This document shows positions 1 to 64,000 of a DNA stretch of 64,000 nt, one piece after another (positions within the stretch are counted from its first letter, which is position 1; the number at the start of each line of letters is the position of its first letter). The position numbers were made by a program, and so were the translations under genes. The notes beneath the pieces are model-generated. The model was not told the origin of the DNA. It was given only the letters and a program-made list of their open reading frames with translations, and ran no database searches. Source of the stretch: an uncultured Pseudomonadota bacterium (lineage in GTDB: Bacteria; Vulcanimicrobiota; Vulcanimicrobiia; Eremiobacterales; Eremiobacteraceae); contig CAVTNB010000001.1 of the NCBI GenBank assembly GCA_963736005.1, positions 864,001 through 928,000 on the forward strand. Reading direction: 5' to 3'.

Positions 1-2
1 AG

Positions 3-1655
3 CCGGGCGACAGCCTCGTCCTAACGTACGAGGATCTGCTGCGCGAAACGTGCCGACTCTCAAACGCGCTCAAGGAGTTGGGGATCAAGCGAGGCGACCG
101 GGTCGCGATTTACATGGGCATGGTGCCGCAATTGCCGGCCGCGCTGCTCGCGTGCTCGCGCCTTGGCGCTATCCATTCAGTCGTGTTCGGAGGTTTTTCG
201 GCGGAGAGCTTGCGCGACCGGATCAACGACGGCGAGTGCAAGGTGCTGATCACGCAGGACCAGTCCTGGCGCCGTGGCGGGAAGGTTCTTCTAAAGAACA
301 TCGCTGACGAGGCGTTACGAGGCGCGGAGTGCGTCGAAAAAGTCATTGTGCTGCGGCGCGTCGGCGACCCGGTGGATTGGCAGCCGGAACGAGACGTTTG
401 GTACCACGACATTGTCGCTCGCCAAAGCGACCAGTGCGAACCGGAGCGCATGGATGCTGAGGACGTGCTCTACATTTTATATTCGAGCGGCACGACGGCC
501 AAGCCTAAAGGGATCGTGCACACGACCGGCGGTTACTTGACCGGCGTCGCATCCACCCATCGCAACATCTTCGATATTAAAGAAGATTCCGACATCTTTT
601 GGTGCACGGCGGATATCGGATGGGTGACCGGCCATTCCTACATTGTCTACGCACCGCTTGCGAACAGGACGACAAGCGTCATCTACGAGGGCACCCCAGA
701 TTTTCCAGACAAAGATCGCTTCTGGGCCGTTGTCGAAAAATATAAGGTGACGATCCTGTACACGGCGCCAACGGCGATTCGGACATTCATGAAATGGGGC
801 ACCGAGTATCCTGCGCGCCACGACATGTCATCGTTGCGTTTGCTGGGCAGCGTGGGCGAGCCCATCAATCCCGAGGCATGGATTTGGTACCAGCAACACA
901 TCGGCGGAGGCCGCTGCCCCGTGGTGGATACATGGTGGCAGACGGAGACGGGCATGATCTTGATTTCACCTCTGCCGGGAATCACCGCCACAAAACCGGG
1001 GTCTGCAACATTTCCCTATCCTGGTGTTTTCGCGGACGTCGTGAACGGCGACGGTCAGCCCGTGCCGCTTGGCGGCGGCGGCTTCGTCGTCATCACCAAA
1101 CCTTGGCCGGCCATGCTGCGTACCCTGTGGAAGTCGCACGACCGCTACTTGCAAACCTACTGGAGCCGGTTTCCAAAGCAAGGCTATTATTTTCCAGCCG
1201 ACGGTTGCAAGCGTGATGAGGACGGATACTACTGGCTCCTTGGCCGCGTTGACGACGTCATGAACGTTTCCGGCCATCGCATCTCGACCACAGAAGTCGA
1301 GAGCGCCTTTGTCGATCACCCAAAAGTTGCCGAAGCCGCGGTCGTTTCAAAGAAAGACGACATCACGGGTGAAGCGATTGCAGCGTTCGTCACCCTCAAG
1401 GGCGGCGGCATTGGCTCGCAAACCGATGCCGACGAACTGCGCAAGCATGTTGCTTCGAAGATCGGCGGATTCGCGCGACCCAAATTTGTCACGTTTACCC
1501 CAGAGCTCCCCAAGACCAGATCGGGGAAGATCATGCGGCGCCTCCTGCGAGATGTCATGGAAAACCGGCCGCTCGGCGATACGACCACGCTCGCCGACGC
1601 AACGGTCGTCAAGAATCTCGCCGAAGCCGCACAATCATCGAAGGCGGAGGAGTAG
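3..1655 (+). CDS. acs: Acetyl-CoA synthetase (5' end outside window)
   Basis: YSSGTTAKPKG AMP-binding loop, TADIGWVTGHSY, DTWWQTETG, LPKTRSGKIMRR. Frame is open back to the window edge. Confidence 0.96.
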   Translation, partial: PGDSLVLTYEDLLRETCRLSNALKELGIKRGDRVAIYMGMVPQLPAALLACSRLGAIHSVVFGGFSAESLRDRINDGECKVLITQDQSWRRGGKVLLKNIADEALRGAECVEKVIVLRRVGDPVDWQPERDVWYHDIVARQSDQCEPERMDAEDVLYILYSSGTTAKPKGIVHTTGGYLTGVASTHRNIFDIKEDSDIFWCTADIGWVTGHSYIVYAPLANRTTSVIYEGTPDFPDKDRFWAVVEKYKVTILYTAPTAIRTFMKWGTEYPARHDMSSLRLLGSVGEPINPEAWIWYQQHIGGGRCPVVDTWWQTETGMILISPLPGITATKPGSATFPYPGVFADVVNGDGQPVPLGGGGFVVITKPWPAMLRTLWKSHDRYLQTYWSRFPKQGYYFPADGCKRDEDGYYWLLGRVDDVMNVSGHRISTTEVESAFVDHPKVAEAAVVSKKDDITGEAIAAFVTLKGGGIGSQTDADELRKHVASKIGGFARPKFVTFTPELPKTRSGKIMRRLLRDVMENRPLGDTTTLADATVVKNLAEAAQSSKAEE

Positions 1656-1659
1656 GAAG

Positions 1660-3555
1660 TTAGGCGCCGGCGGCGCTGAGGATGAGATCGGTGCCAAGCC
1701 CAGCTGCAAACCCAAGGAATATCCCAACCGTGGCGAGTTCTCGGAACCCAAACCTTGCCCCGACTTTCGTCATCTCTGAAATCACGTAAATGATTGCTCC
1801 AGCCGCGAGCGTTAAGAAGAGCACGGACAGCACTGGCGACACGAAGTGGTAGCCGATGACCGTTCCCAAAAACGTCGGGCCGCCGCCAATGAGACCAAGC
1901 CGGACGATCGTTGAGACCTTCGCGCCCCCCGAACCCGCCAGCGGCGCCGCGATCCCAAAACCTTCTGTCATGTTGTGCAGCCCAAACCCGATGATAAGCA
2001 GCAACGCGAGCTGAATGGCTCCTGTGGCTGCGGATTGGCCGATTGCCAATCCTTCACTGAAGTTATGCAAGCCAATGCCGGAGGCGATCATCGTTGCCAG
2101 GCCCAGGGGACTTAAGTTACCGAGCGAGGTCTTTGCAAGAAACGACCTCGAGAAAAAGACAAGGCTGAGCAAACCGACGGCAAGACCGCCGAGATAGACA
2201 AACAACAACCCCAAGAATTGCGCTCTGGGTGCACCGAGCGCGATGTTGCGGAGGGCGCTCTCGACCGGATCGCTCGCCTGGCGCAAGATGTCGAACAGTA
2301 AGAAGAACAAGATCCCAATTGCGATCGCGTTGAGAAACGCAATGCCTTTGGTTGAGAGATTCTTCATCGTCGCGAACGGCAAGCCGAAAAAGATGGTCAA
2401 GCCAGCGATCGCGCCAAGAATGTAAACGGCAATCGGCGCAAGTGGAGGGCCACCTCCCCCTGAGCCGCCTTCACCACCGCCCCCGGCCGGCGCCATCACC
2501 ATGACATCCTGGGTCGCCATGTCCTTCAATCTGTTTGGTGCGTTCTCGTATTGAATCGCCGTGACGAGACCGCCCGGACCGACCGCGCCATTCATCATGT
2601 GATCGAGCACGTGGCAATGCACCATCCACGTACCCGGCTTTGCATTTGCAACGAACGCAATGTCGCGCGTCTCTCCCGGACCGATGCTCAAAGTGACCAT
2701 CAATTGTCTGTTGGCGGGCGCCACGGTCTGACCGTCTATCGCCACCACCGCAAATCTGTGGCCGTGCAAGTGCATGGTGTGAAACTCGGTACCGCTGATG
2801 TTGATCTCGCGGATGCGCACGTGTTGGCCGCTGCGAACCATGAATGGTTTGGTGAGCGGATAACTCTTGCCGTTGATGCTAAAGTAGTTTTCTGCGTCGG
2901 ACACGATGCGCCAGGACGACAAAAGCATGAGGTAGTCGTGGTCGTAGCGTTCTTTTGGTTTCGCTTCGTCAACGACAACGGCGCCATAGAGACCGCGATC
3001 GAGCTGGTTGAGATCATCGTAGTGGGTGTGATAGATGTATGTGCCCGGGGTACTCGCCGTAAAGTTGTACACGAATGACTGGCCAGGGCCGACCGCGTTT
3101 TGGCTCATGCCGGGAACGCCATCCATGTCTGCGTCGACGGGCAGCCCATGCCAGTGAATTGTCGTTGGCTCAGGCAAGTTGTTGACCAGCACGACCTGGA
3201 CGCGGTCGCCTTCGCGAACATGAATTGTCGGGCCAGGGACGGTTCCGTCAAAAGTCCAGGCCTGTTGAACGACTCCAGGAGCGACTTCCCATGGCGCCAC
3301 CTCCGCGTACAGGCAAAATGTTTTCACCTTCGCCTGAGAAACTGGCGGTAGCGAGGGAAGCAGATCGAAATCGGCTTTCGCTTGAGCCTCGGCGCTCTCC
3401 CGAACCGACGGTTGCTGCAGACAACGCGCGCTTGCGCTGTCTGACCCGGTGGCATGGGAAGGTTGCATCGGCATCGAGAGCGCCGCGGCACGCAAGGTCA
3501 CAAGGAATGCCAACGCGAGCGGGAGGACCATTAAACGAAGAGCATTGATTCTCAC
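1660..3555 (-). CDS. Fusion: secreted two-domain multicopper oxidase + ZIP-family divalent metal transporter
   Basis: Signal peptide; Cu motifs HWHG, YHTH, HTMHLHGH, HCHVLDH; Gly-rich linker; multi-TM domain with GIGLHNFSEG and GLHNMTEG ZIP motifs. GTG start overlaps the upstream stop (GTGA). Confidence 0.9.
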   Translation of the reverse strand: MRINALRLMVLPLALAFLVTLRAAALSMPMQPSHATGSDSASARCLQQPSVRESAEAQAKADFDLLPSLPPVSQAKVKTFCLYAEVAPWEVAPGVVQQAWTFDGTVPGPTIHVREGDRVQVVLVNNLPEPTTIHWHGLPVDADMDGVPGMSQNAVGPGQSFVYNFTASTPGTYIYHTHYDDLNQLDRGLYGAVVVDEAKPKERYDHDYLMLLSSWRIVSDAENYFSINGKSYPLTKPFMVRSGQHVRIREINISGTEFHTMHLHGHRFAVVAIDGQTVAPANRQLMVTLSIGPGETRDIAFVANAKPGTWMVHCHVLDHMMNGAVGPGGLVTAIQYENAPNRLKDMATQDVMVMAPAGGGGEGGSGGGGPPLAPIAVYILGAIAGLTIFFGLPFATMKNLSTKGIAFLNAIAIGILFFLLFDILRQASDPVESALRNIALGAPRAQFLGLLFVYLGGLAVGLLSLVFFSRSFLAKTSLGNLSPLGLATMIASGIGLHNFSEGLAIGQSAATGAIQLALLLIIGFGLHNMTEGFGIAAPLAGSGGAKVSTIVRLGLIGGGPTFLGTVIGYHFVSPVLSVLFLTLAAGAIIYVISEMTKVGARFGFRELATVGIFLGFAAGLGTDLILSAAGA

Positions 3556-4301
3556 TTCACCGACCGCATCTTGGCGTGCTCGGCCTCAGACTTCTTGACC
3601 GGCGCGACGAGAATGTCACTCGCCAGCTGCGAGCTGATCGTGTGTTCTTCACCGCCCACACAAATGGTCAACAACCCCGCTGCGCGCTCACGCCGCGCGA
3701 CGCGTAGTCTCACCCCCGGCCGCAATCCAACATCCGACAGAAATCTCAAGAGCTCTGGGATGTCGTGCTTCACTTCGAGGATAGACGCTTCCGTGTTGAG
3801 CGGCAGATCGAAAAGATCGACGGCCTCTTCGTGATGCCAAAGCGTGCCGTCAGCATGCGGAATCGGATGCCCGTGTGGGCAGGTGGCGGGGTGGTTGAGA
3901 AACTTTGCCAAGTGCTCTTCGACTGCTGGAGAAATTGCATGCTCGAGTCGGCACGCCTCATTGCCCGCAACTTCCCACGACATGCCAAGACAATCCACGA
4001 GCAGCCGTTCGGCTAACCGTTGCCGCCGGAGAATAACGGCGCCGATTCGCGCGCCCTTGGGAGTGGGCACGACGCCGTGGCGTCCTTCATGCATGACATA
4101 GCCGTCGGCGTCAAGCCGCTTGAGCATCGCCGAAACTGACGCTGGAGAAATCGCCAACTCCTGAGCAACAGCCGATGTCGAAACAGGTTCCTCACCCTCG
4201 TACAAACGCACGATGGATTTAAGGTACATCTCGACGTTTGGGCTGATCTCAGGTTCGTCGGCTTCGGGAGACGGCGGAAACTTCAGGGCGGAATTGTTCA
4301 T
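3552..4301 (-). CDS. DtxR/MntR-family metal-dependent repressor with C-terminal FeoA/SH3-like domain
   Basis: EMYLKSI wHTH, ACRLEHAIS, CPHGHPIP, LSDVGLRPG. Confidence 0.93.
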   Translation of the reverse strand: MNNSALKFPPSPEADEPEISPNVEMYLKSIVRLYEGEEPVSTSAVAQELAISPASVSAMLKRLDADGYVMHEGRHGVVPTPKGARIGAVILRRQRLAERLLVDCLGMSWEVAGNEACRLEHAISPAVEEHLAKFLNHPATCPHGHPIPHADGTLWHHEEAVDLFDLPLNTEASILEVKHDIPELLRFLSDVGLRPGVRLRVARRERAAGLLTICVGGEEHTISSQLASDILVAPVKKSEAEHAKMRSVK

Positions 4302-4323
4302 CGACGGCAGCTCCGACGGGTGT

Positions 4324-4363
4324 AATTAGGCTTGCCTTATTCTTCACTTAGGCACGTCAATTC
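4324..4363. promoter_or_regulatory. Putative DtxR/MntR-type operator plus a weaker second site
   Basis: AATTAGGC-TT-GCCTTATT (4324-4341, one mismatch from a palindrome) and ACTTAGGC 22 bp later, just upstream of the regulator ATG. Resembles TTAGG-N4-CCTAA boxes. Confidence 0.6.
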
Positions 4364-4517
4364 TTCTAAATCAGGGCTGCCACAACGTTGCGGGTTGAGG
4401 GCGCAGATTCAGGATCGAGCCGTTGACGCGGGTCACATTGCGGGACGCAGGTTAGCGAGGCGCAACTCGGGCAATAAGTGGGTCGTTGAACTAATGCGGA
4501 GGTAACCACGCATTTAG

Positions 4518-4988
4518 ATGAAGCTAAAGATTATTGCCGGCGTGCTAGTCGCGCTGCTGTTTGTGTCGATGACACCGGGGCCGCGGGCTTTAGCCGATGG
4601 GGCAGCGAGCACGCGAAACATTCTGCTCGGGATTGGCGCGGCGGCAGGCACGCTCCTTATCATTAATCACAACAAGCAGGTGCACGCCAAATATGCCCAA
4701 GATGCCGCGGCGCAGGCTGCGCTCGCCAATCAACGCAACGATGCCGAAGCCGCCTATCAGTCAGAGGTTCGTGCGTACAAACATCAAGTTGCCGTTAGCG
4801 ACAATCTCCAGAAAGAGGTTGCACTCCAGGACGCTACTATCCAGCAGCAAAAAAAGCAGCTAGCGGAGGTAGGGGTATCCGTGCAGCCAGTTGCGCAAGC
4901 ACCGGTCATCCATGCCGGAAGCTCGCACTCAGCGCCGGCGAAGATGGCGATGAGTCAGATGGTTTCGTACGGTTGGGGAACGCTCTAG
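4518..4988 (+). CDS. Secreted/membrane hypothetical protein with coiled coil
   Basis: Signal peptide ending ALA, hydrophobic segment, Gln/Ala-rich helix; GGAGG upstream. Confidence 0.75.
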   Translation: MKLKIIAGVLVALLFVSMTPGPRALADGAASTRNILLGIGAAAGTLLIINHNKQVHAKYAQDAAAQAALANQRNDAEAAYQSEVRAYKHQVAVSDNLQKEVALQDATIQQQKKQLAEVGVSVQPVAQAPVIHAGSSHSAPAKMAMSQMVSYGWGTL

Positions 4989-5068
4989 AGGCATTACGGA
5001 AAACAACGGTGAGAGCGCTGCCTTTGTGAGGCGGCGCCTCATCACGTGAACATGACGATGAAAGGCGG

Positions 5069-5467
5069 ATGGGGATGAAAAGAGTATGGGGTGCCGCCTG
5101 TGCGGTACTGCTTCTCGGTGTTTTTAGTTTGTCGGGATGCGGCAGCAAGGGCGGGGCGGCCAACACGGAAACGAACCTTACAGATCAGGTTACCCGTGCG
5201 GTGTACAATAACGACATGGCCGGAGTAACTTCAAACTTCAACAGCGATCTGGCTCCTCAGGTCACGCGAGCGAGTGTCGGTACGCTTTCCGACAAGATGC
5301 ACGCGCTTGGTAACTACCAAGGCCTTACTGAGGCGGCGACGGACGTCCCATCGCGACGCTATACGTTCGATGCGAAGTTCGATAACGGTGATATGACCGT
5401 CCTCGTCCGCCTTGACACAAATGGGAAGATCGCGGCATATCGCATAGTCCCAGGCGCGCCTCACTAA
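5069..5467 (+). CDS. Small lipoprotein (DUF3887/NTF2-like)
   Basis: Lipobox LSGC; compact domain ending GKIAAYRI. Confidence 0.7.
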   Translation: MGMKRVWGAACAVLLLGVFSLSGCGSKGGAANTETNLTDQVTRAVYNNDMAGVTSNFNSDLAPQVTRASVGTLSDKMHALGNYQGLTEAATDVPSRRYTFDAKFDNGDMTVLVRLDTNGKIAAYRIVPGAPH

Positions 5468-5470
5468 AAT

Positions 5471-5617
5471 GTAGGGGGCGATTGGAAAATCGCCCCTTCG
5501 TCTTGTGTAGCGGCGACTGTAAAGTCACCCTTTCTTTTGCGTAGCGGGCGACTGTCAAGCGCCATGTAGGGGGCGATTGGAAAATCGCCCCTTAGCAGCG
5601 GACCTTTAGGTCCGCTC
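5471..5617 (+). repeat. Mosaic cluster of five GTAG-type REPs (families A, B, B, A, C)
   Basis: A GTAGGGGGCGATTGGAAAATCGCCCC at 5471-5496 and 5566-5591; B at 5507-5530 and 5541-5563; C TTAGCAGCGGACCTTTAGGTCCGCTC at 5592-5617. Lies between convergent genes. Confidence 0.92.
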
Positions 5618-6616
5618 AGCGACGAACGCCTCGAGTTCCTTCACCCAGCCCTGCTTCTGCTCATCGGCGGCAAACGACATTCGCAAACTATTGCGCGCGA
5701 GATTTATGACATCTTCGCGCGCAAGGCCGAGGGCCATGGCCTGTTCGAACTCATCGAGAATTGTAGAACCGAAAAACGCTGGATCATCGCTGCTCAGCGT
5801 CGCAGAGATGCCCCGCGCCAGGAAAGCTTTCAAGGGATGCTCGGCCTCTTGATTCCAAACACCTGTGACACGATTGCTCGCAAGACAGCAATCGATGCCA
5901 ACTTGGCGCTGGGCGATCAATCGCATAACAGCATCCTCTTCCGCCGCCGCGACGCCATGGCCAATGCGCTCCGCACCTAAAATCTCGATTGCATCCGAAA
6001 CGCTTTGGGGTCCGGCCGCTTCACCGGCGTGTGCGGTTCTTCGCAAACCGAGTTTCCCCGCGCGATCAAAAGACTTGAAGAAGTCGCGCGCCGGAAAATT
6101 CCGTTCGTCTCCACCTAGCCCCACTCCGACTACGCCGTAGGCCATGCATTGTTGTGCGAGGTCGACGTCAGCCAAGGCCGCGTCATCACCAAGGTTGCGG
6201 ACCATGTCGAAGATGAGCAGGCTTGACACCCCGTGGATTGCCTTCGCTTGCTCGGCAGCTGCATATATGGCCTGAACGATGCCGGGAAGATCTGCGTGCT
6301 CATGAAAATGGCGAATGGTTGCGGGTGAGAAGAAAAATTCCACGTGACGCACGCCGTGTTGCGCGCTCTTGCCCAGATACTCTTGGGTAATGTCCGCAAA
6401 GTCTTCCGGCTCGCGCATCGTTTTGGCCACGCCAAGAAACGCGTGCAGAAACGATTCGAAGTCAGCGCATTGGAATAAAGAGGCAATGTCCGAGGGTAGA
6501 GTGACACCGTTGCGCTGCGCGATACGCTCGTAAGCTTGCGGCGAAACCGTTCCTTCTAAATGAACGTGAAGCTCAGCTTTGGGAAGGTCGCGTAGCCAAG
6601 GACGAAGATCCCTCAC
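5606..6616 (-). CDS. add: Adenosine/adenine deaminase
   Basis: PKAELHVHLEG, HAGEAAG, RIGHG, SSDDP. Confidence 0.92.
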   Translation of the reverse strand: MRDLRPWLRDLPKAELHVHLEGTVSPQAYERIAQRNGVTLPSDIASLFQCADFESFLHAFLGVAKTMREPEDFADITQEYLGKSAQHGVRHVEFFFSPATIRHFHEHADLPGIVQAIYAAAEQAKAIHGVSSLLIFDMVRNLGDDAALADVDLAQQCMAYGVVGVGLGGDERNFPARDFFKSFDRAGKLGLRRTAHAGEAAGPQSVSDAIEILGAERIGHGVAAAEEDAVMRLIAQRQVGIDCCLASNRVTGVWNQEAEHPLKAFLARGISATLSSDDPAFFGSTILDEFEQAMALGLAREDVINLARNSLRMSFAADEQKQGWVKELEAFVAERT

Positions 6617-7473
6617 GTACGCTTATACCCGCGTAAGTAGGCGAGCGTCTGCTGATCGATTGTGCCGTCGCTGCGTACGCGATCTTCAAGATTTTCGCGA
6701 TGCATGAAATTGACCAGCGCTGCCGCGGCGCCAGCATCGTAGGTTGATCCCGCCTGCAACTCGCCCGCTTGGACAAGCAAACCGCAAATTTCGGATCCCA
6801 GAGCGGGAGTTATCAGCAATATCTCTTCAGGTGCCGGTTTAAAGAAATAGAGTTTGTGCAGCTCGAGAATGCGGGCGAGCTCTTCTATTGGTTCGGGGTG
6901 ATCGTCCACACGCAAGTCGACATATCGATCGTTGAAGCCGCTGTAGCCACCCCCCGGTTTTGTGATGTAGAGTGCGGCGGATTGCTTGCCCCGTCGATCG
7001 CCACCGGCAGCCTGTCCGGCTCGAAGCGCGGCAATCAGTCGGTCCGCCAAGTGGCCTCTCGAGCCGAGTAATGCGTCGGCCATTTCTCTCACGACAGCTG
7101 GGCCAGCGAGAATGTTCCCTTGCGCGGCGAAGTTGTGCTGCGAGATGCCGCCTGCCCAATCCATGCAGCCGCTGCCTGTGTACGTTGCGGATCGCCCCTG
7201 CGCGTCTACGATGCCGACCTGGCGCTGGGCCGCTTCAGCATCGCTTGATGTCAGAATGTCAATGACGTCTTGAGGATCGTGACCGCCTTGCAAGAGTTCC
7301 AAGCCACGAGGTCCGTAGCTCGTATTTGCCCACGCCTGCGTTGCGATCGCCCCAACACCACCTATTGCCCAAGGCACGGCGGAACCAACGGCAAGAAATT
7401 TAGATTGCACGGCAACGCCGAGTTCGTCTGATGCATCGTCAAACGCGACAATGGAAAATGTCGAAGCCCCCAC
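6613..7473 (-). CDS. DUF1028 Ntn-hydrolase-like protein with C-terminal putative peptidoglycan-binding domain
   Basis: TFSIVA...GVAVQSKFLAVG, AGGDRRGKQSAAL, DLRVDDHPEP. Confidence 0.88.
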   Translation of the reverse strand: MGASTFSIVAFDDASDELGVAVQSKFLAVGSAVPWAIGGVGAIATQAWANTSYGPRGLELLQGGHDPQDVIDILTSSDAEAAQRQVGIVDAQGRSATYTGSGCMDWAGGISQHNFAAQGNILAGPAVVREMADALLGSRGHLADRLIAALRAGQAAGGDRRGKQSAALYITKPGGGYSGFNDRYVDLRVDDHPEPIEELARILELHKLYFFKPAPEEILLITPALGSEICGLLVQAGELQAGSTYDAGAAAALVNFMHRENLEDRVRSDGTIDQQTLAYLRGYKRT

Positions 7474-7518
7474 AGTATCAGTGGAGGTACGGTATGACGG
7501 CCCCGCTAACCTAGCACG

Positions 7519-7573
<55 letters not shown>

Positions 7574-7592
<19 letters not shown>

Positions 7593-7981
7593 TTCCCACT
7601 ACGCCCGACCTTAACCACAGCCTCCGCGCTTCGCCGTATCGGTAGTATGTAGGCCACCTTCGCTTTCCGCTGTTTCGAATCCAAGGATATCTCGGCGACG
7701 AAAGCGTGAATTGCCGTTCGCAGTTCAACGCGGTCAACGCTGTGCGATTGGTCTGCGAGTGTCTTTAGGCGTTCCTTCAGTTCATCAACGTTGTGTGGGA
7801 TCTGACTCGCTCGTGACAACTCCAGCGTCGCTAAGGCCTTGCTATCCGAGGCGACCTGCTGTTCCAACTCCTCGTAGCGTGCATTTATGGACTTCGGCAT
7901 GGCTCCATCCTCGAAATTAAGGCGCAGGTTTTGCTGCTTGCGCATATTGTCGTTTATGCTATCGCGTAATGTGTGAAGCAT
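7574..7981 (-). pseudogene. 3' remnant of a probable large serine recombinase reading into the tRNA 3' end
   Basis: Coiled coil then ELRTAIHAFVAEISLD...YILPIRR...GNCGGWI*, ending inside the tRNA. No catalytic N-terminal domain present. Confidence 0.65.
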
Positions 7982-8093
7982 TGGAATTGATTTTAGCCTC
8001 GCTGACGCCGAAGCAAAGCGTCAGAATTTACGGCAAGCCGACATCATCACCAGCACAAAGCACGTGTGCCTGGGCGTTAGGCTCCAGGAGAAA

Positions 8094-8140
8094 TGGCGCG
8101 ATCTAGCCGATTTTCTGAGTTGCCACGGCGCGAAGGCGCG
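8094..8140 (+). repeat. 47-bp direct repeat, copy 1 (ankyrin-tail-like gene remnant)
   Basis: 40/47 identical to 8987-9033; encodes WRDLADFLSCHGAKA. Confidence 0.7.
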
Positions 8141-8381
8141 AAAGGAATAGTCCGACTTGGGCAATACTTTCAGAGTCCGATGATGATGGATGTCCGTCCA
8201 CGGTACTTGGACGTTTTGCTTCGGATCGTAACCACAGAACGTTGAGCCGCATAGTGTAATCGCTGGGGGCACCTTTCGTAGTCTGCTCGGGTCAAGTTGG
8301 AAGTGGTTTCAATGCAACGGCGTCTTGCATGTTGGAACCCACCAGACCCAGAAGTCTCCCAACGCCAGAGGAAAGCCAACC

Positions 8382-8912
8382 ATGTCACTTGCGCTATGGA
8401 GCGTTATTCTTGCGTTGTTCACGCTCGTTGTTATTTCCGTCACAGCAGTGGCGGCGCTCATCCACATGCACCATGCCAGGCAAAGCAACCAGATAGCAGC
8501 GCTCATGCAATACAGAAATCTACAGGAAGAACCCAATGTTCGAGCGGCGTTCGCCTTTGTCTATCAACACCTATCAGATCAATTGCATGACCCGAGTTTC
8601 CGCGCTGCGCTAGAGGATGGAAACTTTACAACCCCTGCATTGGCACAGTTTGTGCGGATAGGCCTCTTGTTTGAGGATATGGGGGCGCTCGTGAAATACG
8701 ATATCCTTGATGCGACACTCGTATGCGATTTGTGGTCAAAGCGCATCGACCGGTGCTGGACGATCATGAGACCGGCGATTGAAATTTCTCGAATCAAACA
8801 TGGCCCTGCACTGCTAGAGAACTTCGAATATTTAACTGTGCTTGCTCGCAAATGGATAGCTAACCATCCGCATGGGGTCTTCCCGAAGAACGTACCGCGG
8901 TTGCACGAGTAG
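8382..8912 (+). CDS. Membrane-anchored DUF4760-like hypothetical protein
   Basis: AGAGGA RBS before ATG 8382; N-terminal TM; FEDMGALVKYDILD...CDLWS...ENFEYL. Confidence 0.7.
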   Translation: MSLALWSVILALFTLVVISVTAVAALIHMHHARQSNQIAALMQYRNLQEEPNVRAAFAFVYQHLSDQLHDPSFRAALEDGNFTTPALAQFVRIGLLFEDMGALVKYDILDATLVCDLWSKRIDRCWTIMRPAIEISRIKHGPALLENFEYLTVLARKWIANHPHGVFPKNVPRLHE

Positions 8913-8986
8913 CGGGTGCTGATGCCGCGCAACCACGAAGACCCGCCAGCGCGATTATCGAGATCGCGTTGCTTGAGTTGCTGAAC

Positions 8987-9033
8987 TGGCGGGAACTGGC
9001 CGATGTTCTGCGCCGCCACGGCGCGAAGGCGCG
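8987..9033 (+). repeat. 47-bp direct repeat, copy 2
   Basis: Encodes WRELADVLRRHGAKA; last 19 bp identical to copy 1. Confidence 0.7.
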
Positions 9034-9103
9034 TGGAGACTACCCGGAAAAATATGCCAACTTCGGATCCGAAGCACACTTGGGGATTACCTACAAAAAG
9101 CGA

Positions 9104-9364
9104 TTAGAATGAAATGGCGACGTTATCGGGTGCAAATTCTTTCAGCCCATCTAACAAACGGCCTAAGTGACGCGTACTCAAGAATGCGTTATATACTGCA
9201 AAAATTAAGAAAAAGACGCCACCATATCTATAGAATAAGATTCGCCCACGCGTGCTGAAAAGTCGTCCACGCGCGAGCATCCGTTCAGGTATAAAAAGCC
9301 ATAAAGTGCCAACAGTGGCTTCCACTACTGCAATGAGTAAGAAGCTAAAGTGATACTGCACCAC
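9104..9364 (-). CDS. Small AT-rich two-TM hypothetical protein
   Basis: Two hydrophobic stretches in an AT-rich patch; GTG start. Confidence 0.45.
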   Translation of the reverse strand: MVQYHFSFLLIAVVEATVGTLWLFIPERMLARGRLFSTRGRILFYRYGGVFFLIFAVYNAFLSTRHLGRLLDGLKEFAPDNVAISF

Positions 9365-9399
9365 AATACTTTAGGAAGCCCCGCCCCGCCGTAGTGGCC

Positions 9400-9504
9400 C
9401 TGTGGCTAAGGTCAGTTCGTTAGGGAATTGCGGGGGATGGGAGTTTCCGTTAGGACCGACCGAACCAGGAGGAGTCACAGCGCTAATCCCCATCGCGTTT
9501 TGAC
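9400..9504 (-). repeat. Inverted att-like junction containing the tRNA-fMet 3' core
   Basis: Reverse complement of 9415-9504 aligns with 16299-16389. The next bases (GACCTTAGCCACAG) match GACCTTAACCACAG downstream of the tRNA. Confidence 0.85.
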
Positions 9505-9523
9505 CAACCGAGCAAGCACCAAG

Positions 9524-9630
9524 CGCCGTATCGGTAGAACATAGGCGACTTTCGCCTTGCGCACTCTTGAGTCCAGAGAAATCTCGGCAACAAAGGCATG
9601 AATTGCCGCTCTCAGTTCCTTACGATCCGA
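9524..9630 (-). pseudogene. Second recombinase 3' remnant
   Basis: Translates SDRKELRAAIHAFVAEISLDSRVRKAKVAYVLPIRR, homologous to the tail of 7574-7981. Confidence 0.8.
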
Positions 9631-9696
9631 AGTGCCGCGACCGTGATCCTTTCCTGCTTGCGTTCCTCAGGGGGCCCGACTTCCGTTGCAGGACCG

Positions 9697-9729
9697 CCTT
9701 AACGACCCCTTAACTATTCCTTAACTATT
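9697..9729 (+). promoter_or_regulatory. Three 11-bp tandem direct repeats (Pho-box/OmpR-PhoB-type site)
   Basis: CCTTAACGACC-CCTTAACTATT-CCTTAACTATT, 75 bp upstream of the TonB receptor start. Confidence 0.65.
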
Positions 9730-9803
9730 ACCACGGGTTCGGCTCCGGGGGCGCCCGAGTCGATGCGCCCAAACCTCATTTCAAGGTAACTAAGGAGACT
9801 TGG

Positions 9804-12800
9804 ATGAGATACTATATTGCATGCAGGATGCGAAAGATCGTTCTTATGATCGCCGCAGCCTCTTTTGTTTTGCTTATCACCGTTGTTTCTGACTCGAAGG
9901 TGTTCGCCAGCTCCACTGGCGTCATCAGCGGGACAGCAACTGATATGACGACGGGTGTCCCCATTGCAGACGTAGCCGTTTCTGCGGTATCCGGATCCGG
10001 AACCTACAAGGGGATTACGAACGCCCACGGTTTCTACTCAATGGCGGGCGTGTACGCCGATACGTACGCGGTCACGTTTTCTTCAGCAGGCTTCGAAGTT
10101 TACGTTGAAACCGGTGTTACGGTCTTCGCCGATCAAGTGGTGACGGTTGACGTCAAACTGAGGAAAGCGCCCACGCTGCTGAGTCGTATCGTCATTCGCG
10201 CCGCAGCGAGCGCATTCCAACCGTCACAGACGACCACCACGACCACCGTGAGCGCCGCGCAGGTCCAGAACTTTCAGGGTTCGGCGTTCAACATAAGTGA
10301 AACGAACCTCATCACCTCGCTGCCCGGCGCAATGGCCGACTCGTCCGGCTACCCGGTGATCCACGGTGGCCGCGAGTATGAGGAAGACTTCGAGTTCGAA
10401 GGCATTCCATATGTGGACGCTTACTCGAACCAGTTCACCAACTCTCTCGCGATTCCGACCGGTGGTGTCCAACTCTTGCAATTGACAACTGGTGCGGGTG
10501 ACGCGAGCCAAGCCGGTGGCGGAACCGGTGCCTTCAACGTAGTCGCCAAGCGCGGTACCTATCCAAGCTACGCACAGGTCGCCGTTGCCGCGGGTGGCCC
10601 CGGCTTCGACCATCGGCTCAACCTCGACGTTAGTTGGGCCACCCCAGACGGGCGCGTGTCGGATTACTTGTCGTTCGCGGGCGCCAACACCACTTTCCAG
10701 TATGGCAATGGAACCACGCCGGTCGTACAGCTCGGCAGCTACTTTTCATCCAACAACGAATTCGACCGCGAACTTCTCAACAACTTCAACTACCGTTTCG
10801 GCAACAACAACTCGCAGTCGCTGCAATTCTTCATCGACGTCGCGGACCACAACTTCTACCAGGGCGCGGGTGGTTTGACCGGACTGTGCTTTGCCAGCTG
10901 CGACCCGGTCTACGACTCGACTTGGGGTGGCATCTTTGGGTTCTCGACATCGCAAATACAGGGCTTGTCGGCGATGTATCCGGGGCAAACGACGCCCAAT
11001 GAGCTGCTCGCGTCAGCATTTGGCCGCTATCCGGCCACTTATTTCCAACCAAACTCGGCGATGAAACTCGAGTACACCCGCAACCTCGATTCATCCACGT
11101 ACTTCTCCGCGAAAGTCTACCAACAGATTTCGGTGGTGACATTCGACTTCCCCAGCACGGAAGGAAGCTTCGCCGGGGATGCCTATAATCGTCAGGGTGG
11201 TGAAACAACGGGCTTCACGCTCTCGTTGCAGAAGCAGCTGAACGACCGGAACCTGTTTACTTTTGGTGCCGACTATGGTTTGGTGCATCCAATCGACCAG
11301 TACCTTTCAACTTCCTACGGCCTCTACGGCGCCTTAATCAGTCCTTTGGATATCGCTGGGACCGTGTATGGCTTCATCCCCCCGAGCGACCCGAGCTGCC
11401 CGCTCGGTCCGGGAGGTTGCGGGTACGCCTACAATTTCCCAAACGCGCCGGCGCAACTAACCTACCCACAATTCGACCAGGTTTCGACGATCAATCGCCA
11501 AGACTACTCGGTTTACGCCAACGACAAGACGGACATCGGCAGCAAGCTCAAGGCCGAGATCGGCTTGCGCCTCGACATGGCGACCTATCGCTTGCCGGCG
11601 CCAGGCGTCGATCCGAACTACTGCACCACGGCGTACCAACCGGCGACGTGGACGGCTAATCCCGCATACAATAGCAGCGCTCCGCTTGGCAACGGCAATT
11701 GCCCGTTCAATGCGACCTACAACTTCACGAGCGAGGAAACCAGACCGAAGGTGCTTCAACCGCGCATCGGCCTGTCCTACGAAGTTACACCGACCACGGC
11801 CGTGCGTGTCACTTACGACCGCGGCGTCGCGTTCGTGCCGATCGCGTCGGTCGGTTTCGGCCAGGTCGACCCTGGCTATTACATCAACACACCATACGGT
11901 TCGTTGCCGGCTGTCAATCTATTCGGCGGCACGCAAACCAACTGCGGAATTTCACCGAATTATCTTGTACCGTGCAAAACCTTCGGCGAGCAGCTCTACT
12001 GGGCGTCTCAAAACTTCGACGGGATTCCATTTCAGCCGGCTCTTCCGATGACCGCGGACAACTACCAAATCAATTTGCAGACTCAGTTCACTGGGGGCAT
12101 CCTCAACGGCGTCGGGGTGAGCATCGCTCCGTGGCACCGCTTCCAGCACAACACGACTGCGAATGAAGCCTCGCCGGTTCTCGGACCCAACGGACTCCCG
12201 TTGGTCGTGAATGGAGCGGTCCAGTTCCTCCCGCCCGTTCTCAACAATCTGGGTAAGGAGTTCGCCACGGGCATAGACCTTAACATCACCCGCGAGAATG
12301 CCTACGGGCTCAGCGGACAGTTCACGGCCTCGTACATCAATGAGTTCTCGAGTGTCATTCCGACCAGTAGTTCGGAGGACTTCTATCCCAACATCGTCCC
12401 CGCATCGCTGCTCGTTGGTAACATCTATCGCGTCGGCTTCGTGTCGCCGCTCCAAACGACACTCGGGCTCACGTACAAGACGCACAGCGGCTGGCGCATC
12501 AATCCGCGTTTCTCCTACAACATCGGCTATCCGACTGGTCTTGGCACACTGTCGGCCGCCCTCGTCAACGGCACGGCGTTTAACCTGGCCAACACCAACG
12601 CACTCATCGGCAGCGCCCCCAACGGGCCGGCGTGTTTCGTCGACCCGGAAAATCCCGGCTCGGTCTTAAATCCGAACCTCGCGGCCTGCCGCGGTAACGC
12701 GGAAACTTCGTCTGCGGGTGGAGAACTCACACCGCCTAACTCGGTTGCCTCAATCACAATCGAATACGCGGCGCATCACTCGCCAATCACCTATGGTGTC

Positions 12801-13040
12801 GACGTGGAAAACATCTTCAACGAGACCTTCAACGGGCCGCTTTTCAACGCTCGCTATCAACCGATCGCGACCGGCATCACCGGACCGTTGACCGGTTTCT
12901 CGACAGATCCCACCAACTACACGAACTACCCCTCGGCCTGGCCGCAGTACCAGAATTACATTGGAGGCAAGCAAACTTACATTAATATCCCCGCGAATCC
13001 GGGAACCTCGTTCTATTTCTACGTCCAAGCGAGGACGTGA
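9804..13040 (+). CDS. TonB-dependent outer-membrane receptor with N-terminal carboxypeptidase-regulatory-like domain
   Basis: AAGGAG RBS; signal peptide; GVISGTATD...VPIADV...TNAHGFY; plug SLPG...IHGG; barrel motifs LQPRIGLSY, VENIFN and terminal FYFYVQ. Confidence 0.88.
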   Translation: MRYYIACRMRKIVLMIAAASFVLLITVVSDSKVFASSTGVISGTATDMTTGVPIADVAVSAVSGSGTYKGITNAHGFYSMAGVYADTYAVTFSSAGFEVYVETGVTVFADQVVTVDVKLRKAPTLLSRIVIRAAASAFQPSQTTTTTTVSAAQVQNFQGSAFNISETNLITSLPGAMADSSGYPVIHGGREYEEDFEFEGIPYVDAYSNQFTNSLAIPTGGVQLLQLTTGAGDASQAGGGTGAFNVVAKRGTYPSYAQVAVAAGGPGFDHRLNLDVSWATPDGRVSDYLSFAGANTTFQYGNGTTPVVQLGSYFSSNNEFDRELLNNFNYRFGNNNSQSLQFFIDVADHNFYQGAGGLTGLCFASCDPVYDSTWGGIFGFSTSQIQGLSAMYPGQTTPNELLASAFGRYPATYFQPNSAMKLEYTRNLDSSTYFSAKVYQQISVVTFDFPSTEGSFAGDAYNRQGGETTGFTLSLQKQLNDRNLFTFGADYGLVHPIDQYLSTSYGLYGALISPLDIAGTVYGFIPPSDPSCPLGPGGCGYAYNFPNAPAQLTYPQFDQVSTINRQDYSVYANDKTDIGSKLKAEIGLRLDMATYRLPAPGVDPNYCTTAYQPATWTANPAYNSSAPLGNGNCPFNATYNFTSEETRPKVLQPRIGLSYEVTPTTAVRVTYDRGVAFVPIASVGFGQVDPGYYINTPYGSLPAVNLFGGTQTNCGISPNYLVPCKTFGEQLYWASQNFDGIPFQPALPMTADNYQINLQTQFTGGILNGVGVSIAPWHRFQHNTTANEASPVLGPNGLPLVVNGAVQFLPPVLNNLGKEFATGIDLNITRENAYGLSGQFTASYINEFSSVIPTSSSEDFYPNIVPASLLVGNIYRVGFVSPLQTTLGLTYKTHSGWRINPRFSYNIGYPTGLGTLSAALVNGTAFNLANTNALIGSAPNGPACFVDPENPGSVLNPNLAACRGNAETSSAGGELTPPNSVASITIEYAAHHSPITYGVDVENIFNETFNGPLFNARYQPIATGITGPLTGFSTDPTNYTNYPSAWPQYQNYIGGKQTYINIPANPGTSFYFYVQART

Positions 13041-13041
13041 C

Positions 13042-14244
13042 ATGCGCATCATGAAAGCACTCAATAGGACGTTTGGTCTCGCGGTCGCGGCGGCACTGCT
13101 GGTAGCGTGTGCGACCAATGGCGTCGCAAAAGTCCCGAGCACAAATCAGGCGAACCTCGCATCCAATAAGCTGCAATTTGCCGTTGGTACCGCGAGAATC
13201 GGACAGGACAGTGCTGTGGGGGTGAACTTCGTGGCGACATTGCGCCAGCCTAACGGTCTAACCGGCGTACTCGCGAGCACTCCGGCGATCACTGGGCCGG
13301 CTGGCTTCGTGGTCCCGGCTGGCGCAACCGGTGCGTACACTAATGCAGGTCCGAACCTCGACGCGGGCACCAACCACATCAGCAGCTCACCGCAGGTCCC
13401 TCTCAACAACGCCGGGCTCGTCAATACCACACTCGGCACGTTTAGCGGTGTCTACACGTACGGCCTGGGGCCGTTCAACTCGGACCAAAGCACGGTTAGC
13501 GGTGGATACTATCCCGGTAGTCCGAATGCCACCGCAGGGAATGGATTCACATCGTCGACCTACAACGGCACGTCGCTGGTCGCCCTCGCGATCGGTAGCG
13601 GGGATGCGATCCAGCCATTGCCGTACTTTTCAGCGGATCCGATGGCGTATATCACGGGTCCGCCAGCGGTGCCGTTCTTTAACGACGGAACATTTCCGAC
13701 GAACTTTGCAGGATACTCTCCTGGTTTTACGCCGGTGGAAATTGCACCGGTTTCAGGATCGTACACCATGAAGGTAAGAGTAGTTGCACAGAATGCGGCT
13801 CCGTTCACCTACTCGGCGACCGCGACGCTCACCTCGGCTGCGCCGTTGCCGGCCATGCCGGCGCCGACGTTCACCGGTGACGGCGCTGGAGGTGGAACTG
13901 GCACGGTGAATGTACCAGCTGGCGTCACGGAGACGATGGTGTACATCGTCGACGCAAATGCCGGCCCGCTGTTCTACGCCGTCGGGCCGATCAACGGCGC
14001 CGGCACGCAGCCGTTCGCATTGCCCGATCATCTCGGCAAGTGCATTGGCACGGGATGCCAAAACGGTGCCGGTGCAAGCAACTCGCTGAATACAGGGGAC
14101 ATCTACTTCATCTCGGCGGTCGGATATGACTATCCGGCCTTCGAAGCCGGGCCTCCAGGAAACAGACAACAAAGGCCCACCATCACTGGAGCGAATGGAC
14201 AAGCGGACATCACCATGTCCCCAGTGGTGCAAGGAACCTACTAG
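13042..14244 (+). CDS. Gly/Pro/Thr-rich lipoprotein partnered with the TonB receptor
   Basis: ATG 1 nt after the receptor stop; lipobox LLVAC. Confidence 0.8.
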   Translation: MRIMKALNRTFGLAVAAALLVACATNGVAKVPSTNQANLASNKLQFAVGTARIGQDSAVGVNFVATLRQPNGLTGVLASTPAITGPAGFVVPAGATGAYTNAGPNLDAGTNHISSSPQVPLNNAGLVNTTLGTFSGVYTYGLGPFNSDQSTVSGGYYPGSPNATAGNGFTSSTYNGTSLVALAIGSGDAIQPLPYFSADPMAYITGPPAVPFFNDGTFPTNFAGYSPGFTPVEIAPVSGSYTMKVRVVAQNAAPFTYSATATLTSAAPLPAMPAPTFTGDGAGGGTGTVNVPAGVTETMVYIVDANAGPLFYAVGPINGAGTQPFALPDHLGKCIGTGCQNGAGASNSLNTGDIYFISAVGYDYPAFEAGPPGNRQQRPTITGANGQADITMSPVVQGTY

Positions 14245-14265
14245 TCCTAGGCGACTAGCGGTAGG

Positions 14266-14297
14266 AAAGGGGGTGCGGTTTTGACTTCGCCCCTTTT
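14266..14297 (+). terminator. Probable intrinsic terminator
   Basis: AAAGGGGGTG...CGCCCCTTTT imperfect hairpin after the lipoprotein stop. Confidence 0.5.
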
Positions 14298-14390
14298 GTC
14301 TAGTCATAGTCCGATCAGAAAGGGCTAGGCGAGTTCGCTGATCGGCGTCCGCTGAAACAACGGATTGAGAAACTAAAGCCACGGCCCCCC

Positions 14391-14906
14391 TTGAGTATTG
14401 CGGCCGCACCGCGAATTGAGGATTTGGTTATGCTCGCGCGCCCAACAAAAGGAGTCACGCAGCCACTCGGTCTGGTCATCGTAATTCATATCAACGGTAC
14501 AATCGATGTCGCGTCAAAGTTACCCGTTGTCGAACGACTGGTCGACGACGTCAAGAAGCAATTCACAAACATTGATGCAGACCGACGATTTCTCGTCTTT
14601 GGTGATCTGCTAATCGATCGGGAGCTCCAAGAGGTGACTCGCGGGTCGCGCCCAGTTCATCTCGAGCCAATGGAATACTCTCTACTAGAATGTCTCGTGC
14701 TCAACCACGACCGTGTTGTTTCCAAAAGTCATCTGAACTCTACCGTTTTTAAGAATTCAAATTTCAGAAATTCGAAAGCTAAGCCGTTCAATTTGCTTTG
14801 TGTGTGCGTTAACCAGTTGCGCAAGAAGATCGATAGGGGTCGGAGCGCCCGCCTGATACACACGCGCCGCGGTTTTGGCTATTACCTGCGAACGCCGTCG
14901 GGGTAG
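14391..14906 (+). CDS. OmpR/PhoB-type winged-helix DNA-binding protein without a receiver domain (start uncertain)
   Basis: FGDLLID...LEPMEYSLL...LRKKID...IHTRRGFGY; N-terminal part lacks receiver motifs. Confidence 0.8.
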   Translation: MSIAAAPRIEDLVMLARPTKGVTQPLGLVIVIHINGTIDVASKLPVVERLVDDVKKQFTNIDADRRFLVFGDLLIDRELQEVTRGSRPVHLEPMEYSLLECLVLNHDRVVSKSHLNSTVFKNSNFRNSKAKPFNLLCVCVNQLRKKIDRGRSARLIHTRRGFGYYLRTPSG

Positions 14907-15429
14907 CAGCACCTCCGTTCATGCCAGAGACATTTACAGGCGATAAGACCCAATTTACTTGATAAGACTGGTGGATCGATCGAGACCTTAGATGCAAGTC
15001 GGCGCCTCAACGACCAATCCACTCTCGGCGCTTCCCAATTCAGTCGATCAATTGCAAATCCACACTTAAAGTATCACTTGTATCACGCAACAAACGCGAG
15101 GACGCGATGGATATCGAGGTCGGTGAGCGCCATTATTTCGAGCATGCGTGGGCTAGCGGAGTAAACAGCCCTTCAACTCGGGTCTGACCTCTGACGCGTT
15201 GTTATCGGCCTGGGCCGCTAAAGACGCTTTATGAAGCCTTTAATTTTTCTTACCACCACCCGGAATTTACGCGGAAGAGTTAGCAAGGATGCGTGCCTCG
15301 ACAATTCTGTGACCACGAGCGAAAGCGCGTGTCAGGGTTAGGCGGATGTATGGAGAATCGCCTGAGGGGCCTTACCATCTTTGCTATGCTGATGATTCTT
15401 TCTGGGAGTGACAGAGATGGTGACGGGCT

Positions 15430-16137
15430 TCACGCACCACTTCCTGATAAGTATAGCGCATGAGCGGCATCGTAGACGCCATGACCGATTATGACAATCC
15501 ATAGGTTTCGCCCACCAAACACAAAGATCAAACCGAAGAACAGGCCGATCGCACCGGTCAGGATCATTCCATAGAGTTGTTGATATCCATGCGAAAGCCC
15601 GAACAGCGCCGCCTGAACTATGATGGCGAGAATCCACGCGGGGTTTGACCGTCCAAAAATATATGCGAGGCGGGTCAGAATAAATCCGCGGAAAATAAAT
15701 TCTTCGACAAAACCAACAATCAACAGACTGATAGCAATACGCTGCGCCACCAGCCACGGGTTCCCCCTTAGTTCGGTTCCAATATCTCCCAGCCGATTCG
15801 TTCCATGATCGAGATGTTCCAGAATCACAACCACAGCAAACACGATTGCTGCCGTAAGCAGACCCAGAAGGATCGTGCGAACGACGCTGCTCGGCCTCCC
15901 GAGACCGATTGCTGAAAGCCCTTCACCATTTAGCTTCAGCAGGAGCGCCGCAAAGAGCACCCACAGAATAAAAAGTATGCTCGACGCGACAATACGATTG
16001 GTACCGCCCACATTGAAGCCATGCTGGATCATCAGCTTCTCCGCCAATGGCGGAACGATTACGACGAAGGCGAGGATCAAAACGATTTCGAGCAAATCGC
16101 GAATGGCAAGCGCGACCTGCCACTTTTGGCTATTCAC
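15430..16137 (-). CDS. CPBP (Abi/CAAX) intramembrane glutamic metalloprotease
   Basis: EEFIFRG, LFGLSH, IIGHGVYD; GGAGG RBS before GTG 16137. Confidence 0.88.
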   Translation of the reverse strand: MNSQKWQVALAIRDLLEIVLILAFVVIVPPLAEKLMIQHGFNVGGTNRIVASSILFILWVLFAALLLKLNGEGLSAIGLGRPSSVVRTILLGLLTAAIVFAVVVILEHLDHGTNRLGDIGTELRGNPWLVAQRIAISLLIVGFVEEFIFRGFILTRLAYIFGRSNPAWILAIIVQAALFGLSHGYQQLYGMILTGAIGLFFGLIFVFGGRNLWIVIIGHGVYDAAHALYLSGSGA

Positions 16138-16298
16138 AGGCGTCCTCCACCTAACGAGAATTGAACCGAAATCACCCCAGATGGCCGAGGGTTTTCGACT
16201 CCAAATTGCCGTCATCCGGCAAGATCCCTAAAATCAGGGGAAAGGCGTCGGCATTGGAAAACCTTGCGCGTCCCCGTGTCGCCCAACTCCGGGACTCA

Positions 16299-16389
16299 GT
16301 CAAAATGCGATCGGGATCAGCATTGCGACGCCTCCTCGTTCGGTCGGTTCAAAACGGGAACTTCCATCCCCCGCAATTCCCTAACGAAC
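16299..16389 (+). repeat. att-like junction with tRNA-fMet 3' core (direct orientation)
   Basis: Contains TCCATCCCCCGCAATTCCC; inverted homolog at 9415-9504. Confidence 0.85.
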
Positions 16390-16407
16390 AAGACTCTATC
16401 AGCGGAG

Positions 16408-16453
16408 CGCCGTATCGGTAGGATATAGGCGACCTTTGGTTTGCGCACTCTTG
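16408..16453 (-). pseudogene. Third recombinase 3' remnant
   Basis: Translates RVRKPKVAYILPIRR. Confidence 0.7.
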
Positions 16454-16473
16454 CTCATGATTGAAGTAGCACT

Positions 16474-17220
16474 ATGAAGAGCATTTTTTACATTGCCCTG
16501 GTTTTCGCATTTGGTAGCGCCGCCGCCGCTGGCAACACCATTTCGACAAGCGCCATTGCAGATGCGAAGAGGCCCGCCGTTGCGATCATCTGTAATGGGG
16601 CAACTGGTATTGCCGGAACGGGGTTCCTGATAAGAAGCGATGGTTACTTCGTAACCGCATCTCATGTGGTCCGAAAACTGGCTGCCATAAGTGGAAAATC
16701 TGGTTGCCAACCGATGGTCGAAATAGAAAGAGGTGGGTGGGGATCTCAAAACGGCCCACAAATAATCCTTGAAGTATTCCCGTTCGACCTCACCAAATGC
16801 GCGAGCGATGCGACAGTGGATGCTGCCGCGTGCCTCACGACCAGCAATCCATTCTTTGATGAGTACACTAAGAGGTACGTCCGCTCGGTTGTTTTTGATC
16901 GCGGTGATACCCAACTGGCAGACGGCACGGAAACCATTTTCGTCGGGTTTCCCTTCAATCACCAACCTCCAATAACTATGAGAGGTTGGATCGCCGCCTA
17001 TGACTACGACCTGCCCACCAATGAACCCGAACTCATTATCGGCGTTAATTGTTGGCCAGGAAGCAGCGGTAGTCCAGTTTTTAGTGACGGAAAGATCGTG
17101 GGCATGGTTGTTGGAACGAGGGCGAATGAACCGGGATTGTGCTATGCTCGACCGGCAAGAGAAATTATTCAATTCTTGCACGCGCAGAATATCCCGGTGA
17201 TCGTCAAAGGGGCTCATTGA
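16474..17220 (+). CDS. Secreted trypsin-like (S1) serine protease
   Basis: Signal peptide; GTGF...TASHV (His), DAA (Asp), GSSGSPV (Ser). Confidence 0.88.
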   Translation: MKSIFYIALVFAFGSAAAAGNTISTSAIADAKRPAVAIICNGATGIAGTGFLIRSDGYFVTASHVVRKLAAISGKSGCQPMVEIERGGWGSQNGPQIILEVFPFDLTKCASDATVDAAACLTTSNPFFDEYTKRYVRSVVFDRGDTQLADGTETIFVGFPFNHQPPITMRGWIAAYDYDLPTNEPELIIGVNCWPGSSGSPVFSDGKIVGMVVGTRANEPGLCYARPAREIIQFLHAQNIPVIVKGAH

Positions 17221-17241
17221 CTCTCGTCCAAGGCTCCCGCC

Positions 17242-17922
17242 ATGCAAAGTTCGCAACCGATTGGCTTTCTCTTTGACCTTGACGGCACGCTCATCGATAG
17301 CGTGTACTTGCAGGTGCTAGCCTGGCACAAAGCACTTGGCAACGCCGGCGTATGGTTGTCCATCTGGCGCATCCACCGGCGCATCGGTATGAGCGGCGGC
17401 CTTATGATCAACGCCCTTGCGCGCGAAGTGGGGCGCGACTTTTCCAAAGCTGAGATCGAGCAGCTGCAAAACGATCACGAGTCCGAATACACGAAGATGC
17501 TCGCCTACGTTCGTCCTCTACCGGGCTCCAATGAGCTCCTGGCCGTGCTCTCGGCGGCTGGTATACCACTTGCAATCGCGACCAGCGGCCGAGCGACAAA
17601 GGCGCATCAGTCATTAAGCGTGCTCAAAGTTCCAGCCGACGTTCCGATAATCACTCGCGACGATGTCGCGCACGCAAAACCTGACCCCGATCTCTTTCTC
17701 GCCGCTGCCGCGCGTCTCTCGTTGGCGCCCGAGAACTGTTTAGTGGTCGGCGACAGCGTTTGGGACATCCTAGCCGCGCGTAGAGCGCGTGCGTTAGGTG
17801 TTGGATTGCTTTCTGGCGGATATGGTCGCGAAGAGCTTGTGCAAGCAGGCGCATATCGAGTGTACGATGACCCCGCGGATCTTCTCGCTCATCTTGATGA
17901 GGTCGGAGTCCGCAGCCTCTGA
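17242..17922 (+). CDS. HAD-family hydrolase
   Basis: FDLDGTLIDS, ATSG, KPDPD, VGDSVWD. Confidence 0.93.
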   Translation: MQSSQPIGFLFDLDGTLIDSVYLQVLAWHKALGNAGVWLSIWRIHRRIGMSGGLMINALAREVGRDFSKAEIEQLQNDHESEYTKMLAYVRPLPGSNELLAVLSAAGIPLAIATSGRATKAHQSLSVLKVPADVPIITRDDVAHAKPDPDLFLAAAARLSLAPENCLVVGDSVWDILAARRARALGVGLLSGGYGREELVQAGAYRVYDDPADLLAHLDEVGVRSL

Positions 17923-18015
17923 TTTTACGGGCGCGAATGGCCCTTCCAGCTCGCATCATATGCATCTAAACTCGAGGGGGGCCCTTGGACACACCTCAGC
18001 GTCGGCCGATAGTTA

Positions 18016-19743
18016 ATGAAAGACCGTCTGCGCCCGGAAAGCTGGATGGAAAGCCAAGAACGCGACGTCGTCCTCGAGATCCTTCAGGCAGGTGATAGCT
18101 CGGCATGGCAACTTCTGCCAGACAAACCTGCCGGGTATCCGATTGTCATCCGCAACGGAACATCAGAGAGCCACGATGTTGAGATAAACGTTGTCGACCG
18201 CATCGATTGGGCGACAGTCAACCCGGCACGCTTGGCTTTGCGACCGGGAAGGGAAGCCACCACCCAACTTCTCTTGGCTGCCGGTACAGAAACAAGTGCT
18301 CCCGCTGGGGAATATCCCCTCACCCTGGAGCTACATGACTTCGAGGGCACGTGCTTAGGACAGCTCTCGGCGAGCGTGTACATCGTTCCCTACTATCGTC
18401 TGGAGATGTCTATTCGGGTGCGCGGTCCGCTCTTGCGGCGCAGCCTCGTGGAGGGTTTTGTTCTCCATTGCAAGATCGTCAACCGGGGCAATGCCGAGTG
18501 CGCCGTACAACCGCAGTCCGATGATGACTCCTGCATCATTCTTACCTCTCCAACAGTCCGCATCCCGGTCAGAGGCGAGGTCTCATTCGATATCGAGGCA
18601 CGATGGCAATCCAATCCAATGCGATCGTATCCAGCGGCGGTAAGAGTGCGCACGAGATATCCGCACGGGGAAGTCGTCGCTGAAATGCCATGGGACGATG
18701 TAGTTGCGAGTCTGGGTTCGCTGATCCCACCTCTGCAAGAGGATGAAGGATTTCCCGAGATCATCACGTTGAAATCCATCGCTCGACACGATCCAACGCT
18801 CTTCGAGCCAATGATGCTCGAATCCGAAAGCCCGCAACGCGCGCTCCTCCCCGCGGAGCCACCCGTCAATCCCCCGCCGCGAACGGATCTGCCTTTTCAC
18901 TCGGATAGCTCATCGACACCCATGCGCGTCGAGATCTCACCGACAAGACGAATGAAATACACGTATGGTCGGAGATTGAATCCATGGTGGCCGCCGGCGG
19001 AATGTTTTGGTGGACGCTGGCGCGTCAAAGCACTGCCTATCGTGGCTGTAGCCTTAATATGTTGCGGATTGTTCGTGGCGACAAGGTTGGAAGGCGAGCG
19101 CACACGTGTCCAGACGACTGCGGCGAGTCGCACCAACGCCTTCGCAGTACACGCGCGACGACCAGCTAGGGTTTTTGCAAGCCATCGCGTCGTCGCGCGA
19201 CGAACGCACGGTGAGCCCCCCCGTCTAGTGGTCGAAAAGCGCAAAAGGGTAGTCCTTGCACGACCTGCCTTCGCGTCTCCGGCCCCGCTTCACAGGTCGA
19301 CCCCAAATGAACCCTCAATCCGTAGTGCCGCCGTTTTGACACATCCGGCAGCCGCCGCGGCCAGCGGCAAGGCGCTCACAGGAGTCCGTCAACTTCTCCC
19401 ATGCAACACTGGGACTCAGCAGGCGCTCGCAAATCCGACGTCTGGAAGCGACGGTGTGTCAACGAAGGTGCGTCAGATAAGAATCGTGGCTTCCGGAAAC
19501 AATAACAACCTCTTTAGTACCCACAATGAGTGGATTCTCACGCTCAGCGATAACACTGGCGTGGTATTGACAGGGGGCAGCTTAAGTTTGGTGTCGGATC
19601 CGACGGGGCCGCATCCCTATCCATCGGATTTTTACTATAGTTCGAACATTCCGATGCTTACTGCGGGTCGCAGATACCAAGCTTTCCTCAGTAAACCGAG
19701 CGGCGCATGCGCACCGCAATCGCTGGGCTCGTTCTCAACGTAG
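18016..19743 (+). CDS. Modular membrane hypothetical protein (two Ig-like N-terminal domains, Pro-rich linker, TM, extracellular domain)
   Basis: IRNGTS...LRPGREA...PAGEYPLTL Ig-like pattern; TM LPIVAVALICCGLFVA; Cys pair in the C-terminal domain. Confidence 0.65.
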   Translation: MKDRLRPESWMESQERDVVLEILQAGDSSAWQLLPDKPAGYPIVIRNGTSESHDVEINVVDRIDWATVNPARLALRPGREATTQLLLAAGTETSAPAGEYPLTLELHDFEGTCLGQLSASVYIVPYYRLEMSIRVRGPLLRRSLVEGFVLHCKIVNRGNAECAVQPQSDDDSCIILTSPTVRIPVRGEVSFDIEARWQSNPMRSYPAAVRVRTRYPHGEVVAEMPWDDVVASLGSLIPPLQEDEGFPEIITLKSIARHDPTLFEPMMLESESPQRALLPAEPPVNPPPRTDLPFHSDSSSTPMRVEISPTRRMKYTYGRRLNPWWPPAECFGGRWRVKALPIVAVALICCGLFVATRLEGERTRVQTTAASRTNAFAVHARRPARVFASHRVVARRTHGEPPRLVVEKRKRVVLARPAFASPAPLHRSTPNEPSIRSAAVLTHPAAAAASGKALTGVRQLLPCNTGTQQALANPTSGSDGVSTKVRQIRIVASGNNNNLFSTHNEWILTLSDNTGVVLTGGSLSLVSDPTGPHPYPSDFYYSSNIPMLTAGRRYQAFLSKPSGACAPQSLGSFST

Positions 19744-19920
19744 TTATTGCAAGCGGGGCTTGGGCCGGTATTCCAAGTCCTCAGGTTGGAAGCGGTGCTC
19801 GATCAACTCGCCATCGTTCTTCTTGTAGCGAACCACGATCGTGCGCGTGTCCACTTCGATGACTTGCCCTTCGACGCTAAGGTTCTTGATAAACACGTGA
19901 TCGCCGTGTCGTAGTTCCAT
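19744..19920 (-). CDS. Small SH3/KOW-like hypothetical protein
   Basis: MELRHGDHVFIK...GQVIEV...F.PEDLE; starts 7 nt after the upstream stop. Confidence 0.65.
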   Translation of the reverse strand: MELRHGDHVFIKNLSVEGQVIEVDTRTIVVRYKKNDGELIEHRFQPEDLEYRPKPRLQ

Positions 19921-19927
19921 CCAGATT

Positions 19928-20446
19928 CTAAGGCGACCAGCCCTGGAAGCCGCCACACGGACCTGACATCGGGTTTAGGTAGGCGTACGAGTTTGGCCAC
20001 CATGCCGCTTGGTCACCGCTGTAACCGTACAATGACAGGAGATCGGGACCGCTGAGGATACCCTGCACCCCGCTATTCCGCCAAGAAAATAGGCCAGCTT
20101 GACTTCCAATTGATAAACCTGACACTGGATCGTAAAAAAGTGAATACGGATCCGCGCCGCACGCTTGCATGCTTGGAAACAATTGACGGGCGTCCCAATA
20201 TGGTGGGTTTGCAAACCGATTGGGTTGCGGAGTGGTCGATCTGGGCAGCCCAGCATTCATAGGATCGGGTTGCCAGGTATTCGATCTTGGAAACCCGGCA
20301 CTTGTCGGATGCGGGCCCTCTTGCGTAGTAGGTCGCTCTTGGGCTGCCGCCCGCTGTGGGAGCGCTAACACCGACAAACTCAACCCCAGCGCCGCAACCA
20401 TCGCCAGCCACAACCCAGACCTCCGAAGCGCAACATTCACGTCCAT
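19928..20446 (-). CDS. Secreted hypothetical protein
   Basis: GGAGG RBS before ATG 20446; signal peptide ending AAA; internal repeat AGFPRS/AGLPRS. Confidence 0.6.
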   Translation of the reverse strand: MDVNVALRRSGLWLAMVAALGLSLSVLALPQRAAAQERPTTQEGPHPTSAGFPRSNTWQPDPMNAGLPRSTTPQPNRFANPPYWDARQLFPSMQACGADPYSLFYDPVSGLSIGSQAGLFSWRNSGVQGILSGPDLLSLYGYSGDQAAWWPNSYAYLNPMSGPCGGFQGWSP

Positions 20447-20688
20447 AACTAGTTTCCTCCGCTCGAGCCCTGTATCAACTCCCATTATACCACTTTTGGC
20501 GTTTTCACGTGTGTTAATAGCGCGAAGGGGAACGACGCAGTGCAGTTCTTTCATTTTACACCGGAACGGAACGGTAGGTTTCCAACGTGACACCGTCAGC
20601 ACCGGCACCATGAGACTTGCATAAGGTTTGGTCCCATCAAACTCGTGAAATAAGAAAGGTAGGCAAAAGCTACGGAGGATCGCCTGCA

Positions 20689-21135
20689 ATGGACCTTACC
20701 AAGACCTATCCACGCAGCCCGAAGGACAAGATGTTGGGGCTCGTTTCGCTCAAGCGCGCTATCGACAAGGCCAAGGCCTACAACGAGGGGCACTTGGGCG
20801 AATATGATTATGATTGCCCCCACGACAAACCGCTTTTCGAGTTTCTCGGTACCAACGGCGAAGAATTCGCTCGCAAGGTAAAAGAACTCGACTCCGATGA
20901 AAAAATCGGCGAGTGGGCTAAACAATTACTGAAGGATAAGACACCTGACGACATCGAGCGTTTCAACAAATCGCGGTTTGCATGGCACCCAGAACCTGGA
21001 AGCCACAGTTACGAGTATTTTGTAAATCAGCGCGACAAGATCGCCCCCGGTCGCGACGACGTCACAACCTGGTTTGATCTGCTCGATCTCGATGAAAAAC
21101 GTCCGGTGCCAAGAGCCACGGTACTGACGCATTAG
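20689..21135 (+). CDS. DUF5069-like protein
   Basis: GGAGG RBS; MDLTKTYPRSP...RAIDKAKA...LGEYDYDCPHD...TWFDLLDLDE. Confidence 0.82.
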   Translation: MDLTKTYPRSPKDKMLGLVSLKRAIDKAKAYNEGHLGEYDYDCPHDKPLFEFLGTNGEEFARKVKELDSDEKIGEWAKQLLKDKTPDDIERFNKSRFAWHPEPGSHSYEYFVNQRDKIAPGRDDVTTWFDLLDLDEKRPVPRATVLTH

Positions 21136-21136
21136 A

Positions 21137-21167
21137 AGAAAGCCGGTCCGATGACCGGCTTTTCTCT
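21137..21167. terminator. Bidirectional intrinsic terminator
   Basis: AGAAAGCCGGTC-CGAT-GACCGGCTTTTCT between convergent genes. Confidence 0.8.
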
Positions 21168-21196
21168 TTAGTGATTACATCCGCAGATGCCGAGCA

Positions 21197-21601
21197 TCAC
21201 GGGTCGTTGACAGCTAGTCGGTCTGTTATTTCACCAAGCAGTTCAGCCTGATATTGCACAAGTGGATCCGCATTGAGCCAACCGATGACCGTGCGCGCAT
21301 ATCCATAGTCTGTTTCCGCATTTTGTGTTTCGCCAAGCGCCTTCGCAAGGTTCCCAACGGCCACATACTCGCCCGCAAGCATGATCTGACTGTCGTAGAG
21401 GTCGGAACCCGACAGCCCGTTATCGCAAGCAAGCCGGTTGGTAATGGCTGCGTTGAACGTGGTCAAGGCTGCTGAGTTTTCCCCGGCGTCTCGCTGCGAC
21501 TCAGCGGTCTTGTCGGCTGAGTCCGCATCCGAGCACACCGTATCAGCCTTGACAATGGTTGAACTGAGGCAAAGGAGCGCGATGATGATAAGGTATTTCA
21601 T
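21197..21601 (-). CDS. Secreted helical (TPR-like) hypothetical protein
   Basis: MKYLIIIALLCLSSTIVKA signal peptide; GGAAGG upstream. Confidence 0.65.
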   Translation of the reverse strand: MKYLIIIALLCLSSTIVKADTVCSDADSADKTAESQRDAGENSAALTTFNAAITNRLACDNGLSGSDLYDSQIMLAGEYVAVGNLAKALGETQNAETDYGYARTVIGWLNADPLVQYQAELLGEITDRLAVNDP

Positions 21602-21699
21602 GTGAGCCCTTCCAAAGGAATGCCGGTACGCACATATGACGCGGCAAGCCGCACCAGCATAAAGTACCTAGCTCACACTTCACTTGAGTAGGATTCAGA

Positions 21700-22120
21700 T
21701 CACACGGAGCCGCCGCCCAAAGGCTTGCCGATTTCCCAATGGTGTCCGAACGGGTCGACAATGCGTCCCAAGCGCCAACCGTACTCGTTGCTGACCGGCC
21801 AAACGACGGTGGCTCCCGCCATGACGGCCCGTTCGAACGCGGCATCCGGATCGTCCACGGTCATCACCACGCACCGATCCACCGCCAAGGGATTCGGGGC
21901 TGAAATTTGAGTGCTCGGGCGACTCATCTGCAACCCAAAACTCGGCTTCCCCCACGGACAAGCGAGCGACCACGGCTCCGCTCTCATCCTCGATGCGGAA
22001 CACTTCGCCGGCTCCGAACGCCGCTTTATAAAACTCAACTGCCTTCGCCCCGTTTCGAACCGAGAGCATGGGGGCGATACTCGTTTTCTGATCTTTGGTG
22101 CTCGCTGCCACGTCGCTCAC
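21700..22120 (-). pseudogene. VOC/glyoxalase (PhnB-like) gene split by a frameshift near 21870
   Basis: IAPMLSV...FYKAAFGA...SPESLGGGSVR in one frame; VMTVDDPDAAF...YGWRLGRIVDPFGHHWEI in another. Confidence 0.8.
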
Positions 22121-22135
22121 TGGAGGACTTCCTTT

Positions 22136-22576
22136 TTACTTTAGCTTCTGCAAAACATACTGCGCAACATCGTGAAGATCTTGTTGCGACAATTTCCAGC
22201 GCGGCATCATGGGGTTGAGCTTTTGACCTTCGTTGTCGACCCCGGTTGCAATGGCCCGCTCGAGCAGCGGTAGCGTGTACGGGTGCTTCTGCTCGACGAC
22301 GAGAGCCCGATGCCGCAAGTCTGCGCTCACCACAGCGTTGGGTAAGCGCATGCCTCCTGAGCCGTCTGCCCTATGGCATGCCGAACACTTATTGAAGAGC
22401 GGGCGGCTTTGCGCGACAATCTGCACGCCACGCAGATCCTTGCCCGTTTGAAAGATCGCGCGGCCATTGGCAATGGAATCCCAGGGCGTCGCCGCGGCAG
22501 AGGATGTCAGGGTGACTGGTTGCTGCGAGCACCCGACCAAGGCGCATGCTACGGCGATGATTATTTTATTGCGCAT
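22136..22576 (-). CDS. Lipoprotein c-type cytochrome
   Basis: Lipobox LVGC; CSACH heme motif; distal MMPRW; GGAG RBS. Confidence 0.9.
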   Translation of the reverse strand: MRNKIIIAVACALVGCSQQPVTLTSSAAATPWDSIANGRAIFQTGKDLRGVQIVAQSRPLFNKCSACHRADGSGGMRLPNAVVSADLRHRALVVEQKHPYTLPLLERAIATGVDNEGQKLNPMMPRWKLSQQDLHDVAQYVLQKLK

Positions 22577-22626
22577 TTTACTCCACCCGCTGTTGAACGT
22601 CACTATTGACTTTCCCGCTCAGGACT

Positions 22627-22651
22627 GAGGCGATTTTCCAATCGCCTCTAC
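22627..22651 (-). repeat. REP family A variant
   Basis: GTAGAGGCGATTGGAAAATCGCCTC with a compensatory G:C to A:T stem change. Confidence 0.85.
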
Positions 22652-22671
22652 AACGGCGTCAATCGATGACA

Positions 22672-23565
22672 TTATTTCCAGGGATCGCCGGTGCGGCGCA
22701 ACAGCGCCGGAACGTTACCAATGTTCCAGCGCGCAAAATAGGCGGCGGTGTCCAGCTCCTTTGAACGCTGCAGCCGCTCAACGTCTTTCCACTGCAACGG
22801 CATCGATACGGGAGCTTTTTCGCGCGCGCGAACGGTGAATGGCATGACGACGGTTTTCCCTCGGCCCACCTGCGCCCAATCCATGTACACCTTGCCGCGT
22901 CCTCGCTTGGCAATCATGCGCTCGAGTGTCACGAACTTAGGGAGCTCCGCCTGCACCGCTAGCGCAATTTCATTGGTCAGCTTGCGGCCCCGCTCATAGC
23001 TCAGGCCACGCGTCCACACAAAAATGTGCAGCCCCGATCCGCCAGTCGATTTTACCATCGGGCGCAGACCTTTCGCGTGCAGCGCTGCTGCAACCGTGAC
23101 TGCCACGGTCGCGAGCGTACCAAGGGTGCACCCGTCGCCGCGGTCGAGGTCGAACAGGACAAAATCCGGTTGATCGAGAGACCCGGTCCGCGACATCCAC
23201 ACATGCAACGCGATGGAGGCGAGATTGGCAACATACGCGAGCGTCGCTTCATCGTTGCAGAGAATGTAGCGGACTTGCTCTCGCTTGCCGCTACTCTTCA
23301 GCGCGACGGTTTTCACCCATGGCGGCAAGCTGGCGGGCGCATTTTTTTCAAAGAATCCCGGCTTGCGGATGCCATTTGGATAGCGCTCCAAGCTCAAAGG
23401 CCGGTCTTTCAAATACGGAAGAATCCATTTGGCGACCCCTCGGTAATAATCGATGAGGTCACCTTTGGTGTAGCCATCTGCAGGCCACAACACTTTGTCC
23501 GGATTGGAAAGCGAAACGGCGTTGCCGCTGATGCGAATACTGGTCGAGACGGACGCTGGCGACAT
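22672..23565 (-). CDS. ligD: Stand-alone LigD-type primase-polymerase domain
   Basis: SNPDKVLWP...TKGDL, RYPNG...FFEKN, FDLD, KSTGGSGLH, PFTVRAR...PVSMPL. No ligase domain. Confidence 0.88.
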   Translation of the reverse strand: MSPASVSTSIRISGNAVSLSNPDKVLWPADGYTKGDLIDYYRGVAKWILPYLKDRPLSLERYPNGIRKPGFFEKNAPASLPPWVKTVALKSSGKREQVRYILCNDEATLAYVANLASIALHVWMSRTGSLDQPDFVLFDLDRGDGCTLGTLATVAVTVAAALHAKGLRPMVKSTGGSGLHIFVWTRGLSYERGRKLTNEIALAVQAELPKFVTLERMIAKRGRGKVYMDWAQVGRGKTVVMPFTVRAREKAPVSMPLQWKDVERLQRSKELDTAAYFARWNIGNVPALLRRTGDPWK

Positions 23566-23572
23566 GAGGCTT

Positions 23573-24328
23573 CTACGGTTCTTGCAGCATAGTTTGTTGA
23601 GCTTGTTCGAGCGGCAACAAATTCACGCGAATGAGCCCGGCTTGCGGGCTGTCCAAATCAATGATCGCATATGTGAGTGCCACCAGCAACAAACAGAACG
23701 TAACAGAAACAAGCCAGTGGTGAGACTGGCTATGTCCAAACCCAAGCCCAATCATAAACGCCGCAACGCCACGCAGGCGGAAGCCCAATGCAGCTCGCTG
23801 ATCTGCGCCGACGTCGAACATCGCGTTCACGGACTGCGTAATCAGCGAGGTTGCCGGTACTGGACGGCTCGAGAGTTCGCTCGCGGTTATGGACCAGATC
23901 TGCTGTTCCAAGGTGCGGACCTTTTGGTAGTCGAGCTGCTCAAGCGCTGGATCACTCCCATAGCGATAGTAGTCTATCTTCGTTGCGATATATGCCCGCA
24001 TGGCCGACCGAGCTGCTCCGCGGTCTTTCGGCTGGAGTTCTCCCATCCGCAGATAGGTCGTGGAAATCGCATCGGCTTCCGCGACGACAAGATGCCAACG
24101 CTCTTCATAGCGATTGACGGCAAAGGAAAACGAGAAACTCAAAATGAGGCCCACGATGACAAAGATGGAAGCAAGCGCAGTGTTGAGCGCGGCAGCTTGC
24201 AGATCGTTCTTGGGTGGCCCGAGGCGTTTGCCAATAACAAAGCCCAGGCCCGTGAAGCCGAGGGTAATGAGAAAGGCAATAACGAGAAAGGCGTACGGTC
24301 CTAAGCTGAACGCAAAATCGCCGCTCAA
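23573..24328 (-). CDS. DUF4239/bestrophin-like membrane protein
   Basis: GLILSFSFS...RYEERW...EADAISTTYLR; IIDLDSP..GLIRV. TTG start. Confidence 0.75.
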   Translation of the reverse strand: MSGDFAFSLGPYAFLVIAFLITLGFTGLGFVIGKRLGPPKNDLQAAALNTALASIFVIVGLILSFSFSFAVNRYEERWHLVVAEADAISTTYLRMGELQPKDRGAARSAMRAYIATKIDYYRYGSDPALEQLDYQKVRTLEQQIWSITASELSSRPVPATSLITQSVNAMFDVGADQRAALGFRLRGVAAFMIGLGFGHSQSHHWLVSVTFCLLLVALTYAIIDLDSPQAGLIRVNLLPLEQAQQTMLQEP

Positions 24329-24338
24329 AATGTTTGTC

Positions 24339-25322
24339 CTACACGTTCACGCTGCTCATATCAGCATAGCGGGGTCCCTGGAACGCACCCGCGCCGGCAA
24401 CTTTGCCGATCCGATCTAGGTCACCCGCAGAGAGTGTGACGTCCACCGCGGCGCAATTCTCCTCGAGCCGATTGCGGTGACGAGTGCCTGGGATAGGCAC
24501 GATATCGTCGCCTTGGTAGAGCAACCACGCCAGCGCGAGCTGGGCCGGTGTGATGCCCTTGTCTCGCGCGATGGCGCTCAGTTCGTTGACGATCTTGAGA
24601 TTGGCGGTCAAGTTCTCGCTGGCAAAACGTGGATGGCGCGTGCGGCGACTGTCGTCTTGCGCCAAGTCTTGCGGTCCTGCAATTGCTGCCGTGAGCAGCC
24701 CACGCCCCAAGGGGCTATAGGCCACGAATCCGACCCCAAGCTCGCGGCATGTGGGAAGTATTTCGCTCTCAACGAAGCGCGCAAAGAGAGAGTACTCGGT
24801 TTGGAGCGCCGTGATTGGATGCACCGAATGTGCGCGGCGCAGCGTACTTGCGGATGCCTCGCTCAACCCGATATAGTGAACCTTGCCTGCTTTGACTAGC
24901 TCGCTCATTGCCCCGACCGTTTCTTCAATGGGCACCGTTTTGTCCACGCGATGCTGGTAGTACAGATCGATGTGGCTCACTCCCAAGCGCTGCAAGGATG
25001 CCTCACACGCCTTGCGGACATAGTCGGGTTTGCCGTTGATCCCAATCCACTGTCCGTCTTCGCTTCGCTCGTTGCCAAATTTTGTGGCGAGAAAGACCTG
25101 ATCGCGTCTGTCCGCGATCGCGCGGCCCACCAGGCGCTCGTTCGTGAAGGGACCGTACATGTCGGCGGTGTCAAGAAAGTTGCAGCCCAGTTCGAGCGCT
25201 CGATGAATAGTTGCGATGGATTCCGCGTCGTCGCTCGGGCCGTAGAACTCTGACATCCCCATACAACCGAGGCCGATGCTTGAGACGACCGGACCCTTCG
25301 CGCCGAGCCTTCGTTGTTTCAT
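24339..25322 (-). CDS. Aldo/keto reductase
   Basis: [35 protein letters not shown]. Confidence 0.95.
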
Positions 25323-25380
25323 AAGGTACCCCGATATTGGAGCGGGCGATTCTTCAATGCCCGCTCCGTGCGGATTGCGT

Positions 25381-25890
25381 TTAGGATTGAGCTGCGGGCT
25401 TTTGTACCGGTCGACGCGCGACAATATTGAGCAGCGCCAAGATGGCGGCCGCTGCTAGCGCTAACCAGGGCGCATTTGACGGCCAAGCCGAACTGATGCC
25501 AAGTAGCGCATCCAACGAAAAAACTCCTGGCCCAGCAAACGCGAGCACAAGGGCTCCGCTAATGTAGGTCAACGGCAACTCCGCTCCGTTTTTGCTGGTC
25601 AGAAAGCCGTGTCCGAGATGGACCGTGACGATCGCAACGAGCATGACCATCACCACGAGCGCGGGACCGATGGGGCCCCCCAAGCCAAGCGCGGTGAGTA
25701 CGCCGCCGCCGAACTCCCCGAGCCCCGCACCGAGGGCAAAGAGAGCGCCGGGTCGGAAACCTAGACCCTCCATGAACCCACCCGTTCCTTTGATTCCATA
25801 TCCGCCGTACCAACCGAAGAGCTTCTGGGCGCCGTGCACGGCCATGCCCAAACCCAGGATAATTCTTGCGATGAGGAGCGCGATTTCCAT
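25381..25890 (-). CDS. DoxX-family membrane protein
   Basis: RIILG...HGAQKLFGW...GEFGGG...GPGVFSLD. Confidence 0.92.
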
Positions 25891-25919
25891 ACCTATAACC
25901 CCTTATATGCGTCTTTGAT

Positions 25920-25950
25920 TACTTAGTGATAGTTACTTATGTTTAGTAAC
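25920..25950. promoter_or_regulatory. Putative HxlR/YodB-type operator
   Basis: GTTACT-N7-AGTAAC (25932-25950) and overlapping TACT-N7-AGTT (25920-25934) between divergent doxX and hxlR-family genes. Confidence 0.65.
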
Positions 25951-26001
25951 CTATGGAGGAAAGGTTAGCACTAACCCGAAGGGGCTGTCAAGAGGTCTCT
26001 T

Positions 26002-26370
26002 GTGCCGCATACCCGAGAACGAGCCGCCTTAAGCGGTTTTTGCCCGCGCTTCCACACCGCCGCCGAGCTCATCGGGCGGCGCTGGACGAGTGCGATTATT
26101 CGCGCGCTCATGGCGGGACGAAGCAGATTTAGCGAGATTGCGGCCGAGGTTCCCGGGGTCTCCGACCGGTTGCTGTGCGAACGTCTACGCGAGCTCGAAG
26201 AAACGCGAATCGTCAAGCGATTGGTCGACCCAGGACCGCCGATTCGCGTCGACTACGTGCTGACGAAGTCCGGGACGGAGTTAGACTCGACGATCCGAGC
26301 GCTAGCCGAATGGGCCGAGCGCTGGATGCCGCTGCCGGAGCACAATGGCGCGCGGCGCAAGCGGAGGTGA
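26002..26370 (+). CDS. HxlR/DUF24-family regulator with N-terminal Cys
   Basis: FCPRF...IGRRW...RFSEI...LCERLRELE...VDYVLT. Confidence 0.92.
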   Translation: MPHTRERAALSGFCPRFHTAAELIGRRWTSAIIRALMAGRSRFSEIAAEVPGVSDRLLCERLRELEETRIVKRLVDPGPPIRVDYVLTKSGTELDSTIRALAEWAERWMPLPEHNGARRKRR

Positions 26371-26399
26371 GCAGGGAACCGTTAGCATAGGACCACCTC

Positions 26400-27080
26400 A
26401 TGTTTTTTAGTACCCAATACTTGCTCTTCGCGATTCCCGGCCTGCTTCTGGCCCTGTGGGCTCAGGCGCTGGTCCGCGGCACGTTTGCGCGCTTCGCGCG
26501 AGTGCCCACATCTACAGGGATCACGGGCGCACAGGTAGCCCAACTCTTGATGGAGCGCACCGGTTTGCGCCTGGCAGTCAACAACATCCCGGGTATGCTG
26601 ACTGATTTCTACAACCCCACCAACAAATCGATCAACCTCTCGCAGAGTTCGGTTCAGAATTCGGTCGCGTCAGTTGCCGTCGTTGCGCACGAGATCGGCC
26701 ACGCAGTTCAGGATGCGCAGGGATACGTGCCCATGCGCTTGCGGGGTGCCATGGTGCCCGCGGTGAAACTGGGGTCGTGGGTCGGGCCGTTGCTCTTCAT
26801 CGTCGGCTTCATGTTGGCGAATCTGAATCTCGTGTGGGCCGGCATTATTTTCTTCGGTGCCTCAGTCGTCTTTGCAATCCTCACGCTTCCTGTGGAGCTC
26901 AATGCGAGCAGCCGCGCGATGCAGCTGCTAACGACAACTGGCGTCCTCGCGAATTCACAAGAGGTGGATGGCGCTCGCAAAGTGCTCAACGCCGCGGCAT
27001 TCACCTACGTGGCAGCCGCGGCACAATCGCTGCTCACCCTCCTGTACTACGTCAGTCTCGTCAGCGGTCGGCGCCGATAA
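26400..27080 (+). CDS. Membrane zinc metallopeptidase (YugP-like)
   Basis: LTDFYNP, AHEIGHAVQ, LPVELNASSRA, AAAFTYVA. Confidence 0.92.
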   Translation: MFFSTQYLLFAIPGLLLALWAQALVRGTFARFARVPTSTGITGAQVAQLLMERTGLRLAVNNIPGMLTDFYNPTNKSINLSQSSVQNSVASVAVVAHEIGHAVQDAQGYVPMRLRGAMVPAVKLGSWVGPLLFIVGFMLANLNLVWAGIIFFGASVVFAILTLPVELNASSRAMQLLTTTGVLANSQEVDGARKVLNAAAFTYVAAAAQSLLTLLYYVSLVSGRRR

Positions 27081-27093
27081 ACTGACGTTCTTT

Positions 27094-27119
27094 GGGGCGA
27101 TTTTCCAATCGCCCCCTAC
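27094..27119 (-). repeat. REP family A
   Basis: Exact reverse complement of 5471-5496. Confidence 0.93.
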
Positions 27120-27131
27120 AAAGGAGAGACC

Positions 27132-27674
27132 ATGCTTGCGCAATTAAAGCAAAACTGGTGGATACTTGCATTGCGCGGCGTACTGGCTGTTTTATTTGCC
27201 ATCCTCGCCTTCTTATGGCCAGTCGCCACTGCATTCGCATTCGTCTTCATTCTCGCTGCTTTCGCGTTCGTCGAAGGCATCTTTGCCCTTGCTGGTGCAT
27301 TCGGGTGGGGGCTGCCCGCCGGACAACGGCTCGTTCTCGTCCTCATAGGAGTGCTGGGACTTGCGGTTGGCATCCTCGCCGTGCTGTATCCGGGCATCAC
27401 TGCGGTAACACTCGTTTTCTTCGTGGCATGGTGGGCAATCGTCACGGGCATCCTTCAGCTAGTCGTGGCTGTCGAAATGCGCAAGTCAATCCCCAATGAT
27501 TGGCTGCTCGTTTTGAGTGGTCTCATCTCAGTAGCATTTGGCGTGCTGCTCATTTGGCGACCGCTGGCAGGCGTGCTTACCCTGGCGTATCTCTTCGGCT
27601 TTTACGCGTTGATTTATGGCTTCATGCTGCTGGGCCTGAGCTTCCGAGTCAAGCGATTGGGTGAAGCGCTCTAA
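27132..27674 (+). CDS. HdeD/DUF308-family membrane protein
   Basis: NWWILALRGVLA repeated TM-hairpin pattern; AAAGGAG RBS. Confidence 0.9.
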   Translation: MLAQLKQNWWILALRGVLAVLFAILAFLWPVATAFAFVFILAAFAFVEGIFALAGAFGWGLPAGQRLVLVLIGVLGLAVGILAVLYPGITAVTLVFFVAWWAIVTGILQLVVAVEMRKSIPNDWLLVLSGLISVAFGVLLIWRPLAGVLTLAYLFGFYALIYGFMLLGLSFRVKRLGEAL

Positions 27675-27684
27675 AAGGATTTCG

Positions 27685-27742
27685 GTCGGGAATAAATTGT
27701 TCTCACCGTGACCTACAAGCGAGCCTAAAGGTCCGCTGCTAC
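27685..27742 (-). repeat. REP family C (27718-27742) plus a disrupted REP-like element (27685-27716)
   Basis: GTAGCAGCGGACCTTTAGGCTCGCT; adjacent GTAG-GTC[...]AA-TTTA-TTCCCGAC. Confidence 0.7.
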
Positions 27743-27764
27743 ATGGCGGCAGAACTGGACACTC

Positions 27765-28907
27765 GTGAGGTCTGCCCTCGAACCAACGCTGCAACGGGAG
27801 TTCTATTTCTCACCTGAGATCTTCGCGCGCGAGCGCGAGCACATCTTTTACGGCGAGTGGTTTTACGCGGGCCGCGAGGAACAGCTGCCTAATCCCGGCG
27901 ATTACCTTGTCCTTGACGTCGCCGGTGAGGAAGTGCTTGTCGTCCGCGCAAAAGATGGCGGCCTGCAGGCGCACTACAACGTGTGCCGACACCGTGGTTG
28001 CAGGCTTGTGCTCCAGGCCGGCGACGCGGAGGAGGCTGGGCCGCACGGCAATTTTGCAGGCGCGATTCGTTGCCCGTACCATTCGTGGACGTACACGCTC
28101 GAAGGCGCCCTGCGCACCGCCCCATATCTTCACGAAGGCGACCACTTTCACAAAGAAGAGTTCTCGCTGCACGAAGTTGGACTCCAAAGTTGGGGCGGCT
28201 TCTTCTTCCTCAATCTCCTGCCGCAAGAGGCACGGGCTCGAAAGCACTCGCTGCCGGTACAGCTCGGATCGATTCCCGAGCGACTGGTGCGCTACCCGTT
28301 GGCCGATTTGCGCATCGCGCGACGGATTATCTATGACGTGTCCGCAAACTGGAAAGTTCTCTTGGAGAACTACAACGAGTGCTATCATTGCGGTGGCGTG
28401 CATCCCGAGCTGTGTGAGATCGTGCCCGCTTTCAAGAAAAACGGCGGCGGCGACTTGGATTGGGAGCGAGGGATTCCTCACAAAGACGGCGCTTTCACGT
28501 TTACGCTGAGCGGCAAAACCAACCGCGCACCATTCCCAGGGCTCGACGAGGACGAGAAGACTCGGCATAAAGGTGAACTCATCTATCCGAACTTCATGCT
28601 CAGTCTCGCCGCCGACCACGTGGCCGCATTTTCTCTGTGGCCGCGCTCGCCCGAACAGACCACGATCGTCTGCGATTTTTTGTTCCATCCCGCCGAGATG
28701 GGCAAGCCGGATTTCGATCCCTCGGACGCAATCGATTTCTGGGACTTGGTCAATCGTCAAGACTGGCGCATCTGCGAGGGCGTACAGCAAGGCATGCGGT
28801 CGAGGAAGTTCCGATCTGGCTTCTACGCGCCGATGGAAAGCCTGAGCCTCGACATACGGCGTTACGTTCGCGAGCGTTTGGGCACGCTCGACCCGCAGCA
28901 GCTCTGA
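27765..28907 (+). CDS. Rieske non-heme iron oxygenase alpha subunit (GbcA/choline monooxygenase-like)
   Basis: CRHRG...CPYHSW Rieske motif; ENYNECYHCGGVHP iron site; QDWRICE. Confidence 0.92.
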   Translation: MRSALEPTLQREFYFSPEIFAREREHIFYGEWFYAGREEQLPNPGDYLVLDVAGEEVLVVRAKDGGLQAHYNVCRHRGCRLVLQAGDAEEAGPHGNFAGAIRCPYHSWTYTLEGALRTAPYLHEGDHFHKEEFSLHEVGLQSWGGFFFLNLLPQEARARKHSLPVQLGSIPERLVRYPLADLRIARRIIYDVSANWKVLLENYNECYHCGGVHPELCEIVPAFKKNGGGDLDWERGIPHKDGAFTFTLSGKTNRAPFPGLDEDEKTRHKGELIYPNFMLSLAADHVAAFSLWPRSPEQTTIVCDFLFHPAEMGKPDFDPSDAIDFWDLVNRQDWRICEGVQQGMRSRKFRSGFYAPMESLSLDIRRYVRERLGTLDPQQL

Positions 28908-28917
28908 GGCCAAACGT

Positions 28918-30084
28918 TTGCGAACGGATTTCGAGTACGTTGTCTTGGGGTTGGGCGGCATTGGCAGCGCTGCTGCCTATTGGCTTTCGAGGCGCGCGGG
29001 CGAGGACGTGCTGGGCTTGGAACAATTCGAACTGGGTCACGTGCGCGGAGAATCGCAGGATCATTCGCGCATTATTCGACTGTCCTATCATCGGCCCGAC
29101 TACGTCGAACTTGCCAAGCGAGCCTACCTGGCATGGGCGCAAGTCGAGGCCGATTCAGGCGAGCAGCTGATCCTTCGGACCGGAGGCCTCGATCTCGGTC
29201 CGCGCGAGAGTGCGATTCCCCTTGAGACATACATGGCGAGCATGGACTCATGCGACGTGCCCTACGAGCACCTTGATGCGGCAGAAATCATGCGCCGTTG
29301 GCCACCCTTTCGACTCGGTGATGAGATTCATGCCGTGTATCAAGCGCAGGGCGGTATCGCGATGGCTGCACGCGCGAATGCTACGCATCAGAAGATGGCA
29401 CGCCAGCATGGTGCGACCTTGCGCGAGCGAGCCGGAGTAACGTACGTGCGATGGGTGGACGGTGAGTTTGAGGTGCTGTCCGGTGAAACACCATATCGCT
29501 GCCGCAAGCTTGTCATTGCGGCGGGCCCGTGGTCGAATGAAGCGCTCTCGCATTTCGATCTGCGCTTGCCGCTTGAAGTAACCAAAGAACAAGTTACGTA
29601 TTTCGCGCCGCCGGATTTGGCACCGTTTGATCCACGGCGGTTTCCGGTTTGGATTTGGATGGACGACCCGAGTTTTTACGGCTTTCCCGTGTTTGGCGAG
29701 CCCGGAATCAAGGTCGCACAGGATGCCGGTGGCAAGCCAGTGGATCCGGACACGCGCACGTTTGAGCAAGACGACGAGAACTTTCAGCGGGTCCGTGCAT
29801 TCTTGGAGCGATACCTTCCCTCGGCGCTCGGCAAGATCGTTTATACAAAGACGTGCCTGTACACGTTGCCGCCGGATCGCGATTTCATCATCGACTCGCT
29901 TGCGACCTATCCTCAAGCGGCGATTGCGATTGGCGCCGGCCACGCGTTTAAATTCGCTTCGGTCATCGGCAAGATTCTGTCGGAGCTTGCAGTCGACGGC
30001 AAGACCGATGCGGATATTTCCGGCTTCACTCTGACTCGTCCGATACTCCGCGAGGCCAATCCGTCAAAGACGTATATGGTATGA
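28918..30084 (+). CDS. solA: N-methyl-L-tryptophan oxidase/monomeric sarcosine oxidase family flavoprotein
   Basis: GLGGIG, HSRIIR, TCLYT (flavinylation Cys), GHAFKFA. TTG start. Confidence 0.88.
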   Translation: MRTDFEYVVLGLGGIGSAAAYWLSRRAGEDVLGLEQFELGHVRGESQDHSRIIRLSYHRPDYVELAKRAYLAWAQVEADSGEQLILRTGGLDLGPRESAIPLETYMASMDSCDVPYEHLDAAEIMRRWPPFRLGDEIHAVYQAQGGIAMAARANATHQKMARQHGATLRERAGVTYVRWVDGEFEVLSGETPYRCRKLVIAAGPWSNEALSHFDLRLPLEVTKEQVTYFAPPDLAPFDPRRFPVWIWMDDPSFYGFPVFGEPGIKVAQDAGGKPVDPDTRTFEQDDENFQRVRAFLERYLPSALGKIVYTKTCLYTLPPDRDFIIDSLATYPQAAIAIGAGHAFKFASVIGKILSELAVDGKTDADISGFTLTRPILREANPSKTYMV

Positions 30085-30090
30085 CGGGCC

Positions 30091-31509
30091 ATGAGTAAAG
30101 AGCCAGCTTTGCGCCGCACTCTTGGACTTGCGGATGTGACGTTGTTCTTTGTCGTCGCCGGTTCGAATCTGCAGTGGGTAGCAGCGGCCGCTTCAACAGG
30201 ACCAAGCTCCTTGGTCATTTGGCTCTTGGGCGGTGCCTGCATGTTCGTACCTCTGTCGATCGTCGTGGTGTTCTTGGCCGCGCGTTATCCTGACGAGGGT
30301 GGATTGTACGTTTGGAGCAAGCGCGCATTCGGACCGTTTGCCGGGTTTATCTCCGGCTGGACCTACTGGACTTCAAATCTTCCATACTTTCCCGCGTTGC
30401 TCTATTTCATGGCGGGCAGCGTTTTGTATTTCTATGGCGGAAGCGCCGGGTGGCTCTCGGGTTCGCCTTTGTACTTTATCAGCGTTGCTCTCGCCGGCCT
30501 CGTCTTGACCACGGTTCTCAATATTCTTGGATTCGACATAGAAAAGTGGCTGAATAATGTTGGCGCTGCCAGCCGCTGGGGCGTCACGATGCTCCTGATC
30601 GTGCTTGGCGTCGTCGCGTGGCGGAAGTTTGGTTTTGCCACGCCAGTGAACCTCGCGACCCTACGGCCAGGCTTGCACGTCACGGACCTCGTGTTTTGGT
30701 CGACCATCGCGTTTGCCTGGACGGGTCCCGAAGCGATACCTTTGATGAGCGGTGAGATCAGACAGCCACGGCGCACCATTCCTCTCGCGTTGGCACTCGC
30801 AGCACCCGCAATCGCTGTGATTTATATCTTTGGCACGGCGGCCGTGCTTGCAACCCTCAAGCCCAATGACACAAACGCTCTCTACGGCGTCATGCAGGCG
30901 ATCAGCGAGGCGAGCACGCGGTTTGGCTGGACGATGATTACTCCGGTGGCTGCGGCGTTCGTGATGGTGAGTTGCCTGGCAAGCGCAGGTGCTTGGCTTG
31001 GCGCCGTGGCGCGCCTTCCGTTTGTCGCGGGATTAGATCAATACCTACCCAAGGGGTTCGGCCGCATGCACCCGCGCTTTGGGTCCCCCGTGGTTGCACT
31101 CGTGACGCAGTCTGCAATCGCAGCAATTTTTATTTTCCTGGGCCAGGGCGGCACCTCGGTGCGGGGGGCGTACAATGTCCTCGTCAGCACGACAGTCATC
31201 AGCACGTTGTTGCCGTTTTTGCTGTTGTTCGCGTCTGGATTCACACTGAGCGCAGGTCCGACTCGCGAGGGGGATATTCGAATACCCGGAGGGAGATTCT
31301 CGATCGCGACGGCGAGCATGATTGGCTTTTTGACCACCTTGGGCGCAGTCGTGCTCACACTTGTGCCGCCGTCCAACGAGCCGAACAAGCCCCTGGCGGT
31401 GGCGAAGATCCTTGGCTTGACGGCGGTTATGCTTGGAAGTGGCATCGTGTTTTATGTCGTCGCTGCGCGCCGCAAGCGGCGCCTCGAAGCTGCTGGGCTC
31501 GTATCGTGA
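30091..31509 (+). CDS. APC-family amino acid permease
   Basis: YPDEGGLYVW, FAWTGPE, about 12 TM segments. Confidence 0.92.
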   Translation: MSKEPALRRTLGLADVTLFFVVAGSNLQWVAAAASTGPSSLVIWLLGGACMFVPLSIVVVFLAARYPDEGGLYVWSKRAFGPFAGFISGWTYWTSNLPYFPALLYFMAGSVLYFYGGSAGWLSGSPLYFISVALAGLVLTTVLNILGFDIEKWLNNVGAASRWGVTMLLIVLGVVAWRKFGFATPVNLATLRPGLHVTDLVFWSTIAFAWTGPEAIPLMSGEIRQPRRTIPLALALAAPAIAVIYIFGTAAVLATLKPNDTNALYGVMQAISEASTRFGWTMITPVAAAFVMVSCLASAGAWLGAVARLPFVAGLDQYLPKGFGRMHPRFGSPVVALVTQSAIAAIFIFLGQGGTSVRGAYNVLVSTTVISTLLPFLLLFASGFTLSAGPTREGDIRIPGGRFSIATASMIGFLTTLGAVVLTLVPPSNEPNKPLAVAKILGLTAVMLGSGIVFYVVAARRKRRLEAAGLVS

Positions 31510-33164
31510 CCGGCCGAGCGACAGCCCACGACGGCGCAACGCAGATGCAATCCGCCATGTTCTTGCTGGCGTTTTTGCTGCTGCCGCTCTGGGCATGTAC
31601 TCGGGTAAGCACGAGCGGTCATCCCAGCGTGCAGTCCGCAACCGTTCACGGCGTCGTCCGCTACGCAATTCCCAACGACCTCAACACGCTGAATCCCGTC
31701 CTTGGAGGTCTCGCCTACGAAAACGCCATCGAGGAAGCGATTTTCAACGGGCTTGTCAAGCTCGACGATCAACAGCGACTGATCCCCGATCTTGCGACTG
31801 TGGTGCCCTCGCGCGCAAACGGTGGAATCAGTGCGGACCGCAGAACCATCACGTATCACCTGCGCCACGGCGTCACCTGGCAAGATGGCGCACCATTCAC
31901 CTCCGCCGACGTGTCGTTCACCTTCTCCAAGATTATGGATCCAAACGTCAACGCGTCAAGTAGCGCGCCGTATACGCACATCGCAAGCCTGACAACGCCC
32001 GACGCTTACACCGCGGTCGTTCATCTCAAAGAGCCATGGGCTCCGGCAGTCGCTCAGTTGTTTTGCAACGGAGAGCAAGGATCGATCATTCCCAAGCACT
32101 TGTTGGAACACACGGCGGATTTCAATCGCGACGTATTCGGAGTGCATCCCATCGGCACTGGGCCGATGCGCCTCATCCGATGGGATCGTGGTTCGGAGAT
32201 CATCCTCGTCCCAAACCTTCACTATTTCGTCGGCGCGCCGAAAATCCAAAAGCTCGATATCTCCATCATCCCCGACGCAAACACGAGACTGACGACGCTG
32301 ACATCTCACGAGCTCGATTTTGCGACGTTGGGCAATCCAGCTCAAGTCGCAAACCTACGAATGGTTTCGGGGCTGAAGGTGTTGCTCGTCAAAAACTACG
32401 CCCTTTGGTTCATCATCCTCAACGTTACCCGAGCGCCACTGGATGATGTGCGCGTTCGGCGCTCGCTCGTGCTGGCGCTCGACCGGCCGCATCTGACGGC
32501 GACGACCTTCGTTGGCACGGCGATACCCGCTGATTCTGAGATTCCGCCTTTCAGTTGGGCATATGACCCCAACAACGACTCGCCGCCTTACGATTTGACG
32601 CAAGCGAAACAGTTGCTCGAAACGACTGGCTGGCATCTTGGTACCGACGGCATCCGGCGCAAGGGTGATCAAAAGCTCTCCTTTAGCATTGTGAGCAGCA
32701 CCGGATCCGCTATCGGCGCATCGTTGTCCGAGCAGCTTCAACAAGCATGGCGAGCGGTGGGCGCAGACGTCTCGATTCGATCGGAGCCTCTCAACGTGCT
32801 GCGCAGCCCAACTGGCATGCTCGTGACGGGCAACTTCCAGGCCGCGATTGCATCGTTCATTTTCGATCCCGATCCCGATCGCTCCACAAATTTGGGCAGC
32901 CAATATATCGGAGCACGCGGCTTTAACGAATCTCGATACGTGAGCGCGCGTTCCGATCAGCTGACCGTCGCGGCAGTTTCCGTCTACGAGAGAGAACAGC
33001 GCAAGCCGCTCTATGCGCAGTTGCAACGCTTGTGGAACACCGATCTTCCGGTCATTCCCATTGCATGGCAGGACAACATCGACGTCGTCAATACGGATCT
33101 GCGCGGCTTTCGGCCTGAGCCAGTCAATTCGGATTTTTGGAATATCGAGCAATGGCAGATCTAG
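31506..33164 (+). CDS. Peptide ABC transporter substrate-binding lipoprotein (family 5)
   Basis: Lipobox LWAC; LRHGVTWQDGAPFTSADVSFT, PIGTGP. GTG overlaps the permease stop; ATG 31546 is an alternative start. Confidence 0.9.
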   Translation: MTGRATAHDGATQMQSAMFLLAFLLLPLWACTRVSTSGHPSVQSATVHGVVRYAIPNDLNTLNPVLGGLAYENAIEEAIFNGLVKLDDQQRLIPDLATVVPSRANGGISADRRTITYHLRHGVTWQDGAPFTSADVSFTFSKIMDPNVNASSSAPYTHIASLTTPDAYTAVVHLKEPWAPAVAQLFCNGEQGSIIPKHLLEHTADFNRDVFGVHPIGTGPMRLIRWDRGSEIILVPNLHYFVGAPKIQKLDISIIPDANTRLTTLTSHELDFATLGNPAQVANLRMVSGLKVLLVKNYALWFIILNVTRAPLDDVRVRRSLVLALDRPHLTATTFVGTAIPADSEIPPFSWAYDPNNDSPPYDLTQAKQLLETTGWHLGTDGIRRKGDQKLSFSIVSSTGSAIGASLSEQLQQAWRAVGADVSIRSEPLNVLRSPTGMLVTGNFQAAIASFIFDPDPDRSTNLGSQYIGARGFNESRYVSARSDQLTVAAVSVYEREQRKPLYAQLQRLWNTDLPVIPIAWQDNIDVVNTDLRGFRPEPVNSDFWNIEQWQI

Positions 33165-35140
33165 CGAGAACGCGCGGAAGGCTCGGACCCCGCGATCTCT
33201 ATTCGTTGCCAATCGTCGGATGGTGTGCGCTGCACCCACAGCGCACTTCCCTAGCGTATGTGGTCACTCGGCTTGATGAAGAAGCAAATGCGTATCGGGG
33301 CAGCGTTCGTCTCCTCTTGATCGATCCAGGGCGACTTGACAGTCGCCCACTACAATTTCGTGAAGATGCGAAGGTCTTAACGCCAGGAAACGCGCGCGAT
33401 CAAGCCCCGCAGTGGTCCGCCGACGGCAAGAAAATATTCTTTCTCAGCGATCGTGCCGGCACCACCCAGCTGTGGGCGATCGACCCTGACGGCGGTGACG
33501 CCACGGCATTACCCATCCTCCCCGGCAACGTTTCCGAATTTGCCGTTGCTCCAAATGGCTCGTACATTGCGGCGATCGCAACCCCCACCCAAAACAAGGA
33601 TGAGATCGAGCGACGCGGTTGGCGGCGCATCACGCGCCTGCGCTATCGGGCCGATGGGCCGGGCTACCTCGATGACAAACCGCAGATTTGGCTTTTTGAC
33701 CTTGCGGCTGAGTCAGCCAAACAAATAACAGATGGCTCCGGCTTTGTTGCAGGCGTCGCGTGGAATCCAAAGGGAACGAGCCTGGCTTTTTGCGGCGATC
33801 ACGAGGCTAGCGCAGACTCCCTTTGGCGCCGCGAGTTGTGGACAGCATCGGCGACCGACGATTGGCAGCCGCACGCAATCACACGGTTCGCGACGGCGAT
33901 CGAAGCGCCATCGTGGTCGCCGGACGGCAGGCGGATCGCGTTCTGCGGGATCGAAGAAGCGCATGGCGCTGGAGGCCTGCGTAACCTGCGCGTGTTCGTA
34001 GTGGATGCGACGGGGCGAAACCAGGCCTGCTGGACTCCACACGAAGAGTGGACGTGCGGCAATTTCATCTTGACCGACGTTGGCGCAGCAGGTAGCTTGG
34101 TGGCACCCGTTTGGGTATCAGACGGAGACGTCGCCGTGTTAGGCTCCTGTCGCGGCGCGGCGCAAGTTTTTCGAGTAAGCACTGGCAAGAGCGCGGTCGC
34201 ACTCACCCCCGCCACCATGTCGGTGACACACTTTGCTGACCTCGGCTCAGACGCGATCGTGCATTGCTCGTCCAATCAAGCGACACCACCTGAATTGTAC
34301 GTATCACGGGAAGGTAACGATGCCACGCGCCTCACTCGCGAAACTGAGGAGTGGAGTTCGCGTAGCTCGGTGGCGCCCGCGACGCACCTTACAGTAGCGA
34401 GCGCTGGGCGAGAGATCGACGCGTGGCACCAGAGCGGCATCGGTCCCACACCCCGCCCGTGTATCCTATACATTCACGGTGGCCCGCACTTTGCGTATGG
34501 CCACGCGTATGTCTTCCACTTTATCGCGCTGGCGGCTGCGGGATACGACGTCGTGTATTGCAATCCGCGCGGCAGTCAAAGTTATGGCGAAGGGTTTGCG
34601 ATGGCGATCGCGGGTAATTGGGCGCAGCTTGCTTTTGACGATTGTATGGCCGCGCTCGATGTCGCGCTCGGGCGCTTTCCAATTGACCATTCGCGGCTTG
34701 GTGTCGCCGGAGGAAGCTATGGCGGCTACTTGACCGCGTGGACGGTGGCACATACGAACCGCTTTGCGGCGGCAGTCGCGTTACGGCCAGCGACGAATTT
34801 AGTGAGCCTCTGGGGGACGTCCGAAGTGGGGAGGATGCTGGCCGAAGACTTTGGCGGCAGCCCATTTGAGGTACCGCAGGTCTACGCGAACGACTCGCCT
34901 CTCACCCACGCTGGCACGATCGCGACGCCGCTCTTGATCATCTTTGGAGAGCGCGACTACCGGACACCGGCCGAGCAGGCGGAGCAATTGCTCACCGCTC
35001 TGCTTGAGCGCGGAGTCACAGTTGAGGGCCTGCTCTTCCTGAACGCAGACCACAACCTTTCGCGTGGGGGACCACCGCGGCAGCGCATCGCTCACGAAGA
35101 GGCGATTTTGGAGTGGTTCGATCGCTTTTTGAAAAGGTAG
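33152..35140 (+). CDS. S9-family peptidase (beta-propeller + alpha/beta hydrolase)
   Basis: PQWSADG and PSWSPDG repeats; IHGGP, NPRGS, GGSYGG, DYR, DHNL. Confidence 0.92.
   Translation: MADLARTRGRLGPRDLYSLPIVGWCALHPQRTSLAYVVTRLDEEANAYRGSVRLLLIDPGRLDSRPLQFREDAKVLTPGNARDQAPQWSADGKKIFFLSDRAGTTQLWAIDPDGGDATALPILPGNVSEFAVAPNGSYIAAIATPTQNKDEIERRGWRRITRLRYRADGPGYLDDKPQIWLFDLAAESAKQITDGSGFVAGVAWNPKGTSLAFCGDHEASADSLWRRELWTASATDDWQPHAITRFATAIEAPSWSPDGRRIAFCGIEEAHGAGGLRNLRVFVVDATGRNQACWTPHEEWTCGNFILTDVGAAGSLVAPVWVSDGDVAVLGSCRGAAQVFRVSTGKSAVALTPATMSVTHFADLGSDAIVHCSSNQATPPELYVSREGNDATRLTRETEEWSSRSSVAPATHLTVASAGREIDAWHQSGIGPTPRPCILYIHGGPHFAYGHAYVFHFIALAAAGYDVVYCNPRGSQSYGEGFAMAIAGNWAQLAFDDCMAALDVALGRFPIDHSRLGVAGGSYGGYLTAWTVAHTNRFAAAVALRPATNLVSLWGTSEVGRMLAEDFGGSPFEVPQVYANDSPLTHAGTIATPLLIIFGERDYRTPAEQAEQLLTALLERGVTVEGLLFLNADHNLSRGGPPRQRIAHEEAILEWFDRFLKR
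33329..33353 (-). repeat. REP family B inside the S9 peptidase CDS
   Basis: GTAGT-GGGCGACT-GTCA-AGTCGCCC with a perfect stem; read on + as GRLDSRPL. Confidence 0.85.
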
Positions 35141-35178
35141 GTCCGCCGCCAAGTCGCCCGCTACAGGTCCGCTGCCAA
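35137..35178 (-). repeat. REP fragments (C arm, B half, C arm) at the peptidase/ribF junction
   Basis: AGGTCCGCYGCCAA at 35139 and 35165; AAGTCGCCCGCTAC at 35151-35164. Confidence 0.65.
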
Positions 35179-36072
35179 CTGAACGTCGCGGTGCATTTGC
35201 GCGACGAGTTCGTTCGATCCGGCGAAGCGTTGCTGTTCGCGCAAGAAATGCCAGCGCGAGAGGGTTAGCTGATCGCCGTAGATACTGCCCGAAAAATCGA
35301 CGATGTAGGTTTCGACGGTGAGCTCGCTCCCGCCGAATGTGGGCTTGTCACCAATGCTCGTGACCGATGCGTGTTGTTTGCCGCTCAGTTCGGCGGCGGT
35401 TGCGTACACACCAGATGGCGGAATGAGCTTATCAGCCGCGTGGTGCAAGTTTGCCGTGGGAAATCCGAGCTCATGGCCGCGGCCGGCACCAGTTGTTACC
35501 AGACCACGGACGCGATATGGGGAGCCCAGCAGCTCGTCGGCTTGGTCGAAACGCCTCTCCGAGATGAGCGATCGAATTCGAGAACTTGAAACCTTTTCTC
35601 CATCGCGTTCGAGGAGCGGCGCTGCGTTGAAGGCACATCCCTTTTCCGTCAGCACGCGCTCGGCAAGCGCGACGCCTCCCTCCCTTCCCTTACCGAAGCG
35701 CCACTCGGGCCCGACAGTAAGGGCGCGAGTGCGCAGCCGGTCGTAGAGAGTGTCCGTCAAAAACGTTTCCGCCGGAATGCTTGCAATCCGCTCGTCGAAA
35801 GGTAAAAGAAAGAGGACGTCAAGATCGCAGCCCGCTAGAAGGTTGATCTTCTCATCGAGCGTCGTGAGGCATTTGGGCGCTTGACCAGGTTGCAAAAATT
35901 CCTGCGGATGATGTTCGAAGGTCAAGGCGCCGGCCCTTGTGTTCTCCCTGCGCAGCCCAACGAGCTGCGAGAGCACCGCACGGTGGCCGATATGCACGCC
36001 ATCGAAGACGCCGATCGTGAGTAAGAGGTCGGCGTCTGCTTCATAGTCGTCGATGGAGCGGACGATGCGCAT
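35161..36072 (-). CDS. ribF: Bifunctional riboflavin kinase/FAD synthetase
   Basis: IGVFDGVHIGH, VSSSRIR, GRGHELGFPTAN, ETY. Confidence 0.95.
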   Translation of the reverse strand: MRIVRSIDDYEADADLLLTIGVFDGVHIGHRAVLSQLVGLRRENTRAGALTFEHHPQEFLQPGQAPKCLTTLDEKINLLAGCDLDVLFLLPFDERIASIPAETFLTDTLYDRLRTRALTVGPEWRFGKGREGGVALAERVLTEKGCAFNAAPLLERDGEKVSSSRIRSLISERRFDQADELLGSPYRVRGLVTTGAGRGHELGFPTANLHHAADKLIPPSGVYATAAELSGKQHASVTSIGDKPTFGGSELTVETYIVDFSGSIYGDQLTLSRWHFLREQQRFAGSNELVAQMHRDVQLAADL

Positions 36073-36111
36073 GGCGGCACCACAATTCGCGATGAGCGCT
36101 CGAGAGCCTTG

Positions 36112-37026
36112 TCACTGCGCCGCAAAGACTCGCATTGGCGCGAGGATGGTGAGAGCGTCACGCGTGAACACCACGCCGATGCCAATCAGCGCGCCTTGAT
36201 GGGTGACGAGTGCATTTTCGTTTGAGTTTGGGGCGATTTTCCAATCGCCCCCTACAGAGTTCAAAGGGAGGCGAACTTCGTTGCCGGCATTGAAGCGACG
36301 AGCACCAGCTTCGTCAAGCTCGACGCGCGGGTTGTGGAGCACGCTTAACGGATCGATCAGGCAGGCGCGAAAATCTGCGGCTATGCGCGACGGAACAACA
36401 CTTTCCCGCAGCGTAAATGGCCCAGACGCAACACGCAGCAACGAGCCCATCCTCGCTGGCAAACCTATATGTCGCCCGAGATCTTCGCACAAGACGCGCA
36501 CGTATGTGCCTGCGTCGCATTCGACGTACAGCCGGGCGCTCCGCGTCCCCAATGCGTCCGGAAGCACTTGGAGCTTGTAGAGTGTGGTTGCGCGCGGCGC
36601 GCGGGGAACGGTCTTGCCAGCGCGTGCGCTCCGATACAATGGCTTGCCCTCAACTTTTATCGCGGAGTGCATTGGGGGCAGTTGTGTTCCCGGTCCAAGG
36701 AGTGCCGCCGCCGCGTCTGGCAAACGTCGCTTCCAATCATCTGGAACCTGGGCGCGTGCAATAACCTGGCCGGCGCCGTCGCCCGAATCAGTTTGCTCTC
36801 CAACGATGAGTTCGAACACATACTGCTTGCGCGAGTCTGCGATCAGCGGAAACAAGCGAGTCGCTTTTCCGACGCCGAGGACGAGGACGCCGCAGGCCCT
36901 CGGATCGAGCGTACCCCAATGGCCAACGGCTGCTCCCCCGCAGGCGTGTTTCACCCAATTCCCAAACGCCGCAGAGCTGGGCCCGGGCGGTTTGAATGCG
37001 TTGATGAACCCGAAAGGAGCGCTCAA
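36112..37026 (-). CDS. truB: tRNA pseudouridine(55) synthase
   Basis: GHWGTLDP, PPMHSAIKVEGKPLY, CDAGTYVR. Confidence 0.95.
   Translation of the reverse strand: MSAPFGFINAFKPPGPSSAAFGNWVKHACGGAAVGHWGTLDPRACGVLVLGVGKATRLFPLIADSRKQYVFELIVGEQTDSGDGAGQVIARAQVPDDWKRRLPDAAAALLGPGTQLPPMHSAIKVEGKPLYRSARAGKTVPRAPRATTLYKLQVLPDALGTRSARLYVECDAGTYVRVLCEDLGRHIGLPARMGSLLRVASGPFTLRESVVPSRIAADFRACLIDPLSVLHNPRVELDEAGARRFNAGNEVRLPLNSVGGDWKIAPNSNENALVTHQGALIGIGVVFTRDALTILAPMRVFAAQ
36230..36255 (-). repeat. REP family A inside the truB CDS
   Basis: Identical to the intergenic copies; translated VGGDWKIAP. Confidence 0.93.
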
Positions 37027-38039
37027 ACGCTGGAGCGTTCTGCCGCCATTTCCGCCCGCACGGCTTCAAGCATGCGCGCGAGCGCAGTTGCCAGGGGTCC
37101 AGTCAGCGTGGCACCAGCGGCCCGAAAGTGACCACCACCGCCGAGCGCTTTGCACGCTTCCATGACGTTGACGCGGCCTCTCGATCGCAGGCTGAGCCGG
37201 TAGCTGCCATCGGGTGATTCTTTGAGCAGGGCAGCGACTTCACAATGGTCGACTGCGCGCAGCGCGCCGACAACATCTTCGAGATCTTCATGCGTCGCGC
37301 CAAACTCTTCGAGCAGCGCTTGGCTGACCGATGAGTAGCAAATGCCGTCATCAGTAAGGACGAAGTCGTCGAGGACTCGGCCGAGGATCTTCTGTCCGCT
37401 GAAGCTGCGGGTTTGATAAAGCTGTTCTGTGATGAGGTCCTTGTTTGCGCCGACATCCATAAGCGCGGCTGCCAGACGCAGCGTGTTGGGGCTAGCGTTG
37501 CTGTACATAAAACAACCGGTGTCGGAAATGATCGCGGTGAGAAGGCAGGTAGCGATGTCTTGCGTGATCGGCTGGCCCAGCCCCGTAATGAGATTGAGGA
37601 CGAGGATGCCAGTGGCGGCTTCAGCTTCCAAGACGTAGTTCCAACGTCCGAAGCGTTTGTTGCCCAAGTGATGATCCACATTGATGATCTGCGTCTGTGG
37701 AACCCAGGTGAGCGCTTCTCCGGCGCGGGCCTGATCGCTCATATCCATGAAGATGTAGAGCGCGCCCTTGTCAACGCCATCGAAAGTTCGCTGCGTGAGG
37801 CCCGAGTCCGGAAGGAAACGCAGGTTTTTTGGCATCTCATCGTCGAGAAAATAGTGAACCTTCTTGCCCATCGCCCGCAGAGCGAGGCCGAGCGCGAAGC
37901 CGCTGCCCAAGACGTCGCCGTCGGGCTTCTCGTGAGCGCACATGACGAAATATTTGTGTTCGCGCAGGGCGGCGATCACCGCCTCCGCGTCTGATGCGGG
38001 CGACGGACGCCCGTTAACGCTGCTGGCCTTTGCGCTCAT
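37023..38039 (-). CDS. nrnA: DHH/DHHA1 oligoribonuclease/pAp phosphatase
   Basis: HEKPDGD, VDHH, SDTG, SLRS...GGGGH. Confidence 0.92.
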   Translation of the reverse strand: MSAKASSVNGRPSPASDAEAVIAALREHKYFVMCAHEKPDGDVLGSGFALGLALRAMGKKVHYFLDDEMPKNLRFLPDSGLTQRTFDGVDKGALYIFMDMSDQARAGEALTWVPQTQIINVDHHLGNKRFGRWNYVLEAEAATGILVLNLITGLGQPITQDIATCLLTAIISDTGCFMYSNASPNTLRLAAALMDVGANKDLITEQLYQTRSFSGQKILGRVLDDFVLTDDGICYSSVSQALLEEFGATHEDLEDVVGALRAVDHCEVAALLKESPDGSYRLSLRSRGRVNVMEACKALGGGGHFRAAGATLTGPLATALARMLEAVRAEMAAERSSV

Positions 38040-38412
38040 CCTGTTGTCGTACCTCATCAATCATGGTCGTCACTCGCACGCCGTGTTCGATGGATTTGTC
38101 GCGAACAAACGTCAGCGTCGGGGTGCGTCGCGTCTGCAGGCGCTTGCCCAGTTCGGTGCTCAAGAACCCGGCGGCGGACTGTAGCCCTTTCATGGTCTGG
38201 CGGGAGGCGCGCTCATCTCCCATGGGACTGGCGAACACGCGCGCGCTTCTCAAGTCTGGACTTACGTGCGCCCCGAGAAAGGTCACGAAACCGACCCGCG
38301 GATCTTTGAGCTGTTCGTGCACGATCTCGCTCAGCTCGCGCACGATTTCGTGCTCGATGCGCTGGAGCCGCTGACTCCTTCCTTCAGGCTGATGCTCTGA
38401 CACTGCCTTCAT
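38014..38412 (-). CDS. rbfA: Ribosome-binding factor A
   Basis: KDPRVGFVT...VSPDL..ARV...RRTPTLTF..D.SIEHG. Confidence 0.95.
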   Translation of the reverse strand: MKAVSEHQPEGRSQRLQRIEHEIVRELSEIVHEQLKDPRVGFVTFLGAHVSPDLRSARVFASPMGDERASRQTMKGLQSAAGFLSTELGKRLQTRRTPTLTFVRDKSIEHGVRVTTMIDEVRQQDERKGQQR

Positions 38413-38939
38413 GAGGACGATTCATCGGAGTCGTCATCTTCCTCGAGCCACTGTCGCGCCGCTTCGTCCTTGACGTGGGAAAGAGCCCACTCGCGAACGG
38501 CATTGGCACGCTCTTCCTCCCCACACTCCACGAGCGCGTCAACCAGTTGCGAGGCAGTCATGGCCCAGCGTTCATCGGGGTCGTCCGCGCCTAAGAGGAC
38601 CGCGGCGCACAAATGCGAGACCGCTGCAGCCCACTGACTTAAATTTGCATAGGCTGCGCCGAGATCGGCGTGCAGTCCGGCCGAGGCTGGGTATGCTTCA
38701 ACGCCGGTGCGCAGCAAGTGCTCTTCTCGCTCGTCATTGCCGAGTTCCAAGCAAAGCGACGCCATGAGCTGGATGCCTTCGGGTCCAAGGTCGCCCGCCG
38801 ACTCCACCGGCTCGAGCAATTGGAGCGCGCGGCGCAACTCGGAACGCTGTTCAGGCGTCCAGGGCTCATCGCCATCGCCATGTGCAACGATGACGTTGAA
38901 ATAGATTTCGTGGGCTTGATCGACGACGTCGCGGTCCAT
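38409..38939 (-). CDS. Acidic TPR-like hypothetical protein
   Basis: Helical hairpins (LHADLGAAYANL); starts 5 nt after the infB stop and overlaps rbfA by ATGA. Confidence 0.75.
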   Translation of the reverse strand: MDRDVVDQAHEIYFNVIVAHGDGDEPWTPEQRSELRRALQLLEPVESAGDLGPEGIQLMASLCLELGNDEREEHLLRTGVEAYPASAGLHADLGAAYANLSQWAAAVSHLCAAVLLGADDPDERWAMTASQLVDALVECGEEERANAVREWALSHVKDEAARQWLEEDDDSDESSS

Positions 38940-38944
38940 AAAAA

Positions 38945-41527
38945 TTACGGGGTGACTTGTTCCATCGCGTAGGCTTCGATGACGTCGCCCTGTTTGATGT
39001 CGTTAAAGTTTTCGATCGCCATGCCGCACTCATACCCTTCCGTCACTTCGCGTACGTCGTCTTTGAAGCGTTTCAGAGAAGCTAGTTTTCCTTCGTAGAC
39101 GATGGCGCTGTCGCGCAGCACTCGAACGCCGGCATCTCGGGTGATCTTGCCGCTCTTGACGTAGCAGCCGGCGATGGTGCCGATCTTGCTGACTTTGAAG
39201 ATCTGACGCACTTCGGCTTGACCCAGCACGACCTCGCGCTCTTGCGGCTTGAGCATGCCGGTCATGGCTGCTTTGACCTCATCGATGGCATTGTAGATGA
39301 CGTCGTAGAGGCGAATGTCCACACCTTCCGCTTCTGCCTTCCGAGCGATCGTTGCGTCGGGTCGGATATTGAAGCCTATGATGATGGCGTTGGACGCGCT
39401 CGCGAGCATGACGTCGGACTCGTTAATGCCGCCCACGCCCGTATGGATGACGCGCGTGCGCACTTCGTCGTTGACCAGACCGTCGAGCTGCGAGCGCAGA
39501 GCTTCGGCTGAGCCTTGCGCATCGGCTTTGATGATCAAGTTGAGCTCTTTGAGTCCGCCCTCTTTGGCTTGCGCCAAGAAGCCATCGAGCGTCACCGTGC
39601 GACGCGTTGTGGCCATGCGCTGTTCGCGCTTGCGCTGGCTGCGCTTAGCAGCAAGCTCGCGCGCGTCGCGTTCATCGGAGACCACTTCGAGGATGTCGCC
39701 CGCTGATGGCACGTCGGACAAGCCCATGATTTCTGCTGGAATCGACGGCCCCGCGCGTTTGATTGGCTCGAGTTTGTCATCGAACATGGCGCGCACGCGA
39801 CCCCAGGCCGAACCCACGACCACGACATCGCCGTTGCGCAGCGTGCCGTTCTTGACGAGGACGGTGGCAACCGGACCACGCGACCGGTCCAGAAGTGCTT
39901 CAATGATCACGGCTTGCGCGCGGCGGTTCTTATTCGCCCGCAGCTCCAGCAAATCGGCATTGAGCAACACCATCTCGAGCAGTTCGTCAAGGCCGGTCTT
40001 CTGTTTGGCGGAGACCGGGATAAACTGCGTCTGACCGCCCCAATCTTCTGGCGTCAGTCCTAGGTCGGAGAGCTGTTGCTTCACGCGGTCGACATTGGCG
40101 TTTGGTTTGTCGACCTTGTTCACGGCCACGACGATGGGCACGCCAGCTGCACGCGCGTGATTCATGGCTTCAATGGTTTGCGGCATGACGCCGTCGTCTG
40201 CAGCAACCACCAAGATGGCGACGTCGGTGACTTTGGCACCACGCGCGCGCATTTCGGTAAACGCTTCGTGACCAGGCGTATCGATGAAAGTGATCTTGCG
40301 ATCGCCGTACTCGACCGTGTACGCACCGATGCGCTGTGTGATACCCCCAGCTTCGCCGGCAGCAACCTTCGTTGAGCGAATGGCGTCGAGGAGCGAGGTC
40401 TTCCCATGGTCGACGTGGCCAAGCACGGTGACAACCGGCGGCCGTGGCGTGAGCGAGCCGGCCGGGTCTGTATCGGCGACGATCTCAGGTGGCTCTTCGC
40501 CCGCTTCCTTAATAATGATGTTGAAACCAAAGCGGCGCGCGACTTGCGACGCAACATCGGAGGAGATGTGCTGGTTGATTGTGGCCATCGTCCCCATCTT
40601 GATGAGTTGGGCGATGACTGCGCCAGCCTGTGTCTCCATTGCGGCCGCAAGCTGCTGAACCGTGACGAGATCTGGGATCTCAAGGTCTTTGAGAACAGCC
40701 GGCTCGGCAACTGGAGCTGCCGTTGATGCTTTGTGGCGACGTTCTGTCTTCTTAAGAAGCTCCTCGCGCTCGCGTTCCTTGCGATCGCGCTCTTGATCTT
40801 CGCGGCGCTTGCGGCTAGAAGCCGGCGTGCTGGGCGGAAGCGACGGAGCCAGTGGACCTCCGCCGAGTGGACGTCCGGGCATGGGGCGTCCTGGCATCGG
40901 TCTTCCAGGCATGGGTCTGCCGGGAAGCGGTCGACCTGGCAGCGGTCGCCCAGGCAGGCCTTCGCGGCGGATGGCCGGACGAAGCGGGCCGCCAACCGGC
41001 GGTCGCGGCGCGCTGCCGAGTGGGCGCTGCATTGGGTGTTCGGCCGGCGTGGGCCCAACGGCTTGCGGCCTTGCGGCTACCGGTGCAGGCGTCGATGGTG
41101 ATGCGGAAGCAGCCGGCACAACTCTATGAGGAGCGGCCGGGCGACTGGGGCGCATGGTGGCTGGAACGGGTTTGAGTTGCGGTTCGGCGGGTGCTTGCGA
41201 TGGAACAACTGCGCTAGGCGCCGTCGCAGTGGCAACTGGAGGAAGCGCGGCGGCCTCAGCCTTAGCGGAAGCCTTAGGCTTTTCGATAGGCTTCTCCGCC
41301 GCGACCGGCGCCCCATTGCCTGCGGTTTGCTTCGCGGTTGGCTTGTGGGTCTTCGCGGCCTTGGCGAGATTGCCGAGCAACACGCCCTTGACGATTTGCG
41401 CTCGATGTTCGTCGATGATGGACATGTGCGTCGTCGCACGTATGCCGACTTTGCTCAGCAGCGCGATCGTCTCTTTGCTCGATAGCTTGAGCTCTTTCGC
41501 GAGCTCATGGACTCGTACGGTTGACAT
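38945..41527 (-). CDS. infB: Translation initiation factor IF-2
   Basis: [38 protein letters not shown]. Confidence 0.98.
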
Positions 41528-41538
41528 TTTCTCCTATT

Positions 41539-41614
41539 GGGCGACTTGAAGGTCGCTCGTAGTTGGGGCGATTTTCCAATCGCCCCCCAACATTTTTGGC
41601 GATTTCCAATCGCC
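41539..41614 (-). repeat. REP cluster (B, A, degenerate A) between ylxR and infB
   Basis: 41539-41559, 41565-41591 and 41598-41614. Confidence 0.85.
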
Positions 41615-41616
41615 GG

Positions 41617-41859
41617 TTATAGTTTTCGGGCCTCCCAGGGAGCTTCGCTTGCAACGCCGCTCAGTGCCCTGTATCGCTTGTTCTTCGACACGCGTGTTCC
41701 ACACTCCGGTGAACACAGGTATGCCCCCCGGCCGCTTTTGCGCCCGCTCGCGTCCACGCTCCACCCGGTGCTGTCGTGGACGAAGCGCATGAGCCGAAAC
41801 TTTTCGGCTCGAGTCTTGCACGCCACGCATTGCCGGGTGGGCACATGACCTTTGTTCAC
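41617..41859 (-). CDS. ylxR: YlxR/DUF448 RNA-binding protein
   Basis: PTRQCVAC...LMRFV...GRGAYLC; located between nusA and infB. Confidence 0.9.
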   Translation of the reverse strand: MNKGHVPTRQCVACKTRAEKFRLMRFVHDSTGWSVDASGRKSGRGAYLCSPECGTRVSKNKRYRALSGVASEAPWEARKL

Positions 41860-41864
41860 CTTGC

Positions 41865-43208
41865 CTAGTTCCCCGCACCAGTCCTGTCGCTGTCCTCCTC
41901 GGCTACGGGTTCGTCCTCGCCGTCATCTGTTACGCGCTGCAACTCTTGCAACTTGCGGATGAGATCTTCGTCCTGCGCGAGCATTTCTGGGGTGAGCTCG
42001 ACGCCAGTCTGCTCGGCGGCAATTTCCGCCATGGCCGCAACTTGCTCGTCATCTTTTTCCTCTTCGACGCGCTGCTCGACGACCTGCGTCCATTGCTCTT
42101 CGCTATGGATGTCGATGCGCCAGCCGGTCAGCTTCGCGGCAAGTCGCACGTTTTGCCCTTCCTTGCCAATGGCCAGCGATAATTGGTGCTCGGGCACGAC
42201 GGCTTCTGCGAGGTGCTCGCGCTCGTTGAGATGGACCGAGACAACTTTTGCGGGCTGCAAGGCATTGGCGACGTAGGTTGCAGTATCTGCCGACCATTGG
42301 ATGACGTCTATTTTTTCGCCGTGGAGTTCCTCGCTGATGTTGTTCACGCGAGAACTACGCGGACCGAGGCACGCGCCCACGGCGTCAATATCCTCTTCAT
42401 TCGTCCAGACCGAAACTTTGGAGCGAGATCCGGCCTCGCGCGCGACATCTTTGATTTCGACCAGACCTTGATCGACTTCCGGAATTTCCTGCTCGAAGAG
42501 ACGACGCACGAGATTTGCGTGGCTGCGAGAGAGAATGACTTGCGGGCCCTTGTTTGTCTTGCGAACCTCCATGACGTAGACGCGAATGCGCGAGCCGATG
42601 CGAAATGATTCGCGCGGGACTTGCTCCGAGAGCGGCAAGATGGCTTCCGCCTTGTCGAGATCGATGAACATGTTTCGCTGCTCGTAGCGCTGCACCGTTC
42701 CGGTGATGAGGCGATCCAACTTCTCGTTGAATTCGTCGAACACCACGTCGCGCTCGGCCTCGCGGATGCGCTGCACGATGACTTGCTTGGCCGTCTGTGC
42801 AGCAATGCGCCCGAATTCTTTGGGCGTGACTTCGATGTCGTAGTTATCCCCGATCTTGTATTTGCCGCCTGCGTCGGCGACGCTAAGCTCGAGAACCGGA
42901 TCGGTCACTCCTTCGACGACTGCGCGCCGGGCAAAAACGCGATAGGATCCGTCGTTGCGATCGACGATGACAACTGGATTGCCGACGGCCTCGGCTTCGC
43001 GCACGAAGTTTCGCTTGTAGGCAGAAACGAGCGCAGCTTCGAGGGCCTCGAGCAATGTGTCGGCGGGCAAATTCCGGTCGCGCTCCAGTTCTTTGAGCGC
43101 TTCGATCAGTTCCGGATTGGGCTTTGCAGGTGCGACTGCAGAGGACCCATTGCCGCCAGCGGCTGATTTCTTCAATGTTTTTCGGGGCGCCATTATCGCT
43201 TCTTCCAT
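41865..43208 (-). CDS. nusA: Transcription termination/antitermination factor NusA
   Basis: [36 protein letters not shown]. Confidence 0.97.
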
Positions 43209-43221
43209 CCATTAAGACTGC

Positions 43222-43248
43222 AAAAGGAGTGGGCGACCCACTCCTTTT
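43222..43248 (-). terminator. Leader hairpin/attenuator upstream of nusA
   Basis: AAAAGGAGTGGG-TCG-CCCACTCCTTTT with a short U-tract. Confidence 0.8.
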
Positions 43249-43263
43249 CAGGATATCAGTGAC

Positions 43264-43292
43264 ATTTTACCAGATGGAGTTCCAACGTGCAA
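43264..43292 (-). promoter_or_regulatory. Sigma70-type promoter for nusA
   Basis: TTGCAC-17 bp-TAAAAT with extended -10 TG. Confidence 0.75.
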
Positions 43293-43383
43293 GGGGTTCG
43301 AGAAGCTTATTTGAGCTGGAATGTGAGCCCTAGAACAAGTGCTAGGGTACAGGCTCGGATTATGGTCATGTGCGGTATCTCCC

Positions 43384-43408
43384 CGCGCGAGTAAACTCGC
43401 GCGACTAC
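43384..43408 (-). repeat. REP family D variant
   Basis: GTAGT-CGCGCGAG-TTTA-CTCGCGCG, a compensatory change relative to CGCGCGAA/TTCGCGCG. Confidence 0.88.
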
Positions 43409-43422
43409 ATGAGCATCCTTTG

Positions 43423-43923
43423 TCATGACGTTTTGCGTCTGAGGTCGTCGCGTGGGTCATACACGAGGTTGGCGCGCTTAATCGCCGCGTACGGAATGAG
43501 GGTTACTCCCGCATATTTGTCATTGATCGTGACCATGTCGTCGTCAGCTTGCTCGATCTCGCCTGTGAACTCCGTTCGATTCTTAATGCGTAGCGTCGTA
43601 ATCACATTGATCAGTCTACCTCGAAATCGGCGGTAGTGCTCCGGTCGGAGCAGTGGTCGGGCGAGCCCGGCGGAAGCGACTTCGAGCGAAAAAAGAGGAA
43701 CGGGCGGCGGAAGCTCTTCGATGCGACGTTCAATGTAGCGCGACACAGCTTCGCAGAGGTTCGAATCTACCCCGCTTTCGCGATCGATCATGATGCTCAC
43801 GTGGAAAGTGCGATGCTCTTTGTGGACGACGCATTTGAGGACCTCGACATCGTAGAATTGGGGCACGCTCGTTAAACGCCCACAAAGCTCCTCGATCCTT
43901 TGTTGCATGGATACATTGATCAT
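43423..43923 (-). CDS. rimP: Ribosome maturation factor RimP
   Basis: IDRESGV...CEAVSR...LEVASAGLARPL..PEHYRRF.G. Confidence 0.93.
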   Translation of the reverse strand: MINVSMQQRIEELCGRLTSVPQFYDVEVLKCVVHKEHRTFHVSIMIDRESGVDSNLCEAVSRYIERRIEELPPPVPLFSLEVASAGLARPLLRPEHYRRFRGRLINVITTLRIKNRTEFTGEIEQADDDMVTINDKYAGVTLIPYAAIKRANLVYDPRDDLRRKTS

Positions 43924-44699
43924 ACGAGTTGGTTAAGCGGTACGATCTGCACGCCCGCTCTCGTGAGTGCGGATCGAACTGCCGATGCCGTTTCGGTTGC
44001 GTTGGGACTATCGCCGTGAATGCACAGCGTTTGGGCGTCGATACGTACGGCTCGACCATTAACCGCCGTGACTTGCTTCTTCACGACGATCTCGACCGCT
44101 TGGGCAGCCGTCTGAGTTGGATCGTCGAGCACAGCTCCCGGGTGGGTTCGGCTCCGTAACGAGCCATCGGCTTCGTAGGCACGATCGCAAAAAGCCTCGG
44201 CAGCGGTTCGCAACCCCGCAGCCTTTGCGGCCGCAATGGAGTGCGAGCCTGCAAGTCCCACCAGAATGAGGTCGCGATCGTAGGCTGCTACCGAGCGCGC
44301 CACGGCCGCTGCGAGTGCTGGGTTCTTGGCGGCATCGTTGTAGAGCGCGCCGTGGGGCTTGACGTGCGCGATCTTGACACCGAGGGATCGCCCTATCGCC
44401 GACACTGCGCCGATTTGATAGGCAATCGCGCTTTCGAGCTCGTCAGGCGATATCTCCATCGAGCGCCGGCCAAATCCGGTCGTGTCTGGATACGAAGGGT
44501 GCGCTCCAACGGAAACGCTGTGTGCAGCGGCGGCTTTAATAGTGGCGGCAATGATGTTCGGATCGCCCGCGTGAAAACCACAGGCGACGTTTCCCGAGGT
44601 AACGTAACGGAAGATCGGTTCGTCGTCGCCGACGCGTCGGGCGCCAAACGCTTCGCCGACATCGGCGTTGAGGTCAACCCGCAGGGTTTGGTTCATCAA
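43920..44699 (-). CDS. pxpA: 5-oxoprolinase subunit A (LamB/YcsF)
   Basis: DLNADVGE, NVACGFHAGD, HVKPHGALYN, CIHGDSP. Confidence 0.95.
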   Translation of the reverse strand: MMNQTLRVDLNADVGEAFGARRVGDDEPIFRYVTSGNVACGFHAGDPNIIAATIKAAAAHSVSVGAHPSYPDTTGFGRRSMEISPDELESAIAYQIGAVSAIGRSLGVKIAHVKPHGALYNDAAKNPALAAAVARSVAAYDRDLILVGLAGSHSIAAAKAAGLRTAAEAFCDRAYEADGSLRSRTHPGAVLDDPTQTAAQAVEIVVKKQVTAVNGRAVRIDAQTLCIHGDSPNATETASAVRSALTRAGVQIVPLNQLV

Positions 44700-45639
44700 G
44701 GCTTTCGGTAAGAGCTTGCATCTTTTCGGCGAGTGCGACAGCAGCCTCTGGTTGGGTGACCATTCGAAACCGGAGCTGATCTCCAGGGCGAAGTTGTGCC
44801 GCGTCAGGGATGTCCGCCGAAATTACGGTGAGCGGCACCGCATAGCCTCCGGTCGTTTGGTGCTCCGCAAGCAAGACAATCGGCTGACCGTCGCTCGAGA
44901 GCTGGACGCAGCCCGAGCAAACCCCAACAGAGATTGCGTCGTAGCCCGCTACGCTGGCGAGCGCTTGGCCTTCAAGACGAACGCCTTGGCGGCTGCTGCG
45001 CGGCGATACGCGATAGGTTTGTTTTTGGAGAAAGGCGAGATCCTCAGACGTAAATCGCTTCGCGTGAAGACCAGGCAGAACGCGTAGGGTTGCCGGCTGC
45101 GCCCAGAATGGACGAGCCGACGGCGCGATCGCAAAGTCTTGTTCTGGTAATTCGCCCTCGGCTGCGATGGAGAGAAGGTCACCGCGCGCAAGCGAACGAC
45201 CGGAGAGACCGCCGAAGGCTGCCGTGATATCGGTGCTCCTACTTCCCAACACCAGTGGCACGTCAATGCCGCCAAAGAAAGCAATGTACGCTCGTAGGCC
45301 GCGCTCGGCTGCACCGAGCCGTACCTCGGCTCCTTCGCGGACGCGAAATGATTGCCACTGCGGCCGCGGACCGCCGCTGGCGACGAGCAGCGCCCGCGCT
45401 CCAGTCACCGCGATGCGCATGGGACGCAGCGCCTTAAAGGCGAATCCGGTCATGGTTGTCTCGATGAGCGCCGCCGTATATGGATTGCCGACGACACGAT
45501 TAGCCGCTCGTGCGCTCAGCCAGTCCGCAGCCCCTGATGGTGAGACGCCCATCTGCGCAACATGACGGCGACCAGCATCTTGGATGGTCGTTTGCAAACC
45601 GGGTTCGAGCACTTCAAGCATGGGTGCTTTGTCGCTCAC
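44674..45639 (-). CDS. pxpC: 5-oxoprolinase subunit C
   Basis: TTIQDAGR, LGSRSTD, QTTGGY. Confidence 0.92.
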   Translation of the reverse strand: MSDKAPMLEVLEPGLQTTIQDAGRRHVAQMGVSPSGAADWLSARAANRVVGNPYTAALIETTMTGFAFKALRPMRIAVTGARALLVASGGPRPQWQSFRVREGAEVRLGAAERGLRAYIAFFGGIDVPLVLGSRSTDITAAFGGLSGRSLARGDLLSIAAEGELPEQDFAIAPSARPFWAQPATLRVLPGLHAKRFTSEDLAFLQKQTYRVSPRSSRQGVRLEGQALASVAGYDAISVGVCSGCVQLSSDGQPIVLLAEHQTTGGYAVPLTVISADIPDAAQLRPGDQLRFRMVTQPEAAVALAEKMQALTESLDEPNPAG

Positions 45640-46325
45640 GATGCGATGGTCGCAATCGTCGCGTCAAGGGAGTCGACGGCATGAAAACGCACGCAATCGC
45701 CCGGGGCAAAGAGAGCAGCGGGCTCGCGCGTAGGATCGAAGATGTTCGCTTGCGTCTTCCCCATGATGCGCCAGCCGCCGGGCGAGGAGCGGGGATAAAT
45801 CCCGCACTGCCCGGCCGCGATTGCCACGCTTCCCGCGGGAACCCGTACGCGCGGTGTTGGCAGGCGCGGAAGATCGAGTAGTTTGGGTAGGCCAAGCAAA
45901 TACGGAAAGCCGGCAGTAAAACCTAAGAAAGCGACGCGATAGGTTGGGCGGCAGAATTCGCTCACGACTTCGTCTGGACTCAGACCGACGTGTCGGGCGA
46001 TGTCACTGAGGTCCAAGGCATGCTCGGCGCCGAAACAAACGCTCACGTCAATGCTCCTCGATTCGCTTACCGTCAGGTTCTGCGGTTGCTCCATGGCGCC
46101 GCGCACGCAGGCCATGATCGTGGCGAGCCGCGCGACGCTTGGGTCGAAACGAACGAGTACTGACGCGAAGGCAGGAACGATATCGAGGACGCTTGCGCCC
46201 AGCTGATTTCGCAACGTAGCGCACAGTGACCAGACGTAGCTGATGGTCGCTTCGTCAATCGAATCGCCCAGGACAGCGAGAACGGCGGCGTCCCCAACCG
46301 GCAATACGTCGCCCGCGAGCTTCAT
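45636..46325 (-). CDS. pxpB: 5-oxoprolinase subunit B
   Basis: GFTAGFPYL, VPAGSVAIA, YPRSSPGGW; ATG 46325 chosen. Confidence 0.92.
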   Translation of the reverse strand: MKLAGDVLPVGDAAVLAVLGDSIDEATISYVWSLCATLRNQLGASVLDIVPAFASVLVRFDPSVARLATIMACVRGAMEQPQNLTVSESRSIDVSVCFGAEHALDLSDIARHVGLSPDEVVSEFCRPTYRVAFLGFTAGFPYLLGLPKLLDLPRLPTPRVRVPAGSVAIAAGQCGIYPRSSPGGWRIMGKTQANIFDPTREPAALFAPGDCVRFHAVDSLDATIATIAS

Positions 46326-46384
46326 AACCGCTGTCGTCCGAGCCTGGGTGGGTATGTTCCTCTCGGCAATTGAACTCGAAGAAG

Positions 46385-48178
46385 ATGAGCGATTTACATT
46401 TCTCACCACGGCCCAACCGCGCGGCCGAAATCAACTGGCAGCCATGGGGCGAGACCGCGTTCGAGAGCGCGAAGGCGCAGGGCAAGCCCGTCTTGCTGGC
46501 CATTTCTGCCGTGTGGTGCCATTGGTGCCACGTCATGGATGAGACGAGCTACTCGGATGGAGCGGTCATCCAGACGATCAACGAGCGATTCATCCCGGTG
46601 CGCGTCGACAACGACCAGCGTCCCGACGTGAATGCTCGGTACAACATGGGTGGCTGGCCAACCACTGCGCTCCTCACGCCGGACGGCGAAGTGCTGTATG
46701 GCGGCACGTATATTCCCCCCGATGCAATGCGCCAAGTGCTCGCGCACGTGGACCGCTTTTATACGGATCCCAGCAATCGTTTGACCGTTGCCCAAAAGGT
46801 GAGCGAGATGAAGGCTGCTCGAGCGGGCCGTGCGCGCGCGCCTGAGGGCGGAGAGCTCGATCCGCAAACGGCGGCGAAGGTTCTGGCGCTGCTCTCCTCA
46901 GCCTTCGATGAGGAATACGGCGGATTCGGCACCGATCAGAAATTTCCGCACGTCCCGGCACTGCAGTTCCTTCTCGATTTTTACGCGCGAGAGCACAACG
47001 AGCGCGCCAAGACGATCGTCGAGCGAACTCTTCACGCGATGGCCGGCGGCGGCATGTACGATCATGTCGAGGGCGGCTTCTTCCGGTACTCAACCACGCC
47101 CGACTTTTCCGTGCCGCACTTCGAAAAAATGCTCGAAGACCTTGGGGGCTTGCTGCTCGTGTGCGCGCGGGCGAGCACGCTCTTCGAAGATGCCTCGCTT
47201 GGAGCAGTCGCTATAGACGTCAAACGTTACATGGATGCGCGTCTTTGGAACGATGAGGCCGGGGGTTATGGCGGTTCGCAGGACGCCGATGAAAAGTACT
47301 TCGAGTTAGATGCGCAGGGCCGCGCAGCGCTTCCCGCGCCATATGTGGACAAGACGTTGTATGCATCTTGGAATGCGCAGGCTGCGCGATCGCTGATCTT
47401 GGGTGCGCCGCTGGCGCAGTTCGCAGGAGCGGACGTCAATGAGTGGACGCAGCGGGGCCTTGCGATCCTCGAGACGCTGTGGAATCGCCTGCTCGATCGC
47501 GGCTTGATGTGCCGTTATTTTGACGGCAGCGGCGCTCACATTCGGGGGCTGCTCGTCGACCAAGTTTGGTGCGCTTGGGCGGCGCTCGCGGCATTTTCCG
47601 CAACCGGTGAGGTGCGCTGGCTGGATCGCGCCGGCGATTTGATCGGGCACTCCGATGCTCTCTACGACGCAGATGCGCACGTCTATCTCGATCGCTTGAA
47701 GGGCCCCGATGACGCCGGGCGACTGGCCGAGCAAACAGTATCCGTCGAAGAAAACGCACTGATGGCCCGCGCACTACTCGATTTTGCATCCTTGAGCGGC
47801 AAGTCTGTCTATGCAGAACGAGGCCAGGCAATATTGCGCCATTACGCCAGAGACTATCAGGCGCAGAATATTTTTGCGGCCGGATATGCGAGCGCGGTGC
47901 TCGACGCCCTCGAGCCTCCGATTGATGTAAACATCGTTGGCTCAGTGCGGGATCCCGTGGCCGTTGCGTTGCGTGACGCGGCGTTGAGAATTGCGTCACC
48001 CCCATTGCGCCCAAATCCCATCGACCCGGGTGCGGAACCGCAGCGCGCATCTTCTCTCGGTTACGACGCCGCAGGCATCACTGGCTACTTGTGCCGGGGA
48101 AAGATGTGCTTCGCGCGCGTTACTTCACCAGACGAATTAAAAGCCGCCCTGACATCAAATCCGGTCTCGTCCACCTAG
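46385..48178 (+). CDS. Thioredoxin-domain (DUF255/YyaL/SPATA20-like) protein
   Basis: WCHWCHVMD, GGWPTT, GGFFRYST...PHFEKML. Confidence 0.92.
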   Translation: MSDLHFSPRPNRAAEINWQPWGETAFESAKAQGKPVLLAISAVWCHWCHVMDETSYSDGAVIQTINERFIPVRVDNDQRPDVNARYNMGGWPTTALLTPDGEVLYGGTYIPPDAMRQVLAHVDRFYTDPSNRLTVAQKVSEMKAARAGRARAPEGGELDPQTAAKVLALLSSAFDEEYGGFGTDQKFPHVPALQFLLDFYAREHNERAKTIVERTLHAMAGGGMYDHVEGGFFRYSTTPDFSVPHFEKMLEDLGGLLLVCARASTLFEDASLGAVAIDVKRYMDARLWNDEAGGYGGSQDADEKYFELDAQGRAALPAPYVDKTLYASWNAQAARSLILGAPLAQFAGADVNEWTQRGLAILETLWNRLLDRGLMCRYFDGSGAHIRGLLVDQVWCAWAALAAFSATGEVRWLDRAGDLIGHSDALYDADAHVYLDRLKGPDDAGRLAEQTVSVEENALMARALLDFASLSGKSVYAERGQAILRHYARDYQAQNIFAAGYASAVLDALEPPIDVNIVGSVRDPVAVALRDAALRIASPPLRPNPIDPGAEPQRASSLGYDAAGITGYLCRGKMCFARVTSPDELKAALTSNPVSST

Positions 48179-48798
48179 GGGCGACTATCAAATCGCCCCA
48201 AGGTTCGGTAGGGGGCGATTGGAAAATCTCCCCTAAAACCACCGATCGAGAACGCCGCTATACGGATATGCGGTGATACCATCCGAGATGTTGGCGCGTA
48301 CCGGATTCGCTAGAATGTATCTCACAAAGTCTTCTACCTTTTCATATTCGCGAACAATGTGGTCGTGAAATCCGGGCTGCCAGTGCCATCGAATTTGTGA
48401 AATTTTCCAGGCTTGCTCCCGGATTCGCCGTTTTAGCTTTGCGACGATCGCTGACAGGCTGTGCTTCGCTCCGCGTAGTCTGATGAGCAGGTGCAAATGA
48501 TCCGGCATCAAGCAATAGCAATTGAGCCAGTACCAGCCCTGCTCCCGATAGGAAAAAATGACATGTCTTACAGACTCACATACCGCCGCATCAGTGAATG
48601 CTTTCCTGCGCTCGGCTACGCAGAGCGTAACGAAGTACGTGCGTTCAGCAGAATAATCAAAATCTTTCAAGCGCCGGATGACGCCGCCAGTCATGTTGGT
48701 TAAATCACTTGGGATACCGCCACCGACAAGGTATGAAGGGGCGATTTGCCAATCGCCCCCTACATAGATCTAGGGGCGATTTGCCAATCGCCCCCTAC
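48175..48798. mobile_element. REPtron: RAYT gene flanked by inverted pairs of family A REPs
   Basis: REPs at 48175-48199 and 48208-48233 (+), and 48738-48763 and 48773-48798 (-). Confidence 0.9.
48233..48694 (-). CDS. rayT: REP-associated tyrosine transposase (Y1 HUH, IS200-like)
   Basis: YFVTLC, LMPDHLHLL (HUH), WQPGFHDHIVR, YILANP (catalytic Tyr). Confidence 0.92.
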   Translation of the reverse strand: MTGGVIRRLKDFDYSAERTYFVTLCVAERRKAFTDAAVCESVRHVIFSYREQGWYWLNCYCLMPDHLHLLIRLRGAKHSLSAIVAKLKRRIREQAWKISQIRWHWQPGFHDHIVREYEKVEDFVRYILANPVRANISDGITAYPYSGVLDRWF

Positions 48799-48817
48799 AT
48801 GATGCCATGGGGGGTTT

Positions 48818-50395
48818 GTGGCCAAGTACGACGCGATCGTTATCGGCGGCGGACATAACGGATTAGTCACCGCGTGCTATCTAGCACGCGCCAATTGGAA
48901 GGTGCTGGTATTAGAGCGGCGCTACATCGTGGGCGGAGCGTGCGTGAGCGAGGAAACCTTCCCAGGTTTCAAAGTCTCTACCGCTGCCTACGTCAATAGC
49001 CTTTTCCGTCCGGAAATCATCCGCGACCTTCGCCTCAAAGATTACGGTTTTGAGCTCTTAGAACGCAGCCCCTCATCATTCTCCCCATTCCCCGACGGCC
49101 GGTATTTGTTGCTGGGGCCGGACCACGACCTCACGCTCCGCGAGATTGCAAAGTTTAGCACCAAAGACGCGGAGAACTATCCAAAATACGAGGCGATGCT
49201 CGAGCGAGTCGCGTCCGTCATCGAGCCGACGCTCGTGCAAACTCCCCCGAATATCGCCAAACCGGGAGTTGGCGATCTGCTCAAGATGGCGCCGCTCGGT
49301 CGCGCGATGCAGAAACTCGGACCGCAAATGAGCGAAGCCATCGAAGTGCTCACCGGACCTGCGCGGCCAATCCTCGACCGCTGGTTCGAATCCGAGGAGC
49401 TCAAAGGGACGCTTGCCACCGACGCGATCATCGGCGCATTTGCTTCCCCCTCAATGCCCGGGACCGCGTACGTCTTGTTCCATCATGTTATGGGGGAAAC
49501 AAATGGCAAGCGGGGGGTGTGGGCTTACGTGAAGGGTGGCATGGGCGGGCTGACTCAGGCTCTCGCCAAAGCGGCTCAAGATCTCGGCGTCGAGATACAG
49601 ACGAATGCAGACGTGCGCAAAATCAACGTGCGTAATGGCCGGGTGACCGGAGTAACGCTTGCAAGCGGAGATGAGTTTGCCGCGGCGCGCGTCGCGAGCG
49701 GCGTCGATTGCAACGTGACGTTCAACCACCTGCTCGACGAGCAGGCGGTTCCACCGGGGTTCCTCGCAGCGATTCGGCGCATCGACTACAGCAGCGCTTC
49801 GATGAAGATCAACGTGGCGCTCTCCGCGCTCCCGAATTTCACGGCGTGCCCGGGCAGCGAACCGGGGCCGCAGCACCATGGTACCGTTCATCTGGTTCCT
49901 GACCAGGACTTCATCGAGCGTGGCTACGATGATGCAAAATATGGCCGCCCATCGCGAGACCCGATTGTGGAAATGTGCCTTCCGTCCGCCGTCGATCCAA
50001 GCGTCGCGCCACCTGGCAAACACCTGGCCTCGATGTTCGTGCAGTACGCACCCTACAAACTCGCGGACGGGACTTGGGAACAGCACAAGGACGCCTTCGC
50101 AGATCGATGCTTTGAGATCGTCGAGCAGTACGCGCCTGGTTTTCGTGCCTCAGTCATCGATCGGCAGGTACTGAGTCCGGTTGATCTGGAGCGCACCTTC
50201 AATCTAACTGGCGGCAATATTTTTCAGGGCTCGATGGCGTTGCACCAATTGTTCATGTTTCGTCCCGTGCCAGGTTATGCGGGGTACCGCACGCCGCTTC
50301 GAGGGTTGTACCTGTGCGGTGCCGCCGCGCACCCGGGCGGTGGCGTGATGGGCGCTTCGGGTTGGAACGCTGCGCGAGAGATGCTGAAGCGCTAA
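48818..50395 (+). CDS. Phytoene-desaturase-like FAD oxidoreductase (PYROXD2-like)
   Basis: IGGGHNGL...LERR..VGGA, GGMGGL, GGNIFQG, LYLCGAAAHPGGGV. Confidence 0.9.
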   Translation: MAKYDAIVIGGGHNGLVTACYLARANWKVLVLERRYIVGGACVSEETFPGFKVSTAAYVNSLFRPEIIRDLRLKDYGFELLERSPSSFSPFPDGRYLLLGPDHDLTLREIAKFSTKDAENYPKYEAMLERVASVIEPTLVQTPPNIAKPGVGDLLKMAPLGRAMQKLGPQMSEAIEVLTGPARPILDRWFESEELKGTLATDAIIGAFASPSMPGTAYVLFHHVMGETNGKRGVWAYVKGGMGGLTQALAKAAQDLGVEIQTNADVRKINVRNGRVTGVTLASGDEFAAARVASGVDCNVTFNHLLDEQAVPPGFLAAIRRIDYSSASMKINVALSALPNFTACPGSEPGPQHHGTVHLVPDQDFIERGYDDAKYGRPSRDPIVEMCLPSAVDPSVAPPGKHLASMFVQYAPYKLADGTWEQHKDAFADRCFEIVEQYAPGFRASVIDRQVLSPVDLERTFNLTGGNIFQGSMALHQLFMFRPVPGYAGYRTPLRGLYLCGAAAHPGGGVMGASGWNAAREMLKR

Positions 50396-50404
50396 AGTCG
50401 TGCG

Positions 50405-51256
50405 TTGAAAAAGCTGATCGTCACGGGAGACGACTTCGGCGCCGCCACCTCAGTGAATGAGGCAATAGAGCTTGCCCACCGCTCCGGCATCCTGACTACG
50501 ACCTGCCTCATGATGGGCGGAGCGGTCGTCGACGATGCGGTGTTTCGAGCCAAGCGTATGCCGGCGCTGAAAGTGGGCTTGCATGTCGCGGTGGTCGATG
50601 CACGACCCGTGCTCGATCCACGCTCGATTCCACTCTTGGTCAACGAACGTGGAGAGTTTTCAAGAAGGCTCGTCCGAAGCGGCTTATCCTTCTTCTTCAA
50701 CCCAGAAGTACGGCGCCAACTCGCGGCGGAGATTCGCGCGCAGTTCGAGGCATTTCGCGCAACCGGCCTCACCCTGGATCACGTCAATGGCCATAACCAC
50801 ATGCACATCCATCCGACCGTGCTCGATCTCATCATTGACATTGGGCGCGATTTTGGCGTTAGGGCTGTACGGCTTCCGTACGAACCATTTCTGCCCACCT
50901 GGCAAGCAACGCACACAGATCTCGTCGGGAGATTTGGAACTGGTGTCTTGCTCTTGCCGATGCTCGGCTTGATGCGACATCGACTGCGGCGCGCGAAGCT
51001 CGCTTTCAATGACTATCTCTTTGGGATCAGCGACACCGGCGGCATGACGAGCGAGCGAGTGTTGCAGCTGATTTCACATCTGCCTGACGGCGTGAGCGAG
51101 ATGCATTTTCATCCCGCCACAGGACACTGGCCCGGTATGCAGGCGCAGGCGCGCTGCCAAGAGGAGCTTGCCGCTCTCACAAATGTTGACGTCGCTTTGG
51201 CCATCAAGCATCGAGGTATTAAGATGACGACCTTCGGAGAGCTTGGGGCGGCGTGA
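50405..51256 (+). CDS. hpnK: Hopanoid biosynthesis-associated YdjC-family deacetylase
   Basis: TGDDFG, GLHV, QFEAFRATGLTLDHVNGHNHMHIHP, FHPA. Confidence 0.85.
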   Translation: MKKLIVTGDDFGAATSVNEAIELAHRSGILTTTCLMMGGAVVDDAVFRAKRMPALKVGLHVAVVDARPVLDPRSIPLLVNERGEFSRRLVRSGLSFFFNPEVRRQLAAEIRAQFEAFRATGLTLDHVNGHNHMHIHPTVLDLIIDIGRDFGVRAVRLPYEPFLPTWQATHTDLVGRFGTGVLLLPMLGLMRHRLRRAKLAFNDYLFGISDTGGMTSERVLQLISHLPDGVSEMHFHPATGHWPGMQAQARCQEELAALTNVDVALAIKHRGIKMTTFGELGAA

Positions 51257-52413
51257 TGGCCGCCCTCGACGCGCCATTGCTGCCCATTCTGAGAAGTCTC
51301 TGTCTGGCAGCGAGCCTCGCCGGCATTGCATACCTGGGCTTTGCAACGCTGCGTCTTTTGGCTTTTGCTCGCAAAGAAAAGCAGCCGAAGGGCGCTTTTT
51401 CGCCGGGCGTTACGGTTCTCAAACCGTTGTACGGTGCTGAACCGCAGCTGTTTGAGAATCTCAGCTCGTTTTGCGATCAAGACTACGAGCGATTTCAGGT
51501 GATTTTCGGGGTTCGCGACGCGGACGACCCCGCGGTTGCCACCGTCAAAGAGGTCATCGAGCGATTCCCTAACCGAGATCTCTTCCTGTGCGTCGACCCG
51601 CGCGCTCGAGGCGTCAATCTGAAGATTGCCAACGTCATCAACATGATGGAGCATACCAAACATGATGTTGTTTTCGTCGCCGACAGCGACACTCGCGTCG
51701 ATCGGGAATATCTTCGTTCGATGGTTGCTCCCTTTGCGAACCCGGCCGTTGGGGCGGTCACCTGCCTTTATCGCGGGGTGCCGGTTGCGGGCTCCGTGGC
51801 GGCATTGGGTGCACTCTTCATCAACGATCAATTCGTTCCAGCCGTGCTCGTTGCCATCGCCCTTTCGCCCATGGACTTCTGTTTGGGCGCTACCATGGCA
51901 GTGGCGCGCAGCGCGCTTGATAAGATCGGCGGCTTCGAATCGCTTGCATCGTTTCTTGCGGACGATCGCATGCTCGGCCGGAAAGTACGGGAGCATGGAT
52001 TCGATGTCGTCTTGAACTCTTACGTCGTGGAACACGACGTCGTCGAGCGCAACCTCGCGAGCCTGTGGGCTCACGAGCTGCGCTGGGCCCGCACGATGTT
52101 CTCCGCTCGCCCGGCCGGTTACGCATTTTCTTTCATTATGTACGCTGTGCCGATGTCGCTTCTCTATTGGGCCGTCTCCCGTGACCTTATTGGCGGCGCC
52201 CTGCTAACGGGCGTGGCCCTCGGACTTCGCTTTGGGCTTCATTACGCCGCGCGGCGAGCATTGCGGATTAGGTCAGCGGATAGCCCATGGTTGATTCCGT
52301 TGCGCGACCTGCTTGGACTCTGCGTCTGGGTGGCAACATTTTTCGGACGAGGTGTGCGCTGGAGAGACCAGGATTTTATGATCGATTCGGCCGGCCGAAT
52401 GGAGAGGCGTTGA
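51253..52413 (+). CDS. hpnI: Hopanoid glucosaminyltransferase-like GT2
   Basis: VTVLKPLYG, NLKIANV, ADSD, GAVTCLY, LADD, HELRWART. Confidence 0.85.
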   Translation: MMAALDAPLLPILRSLCLAASLAGIAYLGFATLRLLAFARKEKQPKGAFSPGVTVLKPLYGAEPQLFENLSSFCDQDYERFQVIFGVRDADDPAVATVKEVIERFPNRDLFLCVDPRARGVNLKIANVINMMEHTKHDVVFVADSDTRVDREYLRSMVAPFANPAVGAVTCLYRGVPVAGSVAALGALFINDQFVPAVLVAIALSPMDFCLGATMAVARSALDKIGGFESLASFLADDRMLGRKVREHGFDVVLNSYVVEHDVVERNLASLWAHELRWARTMFSARPAGYAFSFIMYAVPMSLLYWAVSRDLIGGALLTGVALGLRFGLHYAARRALRIRSADSPWLIPLRDLLGLCVWVATFFGRGVRWRDQDFMIDSAGRMERR

Positions 52414-55400
52414 TGAGGATGCAAGAAATGCGCGCGAATAAATTCGCGCCACTACATTGCCTGATTCTCGTGTTACTCGTGTGCGCTGCGCCGGCCTTGG
52501 CGTACGATCCGGTCAGCCTTGTCGATCCTCTCATTGGTACGTCCGGCAATTTCACCGACGGCCCCAGCGATACGTTTCCAGGCGCCGACGCACCCTTTGG
52601 CTTGGTACAGTGGAGCCCGGATACCACATCGCAACCGCCGGGCGGCGGTTACCTTTATGGTGATAGTCAAATCACCGGCTTCACTCTTACGCACCTGAGC
52701 GGAGCCGGCTGTCCGGTCTTCGGCGACATCGGCATCTTGCCCACGATCGGCCCCATTGCCGACCCTGCCGATGCCAAGCAGCCCTTCACGCACGTGACCG
52801 AAAATGCGGCGCCGGGCTATTACGCCATCATGCTTGGCCAACCTGGAATCATGAGTCGGCTCACAGTAACCACACGCTCGGGTTTAGGCAGCTTTACTTT
52901 TCCCGCAACACCACAAGCCAACATCTTGATCAATGCGGGGTCGAACCAAGCCGGTGTTGCGGGCGCGTCAGTCAGGTTTGTCAGCGATCAAGAGATCGTC
53001 GGCTCTGCGACGGCGGGATGGTTCTGCGGCATGCCCGGAAGCTATACAGTTTATTTTGCGCTGCGCTTCAATCGCCCGTTCTTGACATACGGTACCTGGC
53101 TCGGCAATCAAGTGACCGCACAAAGCGGACAATCGAGCGGCACCCGGGCCGGTTCTTGGGTCACCTTCGATACGACCCAGCAGCAAACGGTCAAGGTCCA
53201 GGCCGCCATTTCGTTTGTGAGCATCGATGGCGCGCTTGGGAATTTGCGCAGCGAAGCGAGGACATGGGATGTCGACGCGGTTGCCGCCGCGACTGGGCGT
53301 GCGTGGCGCGACGAACTGAATCGCATTACGGTCGAGGGTGGTACGCCCGTACAACGACGGGTCTTCTACTCGGCGCTCTATCACGCGATGCTTCATCCGA
53401 ATATCTTCAGCGACAGCGATGGCCAATATCGCGGATTCGACGGTCGCGTGCACCGAGTAGACGGCGGTCACGTTGAGTACGCCACATTTTCGGGCTGGGA
53501 TGTCTATCGCACGCAGATTCCTCTTGTTGCCATGCTCGATCCGCAACGGGCCAGCGATATGATGCGCTCACTCGTGCATGCGGCACAGCAGAGCGGATGG
53601 CTGCCCAAGTGGTCCCTCGTCAACGTGGAGAGCGCAGTGATGGGTGGCGACCCTTCAGATCCCATCATTGCCGGCGCGTACGCGTTTGGCGCGCGAGATT
53701 TTGACGCACGCAGCGCGCTCGCGGCGATGGTCAAAGGCGCAACGCAACCGAGTGGCGTGCCGGGCCAGGGCTGGTACATCCAACGGCCGGGGCTGGCCGA
53801 GTACCAGGACCGAGGTTATGTGGTGAACGATCACACGACAAATGTCGCCCCCGTTGCCAATGGAGCGTCGCTCACGTTGGAGTACGCCCTTGACGATTTT
53901 TCCATCGCAGAGCTGGCGAAAGCGCTCGGCAACGGCCAAACCTTTCGCGAGATGATGGTGCGCGCACAGAATTGGTCGAACATCTTCGATGGATCTACCG
54001 GGCTCATTGCGCCACGCGACCGTGACGGAGCTTTCATGCAGACACCGCTAACCTTAAATGGTCAAAGCGGTTTCCAGGAAGGTAATGCTGCGCAGTACAC
54101 GTGGATGGTACCGCAAAACATGGCTGCACTGGTGAGCGCCATGGGCGGACCCGCCGTGGCGAACACTCGATTAGACGATTTCTTTACGCAACTCGATGCT
54201 GGGCAAGACAAACCCTATGCCTGGTTGGGGAACGAACCGACCATCGGAAGTCCTTGGGCCTACCTCAGCGCAGGCACACCATGGAAAGCCCAGCGCGTGA
54301 TTCGTGACGCAATGACACAACTGTGGGGCGATACGCCGGACGGCATCCCTGGCAACGATGACCTTGGAACCATGAGCGCTTGGTACGTCTGGTGCGCCCT
54401 CGGCCTGTATCCGCAGAATCCGGCCGCCGCGGTGCTCGACATCGGCGCACCGATTTTTAGTCACATCGTTATCTCAGGACCAAGAGCGACACGAATCACG
54501 ATCGACGCTCCGCAGGCTTCTACCGACGATGCCTACGTGGAGTCCTTGCGAGTGAATGGCAAATCTTGGCCGCGCAGTTGGATTGCTTTTGCCCCTCACA
54601 ATCCTTTGCGCCTGGACTTTACGCTTGGCAACACGCCGAATACCCGGTGGGCGGTATCTTCCAAGGACGCACCACCATCTTATGCTCTGGGGCCCGTGCG
54701 CATCCCCGCCTCTACGCTTGCGAACTTTTCTCTGGACACCCAACAGCTGGAAATTCAACCGGGGGAATCGAGCGCGTTGAGTTTTTCCGTGAACAACCCA
54801 GTTGGTGCGTCAAGCACCACTCTTGAGTGGCGCGCGATTGTGCCAGCGGGTTTGAGTCTTGTCGCGTCGAGTGGAAGCACAACTCTAGGACCCGGTCAAA
54901 CAAGCAGAGCAGCAGAGCACCTGAGCGTCGACGCGGCGACATCACCTGGGCTTTACGACGTTTCGATCGTGGGAAACGGCAATGGTGGCGCGCTCGTGCA
55001 TCGCGCGACCACAGTCGTGCGGGTAGCACGTCCTGGGCAGAGACTTGCGCTTACATACGTTACGAATTTTTTTGACGACTCAATCGTTGCCGTCGATTGG
55101 CAGACGCTCGCGTTCGGTGTGCCGATACCAGTGGCGCAGTATCCACGCGATGTGGCGCTGAGCCCTGATGGCATGCGCGCATATGTCGCCGACGAAGGAG
55201 CTAACGAAGTGAGTGTCGTCGATCTTGCGACGAGCTCGGTTATATCTACAATCCACGTTGGCGGCGGTCCGTGGGGGATCCGGGTCGCGCCGGACGGCCG
55301 CACGGCGTGGGTTGCGAACAACGCGGACAACAGCGTGCAGCCAATCGACACCGCAACCCTCGCCGCTGGAGCACCGATTCACGTCGGTTTGGCTCCAGGC

Positions 55401-55919
55401 GATCTTGCGATCACGCCAGACGGGACCACACTCTTTGTTGCCGATCAAAACTCAAGCGATGTGACGCCCGTCGACCTTCGCACGCGAACGGCTATGGCGC
55501 CGATTCCTGTTGGCGCACGCCCACGTGGACTCGCCGTGACTCCTGACGGCAAAACCTTATTCGTGAGCAACATGGGATCGAATTCGGTAACCCCAATCGA
55601 TGTCACGACGCAACGGGCCGGCACACCAATCGCGGTCGGCGTCGCACCGCGTGGTCTGGCAGTCTCTCCCGATGGCCGCTGGCTGTATGTTAGCAACTTT
55701 GGGACGAATGATGTCACGCCCATCAATGTCGCGACTCGTGTCGCGGGCAAGCCCATTTCGGTTGGTCTTAATCCAACGGCCGTAACCTTCGATCCGACCG
55801 GCAGCGTCGCCATCGTTGCGCAATCTGGTGACAATGACTGCGTCGTCATCAACGTGCAGACTCAAACGGTGAGCGCGCCCATTGCCGTGGGCACGCGGCC
55901 GACGGCGATCGCACGTTAG
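52413..55919 (+). CDS. Secreted GH92 alpha-mannosidase fused to an Ig-like domain and a YVTN beta-propeller
   Basis: PFGLVQWSPDT, THLSGAGC, FSGWDVYR, FQEGN, GNEP, PGNDDLGTMSAW; about seven IPVG..P.G.A.TPDG repeats. TGATG coupling to hpnI. Confidence 0.9.
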   Translation: MRMQEMRANKFAPLHCLILVLLVCAAPALAYDPVSLVDPLIGTSGNFTDGPSDTFPGADAPFGLVQWSPDTTSQPPGGGYLYGDSQITGFTLTHLSGAGCPVFGDIGILPTIGPIADPADAKQPFTHVTENAAPGYYAIMLGQPGIMSRLTVTTRSGLGSFTFPATPQANILINAGSNQAGVAGASVRFVSDQEIVGSATAGWFCGMPGSYTVYFALRFNRPFLTYGTWLGNQVTAQSGQSSGTRAGSWVTFDTTQQQTVKVQAAISFVSIDGALGNLRSEARTWDVDAVAAATGRAWRDELNRITVEGGTPVQRRVFYSALYHAMLHPNIFSDSDGQYRGFDGRVHRVDGGHVEYATFSGWDVYRTQIPLVAMLDPQRASDMMRSLVHAAQQSGWLPKWSLVNVESAVMGGDPSDPIIAGAYAFGARDFDARSALAAMVKGATQPSGVPGQGWYIQRPGLAEYQDRGYVVNDHTTNVAPVANGASLTLEYALDDFSIAELAKALGNGQTFREMMVRAQNWSNIFDGSTGLIAPRDRDGAFMQTPLTLNGQSGFQEGNAAQYTWMVPQNMAALVSAMGGPAVANTRLDDFFTQLDAGQDKPYAWLGNEPTIGSPWAYLSAGTPWKAQRVIRDAMTQLWGDTPDGIPGNDDLGTMSAWYVWCALGLYPQNPAAAVLDIGAPIFSHIVISGPRATRITIDAPQASTDDAYVESLRVNGKSWPRSWIAFAPHNPLRLDFTLGNTPNTRWAVSSKDAPPSYALGPVRIPASTLANFSLDTQQLEIQPGESSALSFSVNNPVGASSTTLEWRAIVPAGLSLVASSGSTTLGPGQTSRAAEHLSVDAATSPGLYDVSIVGNGNGGALVHRATTVVRVARPGQRLALTYVTNFFDDSIVAVDWQTLAFGVPIPVAQYPRDVALSPDGMRAYVADEGANEVSVVDLATSSVISTIHVGGGPWGIRVAPDGRTAWVANNADNSVQPIDTATLAAGAPIHVGLAPGDLAITPDGTTLFVADQNSSDVTPVDLRTRTAMAPIPVGARPRGLAVTPDGKTLFVSNMGSNSVTPIDVTTQRAGTPIAVGVAPRGLAVSPDGRWLYVSNFGTNDVTPINVATRVAGKPISVGLNPTAVTFDPTGSVAIVAQSGDNDCVVINVQTQTVSAPIAVGTRPTAIAR
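52431..52455 (-). repeat. REP family D inside the GH92 N-terminal coding region
   Basis: GTAGT-GGCGCGAA-TTTA-TTCGCGCG; read on + as RANKFAPL. Confidence 0.8.
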
Positions 55920-55925
55920 ACGTTT

Positions 55926-55979
55926 GGGCGACTTGACAGTCGCCGCTATCGGCACGCGCGAAGAAATTCGCGCGACTAC
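55926..55979 (-). repeat. REP doublet (D + B)
   Basis: D at 55955-55979; B at 55926-55949. Confidence 0.88.
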
Positions 55980-58579
55980 ATTTTCGCCGCGGGGACCATT
56001 TGGCGAGCATCCAGTGCGCGCGACACTACGTCCTGCAGGCTCGCGAGGTGCGCACTCGTCATCTCGTCAAGGTTCGATCGCCCCATCGCCGTCTTGAGGT
56101 TTGCACGGAGATCGACGAGCTCGGCTCGGGCCATCGACTGCGCATCAAAGGGCGTTCCCGCTTCCGGTGCGAGCCAAATTTGCACGAGTTTTCGCGCGTA
56201 CCACTGCTGGGTGGCACGATGAACCTGGCCGATGCTGCGCAACCTGGGATCGTGCAAATCTCCAAACAGCGAGGTTTGCGTCCAGTCGAAGAGATCGGTC
56301 AAACTCATCGTTGCGCCAGGCTTCGCCTTCAACGACAAGTCATTGAGCCGTTCTAGCATGAGCGGTTGGAACATCGTTGTGAGTTCTTGCTGCGCGATCC
56401 CCGCTGCGATTTCGGCGATGGGGATATCATGGCGCGGCAGAGGGTTGTATGCCCAGGCTGCACCCGGGGATGTTTCCCATTCGGAATAGACCATACGGTT
56501 CAGCGTCGCCGGTGAAAAGCTCCAAGCGCCATCGGAGAAAATATAGTTGTCGAGCAAGTGAAACGCTCGAAGCTCGTCGGTGCGCGGCACCTGGACAAGC
56601 GGTGGGCTTGCACCAGGATCGCCTGGATACGAGCGAGACAAGTATTCCCCACCAATATAGTGTTCAGGCCACGTTGCGGCGATCGTATAGACCTGCGCAA
56701 AGATGGCGCCAAAGGCTGCACGCTCCTGGTCGTAAGAGTTGCCCGGCTGAGGCCAGTGCTGGTCCAAACTCGAGAAGAGATCGTGCGAGAGCTTGAGCTG
56801 AGTTTCGCCCCAGCTCAGCGGATCGTTCGTCAAATCCCACTGGGCAACGCGCGGATCGATCGCGTGGCCGCTGCCGTAGTCGACGTCTTCATCGCTCGCG
56901 AAGCGAAACAGCGGGTTCGTCCATTCGCTTGCCCAGCGGTTCAGAGTTGGAACCTCGTCTTGCGGCGAGCGCGCTCCCGGAACGCGAGCGTAGCCCCAAT
57001 GAATCGCATGATAGTCATACGGCCCAAGGGCGGTTTGCCAATAGGTTCCTTGCGGGTAGCCTTTCGGCCACAGATTCAGAGGCGCGTATTCCATCACGGA
57101 CGTCGCGACACCGTATTTCTCAGTGAACGACTTGCTCTGCAGCTCTTTCGCGCTGTAGGCCATCGAGCCGATAAAATTGTGCTGCAATCCAAAGCCGTGC
57201 CCCGACTCATGCACGACGAATGACTGCATCAATTGATCGTTGTACTGCGCGAGCGCCGAACCGGTCAACGGATGACCCATGGCGGCGAGCGCGATTCTGC
57301 CGAATGTGGCTTGCTGCCTTTTGCCCTGGGCGTATTCCTCATCGCGCCCTGCAAGGGCGATGCCCGCGCCACCTGCGGTTGGCTGCGTGAGGAACTGCCA
57401 CGAGGCATTCGAGAAGGACATGACGTCGGCGTCAATCACGATGTTCGTGCGAATTTCTTGACCGGTGCGCGGATCCCAGATTTGACTTTCGGCTGCGTAG
57501 CCACCCGAATTTGACTGTGTAAGCCAGATGATCGTGTTGTAGCGGACGTCATCAGGATCCCAGTTGGGATCGTTCGGTTGGTCCTTCACTTGCACGGCAT
57601 CGCTAATGCCAATCCTCTCGAAAGCAGCATTCCACCTGAGGATGCCTTTGCGGATCGAATCCCGGTACTGCGTCGGAACGTTGTCTGACATGTAGTAGAT
57701 CATAGGATGTTTTGCGGGTGACATCGGCTTGCTTGGATCCGACGGCTGCATGTTCCAACGCACGACATACCGGTTAAGACGCGTGTATTTTGCATCCGTG
57801 GCGAAGTTGAGAAACGCAGAATCGAAAAACCCTACGCGAGAGTCGGCGAGCCGCGGTGTGTAGTCGCCGTCATTCGGGGGCTGCACGATGTTGTAGGCAA
57901 TACGAATTCCAAGCGAGCGCGGGTCTGGCACGTTGTCAATGGTTTGGGGATCATCGCAGGCCCAGGTTTGATCGGCCGTGATGATGACGTTGTCTGGAAA
58001 TGCCTTGGTTGGGCCGAACAGGGTGCGATCTGAATCGAGCCGATACATTTGTTCTGGATCTGGGCCGGTAACCGTTTTGAGGACCGCCGCGAGATCGTAG
58101 ACGTCTCCGAGGAAGAACGAGGCATCGAACACGAGGTGGCCGCTCACCGCATCGGTCGCAACGATCGGGGCAACGCCAACGACTGAATTTGCGAAAGTAC
58201 GCTTAATGGCGCGTTGTGCTGGATCGTTGCCGGGAGCGATAAAGTAGGTATTTGGCAATGTCACGACGATCTTGTTGTCGCTCTTGCTGAAACGGATGAT
58301 CCGAGCAAAGGATGTGATGCCGCCGGGAATGACGTTCCAACCGCCGATGCCATTCACTTGTTCGGCGCTGGCGATAAAATCTTGGTCAAGCTGCGACGGC
58401 GCGATTTCTATGTAAACCTTGCCGTCCTTACGGATAATATTGAAGAGACCGTTTTGGACTTGCGCGCCGGCAACGAATGTCGCGTACGCGGCGGGAGCGG
58501 AACTATCGTCGGCGCGGGCGATGGACGGCAGCACGATAAGCAATGCAACGAGCGTTCCAAACCAGCGGGTCGACTTCAC
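55976..58579 (-). CDS. Secreted metzincin metalloprotease (DUF5117/DUF4953 type), paralog 1
   Basis: PRLADSRVGFF, HESGHGFGLQHNF, SVMEY Met-turn, GPYDYHAI; AGGAGG RBS and GTG start. Confidence 0.92.
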   Translation of the reverse strand: MKSTRWFGTLVALLIVLPSIARADDSSAPAAYATFVAGAQVQNGLFNIIRKDGKVYIEIAPSQLDQDFIASAEQVNGIGGWNVIPGGITSFARIIRFSKSDNKIVVTLPNTYFIAPGNDPAQRAIKRTFANSVVGVAPIVATDAVSGHLVFDASFFLGDVYDLAAVLKTVTGPDPEQMYRLDSDRTLFGPTKAFPDNVIITADQTWACDDPQTIDNVPDPRSLGIRIAYNIVQPPNDGDYTPRLADSRVGFFDSAFLNFATDAKYTRLNRYVVRWNMQPSDPSKPMSPAKHPMIYYMSDNVPTQYRDSIRKGILRWNAAFERIGISDAVQVKDQPNDPNWDPDDVRYNTIIWLTQSNSGGYAAESQIWDPRTGQEIRTNIVIDADVMSFSNASWQFLTQPTAGGAGIALAGRDEEYAQGKRQQATFGRIALAAMGHPLTGSALAQYNDQLMQSFVVHESGHGFGLQHNFIGSMAYSAKELQSKSFTEKYGVATSVMEYAPLNLWPKGYPQGTYWQTALGPYDYHAIHWGYARVPGARSPQDEVPTLNRWASEWTNPLFRFASDEDVDYGSGHAIDPRVAQWDLTNDPLSWGETQLKLSHDLFSSLDQHWPQPGNSYDQERAAFGAIFAQVYTIAATWPEHYIGGEYLSRSYPGDPGASPPLVQVPRTDELRAFHLLDNYIFSDGAWSFSPATLNRMVYSEWETSPGAAWAYNPLPRHDIPIAEIAAGIAQQELTTMFQPLMLERLNDLSLKAKPGATMSLTDLFDWTQTSLFGDLHDPRLRSIGQVHRATQQWYARKLVQIWLAPEAGTPFDAQSMARAELVDLRANLKTAMGRSNLDEMTSAHLASLQDVVSRALDARQMVPAAKM

Positions 58580-58594
58580 GAAGGCCTCCTTAAT

Positions 58595-58643
58595 GGGCGA
58601 CTTGACGGTCGCTCGCCACGCGCGAATAAATTCGCGCGACTAC
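58595..58643 (-). repeat. REP doublet (D + B)
   Basis: D at 58619-58643; B at 58595-58619. Confidence 0.88.
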
Positions 58644-61261
58644 ATTTTTGGCGCGGGGACAACTTCACGAGCGTCTAAGGCGCGCGAGACCACGTCTTGC
58701 AAGCTCCCCAAATGAGCGCGCGTGAGTTCGTCAAGACCCGAGCGCCCGAGCGCGCCGCCTACGTTCGAACGCAAGTCAACGAGCTTCGCGCGAGCTAGCG
58801 ACTGCGCATCATACGGGGTCCCCGGGCTTGGCGCCAGCCACATCTGAGCCAACTTTCGCGCATACCACTGCTGCACGGCGCGGTGCACTTGGTCGATGGT
58901 ACGCAACCGCGAATTGCGCAAGTCCCCGTACACCGATGCCTGCGTCCAATCAAACAAGTCGGTGAGCGACATCGTTGTCCCCGGCTTGGCTTTGAGCGGC
59001 AGATCGTTGAGACGCTCGAGCATCAGCGGATCGTACAGCATGGTCAGTACTTGACTTGCGAAGCCTTGGGCCAGTTCTGCTACCGGAATATCATGCCGAG
59101 GCTGCGGCGCGTACGCCCACAAGCCGGGTGACGTCGTTTCCCACTCGCTGTACACAAGGCGATTCAGCGTGCCCGATGAGAAGCTCCATGCTCCGTCGCC
59201 GAGCACGTACTTATCCAGCAGACCGAAGGCGCGCTGTTCTTGCGCCCGTGGTACTTGCACGAGCGGCGCGGTGGCGCCGGGGTCGCCCGCGTGGGAGCGC
59301 GAGAGATATTCTCCAGCGATGAAGTGCACCGGTTGAATTGCCGCGTTGAGTTTTTCGAAAAAGACGTAGCCAAAGGCATACCGCTCTTGGTCGTAGGTGT
59401 TGCCCGGCTGCGGCCAGTGCGAGTCGAGTTTGTTCATGAGGTCGTTGCTAAATTTCATTCGGCCCTCAGCCCAAGCCAAAGAATCGCTCGTGAGATCCCA
59501 GCGAGCCACACGAGGATCGATCGCGTGGGCACCTTCATACGTGGCGTCTTCATCGCTGGCGAAATGGTAGAGTGGGTTCGTCCACTGCGACGCCCAGTAA
59601 TTGAGGGTTGACAGCTCGTCCTGCGGAGTCCGCGCGCCGGGAATGCGCGCATACCCGTACTTAATGGCATGGTAGTCGTACGGTCCAAGCATGGTCATCC
59701 AGTAATCACCCGTGGATTGTCCCTTTGGCCACACGTTGATCCCTACGTACTCCATCACCGATGACGAAAGACCGTACCTGGAAGTGAATTGTTTGCTCTG
59801 CACCTGCTTACTTGAATAGGCTTCGCTACCCATGAAATTGTGCATGAGCCCAAGCGAATGACCTGACTCGTGCATGATTGTCCAAAGAAGCCCGTTATTG
59901 AGATATTTTTCGAGCGCAGCGCCCGTCAGCGGCTGGCCTTGCACCGCGAGCGCCACTCTCCCAAAGCCGGCCTCTTGGCGGGCACCGAGCATGAGCTCCC
60001 GCTCGTCTGCCACGAATGGCGATGTGGCGCTGTTGGCTGGGTTCGCGAAATATTGTCCGCTCGAGCCCAAGAAGTTGGGCCAATCGGCGTCGATCACGAT
60101 GTTCCCGCGGAACGCCATGCCATTGCGTGGATCGTAGGTTGGCCCTGCGGCGGCGAATTGTCCACTGTTGGACTCGGTCAGCCACAGCACCGTGTTGTAG
60201 CGAATGTCGTCTGGGTCCCATGTCGCATCCGCCGGCTGATCTTTGACTTCGATGGCGTCGCTGATGCCAATCCGCGCGAATGCATCGTTCCAACGCAAAA
60301 TTGCGGTCCTGAGCGTCGCGCGATATTGCGTTGGAATTTCGTTTGAGAGGTAATAGACGATCGGTTGCTTTGCAGGCGACAGCGCCTTCATGGGATCCGA
60401 CGGCTGGAGGTTCCAACGGATAACATAGTGGACGACTCGTGTATAATTCGAGTCCTTGGCAAAGTTGAGATACGCAGAATCGAAGTAGCCGATGCGGTCG
60501 TCCGCAAGACGCGGCATGTAGCCAGTGCTGTCGGGCGGCTGCATGATATTGTAAGCGATCCGAAGCTGGAATGAGCGTGGGTCGGGTACGTTGTCGATCA
60601 CCTGCGGATTATCGCTCTTCCAGGTTTGATCCGCATCGATAACGATGTTGAGCGGGAACGCCTTGGTTGGGCCAAAGAGCGTTTCGTCGGGGTTGAGACT
60701 GTAGGCCTGGTCTGGATGATCGGGCCCCGTGATCTGGCGCAGCTGCGCCGTCATGTTGATGAGGTCGCCTAAGAAGAACGAGGCATCGAAAACGACGTGG
60801 CCTGTGACCGCGTCAGTCGCCACGATGGGTGCCACGGCCACAACAGAGTTGGCAAAGGTGCGTTTGATGGCGCGCTGGGCCGCATCGTTGCCCGGAGCTA
60901 TGAAGTACGTGTTTGGGTAGGTGACGACAATTTTATTTTCGTTCTTCGAAAAGTGGATAATGCGAGCGCCGAATGCCGTGTTAAGACCGCCAGGCCAAAT
61001 CCCATAGCCGCCCAGGCCATTGACCTGTTCGGCCGTTTGAATGAAGTCTTGGTCGAGTTGGGAAGGCGCGATCTCTAAAAAAACCTTGCCATCTTTACGG
61101 ATTATGTTGAAGAGGCCGTTTTGAACCTGAGCCCCATCGACAAATTTCGCATAAGGTGCGGGCCCTGTGCCGCTATCCGGGCCACCTGCGTCATCTGCCT
61201 TCACCACCGCGGGCACGAGTGCAATCAATGCGATAAATGCAAATAAGCGAAGAGTCTTCAA
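58640..61261 (-). CDS. Secreted metzincin metalloprotease, paralog 2
   Basis: HESGHSLGLMHNF, SVMEY; colinear with paralog 1; GGGAGG RBS and TTG start. Confidence 0.92.
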   Translation of the reverse strand: MKTLRLFAFIALIALVPAVVKADDAGGPDSGTGPAPYAKFVDGAQVQNGLFNIIRKDGKVFLEIAPSQLDQDFIQTAEQVNGLGGYGIWPGGLNTAFGARIIHFSKNENKIVVTYPNTYFIAPGNDAAQRAIKRTFANSVVAVAPIVATDAVTGHVVFDASFFLGDLINMTAQLRQITGPDHPDQAYSLNPDETLFGPTKAFPLNIVIDADQTWKSDNPQVIDNVPDPRSFQLRIAYNIMQPPDSTGYMPRLADDRIGYFDSAYLNFAKDSNYTRVVHYVIRWNLQPSDPMKALSPAKQPIVYYLSNEIPTQYRATLRTAILRWNDAFARIGISDAIEVKDQPADATWDPDDIRYNTVLWLTESNSGQFAAAGPTYDPRNGMAFRGNIVIDADWPNFLGSSGQYFANPANSATSPFVADERELMLGARQEAGFGRVALAVQGQPLTGAALEKYLNNGLLWTIMHESGHSLGLMHNFMGSEAYSSKQVQSKQFTSRYGLSSSVMEYVGINVWPKGQSTGDYWMTMLGPYDYHAIKYGYARIPGARTPQDELSTLNYWASQWTNPLYHFASDEDATYEGAHAIDPRVARWDLTSDSLAWAEGRMKFSNDLMNKLDSHWPQPGNTYDQERYAFGYVFFEKLNAAIQPVHFIAGEYLSRSHAGDPGATAPLVQVPRAQEQRAFGLLDKYVLGDGAWSFSSGTLNRLVYSEWETTSPGLWAYAPQPRHDIPVAELAQGFASQVLTMLYDPLMLERLNDLPLKAKPGTTMSLTDLFDWTQASVYGDLRNSRLRTIDQVHRAVQQWYARKLAQMWLAPSPGTPYDAQSLARAKLVDLRSNVGGALGRSGLDELTRAHLGSLQDVVSRALDAREVVPAPKM

Positions 61262-61508
61262 TCGTGCCTCCCTTGGAACGTCGGGCGTTTACCACAACAG
61301 AGCGGCCGACTCATCGGTTGCCCGCTAAGTTGGAGTTGATTTTGAGCCGACGTACACAAATACAACCGCCCAGCGGTTTTGTTTCAGCGCCCGCGGGGGT
61401 GGATTGACCGCCGAGACTTTCAGGGCCTTTCTTACGTTGTGGAATTGGGCGGCTTTCCGGTGCCTGTTTAACGAGGGTTCGGGTGTTCTGAAGTCGCCCA
61501 TCTTCTCT

Positions 61509-61856
61509 TTAGGTCCCGCGAGCGACCTCCGAGATTCCGATGACTGCCGCAAGCATGGCGACGCTACTGAGCACGAGCCACCAATCCCCTGTTCCAAGGA
61601 TGCCCACCACCCGGTCCGCAGCCACCGCGACTGTGCTCACAATCATCGCGCTGCGCCAGAACCGCAGCCGAGCAAAGGCCGAGAAGCCCGAGAGAATCAG
61701 CGCAGCGTTGACAACGACGGCCGCGACGACTGCACCGTCGACACCTCGTCCCATCCCAGCGGCAAGCGCGTCGCCAAGCCCCAGGAGCGCCCAGACGATC
61801 GCCACTATCCCAACGGAAAAGCGCGCTACGTTCGCGATGGAAACCCTGGTCGCCAT
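61509..61856 (-). CDS. Small four-TM hypothetical membrane protein
   Basis: Four hydrophobic segments. Confidence 0.6.
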   Translation of the reverse strand: MATRVSIANVARFSVGIVAIVWALLGLGDALAAGMGRGVDGAVVAAVVVNAALILSGFSAFARLRFWRSAMIVSTVAVAADRVVGILGTGDWWLVLSSVAMLAAVIGISEVARGT

Positions 61857-61984
61857 TAGGCGTCTGTTTGCCTGTTGTCATCGGTCGACCCTTTGACAGG
61901 AAATTTTTCATCGCACGTCAGAATCTGAGGTCTTCCCTTTTTATCGCTGATAAGAGTTTTTGTTCTGTCGGAAAGGCGTCGTTC

Positions 61985-62605
61985 GTGCTCAAAGAGTTGC
62001 AAGGCGATCTCGATGTGGTCGAGACGCGAAATGAAGTTCGTGCACGCATGCGAGAGTATGCTGATGGCGGAGTTGAAGGGCGCTCGCGAGCCGAGCGCGC
62101 CGACGATGCGTGGCGTCTTGTGCAAAACGTTCTTGCGGAGGAGATCATCGAGCTCAATCGCGGTCTCGATACCTCTGCGCAAATCTTGGAGCACGATCGA
62201 TTAGCGCAGCCTGATGGCAGTCAGACAATTGAAATCGTGTATCGCGATCAAAAGTTTTCGTTCCAGCGCTCGAAGGACCGGCTTTCGATCGTGCTCATCG
62301 ATCAATCCGCCGGACGGCTCCCGGTTGAGACCGTCGGCACCAAATTGTTTATTGCAGGCGAACCGATTGGGTCTGCTATTGTGGCGGCAATCGGTCGTCT
62401 CGTGCACCGAGCCACGGCGGGCATCAAAGCGTCGCGGGTGAACCGCTACATGGCCCTCGAGCTCTCGACGCTATGGGCGAGCAAGGTCGAGGCGGCGCTC
62501 AATTTGGCGGACGAGAACGGTTTTCGCTTCGTGGAGTCCTACCGGACTCGAAAACCCGACCGCCGGGTCTTCCTTTTCAAGCGCAAAGGCCCGAAACAAG
62601 CGTAA
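61985..62605 (+). CDS. Hypothetical protein (start uncertain)
   Basis: GGAAAGG before GTG 61985; globular composition. Confidence 0.6.
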   Translation: MLKELQGDLDVVETRNEVRARMREYADGGVEGRSRAERADDAWRLVQNVLAEEIIELNRGLDTSAQILEHDRLAQPDGSQTIEIVYRDQKFSFQRSKDRLSIVLIDQSAGRLPVETVGTKLFIAGEPIGSAIVAAIGRLVHRATAGIKASRVNRYMALELSTLWASKVEAALNLADENGFRFVESYRTRKPDRRVFLFKRKGPKQA

Positions 62606-62736
62606 TCGCGCGAACTAGCGTAGTCGCTCGAACTGGTGTAGGCGCGCGTGTAGTCGCACGAACTGGTAAGCGCGCGTGTAGTCGCGCGAATTTATTCGCG
62701 CGGAAAGAGAGAGCGGACCTAAAGGTCCGCTGCTAC
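62602..62736. repeat. Five truncated D half-REPs, one full D (62678-62702), and an inverted C (62711-62736)
   Basis: Units start GTAA/GTAG at 62602, 62620, 62638, 62650, 62666 and 62678. Confidence 0.88.
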
Positions 62737-63062
62737 ATAGCCTGCGGGGTGACGTTCTTCAGTTTCGGACTAGCGGCGGGGTCGAAATACTCCGCCACAA
62801 CCTCTCGTGGGCAAAAGCGAACGAAGAGCATCGCGAGCAGAGCGAGGAGCGCAACGTCATCGAAGGCTCCGAGGATTGGAATGTCGCTCAGCACGTCAAC
62901 TGGCGAGATGACCAACAAGGCTCCAAGACCTGTCAACATCTTGAGACTCGACGGGACCCGGCGATCGAGGAAGAGACGTCCAAGTTTTGCGGCGTGCTTG
63001 CGGATGCCCCAGAAGAATTTCATTCGAAGAAAAAGGGATATCATACCGCGTTCATTCGGCAT
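62733..63062 (-). CDS. YkvA/DUF1232-family membrane protein
   Basis: DRRVP..LK...ISPVDVLSDIPILGAFDD. Confidence 0.88.
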   Translation of the reverse strand: MPNERGMISLFLRMKFFWGIRKHAAKLGRLFLDRRVPSSLKMLTGLGALLVISPVDVLSDIPILGAFDDVALLALLAMLFVRFCPREVVAEYFDPAASPKLKNVTPQAM

Positions 63063-63068
63063 GACAAT

Positions 63069-64000
63069 TTACGCATCCCGTGCGAGCGTGAGATCTTTGA
63101 GCAGCGCTCGCGCGCCGCGCACGCCAGGAGCACCGGACACACAGCCGCCCGGGTGCGTCCCAGAGCCGCACAGGTACAGTCGAGCGAGCGGCGTTTTGAC
63201 CGAGAAACGATCTTCGAAGATTTGTCCAGGCAAGAGCTCGCCATGAAAAATGTGGCCTTTTGGCAAGCCGAAGCGTTTTTCAAGATCTGCCGGGGTGAAA
63301 AGCTGCATGCCTTCCACGGCCTTTGGAACATTCGGTGCGTACAGACCGATTATCCTAATGATGTTCTCCGCCGCCATCTGTCGACGCTCATCTGACCAAG
63401 CCCCATCTGTGCGAGCATACGGGTAGTATTGCGCAAAGATTGACAAGAGATGCTTACCTGGCGGAGCCAACGTTGGGTCGCTCGGCGTCTGAAGGAAGAT
63501 TTCCAACATTGGCTCGGATGATGGTAAACCGCCTGCGGCTTCTTCGTACGCCCGCTGCAAGTAATCGATGTCCGGCGCGATGTGTATCGTTGCGTTGAGA
63601 TGACCATCGGCGGCAAGCCCCGGCCGGCACGTGAAATTCGGCAGCTCTCCGAGGGCGAGGTTCAGTTTGAGCGAGGGGCCATCGCAACGCCACTGCTCGA
63701 CCCGGTTGATGAAGTCAGCGTCGAGCGCGCTTCGTGGGACCAGGCGCAAAAAGGTGGTGAGTGGATCCGCGTTTGAGAGCACCGCTTCGGCTTCAATCTC
63801 CGTGCCGTCAGCGAGAACCACTCCTGCTGCCCGGCGGTTGCGCACGAGCAGCGAGGCTACCGCGGCACTCGTTCGGATCTGTGCGCCGCTCTGCCGGGCC
63901 GAGCTTGCTATGGCTGCAGAAATCGATCCCATACCGCCGCGGACGTAGCCCCAGGCTCCCTGAATTCCCATGGCCCGTCCGGCGTAGTGGTGGGCGAGGA
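63069..64000 (-). CDS. Second phytoene-desaturase-like FAD oxidoreductase (5' end outside window)
   Basis: WGYVRGGMG, GHIFHGE, LYLCGSGTHPGGCVSG. Confidence 0.9.
   Translation of the reverse strand, partial: LAHHYAGRAMGIQGAWGYVRGGMGSISAAIASSARQSGAQIRTSAAVASLLVRNRRAAGVVLADGTEIEAEAVLSNADPLTTFLRLVPRSALDADFINRVEQWRCDGPSLKLNLALGELPNFTCRPGLAADGHLNATIHIAPDIDYLQRAYEEAAGGLPSSEPMLEIFLQTPSDPTLAPPGKHLLSIFAQYYPYARTDGAWSDERRQMAAENIIRIIGLYAPNVPKAVEGMQLFTPADLEKRFGLPKGHIFHGELLPGQIFEDRFSVKTPLARLYLCGSGTHPGGCVSGAPGVRGARALLKDLTLARDA

Follow-up and report, generated by a model that had tools for sequence, protein, structure and literature searches.

In ammonia-oxidising archaea an MCO1 gene and a ZIP gene are described as lying side by side, and it has been hypothesized that Cu(I) is oxidised to Cu(II), which is then imported (PMC7785015, PMC5817080, PMC7819960), and ZIP-mediated uptake of Fe(II) has been suggested for N. 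maritimus (PMC9723733). In yeast, Ftr1p is described as transporting only the Fe(III) that Fet3p makes in situ (PMC11966278). Two-domain multicopper oxidases are reported to be active as homotrimers, and a non-coordinating axial residue is described as raising the potential (PMC3738974). The DtxR family of regulators is described as consisting of Fe or Mn sensors, among which IdeR can also activate genes through tandem boxes (PMC10317159); a Met/Cys set of metal ligands is regarded as the iron type and an Asp/Glu set as the manganese type (PMC4805248, PMC10317159).

Here we describe a locus, within a window of 64,000 nucleotides (the whole stretch of DNA analysed) from the genome designated G000, in which a copper oxidase and a ZIP transporter are parts of one polypeptide encoded next to a DtxR-family gene. 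As in yeast Fet3p-Ftr1p and bacterial FtrABCD and EfeUOB, a predicted extracytoplasmic copper oxidase is combined with a permease under what appears to be iron-type regulation (PMC11966278), but the permease is a ZIP and not FTR1, the oxidase has two domains and not three, and both are joined in a single chain. Co-expression of oxidase and permease follows from the single ORF; no FTR1 domain was found in the fusion protein by Pfam, nor any in G000, and the fusion is therefore an analogue, not a member, of the Fet3/Ftr1-type systems. With the archaeal pair it shares a two-domain oxidase with an axial Leu beside a ZIP, and the proposal that oxidation precedes import (PMC7785015), whereas the archaeal genes are separate and have been read as serving copper uptake. 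We hypothesize that Fe(II) is oxidised by the oxidase and that the iron is handed directly to the attached ZIP, to which we assign a probability of roughly 45%; that the module imports iron by one route or another is probable.

Results

Translation of the minus-strand ORF 1660-3555 gave 631 codons without a stop, and Pfam placed Cu-oxidase_3 at residues 89-198, Cu-oxidase_2 at 222-325 and Zip at 487-616 (Table 1). The N-terminal hydrophobic stretch comprises residues 8-26, and in a motif count none of the 121 fused proteins examined showed a Tat motif. AlphaFold2, run on an alignment of 114 rows, returned a mean pLDDT of 84.7 and a pTM of 0.69, with eight long helices past residue 374 and a disordered linker scoring below 50. 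The Gly-rich part of this linker, AGGGGEGGSGGGGPP, occupies 2443-2487; the linker is variable in sequence and 27-45 aa long across the 121 fused relatives. The ORF scan, Pfam, the ligand motifs and AlphaFold2 all agree with what had been read from the sequence alone, namely one ORF consisting of a signal peptide, a two-domain multicopper oxidase with four Cu motifs and a type-1 Cys in domain 2 only, a linker and a ZIP; the translational coupling to the DtxR-family gene, likewise claimed there, agrees with the overlap of the TGA stop of that gene with the GTG start of the fusion gene (GTGA).

Table 1. Features of the fusion locus, in window positions; aa numbers refer to the encoded protein.
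Feature	Position	Strand	Evidence
Second, weaker operator copy, in tandem 22-23 bases further upstream, partly conserved	4347..4362		Upstream alignment
Proximal operator AATTAGGC-TT-GCCTTATT, TTAGG-N4-CCTAA type, IdeR half-site form	4324..4341		25/25 distinct upstream regions
DtxR/IdeR-family repressor, 249 aa	3552..4301	-	Pfam; IdeR 1fx7 alignment; conservation
Fusion gene: signal peptide, two-domain multicopper oxidase, linker, ZIP; 631 aa	1660..3555	-	ORF, Pfam, NCBIfam, AlphaFold2
Predicted Sec-type signal peptide, aa 1-26	3478..3555	-	Hydropathy and motif count
Oxidase domain 1, aa 76-200: trinuclear-cluster ligands in HWH and HTH; type-1 Cys absent	2956..3330	-	Pfam, ligand alignment
Oxidase domain 2, aa 204-338: HTMHLHGH, HCHVLDH, axial Leu330, acids E222/E257/D318	2542..2946	-	Ligand alignment
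Linker, about 35 aa	2437..2541	-	Gly-rich part; low pLDDT in AlphaFold2
ZIP domain, aa 374-631, eight helices	1663..2436	-	AlphaFold2, profile search, alignment
TM4 HNFSEG of ZIP	2050-2067	-	Alignment
TM5 HNMTEG of ZIP	1960-1977	-	Alignment

An assembly artefact, such as a frameshift or chimera at the linker, is ruled out by independent contigs and by the one-frame fusion in relatives. A 24.6 kb contig from an independent run (X1) spans 1600-4394 with 98 substitutions and 0 gaps, and a contig of 151 bases (X8) is identical to 2458-2608, this support coming from assembled contigs only. When residues 340-631 were searched against proteins of 347-1105 aa, all 120 of the 120 matches listed were single chains in the order oxidase-then-ZIP (forward), and those with names were Eremiobacterota. 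The fusion gene is thus confirmed as real and conserved. Databases name these proteins by a single domain only, and the titles and abstracts of the literature searched, a body that leaves most subscription journals as well as supplements outside, gave no account of a fused oxidase-ZIP protein. The fusion is apparently undescribed, as had been suspected, the unfused archaeal pair being already published.

The fusion's ZIP was found in 31 of 41 genomes compared (G000 itself and 23 of its 24 family members; in a second family 7 of 15, in a third 0 of 1), mostly Eremiobacterota by the NCBI names of relatives; these counts include the unpublished G008, G011 and G013, on which alone no claim rests. 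It is in frame with the oxidase wherever the contig permits, except in G022, where a frameshift lies within the oxidase. A scan of 185,579 genomes yielded, among the 80 loci listed, 16 of the fusion type, 14 of them whole, each with a DtxR gene directly upstream, and 2 cut by contig ends; the other 64, from Chloroflexota, Actinomycetota, Spirochaetota, archaea and others, had a ZIP with no oxidase in the available flanks, 13 with an adjacent DtxR gene. Among the top 149 new matches of a profile search over 1.84 billion representatives there were 2 further forward and 3 reverse (ZIP-oxidase) fusions, and an atlas search returned one match, a cluster of 89 members that is probably the fusion family itself. 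No Rfam match was obtained in five loci.

The reverse order occurs in Bacillota, Actinomycetota, Deinococcus and Proteobacteria, the source names including Actinoallomurus, Aneurinibacillus soli, Kyrpidia, Alicyclobacillus, Deinococcus and proteobacteria. A search started from one reverse fusion gave 75 ZIP-oxidase fusions among the 120 matches listed, the remaining 45 being 8 ZIPs with CxxCH (cytochrome c), 12 long ZIPs with a cupredoxin-like domain and 25 others. No reverse fusion was found in 401 genomes of the phylum of G045, a search run without a positive control. By source name, cultured carriers of the reverse form are Kyrpidia, Aneurinibacillus soli, Alicyclobacillus cellulosilyticus and Deinococcus sp. 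KNUC1210.

On a quick ZIP tree of 43 rows the forward fusions formed one clade (SH-aLRT 100) with the reverse ones elsewhere, and monophyly of the two together was rejected (p-AU 0.016, with P0124 excluded from the tested group); on a larger tree of 110 rows, also built in quick mode, the forward fusions fell into two groups, and a long-branch warning was raised. On an oxidase tree of 44 rows, forward and reverse oxidases grouped with four unfused ones, two of them named Bacillota, and two others (SH-aLRT 94). The separation on the ZIP tree together with the common oxidase clade therefore suggests that the same oxidase lineage was fused with the same ZIP subfamily on at least two occasions, and we infer that the reverse order arose separately from the forward fusion. 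A helical N-terminal domain of the unfused Bacillota oxidases (P0129) was considered as a counterpart of that of FTR1 and rejected, BLAST finding no similarity and Pfam and NCBIfam no informative match.

Two cupredoxin domains make up the oxidase part; together they provide every trinuclear His motif and a single type-1 His-Cys-His, its Cys confined to domain 2, which is the arrangement of a 'type B' two-domain multicopper oxidase. The Cu motifs are HWH134-136, HTH176-178, HTMHLHGH259-266 and HCHVLDH313-319, and the ligands are invariant or nearly so in 114 sequences. Foldseek gave the two-domain laccase 2zwn as best match (E 8e-29, rmsd 1.8). Compared with two-domain multicopper oxidases of known structure (PDB 2zwn, 3g5w, 3gdc, 7rab), the fold and the full Cu ligand set are the same at 27-37% identity, whereas the fusion oxidase is membrane-attached, has its type-1 Cys in domain 2 (the HCH of 2zwn is in domain 1), carries a loop insertion ahead of the axial Leu and reads HTMHLH in place of HPMHLH. 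Residues D181, D186, E222, D318 and the axial Leu are present in 113-115 of 115 forward and 58-60 of 60 reverse oxidases; among 69 unfused oxidases the four acids occur in 16-20 and the axial Leu in 37. E256/257 is likewise almost fixed in the 115 forward and 60 reverse oxidases and is present in about a quarter of the 69 unfused ones. Several of these acids adjoin type-1 histidines in sequence. Fet3p has an acidic iron site, which the conserved acids of the fusion oxidase may resemble, and also an axial Leu. The conserved acids suggest a cation as the substrate, and shared ancestry could also explain their presence in the fused oxidases.

The C-terminal part is assigned to the ZIP family by eight TM helices, the TM4 and TM5 metal motifs and homology to BbZIP, which its profile matches with an E of 1e-11. 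Its Zip score of 27.9 bits is below the Pfam cut-off of 35.1 (PF02535), a cut-off passed by several close stand-alone or tailed relatives, and the ZupT NCBIfam model scores 39 against a cut-off of 252. With BbZIP and ZupT-type ZIPs it has in common the eight helices, HNxxEG in TM4 and ExG in TM5, but it differs from them, apart from its scores and its fusion to a redox partner, in lacking the TM6 Glu (GGGPT where BbZIP has GLMEP) and in having an acid at TM2 position 422 (D422); E594 is also present.

The best PDB match of the repressor is IdeR of M. tuberculosis (1fx7). Its primary site, M25/C117/E120/H121, corresponds to M10/C102/E105/H106 of IdeR, and the Met/Cys/Glu/His set occurs in 34 of 34 aligned repressors at fusion loci. 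The operator is a palindrome, TTAGG-N4-CCTAA, often TAAGG, which equals the half site of IdeR (PMC10317159), and the full 19-bp box was not seen. It abuts or overlaps the start region, and in the second family, where the DtxR gene lies elsewhere, each of the 7 fusion genes has it at its start. Unlike IdeR/DtxR iron repressors, with which it shares the primary site and a CCTAA-repeat operator in half-site form, the fusion-linked repressor lacks the ancillary His79 and His98 (Q94 and G113 here; E98 equals Glu83) and has a CPHGH motif, like SloR, along with an FeoA-like domain. A matrix scan of G000 revealed one strong site and no broad regulon: the proximal operator is the best match in the genome (28.6 bits; runner-up 14.4), and 8 sites reached at least 12 bits against 10-11 with shuffled matrices, the local site alone standing out.

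Discussion

The proposal that the locus encodes a redox-coupled uptake module, made in the sequence-only reading, is partly supported by the comparisons above. Direct hand-off of iron is favoured because an iron-starvation gene whose oxidase acted on Fe(II) next to an importer would be most readily understood if the oxidised iron were passed on; its main weakness lies in the ZIP part, whose metal site and other columns show nothing special in the fused forms. In the ZIP alignment, 0 columns were common to forward and reverse fusions yet absent from stand-alone ZIPs, and the same six residues (H/N/E/H/N/E) form the transport site of 77 stand-alone ZIPs, 64 of which have no oxidase in the available flanks. 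ZIPs are known as carriers of divalent ions, and since the site is the same as in oxidase-free ZIPs there is no sign of a pore adapted to Fe(III). These observations agree as well with an ordinary ZIP that imports Fe(II), the tethered oxidase being a helper in iron starvation that frees iron from catechol or humic ligands or removes Cu(I) near the open importer. The evidence on iron regulation fits such a helper equally well, the linker is flexible and of low confidence in AlphaFold2, and 67 of 124 loci of stand-alone ZIPs of the subfamily have an operator-type box, whereas the reversed pattern occurred at none and 2331 background windows gave 1 box. Nevertheless, uncoupled oxidation of Fe(II) next to an Fe(II) importer would be counter-productive, the conserved acids suggest a cation substrate, and the occurrence of both fusion orders would exceed the needs of a loose helper, so that we regard this explanation as unlikely.

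The metal is likely to be iron and not manganese, because of the Met/Cys site of the repressor, the operator before FTR1, feoAB and an NRAMP in a relative, and the separate Mn- and Zn-type regulators of G000. The two other DtxR proteins of G000 adjoin NRAMP genes and have Asp/Glu sites of the MntR kind, in which Asp or Asn takes the position of Met10 and Glu that of Cys102, unlike in the fusion-linked repressor; the sole Fur-family match sits in a znuABC-like cluster. Of the label 'DtxR/MntR' given earlier, the DtxR/IdeR iron type stands on the ligands and the MntR type does not, and of the 'Mn/Fe' uptake only iron is favoured. Of the 41 genomes, the fusion-free G033 alone gave a match for FeoB, and it was likewise the only one to do so for FTR1. 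In G033, 2 perfect operator sites precede FTR1/EfeU, so that the operator of the fusion would control an FTR1 gene of that relative, and sites with 1 mismatch lie upstream of feoAB, of an NRAMP and of a polyferredoxin/CxxCH pair; there are 21 operator sites in its 3 Mb, most before unrelated genes, against 46 for the reversed control pattern. The operator lies upstream of 9 of the 10 copies of one NRAMP subtype, compared with 0 of 46 other NRAMP upstream regions (17 genomes; 3 of 59 regions, at contig ends, excluded). The distribution of the fusion and of this NRAMP subtype is nearly complementary in the 41 genomes (fusion only 29, NRAMP only 8, both 2, neither 2), these genomes being kin. Iron is also suggested by one reverse fusion, in which a match of 12 of 14 to the Fur-box consensus lies 47 bases upstream and is the best in its 13.7 kb locus (n = 1); nothing was found upstream of the ZIP in 10 other loci scanned for this box.

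An importer of manganese, or a module linked to it, under an MntR-like sensor is improbable. The operator is shared by NRAMP and FeoB, both able to carry Mn; in 11 of the 16 genomes from other families, G033 included, the orthologous DtxR carries Glu and not Met at position 10 (Glu10/Cys102); and PgMntR, an Asp/Cys hybrid, is described as controlling an FeoB-type manganese transporter (PMC4805248). Against this are the Met/Cys site in every fusion-linked repressor of the family of G000, the separate Asp/Glu regulators and NRAMPs in that genome, and the two perfect operators before FTR1 in G033.

Copper would require no new ZIP chemistry: as proposed for archaeal MCO1 and ZIP, the oxidase would convert Cu(I) to Cu(II) and the ZIP would import it. 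This model is published, its gene pair in N. viennensis being described as mildly induced at Cu limitation (log2 0.81 and 1.33) and its MCO1 as having an axial Leu (PMC7785015). The reverse fusion of Deinococcus is located in a plasmid Cu/Zn island that also holds Cu ATPases, a CDF and an ArsR gene. No copper gene was seen under the operator, which is common to FTR1 and feoAB, and the DtxR family is, as mentioned, described as sensing Fe or Mn, all of which makes a copper importer improbable as well. An outward-running ZIP with the oxidase trapping the metal outside, as in ferroportin-hephaestin, is scarcely credible, the outer-face position of the oxidase and the activation by IdeR through tandem boxes being suitable but the operator abutting or overlapping the start region, as in repression, and being shared with importers.

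Returning to hand-off, the DtxR protein would bind the operator and repress its own operon when iron is sufficient, and iron starvation would likely switch the fusion gene on. TM1 would hold the oxidase on the outer side of the cytoplasmic membrane, and the oxidase would form the trimer that two-domain oxidases require, so bringing three ZIP domains together. The acids beside the type-1 copper may make it a metal oxidase and not a phenol oxidase. Oxidation would then make the uptake selective for iron and drive it, the ZIP having the role that Ftr1p plays in yeast Fet3p-Ftr1p; this is the weakest step. The ZIP fold is known only as a carrier of divalent ions. More tentatively, this ZIP subfamily may be a redox-coupled permease moving Fe(III) made in situ, fused at least twice and in both orders to one copper-oxidase lineage, and also to cupredoxins and cytochrome c, a convergent single-chain Fet3-Ftr1 and the main iron entry of most sampled Eremiobacterota. 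In G000, which is 84% complete, 20 matches to TonB receptors and 2 proteins of PF01497 were found, and other iron routes are therefore possible.

If hand-off is true, the ZIP family would gain redox-coupled transport, and oxidase-assisted iron uptake would have a second, unrelated solution. The single chain makes hand-off between oxidase and permease directly testable, which is hard in two-protein systems, and the fusion can serve as a model in which to try out what has been proposed for the oxidase and ZIP of ammonia-oxidising archaea. It may also be an answer to the iron supply of a soil phylum in which FeoB and FTR1 are so rare among the genomes compared.

Genes surrounding the operon

The operator of the fusion operon, a TTAGG-N4-CCTAA palindrome, lies in an intergenic region common to the multicopper oxidase-ZIP operon and to two divergent genes for small exported proteins, which are syntenic in 9-10 related loci. 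One of these proteins has no Pfam match and the other a weak match to DUF3887.

Location of the features described in this section
Feature	Location	Remarks
Small exported protein genes (two)	window 4518-4988 and 5069-5467	divergent from fusion operon
REP-like repeats	window 5470-5595	gtagggggcgattggaaaatcgcccct x2 and further short repeats; between convergent genes
ZIP-subfamily proteins with other fused domains	P0349, P0363, P0370, P0377, P0257, P0368, L060:4498-5577	
~370 aa CxxCH protein	L244-L256, L259	genomes G012, G016, G025-G027, G030, G031, G035, G038-G040

Variants of the fusion and related regulators

The ZIP subfamily of the fusion was also found joined to cytochrome c, to a cupredoxin, to a cupredoxin plus a helical domain and to an unnamed domain of ~110 aa. 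As for altered forms, P0157, a reverse fusion (ZIP before oxidase), has an intact oxidase and degenerate ZIP motifs, and the fusion gene of the related genome G022 (L111) carries a frameshift inside oxidase domain 2, which may represent either a sequencing error or inactivation. In G025, a fused-lineage oxidase (L108:4332-5549) has just a single C-terminal hydrophobic stretch, without ZIP or operator, and an operator-controlled NRAMP is present in place of the fusion. Loci L023 and L026, recorded as Acidiferrales and Proteobacteria, share their proteins with G001 and G003, members of the window's genus, and their taxonomic titles therefore look wrong.

The window's genome also harbors two DtxR genes of the Asp/Glu type (C1:66.5 kb and C1:438.0 kb), each located 5' of NRAMP; AATTGTCAACCATGGTTAACAT occurs upstream of both and is likely their own operator. 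At five Actinomycetota loci (L069, L078, L079, L087, L099), DtxR-like regulators with an unusual site, in which HADELG replaces EACRLEH, are divergent from stand-alone ZIPs, and a TAAGG-N4-CCTTA box is present. A further perfect operator copy was observed in G033, a relative without the fusion, between nifH-like and ferredoxin-reductase-like genes (L113), and another falls at the start of an msrB-like gene in L114.

An exported CxxCH protein with the same operator

Iron oxidation has been predicted for Eremiobacterota (PMC13594681). The fusion-operon operator is also found at 12 of the 14 gene copies of an exported protein of ~370 aa, characterized by an N-terminal P-x-F-A...CxxCH motif and an aromatic C-terminal residue, with no match in Pfam or NCBIfam. 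A weaker homologue is encoded in the window's genome, beyond the window (C1:936.9 kb). The adjoining genes include YceI and, in one case, a three-domain oxidase. We take these proteins to resemble the Cyc2 cytochrome-porins; if they are Cyc2-like, their role may be in iron acquisition and not in lithotrophy.

Follow-up and report, generated by a model that had tools for sequence, protein, structure and literature searches.

The truB gene of a bacterium of the family Eremiobacteraceae contains, inside its reading frame, an intact copy of a REP, which raises the question of whether such a copy is a single recent insertion into a conserved gene or the present state of a site that REPs have occupied for much longer. 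The gene lies in the window, i.e., the whole stretch of 64,000 nucleotides that was analysed, which belongs to a 2.84 Mb metagenome assembly with 84% completeness (G000). Its REP sites were compared with 2.80 Mb of the closest congener (G002, about 89% DNA identity).

In the Di Nocera et al. 2013 study (PMC3733652), as far as its available sections extend, intragenic GTAG and CGTC REPs are listed for numerous species, Opitutus terrae alone accounting for about 70 rows, and truB itself hosts REPs in S. maltophilia, S. alaskensis, and E. litoralis, and an RPE-1 element in R. conorii. The original prediction that in-frame coding insertion is nearly unprecedented for REPs is not supported in view of this list, and since the event in truB was already known, the window provides a further example of it. 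The intragenic REPs of that study are likewise single GTAG palindromes read in frame as 7–10 residues, many of which start with V from GTA. Genes of the same category are mostly hit there at different sites and, unlike the truB inserts in the sections seen (residues 10–16, 169–177, and 164–190), the present one occupies, by numbering, residues 258–266 in a C-terminal loop.

The coordinates of the features are collected in Table 1. That 26 nucleotides equal to intergenic REPs are read in frame in truB was confirmed by three further identical copies in the window (5471, 5566, and 27094) and by 57 exact copies in the whole genome; 8 window copies with two or fewer mismatches to REP A were found, against a shuffle expectation of 0.00. 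The first G of the REP is the first base of codon 258, and the surrounding translation reads AGNEVRL-PLNS-VGGDWKIAP-NSNEN-ALVTHQGALIGIG. The REP was thus correctly placed between AGNEVRL and ALVTHQGALIGIG, with the correction that only 9 of the 18 residues between AGNEVRL and ALVTH are REP-encoded and the net gain is 24 nt, or 8 residues, relative to the congener, which has no copy in truB and 12 nt against 36 nt in the window.

Table 1. Positions of the studied features in the window
Feature	Position	Strand	Details
truB	36112..37026	-	304 aa, intact; sole copy found in the genome
Asp41 of the TruB GHWGTLDP motif	36904..36906	-	
Hypervariable loop of the TruB C-terminal PUA-like domain	36214..36270	-	about residues 253–271; REP-derived peptides of several families in relatives
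REP A copy in truB	36230..36255	-	26 nt; TruB residues 258–266, VGGDWKIAP
Layout of this copy	36255–36252; 36251–36243 / 36238–36230	-	GTAG tag; 9-bp stem; 4-nt loop
RAYT gene cognate to REP A	48233..48694	-	NF047646, 104.6 bits (cut-off 80); PF01797
REP A copy beside the RAYT gene	48208..48233	+	
Two REP A copies on the other side of the RAYT gene	48738..48798	-	at 48738 and 48773; inverted relative to 48208
REP D in S9 peptidase gene (33137–35140, +)	33330..33353	-	in frame, GRLDSRPLQ
REP C at GH92 N-terminus (gene ends 55919, +)	52432..52455	-	RANKFAPLH

On three features (a 5′ GTAG before a short palindrome with a length of 20–40 nt, a high copy number with mostly extragenic copies, and a cognate RAYT gene between inverted copies) the truB element is assigned to the GTAG-REP class. 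It is a singlet with its nearest neighbours at 33330 and 41567, and not a REPIN doublet, whose two REPs are inverted and at most about 100 nt apart and which is proposed as the replicating unit in the part of PMC3116915 that was available. Like the RPEs of Rickettsia, in the accessible text of PMC3733652, PMC3184786, and PMC6649704, it is a palindromic repeat lying in frame in a conserved gene, truB included; however, RPE-1 measures about 105–146 nt and the short RPE-4 and RPE-6 are CGTC-tagged, with no dedicated transposase known, whereas the truB element has 26 nt, a GTAG tag, and a cognate RAYT. A 5-nt direct repeat is present at the sides of the truB copy; among 232 single copies of the genome 11 had repeats of at least 5 nt versus about 6 in shuffles, which gives no general target-site duplication.

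The host gene was identified as truB by PF01509 (E 8.5e-39) and TIGR00431 (above cut-off), and its TTG start overlaps the stop codon of the upstream DHH gene in the order infB-...-rbfA-DHH-truB-ribF. The GHWGTLDP motif, whose Asp41 we take, from the TruB family motif, to be the catalytic aspartate, is unchanged in 121 of 121 homologues, and the dN/dS against the congener is 0.13 (289 codons, loop excluded). The structural model obtained with the 121-sequence alignment, in favour of which a single-sequence AlphaFold prediction with pLDDT 36 was set aside, reached pLDDT 94 and a TM-score of 0.86 to a solved TruB. The insert sits in the sole internal low-confidence stretch of this model (blocks 251–270 at 76 and 66), which is predicted to lie in the C-terminal domain between a helix-strand element ending near 252 and a strand at 271–276. 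According to the part of PMC12710931 that was available, TruB's N-terminal domain makes most of the RNA contact and docking puts the C-terminal domain at the acceptor stem. As judged from its sequence TruB is intact and under purifying selection; the concern that it might be truncated or non-functional is answered, for gene integrity, by the invariant motif, the low dN/dS, and the full-length predicted fold. The REP-carrying protein is best read as a working enzyme with a predicted tolerant surface loop, in which the inserted peptide is presumably expressed and would be near neutral for TruB.

Four GTAG families were counted in the genome at three or fewer mismatches to 24-nt seeds: A (149 copies), B (186), C (213), and D (99). 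All four share the 5′ tag, and most of the stem is common to A and D. The 647 copies are divided into 487 intergenic, 100 overlapping a gene end, 20 near a gene end, and 40 internal ones, the latter defined as lying at least 30 codons inside a gene predicted by our own hexamer model (for family A 101, 31, 6, and 11, respectively), so that the claim of RAYT-associated REPs being read as protein segments is well founded. Three Y1 transposase genes are each flanked by their own REP family; by sequence these three loci resemble the REPtrons described in the accessible parts of PMC8266576, PMC3686654, and PMC3116915, in which a Y1 HUH transposase gene is flanked by inverted cognate GTAG REPs. Family A was present in 4 genomes of the genus and absent from the other 57 genomes searched. 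No RAYT flanked by D was found in G000, and a RAYT of another genome (L267 in G003) is flanked by A/D intermediates, so that D may be what is left of a branch of the A system. The congener has neither RAYT B nor RAYT C at the syntenic loci: about 2.6 kb of different sequence stands in place of the RAYT C gene (G002:C5 ~1186700–1189300) and RAYT B is largely deleted. A strand bias of REPs over long stretches was also seen, with 40–49 minus versus 10–12 plus copies per 200 kb in C1 0.6–1.4 Mb, where the GC skew is near zero.

The loop that holds the truB copy is variable throughout the relatives, being 13–36 residues long across the 121 homologues, including loops without a recognisable REP (the unpublished genomes G008, G011, and G013 were used only in this length comparison and in the tallies). 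At the DNA level an intact repeat was found in 3 of 29 truB loci of the family, namely, in the window, G028, and G022, the other 26 being without it. The G028 loop contains a B-type palindrome from its own genome-wide family of 89 copies with the tag GAAG, and in the G022 loop the repeat exactly matches a third GTAG family, an unrelated one with 36 copies. By these repeats, one TruB loop is re-occupied by different REP families in three genera. A search with PF01797 found no RAYT in either G028 (55% complete) or G022 (98% complete).

Additional occupied loops were recognised at the peptide level, and the REP origin of the P0003, P0004, P0005, P0007–P0011, P0018, P0023–P0040, and P0137 loops was judged from peptide matches only. 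The P0137 loop reads VAVEFIRP-PN-ERSSG, its mate in the 90% cluster, P0138 (97% similar), is of the VAPERSSG type, and another G022 repeat, present in 105 copies, translates into VAVEFIRP; this sequence points to a second REP inserted into an earlier one. When 338 7-mers taken from 50 natural REP variants served as the library, 6 or more of 7 positions matched in 10 of the 121 loops, those of the window and P0001 among them; this level was reached by 2 of 1762 segments from elsewhere in TruB and by 4 of 1210 shuffled sequences. Since kin are not independent, this test shows origin and not the number of events. The CGSASLLAL loops (P0007–P0011) look palindrome-derived with a best library match of 5/7, and tandem expansion was seen in the loops of P0131 and P0088.

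The insertion had been considered recent, which is not supported. In the TruB trees built with loop columns removed (FastTree n=79, IQ-TREE n=19; 42 of 121 homologues left out) the relevant branch is resolved as (P0005, (P0003, (P0004, (P0002, (window, P0001))))) with supports of 92, 82, 98, and 99. The deeper-branching P0005 and P0003 contain the REP-A/D-type peptides GGDWNIAP and VGGDCQVA, and P0004 and P0002 are empty, so that loops with and without a REP alternate along the tree. This tree would require a minimum of two changes (a loss that occurred twice, or one loss followed by a regain), and in addition the family type would have changed in P0003. The age of a REP cannot be read from its exactness, since at 16 of 95 orthologous single sites of the same family both G000 and the congener have an exact copy. 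Thus the truB copy may be young, and the site itself appears to be old. A metagenome scan with alignment A1 yielded 80 distant TruB loci (31–43% identity), none of them from Eremiobacteraceae.

The comparison of the two genomes placed truB among many similar sites. REP sites of G000 were mapped to the congener in 410 of 451 cases, where 216 contained the same family, 80 another family, and 114 none. For the sites inside predicted genes 33 of 34 were mapped (the exception being C1:1041151), and 29 of these 33 are in frame in both genomes; sucC (site before the likely start), dprA, mutL, and C3:84427 were dropped as the frame is lost in the congener. The 29 in-frame coding sites include 13 with the same family, 8 switched, and 8 “empty” ones, and 20 of the 29 differ in length; among the empty sites, 3 contain a decayed copy of unchanged length and at least 2 still have part of one. 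The switches occurred in recO, sucA, hemW, an S9 peptidase gene, mfd, rsmB, a glcF-like gene, and nuoG, four of them between the related families A and D and the other four involving the unrelated B or C. The trmFO copy has opposite orientations in the two genomes and is in frame in both, and the further hosts include valS, dnaE2, smc, gltX, dapF, and hemG. The frame that reads TAG is used by none of 41 coding copies.

Two of the sites named together with truB in the original prediction lie in the window. The S9 site is a real, switched one, in which the congener has REP A in another frame (GAICQSPPT). The GH92 site is also real and switched, REP A being read as GRFANRPLH in the congener, but it is N-terminal and looks like a signal-peptide n-region. 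At 52395–52480 (+) this apparent n-region is REP-encoded in both genomes (C in G000, A in G002), with a basic stretch before the hydrophobic core both times. Two tandem genes at 55976–58579 and 58640–61261, which belong to the Met-zincins (DUF4953/5117/5118), were rejected as insert cases, since the REP only supplies the stop: REP C at 55956–55979 and 58620–58643 (-) gives their TAG stops, and copies of family A or D are found at these sites in the congener. Separately, in hemG (C1:784217) and a GGDEF protein gene (C1:2018027) tandem 5′ parts of REP B form the in-frame repeats NVAAA/NVAAS and HVAAD, and hemG is 96 nt longer in G000 than in G002.

These data taken together make it likely that REP sites, once in a tolerant loop, are long-lived and are reworked by the active REP families, while selection keeps the in-frame outcomes. 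According to this scheme, a REP of a RAYT-associated family would land in the tolerant surface loop of TruB, which would then serve as a long-lived REP site and not as the place of a one-off insertion. The surviving REP would stay a RAYT substrate, and a copy of the family active in the lineage would overwrite it or nest in it with 10–20 nt of flank changed, or the copy would be lost; selection at the gene level would retain only those outcomes in which the frame is preserved and the TAG within GTAG is not read. The rewriting is probably performed by RAYTs via cleavage and strand transfer at existing REPs. In vitro, RAYTs cleave single-stranded DNA at dinucleotides that lie 5′ or 3′ of the REP and then rejoin it (PMC8266576, available part), and in the accessible part of the REPORTH study (10.1101/2024.10.14.618302) 13 of 20 fully conserved spaces have mixed REPIN types, for which RAYT modification or replacement (overwriting) was suggested. 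The simplest reading joins two published ideas. The mixed types of REPORTH are like the switches described here; however, they concern extragenic doublets of Pseudomonas chlororaphis, and here single REPs are exchanged inside coding genes with the frame kept.

The main competing explanation, that REPs hit a few tolerant loops independently and at random, so that the truB copy is a recent separate gain with no targeting of old REPs, is considered unlikely. It accords with the variable length of the TruB loop even where no REP is recognisable, with the empty loops of the two nearest relatives P0002 and P0004, with the exactness of the truB copy, and with the placement of intragenic REPs in flexible linkers or loops in the sections of PMC3733652 that were seen. 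However, for 8 of the 29 coding sites to be switched in place in this way, the tolerant target would have to be about 100-fold smaller than the coding sequence; under uniform placement 0.08 co-locations are expected, a null which itself overstates the target size, as tolerant loops are smaller. Also against independent hits, recO, sucA, the glcF-like gene, and rsmB contain nested chimaeras with the old GTAG as their starting point, and 48 of 49 switched single sites have the same orientation in both genomes versus 30.5 from local strand bias, a strand null that ignores gene direction.

The flanks and families of the switched sites bear on how the exchange proceeds. At the non-coding ones identity is 0.55–0.70 within 20 nt upstream versus about 0.9 further out, and family A is on the congener side in 38 of 49 switches. 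Among these 49 switches G000 has the copy nearer to its family seed in 21 and the congener in 9, with 19 ties, and therefore simple overwriting by the RAYT A of the congener does not fit. A strict rule of 5′-anchored overwriting that leaves the old 3′ arm was not borne out either: in 34 switches other than A/D a 3′ arm was found downstream in 5, a 5′ arm upstream in 3, and a 3′ arm upstream in 4, with 4/245 in the control. A search for a donor copy with truB flanks found none.

It is rather improbable that the exchange is host gene conversion between REP copies via their common GTAG end, without a RAYT step at the site. Such conversion could use the 5′ tag shared by the four families and the stem shared by A and D, some copies have at least 7 flank bases in common with another copy, at a higher frequency than in shuffles (e.g., family B of G000 upstream, 19 vs 3.9), and G022 has intact families with no RAYT found. 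Nevertheless, beyond the tag the B, C, and A palindromes share little, which would be too short for ordinary homologous recombination, and the family at switched sites tracks the RAYT set of each genome.

An adaptive or regulatory insert, whose hairpin would tune truB-ribF mRNA processing or whose peptide would tune TruB, with occupancy maintained by selection, is very improbable. Identical peptides are indeed kept at many orthologous coding REPs across 11% DNA divergence, as in valS, dnaE2, and smc, and the hosts include many DNA- and RNA-handling proteins, as they do in the accessible part of PMC3733652; but peptide, frame, and presence vary among close relatives, and most members of the family are without the truB copy.

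An assembly artefact, i.e., a repeat misjoined into truB of a metagenome assembly, is largely refuted and practically negligible, because the frame is kept and the same insert is found in a 2%-diverged strain and in two other assembled proteins. In run X1 one contig contains the left flank with the whole REP (35800–36256) and another the whole REP with the right flank (36229–36800), none of the X1 pieces listed spans both junctions, and this strain differs from the window at 18 of 1001 positions; runs X2, X3, and X6 cover the stretch partially, with the REP not spanned. P0001 and P0121, full-length proteins from other assemblies, are 97–98% identical to the window TruB and have the same peptide with 7–8 residue differences elsewhere; two of these match X1, so X1, P0001, and P0121 may not be mutually independent. 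The doubt whether the insert is supported by sequence data is thus largely removed.

The persistence and reworking of REP sites in tolerant loops, which we prefer, would have several implications. Two findings are apparently new and were not found in print, namely, that REP families are exchanged in frame within core genes and that a single TruB loop has been used repeatedly in the family. In the available sections of PMC3733652, whose supplement 3, parts 2-3, was covered for “pseudouridine” only, no comparison of family exchange at orthologous coding sites was found, and a search largely outside subscription journals found no literature on coding-sequence REP exchange, on REPs in the phylum, or on REPs of Eremiobacteraceae. 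Coding sites provide filled, empty, nested, and overwritten alleles between conserved codons, which are informative on the in vivo spread of REPs by RAYTs and on whether existing REPs are the targets. If overwriting is true, REP-RAYT systems would time and again supply core proteins with loop variation, and the short variable loops of Eremiobacteraceae would have to be interpreted as REP scars and not as functional motifs. The stronger proposal, that the REP-RAYT system is a site-directed diversifier of protein loops, in which a coding REP is a heritable target whose family, frame, orientation, and flanking codons are exchanged repeatedly by RAYTs, has in our estimation even chances. If it is true, dozens of core proteins (TruB, HemW, RsmB, RecO, Mfd, NuoG, and TrmFO) would vary their loops by transposase and not by point mutation, and frame-anchored coding sites would record the junctions of REP spread.

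Some minor observations were made in addition. Non-REP direct or inverted repeats, possibly ends of mobile elements or gene duplicates, are present in the window at 7632–7726, 9524–9618, and 16406–16453 and at 9415–9451/16353–16389. In two other genomes of the family truB is in pieces, with frameshifts or stops (G029:C1 ~41000–41900 and G030:C5 ~31000–32000).
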